From NCBI GenBank assembly GCA_002269645.1, contig NIVC01002205.1:124001-188000 (forward strand): a stretch of DNA of 64,000 bases, written 5' to 3'. Position numbers and translations under genes: made by a program. This DNA is from Macrostomum lignano (lineage: Eukaryota). Of the stretch, positions 1-64,000 are shown one piece after another (the first letter of the stretch is position 1; the number at the start of each line of letters is the position of its first letter). The notes beneath the pieces are model-generated. The model saw only the letters and a list, made by a program, of their open reading frames with translations. It was not told where the DNA came from and made no database searches.

Positions 1-112
1 CTCGTACTCGTATACTATTATTAATGCAAAGTACGAAGGGTGTTTCAAAAGAAACGAACGACAACGTTTATTTAAAGTAAACTAAAGTTATTTTTTTAAT
101 TACTCTTACAAC

Positions 113-218
113 AAATAGTTTTCTCTGCAATCAAATACTGCATTAATAAAAAATGTTATAATGTGTAGCGGTTCGGGACACCGGTGTGCGAGGTGCGAGT
201 GCGTGTTTTATGGAGATC
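113..218. repeat. Dispersed repeat, copy A (second copy at 22673-22765)
   Basis: aaatagttttctctgcaatcaaatactgcattaataaaaaatgttataatgtgtagcg matches aaatagttttttctgtaatcaaatactgcattgacaaaaatgttataatgtgtagcg at 22673, about 90% over ~58 nt, with weaker similarity beyond. Family not recognised. Confidence 0.7.
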
Positions 219-1708
219 CGTGCTGTTTTTTCTAAGAAGGTAAAAGTAAAAAGTGTATAAAAAGCATATCTAGGTCATTTCGATCAGAAGGAGGATTGGA
301 AGTGCAACGTGCAACGGTTCGTGTCCGAAACAGTTTAGGGCGAAACGACCGTTTACCGATGATGTGATGGCAAACTCTGCATTTGTATCGTTTCAGTTTG
401 CCTGCCTGTAATTTTACATATACTGATTTTGATATAGAAGAATTCACTGTCTATACTTTATAGGTATAGGCCCATGCCCTATGAAGGTTATGAAATTATC
501 AACTTTCCCTTAGGCGGCCTACGCCTGGGTTTATGATTTTATGAAGAGGATACCAGATTACCAGTGCATGTTGCATCTATGTTTTAGGCTTAATAATATT
601 ATTAATAATGCTTACCTGAGTCTAATTCCAGATAAAAAGAAGTTAGTTTTATTTGTTTTTATACATTTTAGAACTAGAAGTACAACTAGGCCAACATAGA
701 ATCTTTTTTTCTAGAGTTAAAGATAAACAATTGTAACTATTTGTATACATTTTTGTCTGAATTAGAATAATTTCAACAAGCCTAAACTGCTAAACAAAAT
801 GAATGATATTTTTTTATCTTTGGTTGAACAATCAATAGTCTTATGATTTCTCAAGATTTTCAAGACCTAAACTCTATACCTAAATGTAAACTTCTGAACT
901 TGTGAAGATTCAAGAATATTGCCATGTTGACTAAGATGGAATTCTTGTACAAAAGTTGTTATGCGTTTGTGTGTGCTTGTCAAATTCATATGCACTTGCG
1001 CACTGAAAAAGAGCCTACTTGCGCGCTCTTAAAGGTGTGTGCGCTCCATCGTATGCACTTGCACAAGAAGCTGTTTGCCACAAAATCACAAATAGGATTT
1101 GACTTTTACATGCATTCAACATGGTTATATGCCATGTGGTATATGCACGGTTCCGGCCGAAGTTGTCATATTCGAGATCGTCATCTGCAGCTTACAAGAA
1201 AAACAACTAAATTATCTAAATCGTCATCATCTCAGTATTGGACAATGCTGCATTAACAAAATCGTCATATTGTGTTGCATTGGCTGCGCAAGGATCTTAG
1301 CTCATGGCGGCAGCGTGTTCTTGTTTGCCAACAAATTAAAAGATTTACATTTTATAACTTAAGGCTTATTCAAACTACCATTAAATGAGCCATCAAAATC
1401 AGTCAAATACAAAGGAATCAAACTAAACGAGCCTTTATAGGCCAGGGAAATAATCTCGATTATGCATGTACATTATGTACCCTGTACAATGTAACAGTGT
1501 ACATTTAGTTTTTTGGTCTCATGTACATGATGTATATGTATATATATATTGCATGAATAAGAGCAGAGATATATGTACATGCATGTGCTTACACTGAATA
1601 TTGAGCACTCCTGCAATGCTTTTACTGCAGCTTAACTTATAAACAGGGGCAATCTCTACTAGTGAGTTGATAAATCGTGAACTGATAAATAAACAATTAC
1701 TGAAGGCT

Positions 1709-1885
1709 ATGTATCCATGCATAGTTTGTCGCAAAGAAGTTCAACCGAAGCAACATGGCTTTCAGTGTGATGGTTGTCAATGCTGGCAACACAGAGTAGG
1801 GTGTTCGTCAGTCAGCCTAAATGAGTACCGCAGACTCTAGGGTACTGTCTTTCATTGGTCTTGCAGTCAGTGTGAGTGCATGGAA
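1709..1885 (+). pseudogene. PHD finger (C4HC3) coding remnant inside the MULE, one in-frame stop at 1838
   Basis: Manual translation: MYPCIVCRKEVQPKQHGFQCDGCQCWQHRVGCSSVSLNEYRRL*GTVFHWSCSQCECM, showing the CxxC..CxxC..H..C..WxCxxC PHD pattern. Confidence 0.8.
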
Positions 1886-2230
1886 GTTACAAAGTACATG
1901 TAACTGTGTGTGTTAAAAACTAGCATTGCTTGATTGCTTTTTTACTATGTATATGTATTTTTTGGACAGGCTCTATTGAACAGCCTGCTGCTCAACTTAA
2001 GGATGCAAATCCAGCACCACTTGAGCAGCCTGACCTTGGCTCATCGTTAATCACTCATCGCTCATTGACGTAAAACGTAAAGGGGGTGCCATTTGTCCGG
2101 GAACAGCGAAACATTAGGGTGTTTGCCCTAATGTCAGGTAAGTCGAAATTGGGAATATATTATTAGTTTATTATTCAAAATTGTAAGATTTCCTGCCTAT
2201 TGTCAGCTACATGTAGCGCGTGCACACATT

Positions 2231-2844
2231 TTGTCCCTCAGGAAAATCTCAGCAAGACTATGCTGCCGTACTGAGGCGTCTCAGTACCGTCTCAGCACTG
2301 TTGTGCCTCAGGTGGCAATTCTTGACTTCGAAGGTGCCATGTGGCAGGCAATTAGTGAAGTATTCCCCACCACAAGGAAACAGGGCTGCCTATTTCATTA
2401 TAGCCAAGCTGTCTGTGGCGCCGGATCCAACTCGATGGTCTGACTCAGGCATTCAGGAGTCACGCACCAACGAAGGACTTCTGTCGACAGCTGATGGCGC
2501 TTCCGCTTCTGCCAGCTGAGCACATGGAGATCGGATTCGGTGACATTATTAGATCCACAAATGATGCCAGGCTGCTCCGGCTAGCAGAATATGTTGAGAC
2601 GACTTGGCTGACACATCCTGTGTGGACCAAGACGAATGTTAGCATTTTTCGGCAGAAAGTGCGCACAAATAATGAAGTAGAAGGCTGGCATCGTCGGCTG
2701 AAGAACAGAGCAGGCCGTGCAAAGCTTCCACTGTATATGCTACTCCAGCTGCTACACAAGGAGGCCAATGTTGCTGCTGTGCAGGCAGAACTGGTAGCTG
2801 AGCATCCGCAGATTCCTACGTGCCTGCAGTCGGCTTCAGCCTGA
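2231..2844 (+). pseudogene. MULE DDE transposase C-terminal remnant, frameshifted
   Basis: ILDFEGAMWQAISEVFPTTRKQGCLFHYSQAV (DFE..CxxH), then MALPLLP..YVETTW..RTNNEVEGWHRRL in another frame. These are typical MULE transposase motifs. Confidence 0.9.
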
Positions 2845-3705
2845 AGGATTGCATTAAGGATTGCAAGCTTTTACTTAAATTTTTTAATTCGTAACATTTT
2901 TATCTACTGAAATTGAAATATGAAATTTGCTTTTAACTTGGAACAAATTTTATTGCATCATCGCGCCTAGCCTTATAAAAATGTCAGCGATACAGTGTAG
3001 TTCATTTTTATCTTTGTGTTTTTACTTAATTGGCCAATAATTGATACTTACATGTATATCAACAAATGAAATATAACTTAAAACTCACGTTCCTTGCTAC
3101 TGCAGGCAGTTCTCTTCGCATAAATTAATTTTGACATTCGTCATCTCTACTGTTTGTTAGCTATATATTAGTCTCAGTAGTCATGCAGCAATCAGCATTA
3201 ATTGAGACAGTTAATATAAAAATTACGGGTGCATGCAAGAGATTTTTGCCTGAAGGTAGGAAAATCCTAAATTAATACACCCTTGCCTTTGGTCAAAGTC
3301 GTCATATTTAAATGTTTAAGTCTTCCAGATTTGTTCAAGTCGTCATCATCATATGACGATTTTGAATATGACGATTTCGGCTGCACCCATATGCACGCTT
3401 AAGTTCTACTTTTCATAGTCCAAGTTGTTTTTATGCTAGAAAATTTCAAAACAAAAGTATAATAAAGAATAATAGTTTTTAGCAAAAGCAGCTAGGCCCT
3501 ACTTTAAAGCTTAGTGAAACTCTTATAATTTTTAAAGAATATTTTTTCTAAAAAATGTAGTGTTCAAGCTACTTTACACTTAAAGTATAACTTTTCTATT
3601 CTATTCTATTTCTATACAACATTGGCATAAAATTGAAAAACTAGAAATTTCACTTTTAGCGCATGGGCCATGATCTACATTATGGCTTATTTTTACAGCT
3701 GGCGT

Positions 3706-4002
3706 CATACATGCGCAACGTCCAAAATTCGGTCGGCCGTGCGACTTAGTTTTAACAAAAATGCGACGTAGTTTTTGGCCAAAAATGCGACTTACATGTA
3801 AAAAAACCCTAAAGCAAAATTAACGCAACTTTGGGTAAACGGCGGGAGTAACTATGACTGTCTTATCAGGCAAAAATGCCTCGTCAGCTACTTAGTACTA
3901 CTGCGTGGGTATTTTTTGGGTGGGCATTTTTGCGACTTCCTTGGTTGGCTGCCAAATCAGTCGGCCGGATCGGCCGACTCGGCCGACTGTTGCGCATGTA
4001 TG
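3706..4002 (+). mobile_element. 297-bp MITE copy 1 carrying a 28S rRNA-derived segment
   Basis: 14-bp TIR catacatgcgcaac...gttgcgcatgtatg. 8-bp TSD gctggcgt at 3698-3705 and 4003-4010. Confidence 0.92.
3833..3896 (+). other. 28S rRNA-like fragment (helix 69-71 region, R2/I-PpoI target) inside the MITE; not a functional rRNA gene
   Basis: gggtaaacggcgggagtaactatgactgtcttatcaggcaaaaatgcctcgtcagctacttagt vs recalled eukaryotic LSU GGGTAAACGGCGGGAGTAACTATGACTCTCTTAAGGTAGCCAAATGCCTCGTCATCTAATTAGT. The first 27 nt are identical. Confidence 0.88.
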
Positions 4003-4438
4003 GCTGGCGTGCATGCTTGTGCACTGCTCCAAAAATGTGCGCATTTTCCCACCTCCAAGCAAGAATTCCATCCTGGCAATGTTGATAGCCAGTCAGTTTT
4101 TTCTTTAGCATTCTTAATCTCACAATGTATTTTATGTAAAAAGTTCTGTTTGACCTTTGTTTTTTAATGTTTTTTTAATATTGTAATTGGGAAATCCCTT
4201 TATAATTGGGAAATTATATCCCTTTATAATCCTTTTATAATTGGGAAATTTCTTAGCTACAATGCATGTACCAATACCATTATAAGAAAGAAACTCTTTT
4301 TTCTTGGTGAGTTAGTAAAAAACTAATAAAAAACTAAGAAAAATGAGTTTTTTCAACATTATCAGTTCTATTCATAAGAATACCAAATTCACAATAGAAG
4401 GTAGAAACAGAAGACTTCCTTTCTAAGACATTGACATT

Positions 4439-4736
4439 CATACATGCGCAACAGTCGGCCGAGTCGGCCGATCCGGCCGACCGATTTGGCGGCCAACCAA
4501 GGAAGTCGCAAAAATGCCCACCCGAAAAAATAATCAAGTAGTAGTACTAAGTAGCTGACGAGGCATATTGGCTTAATAAGACAGTCATAGTTACTCCTGC
4601 CGTTTACCCAAAGTTGCGTTAATTTTGCTTTAGGGTTTTTTTACATGTAAGTCGCATTTTTGGCCAAAAACTACGTCGCATTTTTGTTAAAACTAAGTCG
4701 CATGGCCGACCGAATTTCAGAGGTTGCGCATGTATG
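4439..4736 (-). mobile_element. MITE copy 2, inverted relative to copy 1
   Basis: Same TIRs. 8-bp TSD ttgacatt at 4431-4438 and 4737-4744. Near-identical to the reverse complement of copy 1. Confidence 0.92.
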
Positions 4737-5915
4737 TTGACATTGATACCACCAATGAAACTATTTCTACTATTATATTTAAGAAACCTAGCCTTACTAG
4801 GTTTATGCTTAGGTTTGATGCCCTGTGCCCTAGACAATGGTAAGTTTAATTGGTTTGCTACTTTCTTTACTGGGCCTTTTCCACAATGAAATTGAAATCC
4901 TTACCAACTTGCTTAGCTATAATTGTTACCCTAGGAGCTTTATATTGAAAATTGTTAACTCTTTTCTCAATGATAAACTGACTGACCTACTTAAATGACC
5001 TAATGACCTAACCTGATGACCTAATCAGAAACCTACTTAGATGAAAGTTTGTAAATCCATCTCTGATTGTCCCTTGATCATTTTATCTTTCTTTGGTGTT
5101 TGTTTTATTAAGTTCAAAAAAAGATTGAAAAGCTACTCCATAAAGACTTAATGCTTAAATCTATATTATTTTTTGTATTGAAAAGGTTGCTAAGTTTGTC
5201 TATAATCTGAAATCTAGTGTTTCTCATCCTTTTGTAGTAGGTGTCATATACAAATTTATTTGCTATGAGGACCAAAGTATCTCCTACATTGGAAAAACTA
5301 AACAACACCTATACACAAGGGTCAGAGAGCACTGGCTAAAAAACTCTGCTATTAATGAACACAATTAATGCTAACTTGCAATAGTTGTTGTGATGCTGAC
5401 CCATATAAGATAATGAAGGCTAATGATTTTTGCAATAGAGATCTTATGCTTTGCCTATTAAAATCCCTGTACATTAAAATGAGACAGCCCACATTAAATA
5501 GGGTATAACAGCATGGTGCAGGTTGATCTGCACAATGTATAGGTTATGATCACTATTTTATTTGAGTATGGTAATCATTAGACCCACCCAATGATGATAT
5601 TACTATATTTATGCAATGGGTAACTTAAATGACTGCTATAAAAATAACATAAGCATATTTGATTGCATTACCATTAAAAGTTGTGAGATAAGTGCTGTCA
5701 ATGGCCTAAAGTATGGTGACTTAACTGCCTTTTGTTTGGAAAAAAATATGTTTGTCTACAAACTTTTGGAACAATCCTCGTATATTCTTACAATAGCAAC
5801 AACAAAGTATTTTACTTGCCAATCACAAAGTGGCTAGAAAGGGTAGAGAATATATCTTTGAGCCATAGCCCTAAGAAAGTCACACCCCTAGCTTGGTCTA
5901 AAGTGCCAGCATTAT

Positions 5916-6213
5916 CATACATGTGCAACAGTTGGCCGAGTCGGCCAATCTGGCCAACCAATCTGGTGGCCAACCAAGGAAGTTGCAAAAATGCCCACCT
6001 AAAAAAATAACCAAGTAGTAGTACTAAGTAGCTGACCAGGCATTTTGGCCTAATAAGACAGTCATATAGTTACTCCTGCTGTTTACCCAAAGTTGCATTA
6101 ATTTTGCTTTAGGTTTTTTACATATAAGTCGCATTTTTGGCCAAAAACTACATTGCATTTTTGTTGAAACTAAGTCACATGGCCGACCAAATTTTGGAGG
6201 TTGCGCATGTATG
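5916..6213 (-). mobile_element. MITE copy 3, CpG-decayed
   Basis: catacatgtgcaac...gttgcgcatgtatg. Imperfect TSD cagcatta(t)/cagcattg. Collinear with copy 2. Confidence 0.88.
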
Positions 6214-6239
6214 CAGCATTGGTCAAAAGCCTGTCAAGG

Positions 6240-8960
6240 TATATTGCCATTTGCCCTTGGCCTTGCCTACATAGTCCCTGCATATTGAGCAACAGTATCT
6301 TATGCAGTGGCTCAGAGCAGCAAGCCTCCAACTGGAAGACATGGATAGCCAGTTGAAGTCGCTACTCGCACAGCAAGTAGAAGGCTACATCAGGTGTGTC
6401 CTTGTGTAGAGTGCAGCATTGGTCTCATTGCCTAAACCACTGCACACTTCAAATGTTGCACATAGCATGGACGCATGCGCAGTATCCAATTGCCTCTCCA
6501 AAGTGTCCATCAGGGTCCAGGTCTTGATGTTGTATGACAAGACAGTCTCAACAACTGCCTGAAACAGCCAAGCCTTGAGCCTATCATCTAGGGCCTCAGA
6601 ATAGAGCAAGGAGTGCACAGAACAAAATGTGACCCAGGCCAGTCCTTGTCATCTTACTAGGTTGTTGGCAACATCTGGCATGAGGCCACTGAGGTATAGG
6701 AACCACTGGCAACAGGTAAGCATGATTACCTCCCTGGCAGCATCTTGGTAGTTGATCTTAGCAGGCAGGTTGGAAAACACTGTGAAGTCTACCATATTCT
6801 GTGTGTTCAACATGAGGCCAACTTACAATGCTACTGCCATCAGGCCATCTAGCAGTCCACTGAGCACTTTTAGCAGACAATGATAGCAGCACAAAGTTGT
6901 CTGCTTAATAAAGAAAAAATAGAGAGCTGCTTCTCTGGGTGCTGCTGACTCATGCATATTCTTAGCAGGAAGCTATTATCCATGTTGGGCAGGCTAGTCC
7001 TTAGCACCCAATCCAGTGCCAGCACAAACAGGAAAGGTGCCAGAGTGTCACCCTGCAGCATGCTTGACAATGTGCTAAATTGGTCCAATAGTCAATCTGG
7101 CATCATCACCAAAGCAGTCATAGCCTGGTACATCGCCATGATGGCAGAAATCAGCAGTGTTAGGCAACTTCCATTCCTCTGTTCCTCCGTTACTACTGGA
7201 AGTTACTTTTTTTAGAAGCATTACTACTGGAAGTTACTTTTTTTAGAAGCGTTACTACTGGAAGTTACTTTTTTTAGATAACAGACTTGGTAACGGAAGT
7301 GACTTTTTGTAAGTCCATTACTTTTACAATTTTTACTTTAGTGTTATTTTCTTGTTTTACCTTTTGTGCATATTTCATATTGCATATTTGCCATTGTTTA
7401 TCAGTTTATTATACCATCTCTTTAGTCTTTTTATTTGTATGTTGTTCTATTTTTTCTCTTTTCTGTGACCTTTTTAGATTTTTATATTTTATTTGTATAT
7501 TTTTTTATCTGTTAACTGCATTCAATTTCTTTTTCATTTTTCGTTTTTCGTAGAATCCTTTTCTAGAAATAAAAATCCATATTAGAGTCTGACCTCTGTT
7601 GTCTGCAACTTTGCCGAGAATTCGTTGAGAATTGAAGAATTTGTTGAAAATTCATTGAGAATTTGCTGGGAATTTGAATTCGCCAACTTACACTGTTGTC
7701 TGTTACACATGGCATCATCATCATCGTCATTGATATCCCTAACCCCAAACCCCTAGGAACATTTGGTTCCCTTTTTTGAGCTACAGGAGTCAAAAAAGAC
7801 TCAAAGTGGATTTCAAATGGCAGCTCGTAACTTTCCTGGAAATTAATTTATTTAAACAACAAAAATGCAGGATGGCCACTGAAATAATTTTGTTACTGAT
7901 TAAGTGATTAATAATGAATAATGATCAGTGAATTAGTGATTATAAGGGGTTATAACGCATTTTGTTTAGCATATAGGGATATAGAGGATATAGTACAAGT
8001 AAAAGAATATACAAATAAAAAAGTAACGGAGTACCGGAAGTTACTTTTTGTTAAAGCGTTACAGTAACTTTTACCAGAAGTTACTTTTTGTGGTAATGGA
8101 AGTTACTTTTTTGAGTAACTTGCCCAACACTGGAAATCAGTTGCTTTAGTACATTGTATGCACAAAGCATGAGAGGCAGTGTGCTGCAAACCAACAAGTT
8201 GAAAGCCTTAAAGAAGTCAATAAAGATCACCACAAGACTTGACTGATATATATGCGCCTCCTTAATGATATGGCAAAGGGCTAGGATCTGCATCACTATA
8301 CCATGATGTAGGTGGAACCCATTCTGCTCAGGGTGCAGAAACTTGTCTAGCACAGGCTGCAACCAAGCTAGCAGCACATGGTTAAATAGCTTTTCAGTGC
8401 AGCACATGAGCAAGAACCCCCTGTGTTCCTTTTTCTATGTTGTACCTGGCTTCTTTGGGATTGCAACGATGTGTGCGGTTGTCTACTTGCGGGGGAGGGG
8501 GTGGCACTTCCAGAGAGGACATTGTTCATCCATTGTTCATTGGCCACTTCAGTGGCAACCCTTAAGACTTGCAGCACCTTGATAGGCACCTCATCGGGGG
8601 GTGCAACCCCCTTTCACCTGCCAAGCAAACTGCACTACATCATTGCTAGTTACTGGCTGAGTGCTGAAATCTTCCTGCAATGGCATCATTTCTGGCAGAG
8701 GCAATGGCATGTTGACAATATGAGCAAATAAGTTATGCAGCTTATTTCTATGTGCCTCTAGTATATTGCTGGTCAGATTCAGTACCATCTTCTTCTTGCA
8801 GCTAGTCAGGGCATTGATTGTAGGCCAGATAAGCCAATTCTGTTGGTTGAGCCCTGTAGAGGTAGCACTTCAAATGGCATCATCTACAGCAGCTTGCTGC
8901 TGTCTAGTATAGGCATCTGCCAGGGTTTTCTCAGCCTCGGCTGTTAGTAATTCCTATTAA
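6240..8960 (-). mobile_element. Degenerate non-LTR retrotransposon (RTE-like reverse transcriptase), split by a hAT-type insertion
   Basis: Fragments: LHPEQNGF..IFIDFFKAF (8081-8413), MLQGDTLAPFLFVLALDWVLR (6870-7088), KAWLFQAVVETVLSYNIKTWTL (6385-6618). The frame KQLIS|AIMAMYQ rejoins across the insertion. Confidence 0.88.
7155..8132. mobile_element. Non-autonomous hAT-type element (978 bp) nested in the LINE
   Basis: 8-bp TSD gaaatcag at 7147-7154 and 8133-8140. Termini cagtgttaggcaac / revcomp cagtgttgggcaag. Subterminal ggaagttactttt repeats at both ends. Confidence 0.88.
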
Positions 8961-8982
8961 AAGACCAATAAAAATGCTTTAA

Positions 8983-10325
8983 TACAAAAACACCCAAAAA
9001 AGTTTTGGCAACTGGTCAACTATTAAAAAACAGTAACTGCAAAAAACAACTGAACATGTTATAATCCTTCAATGTAGTCTCCCCCTCTCTCAATGCACTT
9101 TTGGTGCCACTGAATCCATGCTTCAAATGCGCCATGGTACTCAGAAGCAGGTATGGCCTTCAGCTTTGAATTGATGCACTTAGCCAGGTCCTGGCATTGG
9201 TGAAAATTCCATCCTGCCAGCCGTTCAGTCAGCTTGGCGAATACCCAAAAGTTGCAAGGAGCCAAGTCAGGACTGTAGGGTGGGTGGTGGACTGGCAGAT
9301 GGTCTTGATATTGTTGGCTGCCAGAAAGTTGGTCATCAGGGCCGCTGTGTGACTGGACACATTGTCATAGTATAGGTGAACTTGCCTAGCTTGAAGCCAT
9401 AGGAGCAAAGTTGCGTGAAGTGACCCCATGACTTGTGGCAGAACCGTACTGGAGTAGAAGCTAGCATTCACATTCACATTCTGTCCATTAGGCACCATAA
9501 TGACAGCCACAGGCCCAGATGTGCTAATGAAGATGACAAACATCTCCTTCTAGGACCAAAAGCTGGACTGCAAGACAGTTGGCCTCACGTCTCCAGAGCC
9601 CACCTAGGCCTTGTTATGCATTTTCTAGGGCACTTGAAAATAAAAAAACCATTTCTCATCACCTGTAACAATGTTGGAAAGCCTCTGGCTGCCTCCTAGA
9701 CTAAAGTTGCGCAGGAATTCCTGGCTGCACTGCACCCTCTCCCTCTTCTGCTCTTCTGTTAGGAGGTGGGGCACCCAGCTGGTGGTGACCTTGCGGAGGC
9801 CCAGGTGGCTATGTAAGATGGTGTGTGCACTGCCATTGGAAATACTAACAGTCTCACTAATCACAGCGACGGTAATGTTTGGATCCTTGTCCATCAGAGC
9901 CCTGATAGCAGCAATGTTGGCTTCGGTCACAGCTGTGCTGGATCATCCAGACTGGGAGTTGTTGTTCAAGGAGGCCTGTCTGGCATTGATGGACTCTATC
10001 CACCTGGCAACCGTGCGACTAGCTTGGTCCCCGACTACCTGGACCAGGTCTGCATGGATTTTGACCATACTTTCTCCAAGTTGTGAGCGCATGAAAACAT
10101 AAAATTGCCACTGGTCTGGTTGCACTGGCTCCATTTTTGCCAGAGTAGAAAACACCACCTTGCATTGGCCACGCGCAAGTATAACACATTTGAGGGAAAA
10201 AAAGTCATACTCTATGGTTAAAACCAATATATGTTTGCAATTTTGTAGAAAAATTTCAACGCTTTGTGATATGTACTTTTGGAGATATTAGGCCAGTTGC
10301 CAAAACTTTTTGAATGCCCCTCGTA
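8983..10325 (-). mobile_element. Tc1/mariner element with pseudogenised transposase
   Basis: WVPHLLTEEQK, IVTGDEKWF, HPPYSPDLAPCNF-like motif and ..RGGDYIE fragments. TIR caaaaagttttggcaactgg at both ends, right end ...gaatgcccctcgta. ~1.34 kb. Confidence 0.92.
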
Positions 10326-10661
10326 TAAGATAAAACATAGATTAATTGGACAAATTTGACAAAAGTTACGTTGAAAAAAGTTTTATAATTTTTGTAAGAA
10401 TTTTATGACTATGACTATTATAAAAATATTGTTGTTTCATATTTTGAATTTTTCTAAGAAAGAATGCATTTTTATATAAATTTGTGATAATAAATGCATT
10501 CTTCATATAAAAAAGGCTTTTTAGGGCTAATTTTTTTAATTTTAGATTTCACCAAAAAATCCTGTTTTTTACTTTGTTTCACTTTTTTCAAGTGGGGAAA
10601 ATCAAAAACTACAATCTGGCCATATAAGGTTCTAATATAGAATTTTTCAAAGAACAAGATA

Positions 10662-12902
10662 GGGCAATTCCATGAGTGTGACAGTCGTAGCTTGATGACT
10701 TTGAACTTTAATTCTGACACGAAAAAAATACTTATACCAGAGTTTTTTGTCTCAAAAGAACAATTCTGTAATGCAGTCTAGGGAAAACAAACATTTCTGC
10801 ACACAGAAATTTATTTTAAACAAATGGGACACAATTTAGTGGGCGTGACTGTCGTAGCCACAGAATTGAGCACAGGTGCAGTTGGAAAAAAAGAATTTTA
10901 AATCCTGAGAATTACAACTGCTTAGGTATCTAAATTGGTCTGTTTCTGATAAAAAACACTAGCACCTTGAAAAAAAAGAGACAAAGCTAGGCGTAGTACT
11001 CTTTTTTATTAATTTTTATGATTATTTTTTGTTCTGACGGTCGTAGCGTGACGGTCGTAGCCTTCAATTTACCCACTAACCAACTTGGAAAAATTGAAAA
11101 GTGCATGTAACACAAACAAAAAAAGACTACTAAAGGTCATAGTTCAAATTGTACACCAATGTTACATATTTCAATAGTAATTATAAGTGACTAAAATCAT
11201 TATTATGGGGGTCATCATTGGAGCTTCCGATGGAAGGCTGCTGGACAATGACCCCAGTTGGCTATCCCATCAAGCGACCCCTGGCATCCATCTGGTAAAT
11301 GGCACTAATCCAACATTAAAACATGTGTGCAATTTAACTATAAAATGAGTTAGAAAATGCATTTGAATTAGAAAATGGTAAATTGGCTACTAGGAAAGTA
11401 ACTGCTATGAGCAACTGGGGGAACAGCAAAACGCTGACAGCAAAATGAACAGTAGTTGGGGTGAACAATCATTAGCCCAGGTGAACAAAGTCAAGGGCAT
11501 TTAGTCACGCATAGTCAGAGGCAGATACACACCAATAGTGAACAGTTATTTAATCAGACAGCTACAGACATATAGCCACCCAGTCGGGATACAAATTATA
11601 GTCAAACTCAAAATGGGATGGGGAACTCAAAGTGCCCACGATTGTTCTTGGGCGTGGGGGGCTGAAGATGCTGCACAATGTCTGACAGTGCATATAATAA
11701 ATGCAGTCCTGCTTATTTGGCCAGCAGTAGGTGTTTGGCCCGCACTCAGCCATGACACTGACCTTGGCCTCTGGCTTGCCATTCTTTGTGCTGACTTTCA
11801 CTACCTGGCCAGCGTACAGCTTCCTGTCGTAAGTGACAGCCACCCATTGGCCTTTGGCTAGCTGGCTGGCACTGCTGGCGTCTTCCATCACACCAGTGAC
11901 ACCACCAAAAGGCTGGTCACCATCAGGCCAGACAAGCTGCACAATAGACACGCCAATGGTAGACAGGGTGGCAGAGCAGTCCACTCCGTCAGGCTTGGCT
12001 GCCCAATAGTGTAGGCGCATGATGCCGACAGTCTGGTAAAAAAGGGGTTGGTTTATGGAATTCAAAATATATGCTTCATATTTTTTTCTCTAAAGCCTGT
12101 TGTTGTTTAATTACTTTAAGTAAACTGTGTTGTTTTTAAAAGTATTTTTGCCTTCTGTCGTAACTTTTTTACTTACCTCTGGGGCCAAAGTCAGTTAAGG
12201 CTCAAACTGCTCCACGTACTTGGCCTTGATGTCTGTCTCGTCAATGTAAATAAAGTTTAATAAATTTTAATAATGCCTTTAACTTGATTTCAATTCGTAA
12301 AAGAAGATGATATGAAAGTATACCAGCTGGTATACCATAGTGTCATTAGATACAAAATTCCTGTGACGGTCGTAGCTAACTTTGCAGACTTTTTTCTACT
12401 AGCCCTTAAGACTTATGTGAACCAAATTTTACCAAATAAAAGTACACATGAAAGACTATTTTTTTGTGCATTTTTACAATAGCAGGTCTTACAGGAAAGC
12501 CAAGAAAAAACTTTTTAGATTTTTTTGTGACGGTTGTAGCTGTACTACAGTTTTTAAACTTTGAAGTCCAATATTCATTGTCCTATGAACTTTACATTAA
12601 AAAGAAATATTGCAATAAGCTGCAAAAGACACACTTAACGTATAGAAAAAAAATTATGGCTCAATGAAATACCAAACAGCCAGGGAATGAAATTATATTT
12701 GTTATAAGAAAAGCATTATATTTAGGTCCGGGTGAAGAGTATGCACATTGGGAGCAAAAAATCAAATGAAAAAAGGCAGCAGATTAAAAAAAATAAAAAG
12801 GACAAAAATATACATGTTTAACTATATTATAAACATAAAGTTGTCATTATTCAACAATTTTTTCATTTTTGTCCTAGTGGTGACCCATTCGTGGAATTGC
12901 CC
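10662..12902 (-). mobile_element. DNA transposon derivative with 4-bp TSD (Sola-like, assignment tentative)
   Basis: TIR gggcaattccatgagtg vs revcomp gggcaattccacgaatg. TSD gata at 10658-10661 and 12903-12906. Six copies of gtgacggtcgtagc near the ends. Confidence 0.72.
11562..12065 (-). CDS. TE-internal ORF with Tudor/SH3-like beta-barrel motif (GQWVAVTYDRKLYAGQV..YCWPNKQD)
   Basis: 167-aa ORF inside the 10662-12902 element. The motif resembles C-terminal domains of transposon-derived proteins (from memory, not searched). Confidence 0.45.
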   Translation of the reverse strand: MNSINQPLFYQTVGIMRLHYWAAKPDGVDCSATLSTIGVSIVQLVWPDGDQPFGGVTGVMEDASSASQLAKGQWVAVTYDRKLYAGQVVKVSTKNGKPEAKVSVMAECGPNTYCWPNKQDCIYYMHCQTLCSIFSPPRPRTIVGTLSSPSHFEFDYNLYPDWVAICL

Positions 12903-13674
12903 GATATAATTAATGCCATTATATCTTGCAAAATCTTATTATGAAAAAGAAGCTTCATAGTATATATAACCTTTTTTTCTTTTATTGAAAAGACCTTGGC
13001 CAAGTAGAGGCCTAAGTGGTTGAACTGAGCAATTAAATTTAAAAACAGCACAAAATAAAACCTTAAACCTTAAGCTATTTGTTTCTATATTTTTATGTGC
13101 TGGAGTCTGTCTGTGAACACAGTTTAAAAATGAAAAAAATATTTAAGTTGTAAATTCTAGTGCTACATATGCCTTTTAGATATATGAATGGTTTTATTTG
13201 TTAGATTATAACAAGTTCAAGTTTGTGCCAGTGGGTAAGCTATAAATAAATTTAGTGTGAGAGTCATTTCCAGTGTCTGCTTTGGCAAATTAAATATGAT
13301 GATAAACCCCTACCAACCCCATTGTATATATCCAAGACTGGTCTAACTGCCTTTAGTTATAGACTTTACAAGCCAAATCAGAAACCCAAGTTCCAAGAAA
13401 AAAACAGTATATCTATTTAACTTTGTTGAGTTTTTTACTGTCCAACAGCCTCAGGTAACACAATTTTTCACTTCTTCTTGCCTAATGCCATTCAATTATA
13501 ATGACTTTATAGCATGTAATGTCCCTCTAGTTCAGGCGACAAAAAGTTATACTTTGCAAATTATATCCGGTTCTAGAACCAGAAAAAGTAATATGAAAAG
13601 GCCCATTGTGTATAAGGACTTTTGAAACACAACTGGACAAATAACCCGCAGCTGATTCAACCCAAACCTTGCAA

Positions 13675-16582
13675 ATGTTCGGCCGGCCCAACAGCCACAG
13701 CATGTCCGGCCAGTCAAGCCCCTCCAACTCGAACTCGGCCTGGCCAGATGGCCGACCAGACACTATTTTCTTCGAGAGTGCGCCTGGCCCAGCTCCTGTT
13801 TCTATGGCAACATATGAGCAAACGGGCGATCTCACAGAAGGCTCCGGTCACCAGAGGCCTCTGATGGCGCTGTGCATCATTCCGGAGCTGCAGTCGCGCC
13901 GGCGTGAAGACTATGTCCGGCGAGCCAAACGATTCGCCAAGGAGCAAAGTGTCAAGTTCATCATGCACCAGATGCAGGAGAAGCACCACCGCGCGGTGGG
14001 TAGAGTGTTTGCTTCATTACTGCTTTCAATTCATGAGTGAAATTTGATTAAAAAGCCGTTTAAAATTAGGATTTGTTAGTTTGTACTATTCAAGTGCTGT
14101 GGAAAATGCATTCTGTGACATCGTCCCACAGCCGGTGGGAAGGCAATTGTGGCAGACACACTAGCGCGGGTATACATGCGCACATTCACAGGTGTCTGAA
14201 TTATTCAAAGTCAGGCCATATACACTTTTACAATTTAGGGTGTCCGGGTTCGGTCCTCGTGTTGTACGAGAAAACCCCATGCTGTGACTGAGTATTGCTA
14301 CCCCAGATAGATATGACCACACCTGAATTCTATCCCGCTTTGTCACAATCGTCATTGATCAATAATTATTGAATGAGCAACACTTCCCCTTGCAGCAAGT
14401 TCAGCAAGTGAAGCGAGCTCAGGCTCTGTTGCTGCTCAGCAGAATTTACGTGGGCAGCATTGCCGCTGACGTCACAGAGGAGATGCTGACTGCCGCCTTC
14501 CAAACCTACGGCACAGTAAAGGCCTGCAACATGGGTTTCGACAACGCCACCCGCAAACACAAAGGCTATGCATTTGTTGAGTTCGAGCTGGCCGAGGCAG
14601 CCACACTGGCCATTGACGGCATGAATGGATATACCATTGGTGAGGAGTCGGAGTGCACTGTGTCATGAGTTTATTTGGTGAGGAGTCAGAGTGCACTGTG
14701 TCATGAGTTTATTTGGTGAGGAGTCAGAGTGCACTGTGTCATGAGTTTATTTGGTGAGGAGTCGGAGTGCACTGTGTCATGAGTTTATTTGGTGAGGAGT
14801 CAGAGTGCACTGTGTCATGAGTTTATTTGGTGAGGAGTCGGAGTGCACTGTGTCATGAGTTTATTTGGTGAGGAGTCGGAGTGCACTGTGTCATGAGTTT
14901 ATTTGGTGAGGAGTCAGAGTGCACTGTGTCATGAGTTTATTTGGTGAGGAGTCGGAGTGCACTGTGTCATGAGTTTATTTGGTGAGGAGTCAGAGTGCAC
15001 TGTGTCATGAGTGCATACACTGTTGATGTTAAATTAAATCCAATTTTACCTGTTCCTTCGGTACTCATCCCGCAGGAGGTCGCAACCTAAAAGTGAGTCG
15101 GCCATCAAACATTTCGAATCCAAACCCGGTGATTGACGAGCTAGTGCGCGAGGGGTCGCTGTACAGCCGCGTTTACGTGGCCAACGTGCACCCGCAACTC
15201 ACCGAGTTCGAGCTGCGCTCCGTGTTTGAGGCTTTCGGCTCGCTGGTGAGCTGCAAGCTGGAGCCCGACCCCACCGTGCCCGGCGTTCACTGCGGCTTCG
15301 GCTTCATAGAGTATTCCACCCCGGAGTCTGCGATCGAGGCCATCAGTGCGATGCATGGATTTGACCTTGGCGGGCAGCTGCTCAAGGTTGGCAGGTCAGT
15401 CTGAGACTTGCCGGTTCGATGCTTCGATATTCCGCATTTCATTCTTATCCATTATATCTACCTGTATGTGCATAAGCATTTCAATTGGAAGAGTCGTGGG
15501 GAAATGGCTAACTACCCAGCTCTGTTCTACTCTAGAATAGGGGAAACTGTAGTAGAATATATGGCATTGTTGGCAATTGTGAAATACCGCTTAGTTCACA
15601 AGTAAGCTGCAAAATTTGCTCAAAAATTCCTAAAATTCGAGCGTAAAGCCAGCCTTCCAAACCTTCCTTGAGTTCCTTCCTTTCAGCCAGCCTAAAATCG
15701 ATGCAAAAGCTTGTTTATTCCATATCCAATTTAAAGTCGGTGTCATTTAGCGCAATTTATGTTTTGGTGCTGAAAGAAAACTTGTGCTGCAGCTTAGTCG
15801 ACTATTTAATTAAACCACCTACTCGATCCACCAGGGCCATCACTCCGCCCGTTGTGCCGGTTTCCGCCCCTCCATCCGCCCTGCCCGCGGCGGCTGCCGT
15901 TGCAGCTGCCAACATCACTGCCCAGCTCATGGCACAGCGGGCTGTGGGTCCGGCAGAGCTCAGTTCATCTGCACCTTCGGCCCCCCAGCAACAGCAACAA
16001 CAGCAGCAGCAACAGCAGCAGCAACAGCAGCAGACCCAGAATCAGCAGCCGCAGGTATCGCAGCAGCAATCGGAACAGCCGCAGGTGTCGCAGGCAGCTG
16101 CAGCTCTGGCGCCTCCTCCGCCTGTCGCAGCTGCAATGGCGGCTGCGGCAGCGGCGGGGATGACTGAGAGGCAGCAGCAGCAGCTAATGGAGGATGATGC
16201 GATGCTGGGCCAACAACCGGAGAGCGTTGAGCACGAGAACGACTTCATCAGGGGCCAGGAGGCTAGGCGGCTGGTGATGCGGAAGCTGATGATGCGGGCC
16301 GCACCACCCAGGGTGCTCCTGCTGCGCAACATGGTCACGCCGCAGGATTTGGACGAAGACCTGGAGTCCGAAGTGTCCGCCGAGTGCGCCAAGTTTGGCA
16401 GCGTCCAGCGGGTGGTCATCCTTGAGCAGGCGGACTCCGTGCGGGTGTTCGTTGAGTTCGAGGACTCGGCTGGGGCTGAGGCTGCCTGCCGTGCCATGGC
16501 TGGTCGCTTCTTCGGCGGCAGGGAGGTTCGGGCAGATCTGTACGAGCAGGAGCTGTGGGAAGCCGGTGACCTCACCCAGTGA
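13675..16582 (+). CDS. PUF60: Poly(U)-binding splicing factor PUF60/half pint; exons 13675-13995, 14396-14639, 15076-15394, 15835-16582 (543 aa)
   Basis: RRM1 RIYVGSI..KHKGYAFVEF, linker GGRNLKVSRPSN, RRM2 RVYVANVHP..GFGFIEY, AITPP, C-terminal UHM VLLLRNMV..GRFFGGREV. All three introns are GT-AG and phase-consistent. Start codon inferred. Confidence 0.93.
14640..15011 (+). repeat. 38-bp minisatellite (~10 copies) starting exactly at the PUF60 intron 2 donor
   Basis: Unit gtgaggagtc(g/a)gagtgcactgtgtcatgagtttatttg, starts at 14640, 14678 ... 14982. Confidence 0.97.
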
Positions 16583-16872
16583 CTGACATGCCTTTCTCCC
16601 TGTTCATTAACTGCATCTTTGTGTGCTCTGATTGGTTTAATTTTCACCTGACTTGCTGTCCGACATTCTGTCATTCGAAGCCACCAAGACAGAAACAGTC
16701 AACGGCCAGAGCGGGTTTGTTAACTGGTATGAAATGTAGCAATCTTAAGCCCGCGGTTTCTTAGTCTGGTTGTGTATCTGAGTACAGTTAATGGACTGGG
16801 CTGCTGCTCACTGTGGCAGCGAATCTGTACAGTGTTTTTAATCTTGTGTTACTATTGCAGCCCGAAGGCAAA

Positions 16873-16878
16873 AATAAA
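16873..16878 (+). promoter_or_regulatory. Candidate polyadenylation signal of PUF60
   Basis: aataaa ~290 nt after the stop codon, followed by GT-rich sequence. Confidence 0.45.
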
Positions 16879-17479
16879 AGTGCATTGCGTTTTCTAAATT
16901 GTGTTGCTCTGATTGCACTGCGCTAAGGCAGCGTCTTAATCCGGATTCATATCCGTGCTTTCTTCCTGTAAACTCATTTCAGCTAGATTAGTGAGTCCAG
17001 GAATCTATTCTGGCTGGTTTGAGCACAATTGTCTCATAACAGCTCTCTGGGTGCTCCAAAGGAACCGAGATTTCTTGGAGTTTGTTACGAATTGTGACTG
17101 CGTCTAATAGTTTTCTGAATCCTTCCTAAGAATAAAGAATATCATTGTGATGATGCATGTAGGTTTTAACGCTGTGGGTAAAATTGTAGCGACGTCACTC
17201 GACAATCCCCTCACAATTATTGTATTCCACGTCAGTACGAGCGTAGTTTATCTCGGTTGTTTGGTTTGCCGCGTACTTGCCTGCAATGACTTGCTTCCGT
17301 TTGGAGTAAGCAACACTGTTGTACATGTCCGTACTTGTACGATGAGCTTACGATGTCTTACTTATTTCGTGCTGGCAAGTTCAGGCAAAGGTAAAGACCG
17401 TCTTCCTTTTGTAAAGGTACTCGAGACTTTGGACACTTCGCTGGAACAGCAAATCGACGTGGCGCACGCTGGCCTGCAG

Positions 17480-19907
17480 GGGTCCATGAGAAATGCCCGC
17501 AGACGAATTGCCCGCCGAGCTTTTCCCGCCGAGATTTGCCCGCAGTGCATTTTGCCCGTGTGATGAGGACGCACTTTTTTCCAAACCCCGCGCTAGCACA
17601 TGGGCTCTAAACTTACTAGCCTACTAACAGTGGGCAATGGGCATTTTTATTTTTTTTCTGCGAATAGTCATAGAATCTATACTAGATATAATGTCTGGTC
17701 ATACTAGTAGTCATAATAACATAGGCATTGCTTTTTGGATCATAAATCATCGCTTTCGAAGCTGGTCTGACAGCCACCTGCGCCTCACTCAGTGTTGAGG
17801 CGGGCGCCAGATGGTCTGAGAGGATGCGGGCGGTAGCTTTTTTCTCATCATTTTGACAGGCCATCAAGATTTATGAGGTCAGAGCCTATTGTTCGGATTC
17901 ACTCAAGCGTGTGACAGCTTTGACAGCTATGCGTTTTACCCCTAAAAGTACTTTGGGATTAGCGATTAGCAATTTCTCTTCATTATCTTCACTTTCTATT
18001 TAATAAGAGCTTTCTAATGTATATTTTTTCATTAATTTCTGTCAATCCTACGCGAAAAGTCATAAATCATTTTGTTGCGATTTTGAGTGATTTATGGCCG
18101 CACCTGTCATCTTTTTACGACCCTGTGGGAACTGATAGGATCTCTCGGTCACGTGATTCTGGGTAGCAACAAGCTTAGCCAATCAGAAAATTCGGCGCTC
18201 ATTTTAACAAAACGGCTCACATTATAACAAACTGCGGTCCAGTTGGCGGCTATTTAAACCGGAGTTTTTGGCCCGCTCGGACTAGACTCCAACCTGCTCG
18301 GGCCCAGCACGCAACTTCTGGTTCCCGGAGCGCGACCGTCGTTTCTTGATGCCCGGATTGCGACTTCCCCCCATCATCATCAAGGACGAATCCCCCGGTC
18401 GTCAGCAGCGAACATCAAGCGAAGATCATCACCTGCTAGCTATCAGCGAAGATTGTGTCAGCATCATCCTGGGTCTACAGCTGCGAAGCATCAAGCCGAT
18501 TCGGTCACTGTGGATTTCCTGGTCTCCGGCTGTTGAGTTTCTGATTGGTTGGGTGAGAGGCTACCTAGACTTGCTTGATTGGGTGATTCCCTGTCTGTCC
18601 CCTGTTTCAGTAGCTGGATTAGGCGCACACTTTTGCTCATTTTGTTCAGTAGTGCTGTTACTGAGGCAGAAATCACTTAATAATACTGCTAGTAGTCTGA
18701 AACTCCAATTCAATCTGAGGTGTGAAGTGATCTAAGGAGGAGGTTAAATCTGACAGTTATTTTTATCGGTTTTATTTCTTTGTTCGCCGATGGCTCAGAT
18801 GAGTAGCTAAGCTAGTAGGCGCCGGTCACAGTGGACCAATGGCAAAGCGGTTCTCAGTCGATCAATCAATCAAATCAGTGAGCAAAACTGCCAGAAGTGC
18901 AGAATCGGCGCCAGAGATGTACTTTGTGCACTCTAGGTTAGCCAAGCGGCTCGGGTAATGAATCATGCGAGGTCTCTGAAGTTCGAGTTAGTCTATCATC
19001 AGCGCTATGAGAGGCTAGTTGGCGCGTTGAAGGCCAAAAGTACATACCTTCGTATTTAGCAATGTAATAGTACATGTAGCTACCCCATAGACTCGCCACT
19101 GCAAGAATCCCCTGCACAAGTCCCCTCTGTACCTGCATGGCCAATGCGATCTAGTCCCAGCAGTGTCCCTTATCATCGGCTATGACTTCGAGATTGACAG
19201 CAAAAAGACACTAGTTGGCAGGTAAGTGCAAAGCCCCTTCTAGTCGGAAGCCCGATTTCGAGAGTCCCGGTGTGGTGAGCCAGGACGTACGGGCTGGTGG
19301 CAGCGAGTTAGCTTAGTCTGCGGATTAGCTAATTTCTACCTTCAAAATTCTCCCTGCTTGTCTCTCGCTGTCCCTCTCTTAGCTATAGGACCTAGACTGC
19401 TCGCCACACGATCAAGCTACCATGGGGCTGACCATCTGACAGGAGTGGGGGGCCAGGACTCTAATTGATTTATTTCTGAGGCCTGAGGCCCGAAGGCTTC
19501 CTCACAAGGGGCCTGAAAGGTCGAAACCCATCACGTGAGTGAATTTTCCCGTGGAGATTTGCCCGCAGTGCAATTTGCCCGCGAGCGAGTTGCCCGCCGA
19601 GTTTTTTCCCGTCGAGGTTTGCCCGCAGTGCTTTTTTACTGCAGCGCATTTAGCCACGCGGCAGATTTTGTCTGCATTGCGTTCCCAATGCTTAGTACAT
19701 GTAAATCTTAATAAATAGATTTACACGATAAAAACGTTTTAATAGTAACTGCATATTAACTGCATATTTTTTTTTGGGGGGGGGGGCAGGGAAAAAACTC
19801 CGCGGGCAACTCGCTCGCGGGTAATTTACTCGGCGGGAAAATACTCGGCAAGTACTCGGCAGGTAAATCTCGGTGGGAAAAGCTCGGCGGGCATCTCTCG
19901 TGCTCCC
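17480..19907. mobile_element. Non-autonomous MULE-type element with nested ~1.4-kb insertion
   Basis: 9-bp TSD ggcctgcag at 17471-17479 and 19908-19916. TIR gggtccatgagaaatgcccgc vs revcomp gggagcacgagagatgcccgc. Many ttgcccgc subterminal repeats. Confidence 0.85.
18149..19538 (+). mobile_element. LTR-like non-coding insertion, possibly a solo LTR
   Basis: Bounded by tcacgtga at both ends. Contains agccaatcag (CCAAT) and ctatttaaa (TATA-like) near the 5' end. No recognisable ORF. Confidence 0.4.
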
Positions 19908-20932
19908 GGCCTGCAGCGCGTTCGAGATCGCGGGCACTACTATTTATCACCACGGCGTGGCCGTCTTAGTGACCTGATGCGCCAACTCCAGTGACCGGCC
20001 ATTTATTTCGCGTCGAGTGTCGGATTGTACCTGCTGTGATCGGGTTTGGGGCTCACGTAGTGAGAAAAGTCACGCGCATCGAACCCTCCAAATTGTCTGT
20101 CTGCCTTCCCCAACCTGTGTACAGTTCTAACAGTACCCAACTTCGGTACATGTGCTGCTGACGCTGTTCATTCACGGATGCACTACAACGATCGAGAAAC
20201 GGCGTTTCGTCAAATACCAAATCTTTTCTCCCTCAGCTTCAATTTCTCTTAATCTTTCAGTTAATGTAAGTACGACTCAAATAGAAGACAGGAAACCTCG
20301 TTTCTTGGAAATTTTTGGGAGGCAGGATTTTTTGAAAAGTACACTACGGAGATAGGAATTCGAAGTTTTCATTTCTTCAGCAAAAAAATGTAATTGCTTT
20401 CAATAGGAGGCAGGCCCAATGTTCATATTTTGATATTCATTGATATTCAATGTTCATATTTTCATTTTTTGTATAATAATCATAGCTGCTACAGTGGTAT
20501 TATTGTGGGTATTAATCCAGTACACGTCGTGCACTGGTTAAAAGACGCAGTCCGTGTCAGTATTTATGGAGACCAGTGCAGGCTGGAAATGAGCATGAGC
20601 ATAATATAGCACTGCTGGAGCCAACCTCATCAGTAATTGTCTGCTTTGCAGGAGGGGTGATGGTATGATTTAAGCTTTATGGGTGAGGCCGCTGCTCTTC
20701 CAACCTTTTGTTGCTGTTCCGGTCTGGGTGTAGATGCGAGGGTATAATAATAAGTGTGAGCTGCGCAGCGGGGTTGGCAAACCACCGCACACCCATGCAC
20801 CTCAATTGTGTGGCAGTTGAGCTAGCAAGAGTGGCTAAATAAGACGGGTTAGTGCACAGAAGATTTATTCAGATTATTCCGAGCGGCCTCAGAGACCTAC
20901 AGACGCATAGCAAGCTAAAGTGCTGCAGTGCA

Positions 20933-21583
20933 ATGCACACCGAGAAGGACTCGGTGCGGCAGCTCGTGAAACGGCGGCAGCTGAACTGCCTTCACCTGCG
21001 CGAGCTGAATTCAGCCTGCAACGAGCTACAGCTGCTACAGTTCCGCAGGGAGGCCACCACCAGCTTCGCCGATCTCCGCGGCGTTTTGTGCCCCCTTTTC
21101 GAGGACACCAGGCCGCCTCAGCCGCCACCACCACCGCCACCGAAGCCTAAGCGACGGCATCTCCATCCGAGTCCATTTCTGCAGCCGCCGGCGTCAGCGG
21201 AGATAGCTGCGGCAGCAATGATGAGACAGCAGCGGCTGCCAGCGCTTCAGCGACTTGCACCAGGCAAAGACATTGCCGGTTGCGACTGTCTTGGTGAGAC
21301 AGAGAAGAAACTGATAGAGCTACACGAAGCAAGCAATGAGGCCGCCGCAGCATCAGTCACAGTGCGTTCGCGTCACAGCCGGCGCCTCCGCCGTGGCGTT
21401 GACGGAAGCAGCTTCAGCGAAGCGGTCTGGAGATGGCGGTCACAGCTTCCGGACTTCTCCATCGGCCTAATGAAACCCGGTGGGGAATCGTCCACTGTAG
21501 CTGGCTGCGGTAAAACGGCTGCGGTGGCCGGGTTGGGACTCGGTTCTCCCCGCCGGGCTGCCCGACCCCTGCAGATCCGGTAG
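20933..21583 (+). CDS. Uncharacterised GC-rich ORF (open from 20852), Pro/Ala/Arg-rich, possible SAP/HeH-like motif
   Basis: Long open frame with the same compositional style as neighbouring exons. LNCLHLRELNSACNELQL resembles a helix-extended-helix motif only weakly. Confidence 0.45.
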   Translation: MHTEKDSVRQLVKRRQLNCLHLRELNSACNELQLLQFRREATTSFADLRGVLCPLFEDTRPPQPPPPPPPKPKRRHLHPSPFLQPPASAEIAAAAMMRQQRLPALQRLAPGKDIAGCDCLGETEKKLIELHEASNEAAAASVTVRSRHSRRLRRGVDGSSFSEAVWRWRSQLPDFSIGLMKPGGESSTVAGCGKTAAVAGLGLGSPRRAARPLQIR

Positions 21584-22672
21584 AACGCTCTGGGGCTACG
21601 GCTTTGCGACAGAGGCAGCGTGGGCGGCTAACAAATCAGACACAACCTGCTTGGGACCCTCATCCTGTGACCAGCGGTCTCAGAAGACTCCGAACATTTC
21701 ACGGCCTGTCGACATGCAACTCTGCAGAATAACTAGCTGTTTCGAGATATTGTGTATTTGTGCGTCAGTCTGTCTTCGAAACATTTACGCACTGAACGAT
21801 CGAGTAATTAAAGCAGCTTATGAATTTCATCAGATTTCTTTTTATTATTAGGGCCTCCAGCATCTCAAATTGTACATGTACATGTAAATCTATAGCTTAG
21901 CTAAAAATGCTACCCAACCTCTTTTGCCATGTGAATCGTTCACACAGTGTAGATGTAATAGATGAAACAGCCCACAAATTTGTCTCGCAAGATTAAACTA
22001 AAACAGCTTTAATTTTTTAAGTCGTACAACGTGTACACATGTACATGTTCACGTCCATTTCAAACTGGAGTCTGGAGATCTACATGTGTATATACATGTA
22101 ACTCGAAGCTGAAGCTAAAAATGCACAGAAATTTCTTTTGTTTTTTTCATTTTCACTTCATCCCCAAACTATTTTTCTTTTTTTATATAGAAAGCAACAG
22201 ATATCGTCCGTTTATCTGAAGATCAATAGCAACGAGATATGGCTGAAAAGCGCAGAAGTATAGAAAATAGTTACTATTCTTTATGCTATAATCCGATTAG
22301 CTTAGTTTCAGATAGATGGTTAGCTGTTAGTGGCTTTTAAATTTTGTTTATCTTTTCAACGACTTTAAAGTTATTGTTGTTGTTAGGGCTCGATCCTTAA
22401 AACACGTGTACCGTCCCGCAGCGGTAAACAAATTGGACTATAACTGAAGACATTTCAGAATACGTTGTCTGTTAAGTTTTAAGTTTTTATTAATTTTTTT
22501 CACTTCAAAGTAAAGTTTTTTACTTCAAAACATAAAATTCTGTGAATAATAAGTTTTTAGTAATAAAATAATAAAATAATGATAATATAATTTTCATCAG
22601 GAAAACGAGAATAAGAAAAAAAAGAATATTTAATATAACAATTTAAGGTATTTATTCCGTTAATCTTATAAG

Positions 22673-22765
22673 AAATAGTTTTTTCTGTAATCAAATACTG
22701 CATTGACAAAAATGTTATAATGTGTAGCGCTGCGGGGTGGTGCGATACGTGTTTTAGGGAGACCC
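22673..22765. repeat. Dispersed repeat, copy B of 113-218
   Basis: Direct similarity to 113-218. Confidence 0.7.
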
Positions 22766-23641
22766 TGTTGCCAGCGTTGCGTGCGTGGACTGTCATTTAA
22801 CTTCTTAAGAGTCCAAATTGAAGTAGCTACAACGCAAGTTTATTCAGGAATTTAAAAGTAATTTGTGACATATTTGCCCTAAGTCCAAGAGCGGTTGCAG
22901 CCGCAACATCGGAGGATGTATAGTCTGTATTATAGATTAGCATGGAAGTTATCTTTTATTGGTTTAGGCCTAATATCATTTGTATATGCAAAATCATCAA
23001 CACACATATCATTGATGAATGACATCAAAGAGAGGAATGTACTAGTTACTTATTATTCTGCTAAGTAAGTAATTCTATTGCAAAAATATACATTTAAAAG
23101 TCAATATAAGAATTTCACAAATTAATTATTAATATAGCCCCCCTAGACATAGTTTATACTTTATAGGAAAAATATACCAATAGATTGCACTACTTACACA
23201 ACATTTTTTTATCTAAGGTTTATATTGAATAATTTTCTATTCAAATATAATCATCACAATATACTAAATCTCTAAGATCTGTTTGTCTGACCAGTATTCC
23301 AGTCCGCAGCCTGAATACCTAAACCGATTTTTTTCAAACTTGCTTTATTCAACTCAAAATTCTTGTGAGATTGTGTGGGTGTAATTGCATTGAAAAATTT
23401 GAATGGGAAGTTGGTTAAATATTCAAAAGACTGTATTTTCCCTATCTAATTAGTGTATTTCTCTCGCAGTGAGAGCTCAATATGTCTATGGCCATAGACT
23501 AAACTTCAATTTCTTGTAGCTTGGATGCTAGGAGCTATAAATAATTAAATATTCAACAGCTTTAATATATGAAAGGGAGATGCTTAGTTACTGTGTTCTG
23601 ATCCTAGTTGATTGGCAAACTACATAGAGAATTGCTATTTT

Positions 23642-24522
23642 CAGTATTGGGCACCAGTCTATTAAAAAGTGTTAATCTGTTAATAATAGGCCTAAGCATT
23701 AAGATTTTTCATTAATGCTAACAGATTGTCGTTAAGATTTTTTTGAACTAACGGATTAACAAAATTGCATTAAAAATTTTGTGAATTAACAATAAATTCA
23801 TCGTTAACAGTAGTGTCTATGTCTATGACCAAAGACACAAAGAAAGAACGAAAAATAGAAGTCTTACAAGAAGTTTAAACATTACAAATGTATTTGAGCT
23901 TACCTATATGCCTAAATATAATCTCTTTATTTATGACAATAATCATACAGACGTACATGTAATTAACAACTTCTTACAAATAAACTTTAAAATAATGAAT
24001 TAAAATAGTGTGAAACTTTATTTCTTGTGCATGAGCATTGATTGCTTTGATTCACTTCTGTCCCAATCTTTCGCAACTTTCTGCTGCGCCTGCTAATGGT
24101 ATTGAAACAACCTTCCTATGCGTATTTAATTATGAATTTCTCGTTATTAGCTTTTAAGTTTCAAATAAAATAAGTTACTTCTTTACCATATGCTTTACTT
24201 TTAGTAGTATTATGCATGCAAGTTTTTAAAATAATTATTTATTACTTTTTTAGCTTTCAAATTGCTTAGATGACCTCTGTGTTTTGCTAAAAAGATGGAA
24301 TAGCAAAGACATGCATTACGAAGTCTGTTTTGGAAAAAACGTGTAAGATTTCCATATTTTCTATGTTAACTTTAACAGATTAATGCTTATTAATGATTAT
24401 CAGTTAACTTTCAGTTAACTTAACAAAATTAGGAGTTAAAAAGTTAAGATTTTTTTTGTTTTAACGCTAACGCTTTTGCTATTAACGGAAGTTAAGATTT
24501 TCATTAATGGTGCCCAACACTG
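23642..24522. mobile_element. Non-autonomous hAT-type element (881 bp)
   Basis: TIR cagtattgggcacca / revcomp cagtgttgggcacca. Flanks ctatttt on both sides. Subterminal ttaagatttt repeats. Same CAGTGTTGGGCA terminus as 7155-8132. Confidence 0.8.
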
Positions 24523-24699
24523 CTATTTTTAGATTTCACTCAACAGTGCATTGGCTCTGCCCGCACACTGAGCAGCCCATCACTGCTCACTCGCACACTG
24601 AGTGGTCTATCACTGCTATGTCAAAGCATATATGGCTGATGCTAAAAATGGTCTGTCTGTGTGTGCCCCGGGTCTTGGGTGCTTGCTACGTCTGTTGGA

Positions 24700-25042
24700 T
24701 GCTTGCTGTCTTAGGGATACTTGCTATCTGGGGGATGCTTGCTGTCTTAAGGATATTTGCCATCTGGGGAATGCTTGCTGTCTAGATCTGGGGGATGCTT
24801 GCTATCTGGTGGATGCCTGCTGTCTGGAGGATGCTTGCTGTCTGGGGGATGCCTGCTGTCTAGGGGATGCCTGCTGTCTGGGGAATGCTTGCTGTCTGGG
24901 GAATGCTTGCTGTCTGGGGGATGCCTGCTGTCTAGGGGATGCCTGCTGTCTGGGGAATGCTTGCTGTCTGGGGAATGCTTGCTGTCTGGGGGATGCCTGC
25001 TGTCTGGGGAATGCCTGCTGTCTGGGGGATGCTTGCTGTCTT
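24700..25042. repeat. 18-bp minisatellite (ggggatgcctgctgtctg variants, ~19 copies)
   Basis: Visible tandem array that produces the LGDACC-repeat ORFs in the track. Confidence 0.95.
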
Positions 25043-25660
25043 TCTTTGCTCCCCAACGGGGGGCTTAAATTGCTAGTTTTATATCTAAAGATAAAGTTGT
25101 AAGAATAAATGCCTTTTATCTATATTAAATATAGATAGGCCCCTAGGAAATCCCACACTTGTTCAATAAATTATTTTAATGCCAGTGCCAGGTAGATGCA
25201 CATCAGCAAATGCATGCCAAACTAATATGTTACAGAAAAAACATACAACTTTTTACATTTAAAAATGCACTTCAAAAAACCAAGTCTTTAACATTTTTTA
25301 AAACTTTTGTAGTATGCAAATATATAATGTTTCTTTTTTGCACATTAAAATTTACTTATCATTTTGCAATAAAAATAAGTATGAATTCTTGTCTTCACAA
25401 CACCATGTCTTTTCACAAACTTTTGTCTTAACAAAGCATGTCTAATATCATGCTAGGCCACATTCAACACCAGCTTTTCTATGCCATAGCCCATATTGCA
25501 AAAGGTGTAGTATATGCTAGAAAATTCCAGTGTACAAATGGTTTTGCTGCCATACATCTGGCATACAAATGCTTTAGCTTTTAGTTAGCTTTTGCATTAC
25601 TTCACTTATTTAAGTTTTAATTTTTTGCAACTTAATAATAAGACTTGAAATTTTTCATAG

Positions 25661-28600
25661 ATGCCCATTCAGCCAACAGTTCCTGAAATTGTGGAAAGGC
25701 ATTGATGTGCACAGCCTGCCAACTGTTGGCAGCGGTTTTGCTAGTCATTTGGTAAGTAGAATAAATATTTTAATTGGTAGCTCTATAAGGGCATTCCAAT
25801 TAGTCCTATCTGTAATAAATATCGTTCCTTTTAATCTATTTCAGATTGATTGTGAAGCTGAAACAGAACTGTGTGCCAAACATAAGATAAAGTATTACCC
25901 AAGGTGAGTGTTAATAATTTGTGAAGCCCTTTGCTGACCCAAGCTGTTTGACCCCTGATCCTGCAGCACCAGAACCTGTGCCCAGTTACCTGATCCTGCA
26001 GCATCAGATTCCACCAGCCCAATTACCTGATCCCGCAGCATCAGATTCCACCAGCCCAGTTACCTGATCTCTGATCCCGCAGAATCAGATTCCACCAGCC
26101 CAGTTACCTGATCCCGCAGCATCAAATTCCACCAGCTCAGTTACCTGATCCCGCAGCATCAAATTCCACCAGCTCAGTTACCTGATCTCTGATCCGCAGC
26201 ATCAGATTCCACCAGCCCAGTTACCTGATCCCGCAGCATCAGATTCCACCAGCCCAGTTACCTGATCTCTGATCCGCAGCATCAGATTCCACCAGCCCAG
26301 TTACCTGATCCCGCAGCATCAGATTCCACCAGCCCAGTTACCTGATCCCGCAGCATCAGATTCCACTAGCCCAGTTACCTGATCCCGCAGCATCAGATTC
26401 CACCAGCCCAATTACCTGATCCCGCAGCATCAGATTCTCTAATCTGGAATCTGGATTCCACTAGCCCAGTTACCTGATCCCGCAGCATCAGATTCCACCA
26501 GCCCAATTACCTGATCCCGCAGCATCAGATTCCACCAGCCCAGTTACCTGATCCCGCAGCATCAGATTCCACCAGCCCAATTACCTGATCCCGCAGCATC
26601 AGATTCCACCAGCCCAGTTACCTGATCCCGCAGCATCAGATTCCACCAGCCCAGTTACCTGATCCCGCAGCATCAGATTCCACCAGCCCAGTTACCTGAT
26701 CCCGCAGCATCAGATTCCACCAGCCCAGTTACCTGATCCCGCAGCATCAGATTCCACCAGCCCAGTTACCTGATCCCGCAGCATCAGATTCCACCAGCCC
26801 AATTACCTGATCCCGCAGCATCAGATTCCACTAGCCCAGTTACCTGATCCCGCAGCATCAGATTCCACCAGCCCAGTTACCTGATCCCGCAGCATCAGAT
26901 TCCACTAGCCCAGTTACCTGATCCCCCAGCACCAGATTCCACCAGCCCAGTTACCTGATCCCCCAGCACCAGATTCCACCAGCCCAGTTACCTGATCTCT
27001 GATCCCGCAGCATCAGATTCACCAGCCCAGTTACCTGATCTCTGATCCCCCAGCATCAGATTCCACCAGCCCAGTTACCTGATCTCTGATCCCGCAGCAT
27101 CAGATTCACCAGCCCAGTTACCTGATCTCTGATCCCGCAGCATCAGATTCACCAGCCCAGTTACCTGATCTCTGATCCCCCAGCATCAGATTCCACCAGC
27201 CCAGTTACCTGATCTCTGATCCCGCAGCATCAGATTCACCAGCCCAGTTACCTGATCCCCCAGCATCAGATTCACCAGCCCAGTTACCTGATCCCCCAGC
27301 ATCAGATTCCACCAGCCCAGTTACCTGATCTCTGATCCCGCAGCATCAGATTCTACCAGCCCAGTTACCTGATCTCTGATCCCGCAGCATCAGATTCACC
27401 AGCCCAGTTACCTGATCCCCCAGCATCAGATTCCACCAGCCCAGTTACCTGATCTCTGATCCCGCAGCATCAGATTCCACCAGCCCAGTTACCTGATCTC
27501 TGATCCCGCAGCATCAGATTCCACCAGCCCAGTTACCTGATCTCTGATCCCGCAGCATCAGATTCCACCAGCCCAGTTACCTGATCTCTGATCCCGCAGC
27601 ATCAGATTTCACCAGCATGGCTCGCATCAGCCGCAGGTGTTTCGTGGGCGCCGAACTGCCGGTACGCTGCTGAGCTTCCTGGGCAAGGCGATGCTCGGCT
27701 CCACGGTACCCGCTGTCGAGGCAGAAGCCCTTGGCGATACTGCCGCATCCCCACCACTAATGCTGGATGGCGTGATGGAGCTGACGGACGCGAACTTCGA
27801 CTCGTTCACTGCTGGCGGGCCGGTATTTGTGAAATTCTTCACAGACTGGTGCCCGCATTGCAAACTGCTGAAGCCGCTGTTCCCTCAGCTGGCTCCGCTG
27901 GCCAAGCGGCTGGGCGTGGCGCTGGGCCAGGTGAACTGCGAAAGCCAGCCGGACACTTGCAGCAAGCAGGCAGTGCCGCATTATCCCTACATGGCGCTGT
28001 TCGGCCACGGCCGTCGTCTGGGTGTTCACGAGGCCGACAACACCATCGAAAATTGGCAGCAGTTCCTGCAGCTGAAACTACAGGAGCTGGTTGCCGACAG
28101 AGCTGCGGCTGTCTCCGAGGGAGTCCTTGAGAACTGGTATTCGGTGAGGATTTTGCCATCAGGATTATTGTATCCTAATTATATCTGACCTATTTTATTT
28201 TTATTATTTTTATGCAATAGTCTGTAGGCTTCTTTACTTGTTTGGTTCCTTTTTAACTGTCTGCTTCACTGTGTGCACACTGCCAAGGTCAAGAGGAGAT
28301 TACTGAGAGTTTGACTTACTACTGAATGGCTAGTCAAGTTTTCGCTTTTGAGACACTTTACCAACAGTTGCTGGCTTTGCTGTTCAAGTTTTGGTCAAAG
28401 GCTGATATTTCTAGGAAAGTGTGTGGAATGCATATGCTTCTACTGTGCTTATTGGTGGTGGAATGCTAGTCATAATTGAGTCTGGCTGCTATTTTTTCGT
28501 GAAAGCTGGCTCGAAAGCCCCATCTATTCGGCAGGAAGCAGGATTAACCCCTGCTGTTGGATCTTGGAGTTAGATTTGTCTGCAAAGTTTTTGCTTTTCA

Positions 28601-30349
28601 TTCTTTTCAGATCGTCAAGCCGGTTTCCCTGACTTGGAGCTCCTTTGACAAAACTGCTCGGGCGACAGAATTCCTGTTTGTCAAATTTTTCGCTCCCTGG
28701 TGAGTTCTGTGCTCGGTTTGAAGCAGTCAGACCTGGGGTAGGAGTGGGTCAGAGTCTGAATAGAACTGGGTCAGAATCTGAATAGAACTGGGTCAGAGTC
28801 TGAATAGAACTGGGTCAGAATCTGAATAGAACTGGGTCAGAGTCTGAATAGAAATGGGTCAGAGTCTGAATAGAACTGGGTCAGAATCTGAATAGAACTG
28901 GGTCAGAGTCTGAATAGAACTGGGTCAGAATCTGAATAGAACTGGGTCAGATTTTGAATAGAACTGGGTCAGATTTTGAATAGAACTGGGTCAGATTTTG
29001 AATAGAACTGGGTCAGAATCTGAATAGAACTGGGTCAGAGTCTGAATAGAACTGGGTCAGATTTTGAATAGAACTGGGTCAGAATCTGAATAGAACTGGG
29101 TCAGAGTCTGAATAGAAACGGGTCACAGTCTGAATAGAACTGGGTCAGAATCTGAATAGAACTGGGTCAGAATCTGAATAGAACTGGGTCAGAGTCTGAA
29201 TAGAACTGGGTCAGAATCTGAATAGAACTGGGTCAGAGTCTGAATAGAACTGGGTCAGAATCTGAATAGAACTGGGTCAGAATCTGAATAGAACTGGGTC
29301 AGAATCTGAATAGAACTGGGTCAGAGTCTGAATAGAACTGGGTCAGAGTCTGAATAGAAATGGGTCACAGTCTGAATAGAACTGGGTCAGATCTGAATAG
29401 AACTGGGTCAGATTTTGAATAGAACTGGGTCAGATTTTGAATAGAACTGGGTCAGAGTCAAAGGAGTGGGATGAGTCACAGTCTGAATAGAACTGGGTCA
29501 GAGTCTGAATTAAACTGGGTCAGATCTGAATTAAACTGGGTCAGATTTTGAATAGAACTGGGTCAGAGTCTGAATTAAACTGGGTCAGATCTGAATTAAA
29601 CTGGGTCAGATTTTGAATAGAACTGGGTCAGAGTCGAAGGAGTGGGATGAGTCACAGTCTGAATAGAACTGGGTCAGAGTCGAAGGAGTGGGATGAGTCA
29701 CAGTCTGAATAGAACTGGGTCAGAGTCGAAGGAGTGGGATGAGTCACAGTCTGAATAGAACTGGGTCAGAGTCGAAGGAGTGGGATGAGTCACAGTCTGA
29801 ATAGAACTGGGTCAGAGTCGAAGGAGTGGGATGAGTCACAGTCTGAATAGAACTGGGTCAGAGTCGAAGGAGTGGGATGAGTCACAGTCTGAATAGAACT
29901 GGGTCAGAGTCGAAGGAGTGGGATGAGTCACAGTCTGAATAGAACTGGGTCAGAGTCGAAGGAGTGGGATGAGTCACAGTCTGAATAGAACTGGGTCAGA
30001 GTCGAAGGAGTGGGATGAGTCAGAGATGCTGTTCCGCTGACGCATTCACTTGACTGTCTGCCGCAGGTGCTCGCACTGTCAGCGACTGGCGCCGGTCTGG
30101 GAGCGGCTGGCACAGGATTTGGCGCAGGAGTTCCCAGACCGCCAGCAGCTGGTGCTGGGCCGTGTGGACTGCACCGAGGAAGCCGGCCTGTGCAATCAGC
30201 AGGGGGTTCGCGCCTATCCTAGTCTGCTGCTTTACCAGCAGGGTCACCTGGTGGACAGCTTCCGCGGCCTCCGCGACCTCGCAGCCCTGTCTGACTTCCT
30301 GAGGACAGCCATCGGTCTGCGCAGCAAGGAGCAGCGGAGCGAGCTCTGA
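25661..30349 (+). CDS. TXNDC5: Three-thioredoxin-domain ER PDI (TXNDC5/ERp46-like), 5' exon(s) not found; exons 25661-25751, 25845-25903, 27600-28143, 28611-28699, 30067-30349
   Basis: Domain 1 CPFS..IDCEAETELC..YYPSIRF, domain 2 FVKFFTDWCPHCK, domain 3 FVKFFAPWCSHCQ. C-terminal RSEL retention-like signal. Splice phases are consistent. Confidence 0.82.
25950..27615 (+). repeat. 37-bp minisatellite (with 36/43-bp variants, ~43 copies) whose last unit is the intron-exon junction
   Basis: Unit ctgatcccgcag-catcagattccaccag-cccagttac. True acceptor cccgcag|catcagatttcaccag at 27599/27600. Confidence 0.95.
28745..30022. repeat. Intronic 22-bp minisatellite grading into a 46-bp unit
   Basis: tctgaatagaactgggtcagag repeats, then gtcgaaggagtgggatgagtcacagtctgaatagaactgggtcaga from ~29630. 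Confidence 0.96.
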
Positions 30350-32033
30350 AGGTTGTGTCCTACTGCAGCTAAACTTCTCTGTGTTTTGATCAGATTTTGT
30401 GATCCAAATCCAGCTGTATTTTTTGCCAACGGTTTGTTAACTGAACACTTTCTGTGTAAAAATAGCTTTCTAGCAACAAGAGTTTAGGGAGATGCGTTCG
30501 CATCTTATCATTTTTAGAGTCCAATGTTTCTGTCTATTCAAAAGGGTTGGAGATAAATCGAACATATTTAGCCACAGGGTAATTGTACTCTGTCTATTTA
30601 ACCAATGGACTGGTTTTTTCTATTTGCCTAGCTGTCAGTCAGCTGATCACCTGGCTGGCTTCAGCAGCGTACTTTACTTGTTAAACATTTGTTGCCCTTT
30701 CCTTATTTTTCTCTAGTCTTCCCTCCCTGTCCGTATATCTCTTGTCAGCAGTTGTCCTCTGATATTTTTGCTGTGCCAAAGCATATACTAAGCCGTCTGC
30801 CTTTTCTGTTCTATGCTATCAATACAATACACTCTCCGATATCCTTACTTCTGTTTAATTCGATTCCTATCTCAGAACTAAATTCGCCGTCTGTTATCCC
30901 TGATTCAGCATTTTCGCAAATTTTCAGCGCATTGCGATATCGATTTCTGGGAATTTGGCTTCGGGGCCACGTGCCAGGGAGGGAGGAATTCCTGTGTAGA
31001 AAAGAATTCTGGCTGACAGGTGCGAAGCCCATTCGACAAGAGGTGACAGCTGGCAGTTCGCGAGCAACCAGAGGGAGTGAAAAGGGGTGCTTGATACTCT
31101 TCACGCCCATTTTCGGTAGGGATATTGATGGATAACTGTCTCCAGAGAGCTCAAATTTACAGTACAGAAGCCATAGTTATCAGCAACGGGCGGTAGTGCG
31201 CGGGAGAGCCGCCATCAACTCGAGACACGATCCCTGACACCGATGCCCAAGCGAAGAAGCGGCTAAAAGGAAGATGGCTTCTGCTCGTTTCAGCCCGAGC
31301 AGACTGTCAATATTGGTGGGTGTATTCTTGCGAGTGCTAACTCTGACCTTCAGCCACAGTAGAAAGCTGGTACGAGCCGGAGGGCGGTTTCGAGGAAGTG
31401 GAAAATCGGTATTCCCAACATGTACTGTAATGAACTATATTAACACTTCGGAACTGTAAACACTTGCAGTAGGCTGGGTATCCATTATTATGATTATCTT
31501 TTACAATATATACACTTGTGTATTTCCTCTCTAGAAAGCCTGAATTAAGGATCTACGTCGTATATATTCCTGGTGCAAACACTGCTGCAGTACATGTAAA
31601 GATATTGAATTTATTTCTGGCACTGTCCATCGACCGAAATTCACCCTTTAATGGCCTTTTTGTCCGAACACTAAATCTGACCTTGGAATCGAACAGGCAA
31701 GGAAACATGCCAGTTCTCCGTCCAGACACCGGCTTTTTTGAGTGACGCAAGTTCGGAGCAACTGAAATAAGAAAAATGGATGTAGCTTTTAAAACAGTTC
31801 TTCCCATAGACTGAGTTCTTTTTAGGGAATTTACGGCGTCGTTGGGAATCAGCAATTTCCTGGGCAGCCCCAACTAAGGCAGTCAAAAGAGCAGCTAATT
31901 AGCCTGCCTGGATTGGCATCTGAGTCCAGAAAATTTGACTGCGGGACTAACTAATCTCAGCTGTAAGCCATTGCTCATAAACCATGAAGTATTTGAATGT
32001 GTGGCATTGTGTGCGCGTTGTCAAAATTGTTAA

Positions 32034-33147
32034 AACCATGGAGGAAAGAATAGAATGCTAATCTGAGCCAGTTATTTGTATCTCGCTCGATCTTCACTTT
32101 TAACATCCCTTTCCCCCCGTTCCTTCCTATTGGCTGAAAGCATATTTTGATGCGAGCTCGTACTATGCTGGGACAGACCTTTCAGAGGTCGGACAGCCAA
32201 GCTGCCTTGCACGCCATCAGTGGCTGCAGCACCAATTCTGCTACAGTCCTCGATTGTATCAGACTCCTCAACATGTTGGGTTCCACCAACAAAATTACCC
32301 TTAAGTGGGTTCCGGGGCATGTGGGGATCCGAGGGAATGAGTTAACACCCTTGCAAAAGTTGGTGCCTCCGGCTCCTCTCTCGGTCCCGAACCTCTTGTC
32401 CCGATTCCCGGCTGTGTCATCGACTCGCGCATCAAAGCGTGGATCAGGACTCAGCACCGCTCGACTTAGGCGAACCGCACTAACTGCAGGCAATCCAGAG
32501 GCGCTGTCCCTCAACCCTCTTACCAGCTCCAGAAGCTCCTCTTGCGCCTCTCGCGTAGAGACATCCGGGCTGCCACCATGACCCTCTCAGGTCACGGCTG
32601 CTTCCCTAGGCACCAGTACCTGCAGGGCAACGCCACCAAGGCCATCTGCAGTTTCTGAAACTCAGGTGACGAAACCGCTGAGCATTTCGTCAGCATCTGT
32701 CCCGGCCTTTACGCGGGCCAGACTCACTTACCTCGGGCTACAAAGCGTGCAAACCCGAAAATTTTTACCAGCTCATGCGCTACCTCCGGGCCACCCGCAG
32801 GGCTGAACTCTCCTTTCCAGAGAGCACCATAGCTGCTGGCGACACTGGGGGACCTCCCTGGGCGGCGCCAACCCTCCGTCCATAGCGACGCGTCGGCCGT
32901 TCAGGGATTAGCGGAATGGGCGCCCGCGCCTTCCCGCTGTGTCCCCTCCGGGACAGCCCTGCAGCTAAGTCTAAGTCTACCTTTCAGAGGGGAACGAAAA
33001 CGAAAACGAGACGAAAAATACTTTGTCTATGGCAGTCACGAGCCAATAGGAAAGAACGGGGGGAAAGGGATGTTAAAAGTGAAGATCGAGTGAGACAAAA
33101 ATAACTGGCTCAGATTAGCACTCCATTCTATTCTTTCCTCCATGGTT
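32034..33147. mobile_element. ~105-bp inverted repeat pair (32034-32135 and 33041-33147), probably a foldback/MITE interrupted by a LINE
   Basis: aaccatggaggaaagaatag...cctattggct is the near-perfect reverse complement of agccaatagg...ctccatggtt. Confidence 0.8.
32140..32979 (+). mobile_element. 5'-truncated RNase H-bearing LINE (I/Loa/R1-like) 3' end
   Basis: SDSQAALHAI..KITLKWVPGHVGIRGNE (RNase H), then LSGHGCF..ETAEHF..CP zinc-knuckle-like segment across frameshifts, and a (ctaagt)n tail. Confidence 0.85.
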
Positions 33148-33149
33148 AG

Positions 33150-34350
33150 AACTGCTTGCTGGTCTGCCCCCAGTCTGTGCCATAGACGGCTGGCTGCTCG
33201 CACGACTTTGTGGATGGAGCGGTTGAGTCGCTCTGTCATGCCGTTGGCTGCAGGATAGGGTAATAGGGCGTGATGAGGCGGTGCTTTATCCCGTAGCTTG
33301 CCAGAAATCGGCCAAACTCCTTGGACGAGAAGAGCGGCTCATTGTCTGTCACGAGCTCCTGCGTGATCCAGCAGATAGCGAACATCTCTCGTAGGCGGGG
33401 AATCTGCCTCGGCCGGTACGTCTGCATAAGCTGCACCTCCGGGAATCTCGAGTAGCGGTCCACGCACACCAGCAGCATGTTGATGGGTCCCACGAAGTCG
33501 GCGCCGATCGACAGCCAGACGCTCGCGGATATCGGCGTCGACTGCAGAGGTGTGGCCCGGATGACTAGCTTGTGCGACGTGACGGCACAGCTGCGGCATC
33601 GACTGACGAACTCCTCCGCTTGAGTTGCCATCCTCGGCCACCAGACCTTCGTGCCGAGTCTGGTGATTGTCTTCTGCGATCACTGGTGCCCTTGGTGCGC
33701 CAGTTCGAGCATCTGCTGCCGCAGACCAGCTAGCACTACGATTCGCTGATGCCAAAGGAGGACTCCGTCCACCGCAGACAGCTCGAGATCCTCTCGCAGC
33801 GCGTGGAGCAACCGTATCTCCACGTTGGAGCGATCCCACTGGCCGCTTTGCGTCGCCGCTATCGCCGCCTGAATTCGACGGTCGCTGGCAGAGCTCTTGC
33901 AGATGTCCTCGAGCGTCAGCGCTATCGACACAGCCGTCTGCGCGCCACCTCATTGAAGTAGGCCTCCCATCCAAAGTTTCTGTTGTGCGCGCTTAGGGGC
34001 TGCCTGCTGAGTACGTCTGCAGCATTGGAGGCTCCCGGCTGGTACTCGACCTTGAACACTAAGTGCTGGATCCTCAGCACCATTCGCTCGACTCGTGGAA
34101 GACGGCCGCGGACCCAAGGCCGTCAGCGGCTTGTGATCGGAGAGCACTGAGAACTCGGGCGATCCATGCAGGTTGTACTCGAACTTCAGGCAGCGGAGCT
34201 TCACAGCGAGCGGCTCCTTCTCGGTCTGTGAGTATCGCCGCTCGACGCCGGAGAGGGTCCGGCTGGCGCATGCAACCGGCCTCGAGCTGCCGTCACGCTG
34301 CACCTGCGCCACGATGGCGCCCAGGCAGGTCGATCCCGCGTCCACGATCA
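33150..34350 (-). mobile_element. Ty3/Gypsy pol fragment (RNase H + integrase), degenerate
   Basis: RPVACASRTLSGVERRYSQTEKE..SDHKPL, LELAHQGHQ..VWWP..CRSC, ADFVGP..VDRYSRFPEV..VTDN..HRLITPYYP..ERLNR. Confidence 0.92.
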
Positions 34351-35794
34351 GGTGCGAGTGCAGGCAGGTGCAATATAGGTGATTTCGAGTGAGTAATAGT
34401 ACAGACGTTCACAAAACGAAAAACAATAAAAAACCTGTTCTCTTCAAACCATGCCTGATGAACTATCTGAAGATGCCATATTCTCGTGCTAAGTACTTGA
34501 AGAAACCAGGTGAAGAAGTATCAGCTGAAGATGCCAGGTACAATAAATATTTGAATATGCCAGATGGAGCATCTAAAGATACCAGATGATGTATCTAAAG
34601 ATTCCCGATAAGGTATTTGACGATGCCAGATAAAGCATCTGAAGATGCCAGGGACTCAAGATCACATCTAGCTTATTATCATGGATCTAGCCAAAAACAT
34701 ATGAGATCAGTTAGAGCGAGTATCGTGCATATCGTGCATGCATAGGAAGGCAGAGTTCTTATCTTGGCAAGGAGTTTGTTAAGAACCAATTTTATGCAGT
34801 TTTCTGGTCCGGCTCCGTCCCGAGCCTTCCAATAATTTTGCAATTTGTCGGCTTTGGTGGCTTTTAAAAAATAAATAAACTACTCGTGGGCAGAAAAACA
34901 GATTATTCTAAAATGCGTCAAGAAAATTTTCCCCTATGAAGCAATCAAATTAAACGCCCTTTGCCCCCATCGACGAAAAAGAAAAATAACTGCAATCGGA
35001 GTGGCAAAAGCCAAAATGGGGCAATTGCTGAGATCAAGCCATCGGCCCCAGAATCGGATAATCAGAGGCAATCATGTCTGCAAATCCCGCCCAAATTGTT
35101 TTAATTGAGCCAACAAGGCTGCAGGTGTCTTTTCAATACAGGCCGTGGTTCCATTTATCTGCGCAATTTTCTATCCGGAGAGTTAAGATAAGGGGAAATT
35201 TTAGCACCCATTTTTGCCCCCTATCGGGTCTGGATTTCGGGCCGCCGATTAGCGGACCGGCCATGACGGCAGTCGCCAATTTTCTCCCAATTTTGATTGG
35301 CGAAGCGATTAGGGATTTCTCTTCTTTGCCTTTGCTCTCCCGTTCGGGCGCCTGGCCGAGCGGCTATAAAATCTCCCAGGGCAGGCTCCGGCCCCAAAAC
35401 TGTCTTCCTCACCTGCTGGAACTAGGATACCAGCTCTCAGCCCCCGGGCCCGAGCCTGTGCTTCGTCAAACTCTCGGTAAGTTTTGGCACGCGAACGCGG
35501 CCCAACCCCTATCAGTTGGCTGCACTGGCCTTCCTGAGAATCTCAATAATCATTTACCGGCATGTAGCAAAAATCAAAGGGAAAATGTAGGGACAGAGTT
35601 ACTGGTAGAGTTACAGTAGAAAAGACGATGGATCTTGTATTCACCCCTTGACTGCGGAACCCCTTGACTGCGTGTCCATGGCCAGGCCCGGCATGTTCAG
35701 GACTAGGCTTCAATTTGGGGTTCAGACCCTCACAGGTTCACACACTCTAAGCCCCCTCTTTCTGTCGGGACGGTTTCGGGAGCCTTCAGCGCTT

Positions 35795-37660
35795 GATTTA
35801 AGAGCTTGGCCCACAGGTGACAGCTCAGCGCCTGGATGCAGAGACGTTGCAGGGACAGAGAGCTTGGCCCACAGTCTCAGCTTGACCTGTGACAGCTCAG
35901 CGCCTGGGTGCAGAGACGTTGCAGGGACAGAGAGCTTGGCCCACAGTCTCAGCCTGACCTGTGGCAGCTCAGCGCATTGGTGCAGAGACGTTGCAGGGAC
36001 AGAGAGCTTGGCCCACAGTCTCAGCCTGACCTGTGGCAGCTCAGCGCCTGGGTGCAGAGACGTTGCAGGGACAGAGAGCTTGGCCCACAGTCTCAGCCTG
36101 ACCTGTGGCAGCTCAGCGCCTGGGTGCAGAGACGTTGCAGGGACAGAGAGCTTGGCCCACAGTCTCAGCCTGACCTGTGACAGCTCAGCGCCTGGGTGCA
36201 GAGACGTTGCAGGGACAGAGAGCTTGGCCCACAGTCTCAGCCTGACCTGTGGCAGCTCAGCGCCTGGGTGCAGAGACGTTGCAGGGACAGAGAGCTTGGC
36301 CCACAGTCTCAGCCTGACCTGTGGCAGCTCAGCGCCTGGATGCAGAGACGTTGCAGGGACAGAGAGCTTGGCCCACAGTCTCAGCCTGACCTGTGACAGC
36401 TCAGCGCCTGGATGCAGAGACGTTGCAGGGACAGAGAGCTTGGCCCACAGTCTCAGCCTGACCTGTGACAGCTCAGCGCATTGGTGCAGAGACGTTGCAG
36501 GGACAGAGAGCTTGGCCCACAGTCTCAGCCTGACCTGTGGCAGCTCAGCGCCTGGGTGCAGAGACGTTGCAGGGACAGAGAGCTTGGCCACAGTCTCAGC
36601 CTGACCTGTGGCAGCTCAGCGCCTGGGTGCAGAGACGTTGCAGGGACAGAGAGCTTGGCCCACAGTCTCAGCCTGACCTGTGGCAGCTCAGCGCATTGGT
36701 GCAGAGACGTTGCAGGGACAGAGAGCTTGGCCCACAGTCTCAGCCTGACCTGTGGCAGCTCAGCGCCTGGGTGCAGAGACGTTGCAGGGACAGAGAGCTT
36801 GGCCCACAGTCTCAGCCTGACCTGTGGCAGCTCAGCGCATTGGTGCAGAGACGTTGCAGGGACAGAGAGCTTGGCCCACAGTCTCAGCCTGACCTGTGGC
36901 AGCTCAGCGCCTGGGTGCAGAGACGTTGCAGGGACAGAGAGCTTGGCCCACAGTCTCAGCCTGACCTGTGGCAGCTCAGCGCCTGGGTGCAGAGACGTTG
37001 CAGGGACAGAGAGCTTGGCCCACAGTCTCAGCCTGACCTGTGGCAGCTCAGCGCCTGGGTGCAGAGACGTTGCAGGGACAGAGAGCTTGGCCCACAGTCT
37101 CAGCCTGACCTGTGGCAGCTCAGCGCATTGGTGCAGAGACGTTGCAGGGACAGAGAGCTTGGCCCACAGTCTCAGCCTGACCTGTGGCAGCTCAGCGCCT
37201 GGGTGCAGAGACGTTGCAGGGACAGAGAGCTTGGCCCACAGTCTCAGCCTGACCTGTGACAGCTCAGCGCATTGGTGCAGAGACGTTGCAGGGACAGAGA
37301 GCTTGGCCCACAGTCTCAGCCTGACCTGTGGCAGCTCAGCGCCTGGGTGCAGAGACGTTGCAGGGACAGAGAGCTTGGCCCACAGTCTCAGCCTGACCTG
37401 TGGCAGCTCAGCGCCTGGATGCAGAGACGTTGCAGGGACAGAGAGCTTGGCCCACAGTCTCAGCCTGACCTGTGGCAGCTCAGCGCATTGGTGCAGAGAC
37501 GTTGCAGGGACAGAGAGCTTGGCCCACAGTCTCAGCCTGACCTGTGGCAGCTCAGCGCCTGGGTGCAGAGACGTTGCAGGGACAGAGAGCTTGGCCCACA
37601 GTCTCAGCCTGACCTGTGGCAGCTCAGCGCCTGGGTGCAGAGACGTTGCAGGGACAGAGC
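35795..37660. repeat. 72-bp minisatellite (~26 copies)
   Basis: Unit gtggcagctcagcgcctgggtgcagagacgttgcagggacagagagcttggcccacagtctcagcctgacct. One 1-nt deletion near 36589. Confidence 0.97.
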
Positions 37661-38862
37661 GACGCAGTCGCACTAACCATAGAGGAGACTTCAGTAAGAT
37701 TACAGGAAATTCGTACCTGTAGTTCCTGGTCTGGGGCCCAGCCTGAGCTGCAAATTTTAAGGCAGTTTTTGCTTTTAAAATATCCCATGACTGTCGCGAG
37801 TTTGTGTGCGCACCGCTGCGAGACCAGCAGCTCGAATCAGCAGAGCGAATCAGCAATGAGCTGCAGCTTGTGCGGCACCAAGGGCTGCACTGAATGCACT
37901 TTTATGCGCGCTTGAACTGCTGGTTTTGTGTATGTATAAAATGACAAAATTTCTCATGTTGTCACTTTTTCCTTTTTAACTATAAAAGTTGTTTGTTAAG
38001 CATTTCAGGATGCAGTATCGCTGACTTTCCCTCTGTTTTTATCCCTCTCTCTGTCTCTCCCGTTGTCGGTTCCATGAGCTGTTTTGAGTCAGTGCTCAGG
38101 AGATCTGCAGTACTTGGAGGACTCACTGCAAGCTTTGGTCCGCCAAAACCGAGGTAGTGTAACACATGCTTGATTGAGAAGACACTTTTCTGGCTCCATA
38201 TTTTCGCACCTAGTGCTTGCTACTGCCTTTCATCTATTACTGATACGTGATACAGATTTTTCGAGTAAATATTCTCGAATTTTTATTCAGAAGCGTCCCA
38301 AACAGACGAGTGATCCCAACAGGCCAAGAGACCCTGCACCTGTCCACAAGTCCCTGAAGCTCGGCATTTTGATGGCCTTACCTAATAAATTCCCGAGGTG
38401 TTACGCCCAGTTGCTCTGTTGTGCTGTGCTGGTCCTCTGATTCTGCTGTCACTGCAGCCCAAAGGTCTGACTCAGGGTTGCTCTCTAACAGCTGACCATC
38501 TCTTTCTTCTTTCTTTCAATCAACCCACGTTAATTTTACTCGTAGGAAGAAAATCCGGCATCTCATAGTGCGAGCCATATATGCACACCTGACCAATTTC
38601 CATTCCTATGCCTGATCAGTTTAGTTTTGCAGCTCATTTATTCGACCTACTTTTAGCACTAGGTACGAGCTATGTAAATTAATTTCAACCGCTGAATTCT
38701 CCAGCGATCGCCTGCCCTGTCAGAAAGAGGGGGCTGCTGGACCCCCAGATTTGGTATCTGTGCCTTGCATGTCAAATCACCTTGACCTTTGCCCAACTCA
38801 TTTTGCATTTTTCCATGCTGTTTCAAGCACCCGGCCTGTCCAAGGAGGGGAACTGGAGAAAG

Positions 38863-38867
<5 letters not shown>

Positions 38868-38895
<28 letters not shown>
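38868..38895. repeat. (GA)n microsatellite
   Basis: Uninterrupted ga run. Confidence 0.95.
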
Positions 38896-39359
38896 CGGGG
38901 GAAAACCCCGCACTGGAAAAACCATAGCTGAAGAGGAAATTTTCTCGGGAAGGTCGCAGAAATTTTTAGAGCTCTCGAGAGTGAGTCAGCTGTGGCTGAT
39001 TGCTGACTCACATCGGCTTGTTTGACTTCCTGAATCTCTCTTTGTCGGTTACACCTTGCAGTCAGCAAGCAAAGCTTCAACTCATCCAAGTTCGCAAACC
39101 AACTTCGTAAGTTACGGCAAAAGGTAATGTAGCCAATTTCACGGCGCCTTTTCACATTTTTGTTGCTTTGCTTTACCTTACTTAGCTCACTTACGTGTTA
39201 GCTTACTTCAGGGAAAATAGGGAACACTGAACCTCTCCTAAGCTCAGCACCAGTCTCTGTCACATCAAACAGATCTCTCTCAAAGCTGCACGATCTTCAT
39301 AAAAAACTTCACTTCGAATTGTAAACTTGCACTGCCATACTGCCTTTTTCAGTATTTAC

Positions 39360-39790
39360 CTGAATGCACACCCACTTCACTCCTGGATGCACACCCACTT
39401 CACTCCTGGATGCACACCCACTTCACTCCTGAATGCACACCCACTTCACTCCTAAATGCACACCCACTTCAGTTATGAATGCACACCCACTTCAATCCTG
39501 AATGCACACCCACTTCAGTTATGAATGCACACCCACTTCACTCCTGAATGCACACCCACTTCACTCCTAAATGCACACCCACTTCAGTTATGAATGCACA
39601 CCCACTTCAATCCTGAATGTACAGCACTTCAGTCCTGAATGCAAACCCACTTTCTTGAATGCACACCCACTTCAGTCATGAATGCTCACCCACTTCACTC
39701 CTGAATGCACAGCACTTCAGTCCTGAATGCACACCACTTCAGTCCTGGATGCACACCACTTCAGTCCTGGATGCACACCAAACTCATTAA
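39360..39790. repeat. ~23-bp minisatellite tgaatgcacacccacttcactcc
   Basis: Visible tandem array with variants. Confidence 0.93.
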
Positions 39791-39902
39791 ATTTTTTGAA
39801 TGCATAATCCTACTTAAGTCCTGAGTGCGCAACCATTACGTTTAACCCGAAAAAGTTCACTGGTGCAAGAGGGTCACACTTATAAAATATCGAAGTCAGC
39901 TC

Positions 39903-40265
39903 CCTCTGAGTCCGCTTCCATCCACACTGGACTCAGCATCCTCTGAGTCCGCTCCCATCCACACTGGACTCAGCATCCTCTGAGTCCGCTTCCATCCACA
40001 CTGGACTCAGCATCCTCTGAGTCCAATCCCATGCACCCTGGTCTCAGCATCCTCTGAGTCCGCTCCCATCCACACTGGACTCAGCATCCTCTGAGTCCGC
40101 TTCCATCCACACTGGACTCAGCATCCTCTGAGTCCAATCCCATGCACCCTGGTCTCAGCATCCTCTGAGTCCGCTTCCATCCACACTGGACTCAGCATCC
40201 TCTGAGTCCAATCCCATGCACCCTGGACTCAGCATCCTCTGAGTCCAATCCCATGCACCCTGGTC
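39903..40265. repeat. 37-bp minisatellite with an internal 8-bp hairpin, abutting the nuclear receptor ORF
   Basis: ctgagtcc-N15-ggactcag-catcct, ~10 copies. Confidence 0.95.
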
Positions 40266-43200
40266 AAAGGCTGCCGGTGAAAGCCGCCGGAGGGCAAGTT
40301 TCGCAGGAAAGCTGTCTGGCAATTCCATCCCAGTTGCAGATGCACCGGTTCACGACGGCGGTGTCTTCTCTGCACCAGGCCGCGGCGGCTACGGTATTTG
40401 CTTGGCCAGGAATGTCCCGTAGAGGCGGAAGCGCAGGAATCGGAGACGGCAGTGTCGCCACGCCGCAGAATTCGATCTACAGTGGGCCGCACCAGCACAG
40501 CCAGCTGCCCGGCCACCACCAGCACCAGCACCAGCATCATCAGCATCATCGGCCGAAGCCGCCTCTGCCACCCCCGCTGCCGCTGTTGCCTCTGTCGGGC
40601 AAGCCGGAGCCTCTGGCACTGCCGTCTCACACAATTGCCGCCGTTCAGCGTCGCCGCAGGAAGCTGGCCAACAACGGGGGAACCCCGCTGTGCGCCATCT
40701 GCCAGTCACACGCCTCAGGGTACAACTTTGACGTGCTCAGCTGCGAGAGCTGCAAAGCTTTTTTCCGACGCAGTGCCTGGCGACTGCAGTTCGATTCGAG
40801 GGTTGGCACAGCACTTTTAACCCCACTTGTTGTACAACCAGTTCCCTAAGCAACTTCGCACTGATACAACCAGTTCCCTAAGCAACTTTGCACTGATACA
40901 ACCAGTTCCCTAAGCAACTTCGCACTGATACAACCAGTTCCCTAAGCAACTTCGCACTGATACAACCAGTTCCCTAAGCAACTTCGCACTGATACAACAA
41001 GTTCCCTAAGCAACTTTGCACTGATACAACCAGTTCCCTAAGCAACTTTGCACTGATACAACCAGTTCCCTAAGCAACTTTGCACTGATACAACCAGTTC
41101 CCTAAGCAACTTCGCACTGATACAACCAGTTCCCTAAGCAACTTTGCACTGATACAACCAGTTCCCTAAGCAACTTTGCACTGATACAACCAGTTCCCTA
41201 AGCAACTTCGCACTGATACAACCAGTTCCCTAAGCAATTTTGCACTGATACAACCAGTTCCCTAAGCAATTTTGCACTGATACAACCAGTTCCCTAAGCA
41301 ACTTTGCACTGATACAACCAGTTCCCTAAGCAACTTCGCACTGATACAACCAGTTCCTCAAGCACCTTCGAACTGACACAACCAGTTCCTCAAGCACCTT
41401 CGCAATGATACAATAATGCAGTTCCTCAAGTACCTTTGCACCGACAACCAGTTCCTCAAGCACCTTCGAACTGACACAACCAGTTCCTCAAGCACCTTCG
41501 CACTGATACAATAATGCAGTTCCTCAAGTACCTTTGCACCGACAACCAGTTCCTCAAGCACCTTCGAACTGACACAACCAGTTCCTCAAGCACCTTCGCA
41601 CTGATACAATAATGCAGTTCCTCAAGTACCTTTGCACCGACAACCAGTTCCTCAAGCACCTTCGAACTGACACAACCAGTTCCTCAAGCACCTTCGCACT
41701 GATACAATAATGCAGTTCCTCAAGTACCTTTGCACTGACAACCAGTTCCTCAAGCACCTTCGCACCGATACAACCCGTTCCTCAGGCACCTTCGCACTGA
41801 TACAACCCGTTCCTCAAGCACCTTCGCACTGATACAACCATGCAGTTCCTCAAGCACCTTTGAACTAACCACTTCCTCAAGCACCTACGCACCGATACAA
41901 CCAGCTCCTCAAGTACCTTTGCACCGACAACCAGTTCCTCAAGCACCTTCCGCACTAATACAACCATGCAGTTCCTCAAGCACCTTCGCACTGATACAAC
42001 CATGCAGTTCCTCAAGCACCTTCGCACTGATACAACCATGCAGTTCCTCAAGCACCTTCCGCACTAATACAACCATGCAGTTCCTCAAGCACCTTCGCAC
42101 TGATACAACCATGCAGTTCCTCAAGCACCTTCGCACTGATACAACCATGCAGTTCCTCAAGCACCTTCGCACTGATACAACCATGCAGTTCCTCAAGCAC
42201 CTTCGCACTGATACAACCATGCAGTTCCTCAAGCACCTTCCGCACTGATACAACCAGCTCCTCAAGTACCTTCGCACTGATACAACCAGCTCCTCAAGTA
42301 CCTTCGCACTGGCCCTGCCAGTTTTAACTGAAAACGCCACTAATTTTGCACAGCTCCATTAAATGCAATGAAACCTCGCCTCATCCGTTCTCCTTGGATC
42401 AGAACAAGCCGTGCAATCCGCACATCTCCGCCCCACCCAACCACGCCGTGGCAGCTGCGACTCTGCAGGATGGCGGGCAACTGTCCAACCACCGGCCGGC
42501 TGCGCAAGCGCTGCCCCGCCTGTCGGCTGAAGCGCTGCCTTGCCGCAGGGATGAAGCCGGAGCTCATCACGCGTACGTAGCTGGCTGATGAGCATCTCAG
42601 TCGCTCATGGCCACCTCCAGTCTGATATACGAGCAGAAAGTTCCGACAGTATAGAGTCCCTGCCCCATTGCCTCATGTGCGCTCTGGGTAATTAGGCAAG
42701 TAGCGTCTTAAAAACATGGAATAATTAACTCATCAAACTAATGAAAATGGGAAGTGAAAGTGGCAGTAATTTTTCGAGGAACACAGTCGGGCAGTTAATA
42801 CTTTTGTGCAATAATTGCTTTTACCAACTTTATCCGAACACATAAAACTAGTCAAAAATACTTTGCTTTAACGCCACTCAGGCTCCCGATTTTTGCCTAT
42901 CGCTGGCGTTCAAGTGGAGAAACTTCACTCTAAGCTGGGGAATTCTGGAGAAAGACAGAGCTGCTCTTTTCAGTCTGGAATCGACTAGAGGCGCTAATAG
43001 CCCCTCATTTCACCCTGAGTCCCGATGCCCGATGCCGTATCCCCGCCCGCAGCGCTCAGCAAGCTGGTGACCCGGGCCAATTACCGAGGGCGCAAGGAGA
43101 ACCGGCCCGGATTTCTTTACTGGCAGCCCAAGCCACCGCTGATGCAGCCGCTGCCGCCGCCGCAGCTGCCTCCGCCGCCGCCGCCACCACCGCCTCCATC

Positions 43201-44472
43201 GACTGCTACCGTTTCCGCAGTTGCAGCGGTTGCCACAAGCAGCCTCTGGCTGGGTGCCGGCTGTCAGCTGACTGAGCTGACCAATCAGAGGCCCCCGCTT
43301 CCAGGCTGCTTGCCAGCGATTGGGTAAATACTGGACACATTGCGCTTAGCATTTATTCTCTCATGCAGCCCTAACTCACTCATGTGCAACTGTAAAAACC
43401 GATGCCCAAGTAGATCGCAGATCTTTTTTAAAATTTTGAACCACTGAATGCTGAAATCGACTGGAGCTAAGCCCAATCCTGAGAGTTAAGCAGAGTTTGC
43501 CACGGCTAAGAAATAGGCTTGCGGCAGCCTTATAGAGCAATTTGCAAATGGATTTGAGTTCCTCTGTGCATGCTGTGATAGGCTGAACTACAAGGGCCAT
43601 CTCTTTCACCCCCCGTTTTGCACTTTGCCAACACTGCAAGTTTTAGCAATTTTGCTCAAATTCAGGATATTTAGACCTCTCCCTCAAATAGGCCCCGGCA
43701 CCCGCCGGCCAGCTTCACCTACTGGATCAGCGGCACCGGCAGTGAAGACGGCGGCCCCCCACAACAGCAGCAGCTTCCAATGTCCTCCGAGGAGATGCTC
43801 GGCTTCGTGCGTGAGGCCCTGGCCGATTTTTACCGACTCTGCGCTGCCGAGGACAGCGACGCTGGCGGTACCAGGGACATCACCGGGCTCTACAATGGCA
43901 GCACCGGCGGCCTACAACTGGCAGGCAGTTTGCTGTCCGCCCTGCCCAGCATCTGCCTGCTCAGCCCGCGCCACCGCCTCGCCCTGCTGCGCCTTAACAG
44001 CCGCGGTCTGGCGCTCGCGTTTGGCGCCCTCGCCTTTCTGCGACGAAGCGACGCCGCCGTGGGGCCTCAGCAGGGCGCTGCCGCCGACTTGGCTGTGCTG
44101 GTGGGCCGCAGCCCGGACCTGCTGATGGCGCTGGCCTTTTACTGTGCATTCTGCAACGCCGACCGTCTCCCGTCGGAGGCAGCCGAGACTGCCGCCGTGG
44201 AGGCCGCCGTCGCCCATGATGCTCCAGCAGCTGCCGCAGCCGCCGAAGCCGCAGCAGGAGGTCGGCACCGCTCGTTGCGCTGGCTGGCCAGCCGCTCACA
44301 GACCGAGGTCGGCGAATTCATCCGTCTGTACTCCGCCATACTCGGGCTGCCCCGAGCTCCGTACTTCGAGCCCTACTGCTTGTTGCCCAGCCGCCTCCCG
44401 TGCGACCGCCTGACCCGCCGCCTCCTTCGCTGTTACACCAGCAGTCGGCCCTGCAACTCCCTCAGGTTGTAA
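40253..44472 (+). CDS. Nuclear receptor, NR1J/HR96/DAF-12-like; exons ~40253-40801, ~42455-42572, 43020-43323, 43692-44472
   Basis: Zinc finger 1 CAICQSHASGYNFDVLSCESCKAFFRR (ESCKA P-box). Zinc finger 2 CRMAGNC..RKRCPACRLKRCLAAGM. Pro-rich hinge. Divergent LBD-like exon (LPSICLLSPRHRLALLR). Phases are consistent; the start and the exon 2 acceptor are uncertain. Confidence 0.85.
40830..42310. repeat. Intronic compound minisatellite (32-bp unit, 98-bp higher-order unit, ~36-bp unit)
   Basis: ctgatacaaccagttccctaagcaactttgca, changing at ~41350 and ~41770. Lies between the two zinc-finger exons. Confidence 0.95.
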
Positions 44473-46729
44473 GGTCCTGATGGCCGGGCTCCGAGATCTG
44501 CCTGGGCACCGAGACGGAATCAGTATAGCGCTGCAGTGGGACCTTCAGTGAGCTCCTGAAAATAATAAAGGAACCTAAAACAGTTTTGCAATCTTTCTTT
44601 CCGACAGTCTTCAGCTACCTGTATCTTCAGCAAGCACATCTATGCATCGCTAATAAAGTCATTTAGGCTTTCTTTACTCCACCATGATCAATTAAAATTC
44701 ACTATTTTGCAAGCGCCACACAATCCCCTTTCAGATTCTTTTGCATCTCATTTCCGATCCTCCCAAGTCTCTGGGATCAGTTTTACAAAGCTATCATTGT
44801 CTGATTGCAACTCAGCCCACTCTCAGCTGCCATGCACTTCTTGTTCCGGCTTGCCTACTCGTGCTTCTCAATACTGGATTTTTTCTGTTTGTGCTCAGAA
44901 AGTTCACGCTTTGGTTTTGTGTCCTTTGTTAATTTTTGTCAGCTGATTGTGCGTGGTCATTTTTACTGACTTTTCACTCGATCTTGACAGCTCACAGCAG
45001 GTCCGGCTTTTTCAGGTTTATCGAGAAGACGATCGAAAACATCTCGTTCAGGCCGTCATTGACTTGGGTTAGGGTTAATATTCATGATTTTGGTTTGAGC
45101 ATCGAATTTGCTTCTACCGACTGTGAGCTGGAGAACGATGTAAAGCAAAATTGTTATTAAATTTTTGCTTTTGTTTTCGTCAGTTGTATTCAGTGTTTTC
45201 AATCTCACCACAGAATATCATCTCACCTCAAAGTTTCTTCGACTCCAAGCACCAGCGAAGATGAATTTTATCAGGTAAGTACAAGCAATACATAAAGTAC
45301 AGATCCCACTGCAGTAGCGATTCCTTAATGTAAATTAGGTCTACAGTATGGCGAAAAAATTTCTAAAACTTCCAGCACACTCAGAGAAATTCTATCAAAA
45401 TAATTTTATGTCCTGTTTTAACACAGATTTTTAGTTTCTGCTGCAGAGCGTTCATTGGTGATGGTCGTATTTCCGCACACAAGTGTATGTTAGGACTGTA
45501 ACGCTAGGTAATGTACTTTCATAGTTAATTACACAAACTGATGGAAAAGCTAAAGCCAAATACAATAAATTTTATTCATTAATACTCAATGTTCTCGATA
45601 AAACTCTCACTTTCATAGCTTTTTTTACCTGCAATTGTGTATTAATGTTGTGATATATTTTGTTTGTAACAAACTTTTCAGTTTACAACGGTCTGTCTTT
45701 TATGTAGTGTAATCAGAGACTGCAGCCATCGAGAGCCACCTTAATGCTGGTATTTAAGTAGATAAGGATAGAAGTGATTGCTGACAATTATATGGTAAAT
45801 TGAGGCATCATTTGGTGCATTGACACAGTATACTGCAAGAGGCAAGTTTGCTTCGTGCAGGTCTCCTAATAATTACGTATATACGTAATTATTAGTATAC
45901 GACCTAGTTCAGAAGAAGTGGCAGTAGACATGCTTATACCTGTGTAGAAGGCTACCCAGCCTCTGTACGAGAAATGTGCTGTTGCAATACCTTGAAGACC
46001 TTGAAGCTGCCATTTTGTCTTATGCCGCAGATAGTCTCAAATTCGTGTTAAATGTAATCTTTATTATATGCGCAGAAAATTAACTGATTTTAGCATCGTT
46101 TTGTTCCAATTTTTCGATCAAACAATTATTGCAGATAAAAAATAAATGTTGACCGTTGTTTCCTTATCAGAAAAATCAGTCCGTGTCAGCTCTTCATCAA
46201 GACTGTGGCCACTATGACTGAAAGAGTTGCATTTTTGCAAAGCCTGGTTTAGTTGAAATGGCTTGCTTTAAACCATGAAGCAGTTGTATTGAAAATTTAT
46301 ATAAAACGGCAGCAAAGTGCTATTAATGCATCGGAACACAAATAGGTACGAGGGCTTACAAAAGACTCGTCAAATAATCGCGTGGAGAAAAAGTCAAGTC
46401 TGAGCAGTGGAACAGAGTAGTAGCTTCGTTTGAGGGAAGCGCGGCAACGAATTGCAAGCACGAAAATTAGTGGAAGGGGTGAAACAGCTGCTGTACATGT
46501 AAATAAATCGTTATAGTACGAGCGCAATAAAGCTGAAAAGGCTATGCTGGCAGAACTATCTACTATACCTGCTATGATTTCTTCAAGTTGACAAAATATT
46601 TTAGCATTTTTCTCGCACGTATCCCAACAGCAGTAGATTACAGACTGTGCCAGGAGCTCTAATTAAAAGTGCTCAGCTAAGCTTTGAGCTACGCACGCCT
46701 TCATGCTGAGTCTCCATGACAGGCACGCA

Positions 46730-48100
46730 TCATACAGTGATGACCCGCGCATCCTTGGGAAAGCTGATGACTCCAGCGCCTACGAACTCGAGCACCTTGT
46801 TGATGGATACCTGGTCAAAGAGGCATTTGTCCCGGTGGAAAAAGTGCAGCAGGCGGCCAGGACCAGCCACCAGACAGCCACCGTTTTGGTACATATCGGC
46901 CGAGAAATCCTGGTACCACATTGCGCGGTAGGTGCTCTGCAGGACACCAGACACCCAGCCTGACTTCACGTGCTTGCTGCTTGCAAGGGTCTCTGTGGAG
47001 AGAAGGCACCAAATATCAGCAAAGCATTTAGCCCCAAGAGCAACTAAAAGAGAATGAATTCTATTTTATGAGAACTTCCCATGGTAATTCTCAGGGAAAC
47101 ACTTACCTCCAGTGCTGGTCACCAGAGTGAAGCCCAGCTCCTTGTACAATGCCATCTCAGGGTCACAGTAGACAGAGTGGCCAAGCATGAACTCGGTGCG
47201 AAATGTCTACAGTTATTTGTGGTAGTTCAATAATTTTCATTCATATTATTGAAATTTTTTACCTCCAAAAGCTTTTAGTGGGCCATCAAAAGAGTACTCC
47301 CTGAGATCAGCAAACTATATATGGTTTTATTTTAGTTGAATTTACATTTGACATTATCTACGAGCATAAATATACATTAACACAAGAAACTCTCGGGTAC
47401 TAACAAGCAGCAGGAATTTTAACAGCAGCCAATAGGTCGTTATTATTGTGGCACAAACTTACAAATGCTGTTTCCGATTTGGATGGCAGAATTATAGCCA
47501 ACTGAACATTTACTTCCTCCAGCATTTCGGTAGAAACACGACACAAATCATCCATGTACTCCTTCACAGTGAAGCACTGCGGATGCTAAAATGAAGTTCA
47601 AAGCATGATAAATATATAAAAATCCTACATCTTATTTTCATATACCAAAACCTATTATTAACTTGCTAACTAACTAATTATAAAATTCCCCACATTATTG
47701 ACTTAAAATCTTCACTAACAAAAATATGATACAAATACAAATCCTCACAGATAGCAAGCATGATAAAGTAAACATTTTAGTATTCTCAATGTAGTATTTA
47801 CAGAGTAGTTTGTAAGTCAATTGAAATGTTGCGCCATCTTTTATATATTAGTGTTAGATGCTAGAGAGCACAAACAGTTTAAAAAACACTTTAAAATATT
47901 CAGAAAGTTGAAATACTTACACGAAGAAAAATAATAATTGTTTTCTTCATCTTATATATTTCACCAAAGCGGATTGCATTCTCACGCTCATCAAATAAAA
48001 CATAATCCTCAACTCTCTCTAAATCAATGTCAGAGTCGTCAGTTTCTCCCCGAGACATGCGAATCTTAAAAACCTTTTTAACCGGAGCAGGCGTGGCCAT
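46730..48100 (-). CDS. PRXL2C: Peroxiredoxin-like 2C / AAED1 (AhpC-TSA_2); exons 48100-47921, 47585-47463, 47206-47107, 46992-46730 (221 aa)
   Basis: IRFGEIY..IIIFLRHPQCFTVKEYMDDL..VYCDPEMALYKELG..QNGGCLVAGPG..HFFHRD. Three GT-AG introns in phase. Confidence 0.88.
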
Positions 48101-50190
48101 TTTTAGGATTTTAAACTCGAAAGTTGATTTTACTTGAAATAGTTAACAAGGTTTTGAATTAATGGAGAATTAAGAAAGAATTTCGCCCTTGTATTTTTTT
48201 CGATTAAAAAGAACCAAACTCGCAAAATTGAAAGTTTGCAACTACGGACTCTTGTGTTCAAGAAGTAAAATAAATAAAAACGTAAAAATGCTCCAAAAGG
48301 ATGTTAAATTCATTGATAAATGCAAAAGACGAAAAAAGCCTATAAATGATATCTCGAGTGCTAGAGTAAATAATGAAATTTAATTATCATTATGAATCTA
48401 ACCACCATTTCGCATTCAAGGGTTTAATTAAACTTTTTTAATTCAACTACAAAAATATGATAATATCATATCATTGACATAGGTCACATAGTTAACACAT
48501 AATTTAACATGTGACGAAAAAGATTAGATAGAACAGCTCTAACATTAATGTATATTTTCGTTATGTGTAGGCCTGCGTAGATGTAACATGACCGGGCAGC
48601 CTTACATGTTAATTGGATAATCAACAGAACTTGGAATATTTTTTCTTGACTTTATCTAATCTGTGGAGTGTGGTCGTGGACTCGAGGATAGATCATTTAC
48701 ATTTTCTGTCCTAAAGGCGCGCCCTGTCAGGATTCTAAGCACCCTGACACCATATTTTGTTGTTGTTTTTGTTCTGTTGTTGTTTTGTTGTTATCTAATG
48801 CAAAGTAGTATAGAAAGATTGGCAATCTTCAATCTTCAAGTCAACAAAGCTGCTACTTTCTCAGCTAGGAAAGGGCTCAGTACACTGGAGAGCTCGAAAA
48901 TAATCATCTCAGAGCAAGATAGTTCAGAAATCGTCGAAAAAATAATTTAACGAACGAAACTTGAAGATTGCCAAAAGATTATATGCTTTAATCTTTAAAA
49001 GATAGGGGCCTAGTATTACTTTCAATTTTCTAATATCTTTTAAGATAGAAAATATAGTATTACTAGGACACAATGCAAAAAGACGAGTTTTGTTGCTAGA
49101 GTTTTAAAATTTATTTGATTTTTAGAAATAGCCTAATATTAGTATATAGAAATAACTGTTAGTCTTAGATTAGAACTATTAGTCTTAGAAAATATATATT
49201 GAAATCTTTATTCTTTATAGACCCAACTTATTTAAAAGCTTTTTTGTATAATTGTTGCATAATTCTTTTTTAATTTCTTTTTAATGTCAATGCCTATTTT
49301 AGAACCCTTTTTTATTTAAATAAAAGCTTTGATACTAAGCATCAAAGGATAAAGGGGATGCTATTATCTTCTTAGGCTAGATAACTAGCTTTTATTTAAG
49401 GCTTTTTGCTTTAATTATATATCATTTCCTTAAGCAATAACAAAATTACTATATAATGCCAAAAACTATATATAGTTCATTCAAAGAGTTTTTTCCTTTC
49501 TTTAATCTTTGATTTCTCTCAAACATTAAATGTATCCCATTTTATAGATTCATTATTCATTGATTTAAAAGGGAAAATAATAACAAATAAAAACAAGAGG
49601 CATTAGAAATAACAAGAAAATAAAATAATAAAATATGCATAATTAGAAATTATTTATTCTAATTAGAAATATGCATATAAATATGCAAATAAATAAAATA
49701 TGCATAATTAAATTATAAAGACTTGTATTTGCTAAAAAGATTGCAAGTTTAATTGTAAAATATATTTTTTAAAATAGCTTATTGTATTTTATAGCCAATA
49801 AGTTATATCACACAATATATAATGCTTTTTAAAGCCATTGGTGAGTCATCCTTGGCATAAACTATTCATAAATATCAAATAGACTTAGAATCTAGACATT
49901 AGCCATTGTTTTTTGCTGCCTTTGTCATAGGAATACCATTTTCATTATTCAAACTGTTTAATCACTTTGTAGTAGACCATATACTATTGCTAAATCTCTA
50001 TATACTTAAGCTATTCATAACTAGCAACAAGGTCTATCAGTTGCTCTTAAGACAAATATTTGCACTTATCAAAAGCAGCCCTATCTTCTTGTCCTCTATT
50101 GTCCATATTGTACTATCTAGACTAAACTTACACTTAGATTTCAATATTTTCAACAATTCACTGCATGGTGTATTTTGTTGGGGCCAGACA

Positions 50191-53100
50191 ATGACTAGCT
50201 GGATTTGGTGGCTGCTGGCACTGCTTGTCGTCTCTACATGTCCTGGAAGCCAAGCAGAAGACATGCATGATCACATGCAACATAATATGCATGTTCCTGC
50301 TGACCCAGGTGTCCAGCATGACGGCCACTCCATGCACCATGACCATTCCATGGAGCACGAAAGCGGTTCAACATCGCCCCTAATCGTGCTCATTTTCAAT
50401 GGACTCCGCTATGACCTCCCCGATGTGTATAAGTCTCGCGGCCTCAATTTGTCTAGTTTTGAAATGCTGCTCAAGCAGGGAGTTCGAGCCAGCAAAATGC
50501 GCAGCGTGAACCCAACTGACTCCATGCCAAACTACTGGAGCATGCTGACTGGCTTGTATCCGGAGAGCCACTGCATCCCCTTCGACTCCTTTCTGGACAG
50601 CGACAGGCCTGGCGTGGTCTTTCACAAGACAAACCTCACCAGCCTCAGCGATGCCGCTTGGTTCTACAAGGGCTTCCCGGAGCCTCTGTGGCTCGCCAAC
50701 CAGCGGCAAGGCGGCAAGTCGCTTTTGCTGTTGCCCGGCAAAGCCCTGCTGTTCGGCGGCTCCTCTGGCTCCCCGCAACAGGTGGGCCCAAACAGATAAT
50801 CAATGTCTGATTGCAGACTGGGCAGTGCTGTGAGTGTCTGATTGCAGACTGGGCAGTGCTGTGAGTGTCTGATTGCAAACTGGGCAGTGCTGTGAGTGTC
50901 TGATTGCAGACTGGGCAGTGCTGTGAGTGTCTGATTGCAGACTGGGCAGTGCTGTGAGTGTCTGATTGCAGACTGGGCAGTGCTGTGAGTGTCTGATTGC
51001 AGACTGGGCAGTGCTGTGAGTGTCTGATTGCAGACTGGGCAGTGCTGTGAGTGTCTGATTGCAGACTGGACAGTGCTGTGAGTGTCTGATTGCAGACTGG
51101 GCAGTGCTGTGAGTGTCTGATTGCAGACTGGGCAGTGCTGTGAGTGTCTGATTGCAGACTGGACAGTGCTGTGAGTGTCTGATTGCAGACTGGGCAGTGC
51201 TGTGAGTGTCTGATTGCAGACTGGGCAGTGCTGTGAGTGTCTGATTGCAGACTGGACAGTGCCAGTACAGAATATTCGAAGAATGATGGATTATCTCTGT
51301 TGCGAGTTATGTTTAAATGCTCATAGACTACTAGTGATAGGAACTGAATAATTAGTTTGAATAAAGGCTAATTTTGAAACAGCCTAAAGGATCCATCTGA
51401 ACAATTTGGAAGAATACGATAAACATAACGCTAAAATTGTAGTTTTTATTCACAGTTTGGGTAGGGTAATTTAGTTATATATATATACAGTGGATTTCAT
51501 TGCACTGCAAATTATTTTCGTAAGAGGGATGACTCACCAATCTGAGAAAGTTCTGTGATGCTTGTCATTGTTTTATTGGTCTGTCACTGCCGGTACATGT
51601 ATAATTGGTTGGCCTAAGATTCAAGCAGCCTTCGATCGCAAAGCAAAACTGTTTCCCGGCTCTGCAGCTTCTTAGACTTCTGAAAGAAGCGCACAGATGC
51701 TGGTATAGATTTGAGTACTGAGTCATTCCCGATCCCGCCGGCCTCCAGATCGGCACATCAAGCAACCCGGCCGCCCAGGTGCAGCTTCTGATTGACCTGA
51801 TGGCGAAGCCGGGCACGCATGGCAAGATCAGCTTCGTCCTGATGTACTTTACCGAGCCCGGAGACACCGCGAGAGCTCACGGGCCAGTCAGCAAGGAAGT
51901 AGGCGAGAAACTGGTGGAGCTGGACGGGCATCTGGGCCGGCTGCTTGGCGGCCTTCGACAGCTCGGGATGCTGGACTCCGTCAATCTGGTGGTCACGACT
52001 GATCACGGCATGGCCGCTGTGGACTCCTCCAAGGTGAGCACCTGCATCGAGCGCATCCCGACTGGCTTCATTTTTGGCACTGTTCGGTATCTCACACATT
52101 GAAACTTCACAGTCTCTGGGATCCTCGAAATCAGCCTCCCAGTCCATGCAATGTCTGAGCTGAGTGCCATTACAGCCGTGCCCCTGACTTCACCAATATC
52201 CAAGTCAGTGTCTGAGCTGAGTGCCATTATAGCACCATTCCCCTCAGCATCATTCCCCAGCATCATTCCCCCAGCATCATTCCCCCAGCATCATTCCCCC
52301 AGCATCATTCCCCAGCATCATTCTCCCAGCATCATTCCCCAGCATCATTCCCCCAGCATCATTCCCCAGCATCATTCCCCCAGCATCATTCCCCCAGCAT
52401 CATTCCCCAGCATCATTCCCCTAGCATCACCCCCAGCATCATTCCCCTAGCATCATTCCCCTCAGCATCATTCCCCTCAGCATCATTCCCCCAGCATCAC
52501 CCCTAGCATCACCCCCAGCATCATTCCCCTCAGCATCATTCCCCTCAGCATCATTCCCCAGCATCACCCCCTAGCATCACCCCAGCATCACCCCCTAGCA
52601 TCACCCCCAGCATCACCCCCTAGCATCACCCCCAGCATCATCCCCTAGCATCACCCCCAGCATCATTCCCCAGCATCATTCTCCTCAGAATCATTCCCCC
52701 AGCATCATCCCCTAGCATCACCCCTAGCATCACCCCAGCATCATTCCCCCAGCATCATTCCCTCAGCATCATTCCCCTCAGCATCATTCCCCCAGCATCA
52801 TTCCCCTCAGCATCATTCCCCTCAGCATCATTCCCCCAGCATCACCCTAGCATCATTCCCCTCAGCATCATTCCCCTCAGCATCATTCCCCTCAGCATCA
52901 TTCCCCTCAGCATCATTCCCCTCAGCATCATTCTCCCAGCATCACCCCCTAGCATCACCCCCAGCATCATTCCCCAGCATCACCCCCTAGCATCACCCCA
53001 GCATCATTCCCCCAGCATCACCCCCAGCATCATTCCCCCAGCATCACCCCCTAGCATCACCCCCAGCATCATTCCCCCAGCATCATTCCCCTCAGCATCA

Positions 53101-55105
53101 TTCCCCTCAGCATCATTCCCCAGCATCATTCCCCTCAGCATCATTCCCTCAGCATCATTCCCCCAGCATCACCCCTAGCATCATTCCCTCAGCATCATTC
53201 CCCTCAGCATCATTCTCCCAGCATCACCCCCTAGCATCACCCCCAGCATCATTCCCCCAGCATCACCCCCTAGCATCACCCCCAGCATCATTCCCCAGCA
53301 TCACCCCCTAGCATCACCCCAGCATCATTCCCCCAGCATCACCCCTAGCATCACCCCCAGCATCATTCCCCCAGCATCACCCCCTAGCATCACCCCCAGC
53401 ATCATTCCCCCAGCATCATTCCCCTCAGAATCATTCCCCAGCATCACCCCCTAGCATCACCCCCTAGCATCACCCCCAGCATCATTCCCCAGCATCATTC
53501 CCCTCAGCATCATTTCCCTCAGCATCATTGCCCAGCATCATTCCCAGCATCACCCCCTAGCATCACCCCAGCATCATTCCCCTCAGCATCATTCCCCCAG
53601 CATCATTCCCCTCAGCATCATTCCCCAGCATCACCCCTAGCATCACCCCCTAGCATCACCCCCAGCATCATTCCCCCAGCATCATTCCCCTCAGCATCAT
53701 TTCCCTCAGCATCATTGCCCCAGCATCATTCCCCCAGCATCACCCCCTAGCATCACCCCCAGCATCATTCCCCCAGCATCACCCCCAGCATCATTCCCCC
53801 AGCATCACCCCTAGCATCACCCCCAGCATCATTCCCCCAGCATCATTCCCCTCAGCATCATTCCCCTCAGCATCATTCCCCAGCATCATTCCCTCAGCAT
53901 CATTCCCTCAGCATCATTCCCCAGCATCACCCCTAGCATCATTCCCCTCAGCATCATTCCCTCAGCATCATTCTCCCAGCATCACCCCCTAGCATCACCC
54001 CAGCATCATTCCCCCAGCATCACCCCTAGCATCACCCCAGCATCATTCCCCCAGCATCACCCCTAGCATCACCCCAGCATCATTCCCCCAGCATCACCCC
54101 CTAGCATCACCCCCAGCATCATTCCCCCAGCATCACCCCTAGCATCACCCCCAGCATCATTCCCCAGCATCATTCCCCTCAGAATCATTCCCCCAGCATC
54201 ACCCCTAGCATCACCCCTAGCATCACCCCAGCATCATTCCCCAGCATCATTCCCTCAGCATCATTTCCCTCAGCATCATTGCCCCAGCATCATTCCCCAG
54301 CATCACCCCCTAGCATCACCCCAGCATCATTCCCCCAGCATCATTCCCCTCAGCATCATTCCCATCAGCATCTTTCCTCGGGGAATGATAATCGGGAACG
54401 GGGTACACTGCCTATGCACATTTAAGGCCGAATTGCCTTGAGTTTACTTAGTTTTTATACTCGCTTTGCTGAAATCTTATCTCAGGTGCTCGAGCTTAAC
54501 TCGCTGCTCCCAGCTGACTGGTTCAAGAACCGGCTGAACTTGCCCCCTGGTGCGCAGGCACAGCTGTGGCCAAAGGCTGGTCACCAGCCAGCCGACCTGA
54601 TAAACCGCCTGGCCAAATCCAAGACCGAACTCAGCGTTTGGGACGTCACCCACCTGCCTTCAGAGCTGCGCCTTTCCGGCTGCCGCAGGCGCCTCCCACC
54701 TGTCTATGCGCGCGCCAATCCGCCCTGGCTGCTGCGGCTCAGCGCCGGCGCCCCGCTGCCCCTGGGCGTCAGCGGCTACTCGGCCGATACCGAAGACATG
54801 CGGCCGCTCTGGGTGGCCAGGGGCCCCGACTTTAAGGCCGCCGGAGCTGTGGTGGACCTGCCTCTGGAGTCGTGGACTTTTACCCGCTGGCCTGCCAGCT
54901 GCTGGGCCTGCAGCCGAAGCCCAACAACGGCTCGCTGGCGCGCATCTCCCCGCTGCTAACTCGCTACATCGGCGGCGAGGGATTCCTGGCCACCTTCGCC
55001 GGCGTGCTGCTGCTGTTCTCCTTCTTCGGCGCCATTCTGATCGTCACCGCCGTCATCACTTCGCGACAGCCCGTCAAGACTGTCAGGGGAGAGCTTGGGT
55101 CCTGA
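50191..55105 (+). CDS. ENPP/alkaline phosphodiesterase-fold membrane protein, probably catalytically impaired; exons 50191-50781, 51749-52033, 54486-55105 with apparent 1-nt frameshift near 54871
   Basis: Signal peptide, PTDSMPNYWSMLTGLYPESHCI, PEPLW, YFTEP..HGP..VVTTDHGM, DMRPLWVARGPDF, VDFYPLACQLLGL..PNNGS, C-terminal hydrophobic helix. Confidence 0.82.
50803..51262. repeat. 31-bp intronic minisatellite (~15 copies)
   Basis: gtctgattgcagactgggcagtgctgtgagt, starting ~20 nt after the donor. Confidence 0.96.
52235..54370. repeat. Degenerate ~13-15-bp intronic minisatellite (cagcatcattcccc / tagcatcacccc)
   Basis: ~2.1 kb of low-complexity tandem array inside the last ENPP intron. Confidence 0.96.
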
Positions 55106-55239
55106 CTAACTGGCTCGGAGATTGAGCCAGATTTTTAGTAGTTATTTTCCATTTGACCGCTTGATTGACACCTGCCACCTAGAAATATGCTGCTTGCATG
55201 AAGCGCAACTGTATGCTGGTCTCTGAGCCACTTGTTGAG

Positions 55240-56331
55240 CGAGTAGCTGAGGTGTCCCATGGTGAGGTGCCTGCAATCAAATTAGCTGAGTGAGTAGCTG
55301 AGGTGTCCCATGGTGAGGTACCTGCAATCAAATTGGCTGAGTGAGTAGCTGAGGTGTCCCATGGTGAGGTGCCTGCAATCAAATTAGCTGAGTGAGTAGC
55401 TGAGGTGTCCCATGGTGAGGTACCTGCAATCAAATTGGCTGAGTGAGTAGCTGAGGTGTGTCCAATGATGAGGTGCCTGCAATCAAATTGGCTGAGTGAG
55501 TAGCTGAGGTGTCCCATGTTGAGGTGCCTGCAATCAAATTGGCTGAGTGAGTAGCTGAGGTGTGTCCCATGATGAGGTGCCTGCAATCAAATTGGCTGAG
55601 TGAGTAGCTGAGGTGTGTCCCATGATGAGGTGCCTGCAATCAAATTGGCTGAGTGAGTAGCTGAGGTGTGTCCCATGATGAGGTGCCTGCAATCAAATTG
55701 GCTGAGTGAGTAGCTGAGGTGTGTCCCATGATGAGGTGCCTGCAATCAAATTGGCTGAGTGAGTAGCTGAGGTGTGTCCCATGATGAGGTGCCTGCAATC
55801 AAATTGGCTGAGTGAGTAGCTGAGGTGTGTCCCATGATGAGGTGCCTGCAATCAAATTGGCTGAGTGAGTAGCTGAGGTGTGTCCCATGATGAGGTGCCT
55901 GCAATCAAATTGGCTGAGTGAGTAGCTGAGGTGTGTCCCATGATGAGGTGCCTGCAATCAAATTGGCTGAGTGAGTAGCTGAGGTGTGTCCCATGATGAG
56001 GTGCCTGCAATCAAATTGGCTGAGTGAGTAGCTGAGGTGTGTCCCATGATGAGGTGCCTGCAATCAAATTGGCTGAGTGAGTAGCTGAGGTGTGTCCCAT
56101 GATGAGGTGCCTGCAATCAAATTGGCTGAGTGAGTAGCTGAGGTGTGTCCCATGATGAGGTGCCTGCAATCAAATTGGCTGAGTGAGTAGCTGAGGTGTG
56201 TCCCATGATGAGGTGCCTGCAATCAAATTGGCTGAGTGAGTAGCTGAGGTGTGTCCCATGATGAGGTGCCTGCAATCAAATTGGCTGAGTGAGTAGCTGA
56301 GGTGTGTCCATGATGAGGTGCCTGCAATCAA
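55240..56331. repeat. 51/53-bp minisatellite (~21 copies)
   Basis: gagtgagtagctgaggtgtgtcccatgatgaggtgcctgcaatcaaattggct. Confidence 0.96.
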
Positions 56332-57344
56332 GAGTAAGTAGCAATCGAATCGGCTCAATCAAGGGTTGGGTGCATGCATTCCTGTTTGCCCTCCGGTAGA
56401 AACCCATTCGCCGCAGTCATTTTGATTTTTTTTTCTATTAGAAAGCCACTGTTTTTTCCTTATGCTCTCAATCGATCTTGATCTTGAATCTCTTTTCGGG
56501 ATTCTTTAGGACAACATTATCAATACGCTCGAATGTTAGTGCGTAAAAGTAGCGAGGAAGCAATGTCAATGATTTAAATTTCGTGTTACATCCAACTCAA
56601 ATTTGAAAATCTTGAATCTTGAATTTGAAGCTCAAGACAATTTACCGTATTCAGTCTGTGCCTGCTTCCACCATGCCATGTGCACCACATTGGCGCCCGC
56701 GCTCTCGATCAGTTCAAGGCCAGCTAGGCGCAAGCAGCCCCTCCCAGCCAGGCGAGCGCTCAGTTTATGCCTGCTGTACAGATATTTGACCTACTCGACT
56801 TTCCATTGACTCAACCTGTACCTTCCGGTTTTCGGTGTCTTTTTAACACAGTAAATTTTATCGCGTCTTCTGCCACCTCTGGCCAGTCATAACCCAGACA
56901 TTTCGCGTGGAACAATAATGACGATTTCGATTTTTATTGAAGCCCGCTAATCATGCCAATTTACTTCTTAAATAAACAGCCTGAAGCTGGCACTTTGAAC
57001 TGGACTTTGTTATACTTTTTTCGATGAGCTGGACCCCAATGCAGGGTGTGTGACGCCTTCGGCCGATGCTTTTCTCCTTATTCCACTGACTCTTCTCGGC
57101 ACACCGGATGTGCAGCTGTCATGACTCCCATTTTCATGTAGGTATTTGCGCTTCTATGCTGTGTCCTTTGACACTGGCCATCATTCGTACCAGATTCACA
57201 AGCTCTCCCCACATTGATGCCGAATCGAAACCCGGGACCCCCGGCCAATGCAGTCATTTAGACTGAAACAGAGTCAAGTCTTTCAAATCCCTTTTCTTTG
57301 TTTCTTTCTTCTGGCGGCGCGTTGATCCGTTCAGACAGGTTGCC

Positions 57345-59411
57345 ATGACAACCCACTGCCACTGGCTCCGCTGTTTCTGGCATCGGCCGAAGCGCAGGGG
57401 ATCAGTCGTGGCCTGTCTGAGCGGCCTGTGCGCCTTGACCATGTACTGGCTGGGCTGGGGACCCTTTGCCCCCTGCCAGCCCAGTCTCTCCATCACCGAG
57501 CAGCTGCAAGACGCCAACCAGACTGTGAGACTCTTCTATAATTGTTGCGATTCACACTATTGTTGTGTAGGCTGAGCTGTGTCCCTGCTGACCAAGCTGT
57601 GTACCTGCTGACTGAGCTGTGTCCCTGCTGACCAAGCTGTGTACCTGCTGACCAAGCTGTGTCCCTGCTGACCAAGCTGTGTACCTGCTGACTGAGCTGT
57701 GTCCCTGCTGACCAAGCTGTGTACCTGCTGACCAAGCTGTGTACCTGCTGACCAAGCTGTGTCCCTGCTGACTGAGCTGTGTCCCTGCTGACCAAGCTGT
57801 GTACCTGCTGACCAAGCTGTGTCCCTGCTGACCAAGCTGTGTACCTGCTGACCAAGCTGTGTCCCTGCTGACCAAGCTGTGTCCCTGCTGACTGAGCTGT
57901 GTACCTGCTGACCAAGCTGTGTCCCTGCTGACCAAGCTGTGTCCCTGCTGACTGAGCTGTGTCCCTGCTGACTGAGCTGTGTACCTGCTGACTGAGCTGT
58001 GTACCTGCTGACCAAGCTGTGTCCCTGCTGACTGAGCTGTGTCCCTGCTGCCTGAGCTGTGTCCCTGCTGACTGAGCTGTGTCCCTGCTGACTGAGCTGT
58101 GTCCCTACTGACCGAGCTGTGTCCTGCTGACTGAGCTGTGTCCCTGCTGACTGAGCTGTGTCCCTGCTGACTGAGCTGTGTCCCTACTGACCGAGCTGTG
58201 TCCCTACTGACCGAGCTGTGTACCTGCTGACTGAGCTGTGTACCTGCTGACTGAGCTGTTACCTGCTGACTGAGCTGTGTACCTGCTGACCAAGCTGTGT
58301 CCCTGCTGACTGAGCTGTGTCCCTGCTGCCTGAGCTGTGTCCCTGCTGACTGAGCTGTGTCCCTGCTGACTGAGCTGTGTCCCTACTGACCGAGCTGTGT
58401 CCCTGCTGACTGAGCTGTGTCCCTGCTGACTGAGCTGTGTCCCTACTGACCGAGCTGTGTCCCTGCTGACTGAGCTGTGCCATATTTTGATACATTTGCT
58501 CATTTGCCAGCATGCAGTGACTGTCAGCGCTCCCCCATGCCAGGTGGTTTACTCGGTGACCGCGGATCACCCGTTCGTCTTCATAGGCGGCATGCCCCGC
58601 AGCGGGACCACCCTCATGCGGACCATCCTTGACGCGCACTCCGCTGTGCGCTGCGGCGTGGAGACTCGCGTTGTGCCGCGCCTGCTGCAACTGCTGACCC
58701 GGTGGGAGACCGAGAAGCTCGAGTCGCAGCGGCTGAGGGCGGCCGGCATTTTGGGCCGCCCTCTGGAGGCCGCCACTGCCGCCTTCATCATGCAGGTGAG
58801 GCTGCGGCGGGAACAGACTAAGTAAGGCACCTTTCCAATGGCAAAAATTCAGCTGGCGGGTGCCAGGGACTACTTTAATACTGGGTCATGAAACGACAAA
58901 AGCTGGAGGCTTTACCACAGAGTTTTTGTCTGTGGTAAAAAGCAAACCTATTTATCCAATTCATGCTTTTCAAGAATTCGAGATCGGCCTCTAACACTTG
59001 CTGCTTCCCGTCCCTTAGGAGGGCACAGAGCCAGAATTTAGAGGACTTTTCAAGGTTTTTTGGCTGAATTGACTTGTGAATTCGCTTTGGATAGAGGTGC
59101 CAAACACGTAGTAGGGGAGGGGGGTGTTCTTATCTCGCTTGTGCATTGTTATGAAAACGGGTCTTCGACCACCAAAACTCGCCGTGCAGATTCTCATGCG
59201 CAATGGGCCGCCGTCACGCCGCCTCTGCGCCAAGGACCCCTACATCATGGCCCACTCGCGCCTGCTCGGCCGACTGTTTCCCAGCGCTAAGTTCATCCTC
59301 ATGCTGCGGGATGGACGCGCCTTCGTTCACTCGGCTATCAGCAGGAAGATCCGCATCACCGGGTTTGATCTCAACCGGCCCATGGACTGCCTGGCCAGGT
59401 GGAATGCCCAG
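57345..59411 (+). CDS. TPST: Protein-tyrosine sulfotransferase, 5' part; exons 57345-57524, ~58544-58795 (alt acceptor 58511), 59190-59411; 3' exons not in window
   Basis: N-terminal membrane anchor, PFVFIGGMPRSGTTLMRTILDAH..CGVETRVVPR (5'-PSB), LCAKDP..LFPSAKFILMLRDGRA..SAISRK (3'-PB). Confidence 0.9.
57570..58480. repeat. 20-bp intronic minisatellite
   Basis: ctgagctgtgtccctgctga / ccaagctgtgtacctgctga in TPST intron 1. Confidence 0.96.
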
Positions 59412-59449
59412 GTTTGTTGAAGTGCCCGATGGGGTGCTGAGCCAAAACT

Positions 59450-61646
59450 GTAGGGTATTAGCTCGCAATGTATGATCGTGTCAATTGTGTCAGTAGCTGT
59501 AGGGTATTAGCTCGCAATGTATGATCGTGTCAATTGTGTCAGTAGCTGTAGGGTATTAGCTCGCAATGTATGATCGTGTCAATTGTGTCAGTAGCTGTAG
59601 GGTATTAGCTCGCAATGTATGATCGTGTCAATTGTGTCAGTAGCTGTAGGGTATTAGCTCGCAATGTATGATCGTGTCAATTGTGTCAGTAGCTGTAGGG
59701 TATTAGCTCGCAATGTATGATCGTGTCAATTGTGTCAGTAGCTGTAGGGTATTAGCTCGCAATGTATGATCGTGTCAATTGTGTCAGTAGCTGTAGGGTA
59801 TTAGCTCGCAATGTATGATCGTGTCAATTGTGTCAGTAGCTGTAGGGTATTAGCTCGCAATGTATGATCGTGTCAATTGTGTCAGTAGCTGTAGGGTATT
59901 AGCTCGCAATGTATGATCGTGTCAATTGTGTCAGTAGCTGTAGGGTATTAGCTCGCAATGTATGATCGTGTCAATTGTGTCAGTAGCTGTAGGGTATTAG
60001 CTCGCAATGTATGATCGTGTCAATTGTGTCAGTAGCTGTAGGGTATTAGCTCGCAATGTATGATCGTGTCAATTGTGTCAGTAGCTGTAGGGTATTAGCT
60101 CGCAATGTATGATCGTGTCAATTGTGTCAGTAGCTGTAGGGTATTAGCTCGCAATGTATGATCGTGTCAATTGTGTCAGTAGCTGTAGGGTATTAGCTCG
60201 CAATGTATGATCGTGTCAATTGTGTCAGTAGCTGTAGGGTATTAGCTCGCAATGTATGATCGTGTCAATTGTGTCAGTAGCTGTAGGGTATTAGCTCGCA
60301 ATGTATGATCGTGTCAATTGTGTCAGTAGCTGTAGGGTATTAGCTCGCAATGTATGATCGTGTCAATTGTGTCAGTAGCTGTAGGGTATTAGCTCGCAAT
60401 GTATGATCGTGTCAATTGTGTCAGTAGCTGTAGGGTATTAGCTCGCAATGTATGATCGTGTCAATTGTGTCAGTAGCTGTAGGGTATTAGCTCGCAATGT
60501 ATGATCGTGTCAATTGTGTCAGTAGCTGTAGGGTATTAGCTCGCAATGTATGATCGTGTCAATTGTGTCAGTAGCTGTAGGGTATTAGCTCGCAATGTAT
60601 GATCGTGTCAATTGTGTCAGTAGCTGTAGGGTATTAGCTCGCAATGTATGATCGTGTCAATTGTGTCAGTAGCTGTAGGGTATTAGCTCGCAATGTATGA
60701 TCGTGTCAATTGTGTCAGTAGCTGTAGGTATTAGCTCGCAATGTATGATCGTGTCAATTGTGTCAGTAGCTGTAGGGTATTAGCTCGCAATGTATGATCG
60801 TGTCAATTGTGTCAGTAGCTGTAGGGTATTAGCTCGCAATGTATGATCGTGTCAATTGTGTCAGTAGCTGTAGGGTATTAGCTCGCAATGTATGATCGTG
60901 TCAATTGTGTCAGTAGCTGTAGGGTATTAGCTCGCAATGTATGATCGTGTCAATTGTGTCAGTAGCTGTAGGGTATTAGCTCGCAATGTATGATCGTGTC
61001 AATTGTGTCAGTAGCTGTAGGGTATTAGCTCGCAATGTATGATCGTGTCAATTGTGTCAGTAGCTGTAGGGTATTAGCTCGCAATGTATGATCGTGTCAA
61101 TTGTGTCAGTAGCTGTAGGGTATTAGCTCGCAATGTATGATCGTGTCAATTGTGTCAGTAGCTGTAGGGTATTAGCTCGCAATGTATGATCGTGTCAATT
61201 GTGTCAGTAGCTGTAGGGTATTCGCTCGCAATGTATGATCGTGTCAATTGTGTCAGTAGCTGTAGGGTATTCGCTCGCAATGTATGATCGTGTCAATTGT
61301 GTCAGTAGCTGTAGGGTATTCGCTCGCAATGTGATCGTGTCAATTGTGTCAGTAGCTGTAGGGTATTCGCTCGCAATGTATGATCGTGCAATTGTGTCAG
61401 TAGCTGTAGGGTATTAGCTCGCAATGTATGATCGTGTCAATTGTGTCAGTAGCTGTAGGGTATTAGCTCGCAATGTATGATCGTGTCAATTGTGTCAGTA
61501 GCTGTAGGGTATTAGCTCGCAATGTATGATCGTGTCAATTGTGTCAGTAGCTGTAGGGTATTAGCTCGCAATGTATGATCGTGTCAATTGTGTCAGTAGC
61601 TGTAGGGTATTAGCTCGCAATGTATGATCGTGTCAATTGTGTCAGT
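59450..61646. repeat. Highly homogeneous 49-bp intronic minisatellite (~45 copies)
   Basis: gtagggtattagctcgcaatgtatgatcgtgtcaattgtgtcagtagct. Confidence 0.97.
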
Positions 61647-61647
61647 A

Positions 61648-64000
61648 CACTGTAATTCCTAAAGGTCCGAAGAAGGGTCCGGGAAAGGTCCATTGTGGAG
61701 GGTCCGGAGCGTCGAAATAACGGACCATGAAAGGTCCGTATTTTGATGGGTCCGTATTGTAAAGTCCGTATTGCAAGGTCCGTATTTTGAAAGGTCCGTA
61801 TTTTGAAAGGTCCCTATTGCAAAGTCCATATTTTTCAGATGTCCGCATTATGGGTCCGAAATATAAAAACGATTACACCCCAAAATGTATTCACTTGATC
61901 TGCAAGACACAAAATACCCACTATTATAGGTATGAATTTTATGAATTTCCTTACCTGTAAAATTGTTCCCAATTACATTATGTGAGGCATACAATGTTGT
62001 CAGTCATTGCGCTCAATTTAAGAAAAGTAAGAAGTGAAGCATTCGTAATCAACAATTGCATGTTTATGAAGGATGTTAACCAATTTAAAGTATTTTTTAT
62101 GGTATATAAAGATTGATCCTAAAATATTTATTGTTGTAGTACAAAAACAGTGGTAATAATAATATTTAGTAATTATTTGTTGCACATTACACATTGCGAA
62201 TAAGTGTTTGCTTTGGTCACTCAAAGAGTGAAGTTGAATATACAGACTAAAAAGCACAAACTAAATACACAGGGCAATAAATAAGCAGCCAACATCGCCG
62301 TGACCCTCTGATGACAGATAACACTCTATGATTATGATTGTGAATATGAAAATAAATATTGTGATTGTGATTAGGCTTGTGATTACGATTAATTCACAGT
62401 CATATTCAATCGTACTAACATGAAAATGAATATAATTATTATAAAAATGAAAATGATTACAATAGTCATGTCTAGGCGTTATAAAATCATCTAACGAAGT
62501 GCATCCAAAATAGCTACTGCAGCCTTGCGGACGGCTTTCTTGCGAAGGCCCGACAGCACTTCGATTACCTCCAGAAACGCCTCTAGGGCAGGGAGGTGCT
62601 GGAGGTTGAACGCGATGAAGACAATTACAAATGCAATTATCGAGTCAGTAACACTGTCGAATGGGATGCTCGCACCGTTGACGAAAACGCCGCACCATTT
62701 TCCATCCTCTGTCAGAATTCTGACTGGCAGTGCGTCGCGAAGAATAATAGACGGGTCGACTCGCAACCGACCGAGAAGAAGAAAGACAGCCACAGGCAGC
62801 TTGTCCTCCTCTGAAACAACTGGCAATTCCACATAATCCTTGCACAGCTTGAAATTTTTTAGCAACTGCCTTTTACTGTACACAAGCAACAAGGCGTTAA
62901 TAATCCTGCTTCTCATTTCCGATGGACTTGGTGGAAGTACATAGTCAGTTTTGCTTCTGTTGTATGTCTGGATCATGAGATACGCCTCCTGCTGCAGTAC
63001 TGCGATGTTTACCAGTGGCGCATTTCGTCACTAACCGTCAAATCTTGGCACCGCAATATTCGAATCGGAAACAGAGCCTGCATTTCGTTGAGAACGTCTG
63101 ATATTGAAGAGTCATGATGAGTCTCGTTCAATCTCGTTCGACGAGCTTCGTGTGACGGTGGTACATCGGTATCGAACTCGCCGAAGTCAACGCTCTTCGC
63201 CATTGCACTGCCAGCATCGTCTGCATCACTATCATCATCGCCTTCTTCTTCGATCAGATCTTCGTCGTCGTTGATACGCTGCTTGTTGGCTCTTTTAGCA
63301 CGTGAAGCTATAATTTCATTGTCGTCATCATCTTCCTGGCCTTCAACTTCCTTGTACTGCCGTTTATGCCTTTGGCTCACAGTAACCGCACTTGGGCCTG
63401 CAGCAGCTGCAGCAGCATTTGGTAGAATTATACGCCGATGACCAAGTCGACCATGCTTCCGTCGCATCTCCTGAACCGTTGGGCTGCTCTTGTCGACAAA
63501 GTCGCCAACGAACCGGAGCTCTTTGAAACGCCGAATAAGCTTTTGGCGCCAAAAGCTTGAGCTCCCACTTAATGAGGTGTCCTTCAGTCCAGGATACGAA
63601 GTTACTATGGAAGTGCACACATCTGTTATCTGGCTAGATGACAGGTATGGTTCATTTGGCGACAGATAGTTCAAACAGATGTGATCGACGATGAATTTAA
63701 GGAACTTGTTGACAAACGTCGCGTTCATTTTTAAATCGGAACCCTTTTCGGGGTGCATTCGTAGATCACGAAGGGCGTTGGCGAGATCGTCCATTCGTGG
63801 AAGCGAGTACACTTCGGGCCATGGAAGTGTAGTTGCAGCCGTAGCTGCTACAGCTGGATTTGGACTCAGAGCCTGTGTGCCTCGACTCGGTGTTGTGGCA
63901 ATCTCGACATTGCGTATTTCGCTTTGCTGCTTTGGTGTAGTTGAAGGTTCTACAGGGCATGCACCGCAGCTTGGAAGCAACTCTCCAGAAAGAAGGAAGT
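61648..64000 (-). mobile_element. CMC/EnSpm-like DNA transposon end, continues beyond the window
   Basis: Terminus ta|cactgtaa, subterminal aaaggtccgtattttg repeats (61660-61860), SAMD3-like ORFs inside. Confidence 0.6.
62491..63980 (-). CDS. SAMD3-like / EnSpm accessory ORF in two frames (63980-63009 and 62976-62491)
   Basis: WPEVYSLP..YLSSSQITDVCTSIVTSYPGLKD..FWRQKLIRRFKELR, and C-terminal FVIVFIAFNLQHLPALEAFLEVIE. Resemblance recalled, not searched. Confidence 0.55.

Follow-up and report, generated by a model that had tools for sequence, protein, structure and literature searches.

A MITE family carrying one captured and decayed piece of 28S rDNA from around the R2 insertion site

Why should a short cut-and-paste element carry at its centre a piece of the 28S rRNA gene, and a piece from the very region that holds the R2, I-PpoI and Pokey sites? 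The question is raised by three elements that lie together in the stretch of DNA analysed here (64 kb in all, hereafter the window), in which the first-pass annotation saw a mobile family that might serve rDNA-specific elements as a decoy or landing pad. We consider it probable that the family is a Pack-type MITE, that is, a set of non-coding cut-and-paste elements whose 28S cargo is passive, was captured once and has been mobilised in trans. Under this explanation the 28S piece would have no function, and the mobilising transposase would be one absent from the window.

The window contains three copies of the element, all inside 2.5 kb (Table 1). Their TIRs are 14 bp long and perfect apart from one mismatch in copy 3, and the TIR sequence CATACATGCGCAAC occurs six times in the window at two or fewer mismatches, where 0.49 occurrences would be expected and where none of 100 shuffles reached six. 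The copies are 90–95% identical to one another (94.9% for copies 1 and 2), and their flanking DNA shows no alignment from one copy to the next. Because the target-site duplications (TSDs) are distinct and the flanks do not align, the three elements are independent insertions, and segmental duplication is ruled out as their origin. The only open reading frames are short ones running into the flanks; none is confined to an element, and none encodes a transposase. With TIRs, a TSD of fixed length that differs between copies, unrelated flanks, a length of 297–298 bp and no transposase ORF, the elements have the make-up of MITEs. On all of these points (three elements of about 297 bp with 14-bp TIRs at these coordinates, two perfect and different 8-bp TSDs marking independent insertions, and a mobile non-autonomous TIR family) the first-pass annotation was right. 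Copy 3 is the oldest or most decayed copy, with 16 of its 24 CpG sites turned into TG or CA. The decay of the copies is of the CpG type, and by analogy would resemble that of neutral methylated DNA. A degraded LINE at 6226–8434 adjoins copy 3 but stays outside it.

Table 1. Positions of the three MITE copies and of their features in the window.
Feature	Position	Strand	Remarks
MITE copy 1	3706-4002	+	297 bp; 28S-like segment in rRNA sense on + strand
MITE copy 2	4439-4736	-	298 bp; opposite orientation to copy 1, 436-bp spacer between
MITE copy 3	5916-6213	-	298 bp
TSD of copy 1, GCTGGCGT	3698-3705 (left), 4003-4010 (right)		perfect 8-mer
TSD of copy 2, TTGACATT	4431-4438 and 4737-4744		perfect 8-mer
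TSD of copy 3, CAGCATT	5907-5913 and 6214-6220		degenerate; left one offset by 2 nt
TIRs of copy 1, CATACATGCGCAAC	3706-3719, partner 3989-4002	+ (3706-3719)	14 bp
TIRs of copy 2	4439-4452 / 4723-4736		14 bp
TIRs of copy 3	5916-5929 / 6200-6213		14 bp
28S-derived segment, copy 1	3833-3896	+	R2 coordinates about -36 to +28
28S-derived segment, copy 2	4546-4609	-	upstream block 26/27 identical
28S-derived segment, copy 3	6023-6088	-	upstream block 25/27 identical; 2-nt insertion (TA) between RUM and RASIN
RUM, copy 1	3838-3847		intact
RASIN register, copy 1	3863-3869		TTATCAG in place of TTAAGGT
TCGGCCG array, copy 1	3958-3987		three motifs, 9-bp spacing
Fourth TCGGCCG, copy 1	3733		near the opposite end
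TGCGAC(TT) motifs, copy 1	3740, 3762, 3786, 3931

The internal segment of about 64 nt is 81–86% identical to 28S rDNA around the R2 insertion site. When the published 84-nt 28S target was searched against the window by BLASTN, copies 1 and 2 matched at 86% over 66 nt (E = 5e-15) and copy 3 at 81% over 68 nt (E = 7e-9), and the local (Smith-Waterman) alignment scores to 28S were 85, 82 and 65, with shuffles at about 16.5 ± 2.2. These E values and scores rule out a chance resemblance, and the segment does come, as first proposed, from the 28S region that holds the R2, I-PpoI and Pokey sites. In copy 1, the upstream 27 nt (-36 to -10) are identical to 28S, including the R2 upstream binding motif (RUM) AACGGCGGGA, and a further 13 nt are identical downstream, at about +5 to +17. 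The 27-mer is found exactly within published R2 28S target oligonucleotides and also in the metagenomic contig L001, which Rfam scores as eukaryotic LSU rRNA (935 bits); this contig is genuine protist LSU rRNA and was used as a reference. The 27-nt LSU identity reported by the first-pass annotation is therefore complete in copy 1 (27/27) and is incomplete in copies 2 and 3 (Table 1), and exact identity restarts in copy 1 at AAATGCCTCGTCA, not at CAAATGCC as had been read. The form ...TTTGGGTAAACGG is common to the MITE and L001, ...CGCGGGTAAACGG being an alternative 28S form, and the junction k-mers ACTGTCTTAT and CAACTTTGGG are specific to the MITE and not derivable from rRNA. The least conserved stretch of the segment lies between the two identity blocks, and is the R2/I-PpoI/Pokey site proper.

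All three copies have the same junctions, and ten differences from 28S are common to them, which indicates a single capture preceding amplification: the 28S piece was acquired once, most likely as an accident, in the ancestor of the three copies. Among the copies found (three, in one 2.5-kb stretch), there is no family member that lacks the segment. Nor is this an rRNA gene or an rDNA pseudogene (orphon), as colinearity with LSU rRNA is limited to about 64 nt and Rfam returned no LSU match, either for the MITE region at a permissive E-value or for the whole window at gathering thresholds; the latter result is explained by the piece being too short for a 3.4-kb model. Rfam matches to MicC, mir-7360, PreQ1 and STnc180 were dismissed as chance. 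An exploratory test for 28S homology reaching into the arms found no significant extension (P = 0.06–0.97).

Whether such a segment could still be recognised by an rDNA-specific element can be judged by the experimental rules for R2Bm. The RUM must read A(-31)WWWGCNNNA(-22), and the cleavage site (RASIN) T(-6)TNANNT(+1), with four required positions, of which T(+1) abolishes cleavage when mutated; RUM suffices to bring R2Bm to upstream-mutated targets, a change of +1 in the RUM-RASIN spacing is tolerated, and off-target motifs resembling RUM-RASIN are already frequent in genomes (PMC10499050). All three copies fit the RUM consensus: copy 1 has the wild-type sequence, and the changes in copy 2 (AACGGCAGGA) and copy 3 (AACAGCAGGA) are confined to N or W positions. 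The RASIN rule fails in all three. The register that reads TTAAGGT in 28S reads TTATTAA in copy 2 and TTATTAG in copy 3, and each copy has lost two of the four positions that cleavage requires, A(-3) and T(+1). The spacing is wild-type in copies 1 and 2 and +2 in copy 3. The I-PpoI recognition site, which we take to be the 15-bp CTCTCTTAAGGTAGC, is also lost, the copy consensus CTGTCTTATTAGGCC differing from it at 7 of 15 positions (counted by hand from the alignments), as is the Pokey TTAA that lies 4 nt from the R2 site in 28S, and a C->G change at -9 breaks the H69 stem. Judged by the R2Bm rules and the alignment, the segment would thus offer no cleavable R2, I-PpoI or Pokey site. No R2 or other insertion interrupts the segment in any of the three copies.

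It is hardly credible, then, that the dispersed copies work as a decoy or landing pad, binding R2-type proteins or taking insertions and so shielding rDNA or spreading R2. Retention of RUM in every copy, at wild-type spacing in two, would suit this role. However, two required RASIN positions fail throughout, the spacing in copy 3 exceeds what R2Bm tolerates, none of the three copies has taken an insertion, the segment is not preferentially conserved, and RUM-RASIN-like motifs are common in genomes anyway. The landing pad of the first-pass annotation does not survive the scrambled cleavage core and the loss of the I-PpoI and Pokey sites, and its proposed check for R2 insertions, run on the three copies, came back empty; of its decoy only the upstream RUM is left, to which protein might possibly bind but for which binding is unsupported.

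The differences from 28S are unevenly spread, as simple neutral decay of a passive cargo would not predict: seven of the ten common differences fall in the 8 nt AGGTAGCC across the R2 nick (clustering P = 4.5e-5). The captured piece as a whole is roughly centred on the best-known rDNA insertion hot spot. This centring may reflect ascertainment, because an unaided reading of sequence recognises ultra-conserved stretches only. The cluster at the nick, together with the removal of two of the four R2Bm cleavage positions, the fit of RUM (-31 to -22) to the experimental consensus in all copies and the loss of the Pokey TTAA, raises the somewhat unlikely possibility, supplementary to the passive-cargo explanation, of a 'resistant allele' or nuclease scar: the piece may have been captured with its R2 or homing-endonuclease site intact, and the site then cut by the host's rDNA-specific nuclease and misrepaired, or only copies with destroyed sites may have escaped R2 insertion. 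Yet the lesion leaves the length unchanged on balance and cannot be reduced to one deletion or insertion of the end-joining type; one 8-nt cluster would straddle a given position in a 64-nt segment with a chance of ~0.12, a weak coincidence by itself; the host is not known to have an R2 or a homing endonuclease; and error-prone capture, or capture from a damaged rDNA pseudogene, accounts for the lesion equally well. The broader idea that the rDNA cargo records an encounter with an rDNA-specific nuclease, so that a family with a kept RUM and a 'resistant' cleavage site could titrate R2 protein genome-wide, we regard as unlikely.

Between copies, identity is 89–92% in the segment and 88–95% in the arms (Fisher p = 0.35–1.0, with little power from three copies). 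The segment decays at the rate of the arms, and shows no excess conservation among the three copies. A further possibility, also raised by the first-pass annotation, is a role in small RNAs against rRNA: inverted copies would yield dsRNA in which about 27 nt match 28S perfectly. Separated by 436 bp, copies 1 and 2 lie in inverted orientation with 95% complementarity, and a transcript spanning both is predicted to form a hairpin of ~297 bp (MFE -636 kcal/mol); for Pack-type elements, roles through antisense or small RNAs have been proposed (PMC8277862). We nevertheless hold such a role to be very improbable, as nothing points to transcription, an rRNA that is essential and present in huge amounts would be an implausible target of silencing, the inverted arrangement is expected by chance for clustered MITEs, and conservation of the segment is no higher than background. 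A single strand of the element also folds as a hairpin (DNA dG -60.2, with -39.0 ± 3.8 for shuffles; z = -5.6).

The class of the element follows from its ends and its interior. A host-gene-like stretch between TE arms unrelated to 28S is the arrangement of Pack-TIR elements, and an rRNA-derived SINE is ruled out by the TIRs, the fixed 8-bp TSD and the lack of an A-rich or LINE-like tail. A TSD of 8 bp is that of hAT elements, and also fits P and some Mutator, Merlin, Novosib and Zisupton elements. The usual hAT consensus has a TSD of the form nTnnnnAn and a TIR starting with YARNG. Here, position 7 is G in GCTGGCGT and T in TTGACATT, position 2 of GCTGGCGT is C, and the TIRs start with CATAC. 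The duplication is compatible with hAT, P or a similar superfamily; the earlier suggestion of hAT or P agrees with the TSD length, but the usual hAT consensus is missed by both the TSDs and the TIR start. The subterminal TCGGCCG and TGCGAC(TT) motifs are candidate transposase-binding sites, and such motifs are concentrated in the elements: seven of the eight occurrences of TGCGACTT in the window, and all five of AAATGCGAC, sit inside the MITE copies.

We found no autonomous partner in the window, which has neither a longer element with these TIRs nor any further TIR match. A nearby Tc1/mariner-like piece (weak HTH_Tnp_Tc3_2, E = 0.025; DDE_3, E = 0.18) and a nearby MULE-like motif, the latter recognised by eye only, were rejected as unrelated debris. 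Searches for further copies with right-end, left-28S-junction and MITE-core patterns gave no MITE copy in viral contigs, none in prokaryotic genome contigs, and none in metagenome contigs, where the only match was L001. The single viral-contig match, 24 identical nt within a phage ORF of 266 aa and with dissimilar flanks, was put down to chance. One protein search for more host DNA (with a strict E-value cut-off of 1e-10) gave one match, a G-patch protein, 49% identical, and the others gave none. In the literature, we did not find the TIR sequence in any paper, nor a description of a MITE with a 28S fragment.

How the 28S piece entered the element can be outlined from what is known of other families. 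In animals, TIR elements acquire host fragments via gap filling or template switching, and multicopy hAT capture cases with distinct TSDs exist (PMC8277862). By the likely route, an ancestral non-autonomous element would have undergone double-strand-break or gap repair, during which template switching or filler-DNA capture would have brought in ~64 nt of nuclear 28S rDNA. Ribosomal DNA is an abundant donor for capture. A transposase from elsewhere, probably binding the subterminal motifs, would then move the element in trans, ordinary transposition would spread it with its 28S piece, possibly to linked sites, and the piece would decay as passive cargo along with the rest of the element. The alternative of an origin inside rDNA, in which two MITEs or an rDNA-targeting ancestor flanked the 28S stretch, the outer ends mobilised a macrotransposon and an internal deletion came later, draws on the central position of the 28S piece, on the TCGGCCG and TGCGAC motifs in both arms, and on macrotransposition and end-bypass being recognised capture routes for TIR elements (PMC8277862). 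We think it improbable, as no inner TIR remnants lie beside the segment, the three TSDs reveal no preference for rDNA-like targets, and the window has no nearby rDNA. The first-pass suggestion of a relic of an rDNA-targeting ancestor is conjectural, with evidence neither for it nor against it.

As a passive-cargo element, the family is closest to Pack-TIR and Pack-MULE elements, for example Pack-hAT-N8_XT, a multicopy element in Xenopus (PMC8277862), with which it shares TIR arms around a short host fragment, several copies whose different TSDs show transposition after capture, and a lack of coding capacity. In contrast, its cargo of 64 nt is shorter than the Pack-TIR median of 224 bp (PMC8277862), is old (14–19% diverged from its parent), and stems from a multicopy 28S rRNA gene rather than from a protein-coding gene or UTR. 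Pokey and mPok of Daphnia (piggyBac; PMC3315735, PMC4912750, PMC10946416) likewise form an rDNA-linked family of DNA transposons, MITEs among them, with an rDNA-derived interior, and the Pokey target TTAA lies within the 28S stretch that the MITE captured. Pokey, however, makes TTAA duplications, inserts into 28S and carries IGS repeats, whereas the MITE here has 8-bp duplications, non-rDNA sites and 28S coding sequence. SINE28 (28S), SINE3 and other 5S-derived SINEs, and the Cassandra and Ajax TRIMs are also mobile, non-autonomous and equipped with an rRNA-gene module, but they are retroelements in which the 5S module is a pol III promoter, and not cut-and-paste elements with TIRs and TSDs. 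We know of no promoter activity in the H69-H71 piece. Unlike the native R2 target, the MITE segment lies outside an rRNA gene.

The element is a curiosity and not a new mechanism. It adds one more case of a transposon with an rDNA fragment, and the table in a 2024 review of rDNA modules in TEs lists no MITE carrying a 28S coding fragment (PMC10946416). Multicopy capture of host DNA by an animal TIR element, of which it is a further example, was rare in a survey of 100 animal genomes (4 of 370; PMC8277862). For practical purposes, primers and probes on the conserved R2-site region, such as the 28SV-type primer, could cross-hybridise with MITE copies, and dispersed LSU-rRNA matches in the host genome may be MITE cargo rather than rDNA orphons. 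The interest of the family would rise only if the lesion at the nick were tied to nuclease activity, or if the retained RUM were under selection.

The three ~297-bp elements are copies of one family of MITEs (short non-coding TIR transposons), and since their flanks do not align to one another, they were inserted separately and do not form a duplicated block. All three lie within 2.5 kb, in transposon-rich, AT-rich surroundings ahead of the first clear exon of the host (14369). Searches with the three copies as queries (BLASTN and nhmmer) gave no further copies in the window, and no other family members were found in the searched viral, metagenome and prokaryotic contig collections. The 14-bp TIRs reported in the first-pass annotation were recovered at the ends of every copy (CATACATGCGCAAC / GTTGCGCATGTATG), and, allowing two mismatches, the 64-kb window contains six occurrences of this motif where 0.49 are expected, a number that no shuffle reached. 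Its target-site duplications (TSDs) stand for copies 1 and 2, each with its own perfect 8 bp on either side (GCTGGCGT and TTGACATT), but that of copy 3 is degenerate (CAGCATT either side, the left one offset by 2 nt). Pairwise identity is 94.9% for copies 1/2, 90.2% for 1/3 and 91.6% for 2/3, with transitions predominating, and 16 of 24 CpG sites are changed to TG/CA in copy 3, whereas copies 1 and 2 retain 22 and 20. This loss points to methylation of the copies' DNA by the host and to copy 3 being older, or longer exposed, than the others. The CpG pattern suggests transposon methylation in this host, with neighbouring copies differing markedly in age or exposure.

Each copy carries a segment of about 64 nt that aligns significantly to 28S rDNA, as had been proposed. 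Against the published 84-nt 28S target, BLASTN gave E values of 5e-15, 5e-15 and 7e-9 (65–68 nt, 81–86% identity), and local alignment scores were 85, 82 and 65 versus 16.5 ± 2.2 for shuffles. The 27-mer GGGTAAACGGCGGGAGTAACTATGACT is found within published 28S target oligonucleotides of R2 biochemistry and in a metagenome contig (L001) identified by Rfam as eukaryotic LSU rRNA (935 bits, model positions 2225–3401). The 27/27 match holds in copy 1 only, and 28S identity does resume after it, but at AAATGCCTCGTCA, which differs from the first-pass annotation. No 28S homology was seen in the MITE arms in an exploratory comparison with flanking 28S sequence, and outside the three segments the 64-kb window holds no LSU-like piece. 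At the left junction, the MITE (window 3826–3852) has CAACTTTGGGTAAACGG; the counterpart in the protist LSU rRNA of L001 (12–39) is CAAGTTTGGGTAAACGG, and that in the R2 targets of insects and vertebrates is CAAGCGCGGGTAAACGG. On this comparison, the captured piece may start ~7 nt further upstream, from a 28S with TTT there. A viral (IMG/VR) phage-like contig has 24 nt identical to copy 1 (GGAGTAACTATGACTGTCTTATCA) inside a 266-aa ORF (L002, 4925–4948), which we rejected as a relative and regard as a chance match because its flanks have no similarity.

All three copies have ten departures from the invariant 28S sequence in common; together with the identical arm junctions, these argue that the 28S piece was in the family, already altered, before the copies diverged, by one capture followed by spread. 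Between-copy identity is 89–92% in the segment and 88–95% in the arms (Fisher p = 0.35–1.0), and, within the little power that three copies give, nothing indicates that the 28S segment is under added constraint. C→G at −9 breaks what we take to be the middle pair of the H69 stem, and therefore rRNA-like folding is not kept up. Seven of the ten common differences fall inside 8 nt spanning the R2 nick (AGGTAGCC; P = 4.5e-5 under random placement), a cluster that looks like one complex lesion and not gradual decay, and that could stem from a capture-time error or a donor rDNA unit already damaged. Alternatively, a host nuclease may have cut this site repeatedly, and the lesion would then be the scar of a misrepair or a variant selected for resistance. 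The lesion brings no net length change and is not reducible to one simple indel, and one cluster would fall at the nick position with a chance of ~0.12, so we consider the nuclease reading unlikely.

R2Bm cleavage needs two motifs at fixed spacing, the upstream binding motif RUM, A(−31)WWWGCNNNA(−22), and the cleavage-site motif RASIN, T(−6)TNANNT(+1); cleavage is abolished when T(+1) is changed and severely impaired by a change at T(−6), T(−5) or A(−3), and only +1 spacing is tolerated (Wilkinson et al., PMC10499050). RUM is retained in all three copies (AACGGCGGGA, AACGGCAGGA, AACAGCAGGA), whose sequences in the RASIN register are TTATCAG, TTATTAA and TTATTAG, with A(−3) and T(+1) missing throughout; in copy 3, a 2-nt insertion lies between the two motifs. 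By our own count, 7 positions of the I-PpoI 15-mer differ in the copies, and the original TTAA of Pokey, which sits 4 nt from the R2 site, is absent. None of the three copies is interrupted by an insertion, of R2 or otherwise. The suggestion of a landing pad for rDNA-specific elements therefore fails this direct test, and a decoy acting by protein binding alone, though conceivable, has nothing that speaks for it.

Copies 1 and 2 (3706–4736) are in opposite orientations 436 bp apart and make up a 297-bp inverted repeat whose arms are 95% complementary, and RNA across them is predicted to fold into one long ~297-bp hairpin (MFE −636 kcal/mol). If transcribed, it would be a potential Dicer substrate, which renders the earlier small-RNA idea testable and does not support it.

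Elsewhere in the window, the non-LTR retrotransposon is by eye RTE-like, not R2-like, and a 31-bp minisatellite (7190–7278) interrupts it. The ORF motif RTNNEVEGWHRRLKNR resembles, by eye, animal MULE-type transposases. Minisatellites between the GC-rich exons (14600–61900) are long, very regular and of extraordinary density, and several yield long spurious ORFs on both strands. Two RRM-bearing exons belong to an SPF45/RBM17-like gene, whose only database relative has a G-patch domain. Together with the thioredoxin, nuclear-receptor and ENPP exons they mark the host as a metazoan. The two ORFs at the window's end have no homologue in the searched protein collection; they possibly represent a single-exon gene that is an orphan or restricted to its lineage.

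Features of the window and their coordinates
Feature	Position	Strand	Details
MITE copy 1	3706-4002	+	297-298 bp
MITE copy 2	4439-4736	-	297-298 bp
MITE copy 3	5916-6213	-	297-298 bp
28S-homologous stretch, copy 1	3833-3896		about -36 to +28 around R2 nick
28S-homologous stretch, copy 2	4546-4609		about -36 to +28 around R2 nick
28S-homologous stretch, copy 3	6023-6088		about -36 to +28 around R2 nick
ORF with RTNNEVEGWHRRLKNR	2494-2844	+	no Pfam support; MITE TIR not shared
Degraded non-LTR retrotransposon	6226-8434	-	adjoins copy 3; RT motifs, three shifted frames; weak Pfam RVT_1, E=1.5e-4
Tc1/mariner-like transposase remnant	9229-10227	-	three consecutive ORFs, differing frames; weak Pfam HTH_Tnp_Tc3_2 E=0.025, DDE_3 E=0.18
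Minisatellite	26454-27586		37 bp x 29
Minisatellite	35817-37659		72 bp x 25.6
Minisatellite	52231-54377		14 bp x 161
Minisatellite	55236-56331		53 bp x 21
Minisatellite	59448-61647		49 bp x 45
Host exons	14369-16582, 27637-28188, 40253-40849, 49906-50799		listed as RRM x2, thioredoxin, nuclear-receptor zf-C4, ENPP-type phosphodiesterase
Two adjacent long ORFs	62491-63980	-	323 and 161 aa; sub-threshold DUF6128 hint

No ORF is confined to the MITE, and no transposase for the family was found in the window. TCGGCCG occurs three times near one end, at 9-bp spacing, and once near the opposite end; TGCGAC(TT) occurs four times in a single orientation, and 7 of 8 window occurrences of TGCGACTT and all five of AAATGCGAC lie inside copies. 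Non-autonomous hAT-like or P-like elements, which bind transposase supplied in trans, typically combine short TIRs with reiterated subterminal motifs. A TSD of 8 bp is compatible with hAT, with P and with some other superfamilies. Neither perfect TSD follows the nTnnnnAn pattern of hAT elements, and the first bases of the TIR are CATAC, not CAG/TAG. As a single strand, the whole element forms a hairpin (DNA dG −60.2 vs −39.0 ± 3.8 kcal/mol for shuffles, z = −5.6).

Reviewed rDNA modules in transposable elements include Pokey/mPok IGS repeats, 5S-derived SINEs, SINE28, Cassandra and Ajax, and the review's table has no entry for a MITE with a 28S coding fragment (PMC10946416); in the literature, we found no mention of the TIR sequence or of such a MITE. 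The best-supported account is a Pack-type element, i.e., a non-autonomous TIR element carrying a captured host DNA fragment. In animals, Pack-TIRs arising by gap filling or template switch, with microhomology at breakpoints, are documented, as are rare multicopy hAT cases of captured DNA with distinct TSDs (PMC8277862). On this account, repair synthesis at a break or excision gap within a MITE would have jumped to a plentiful ectopic template (rDNA, or perhaps its transcript), from which ~64 nt were copied; the chimera, retaining both ends, would have been mobilised in trans.
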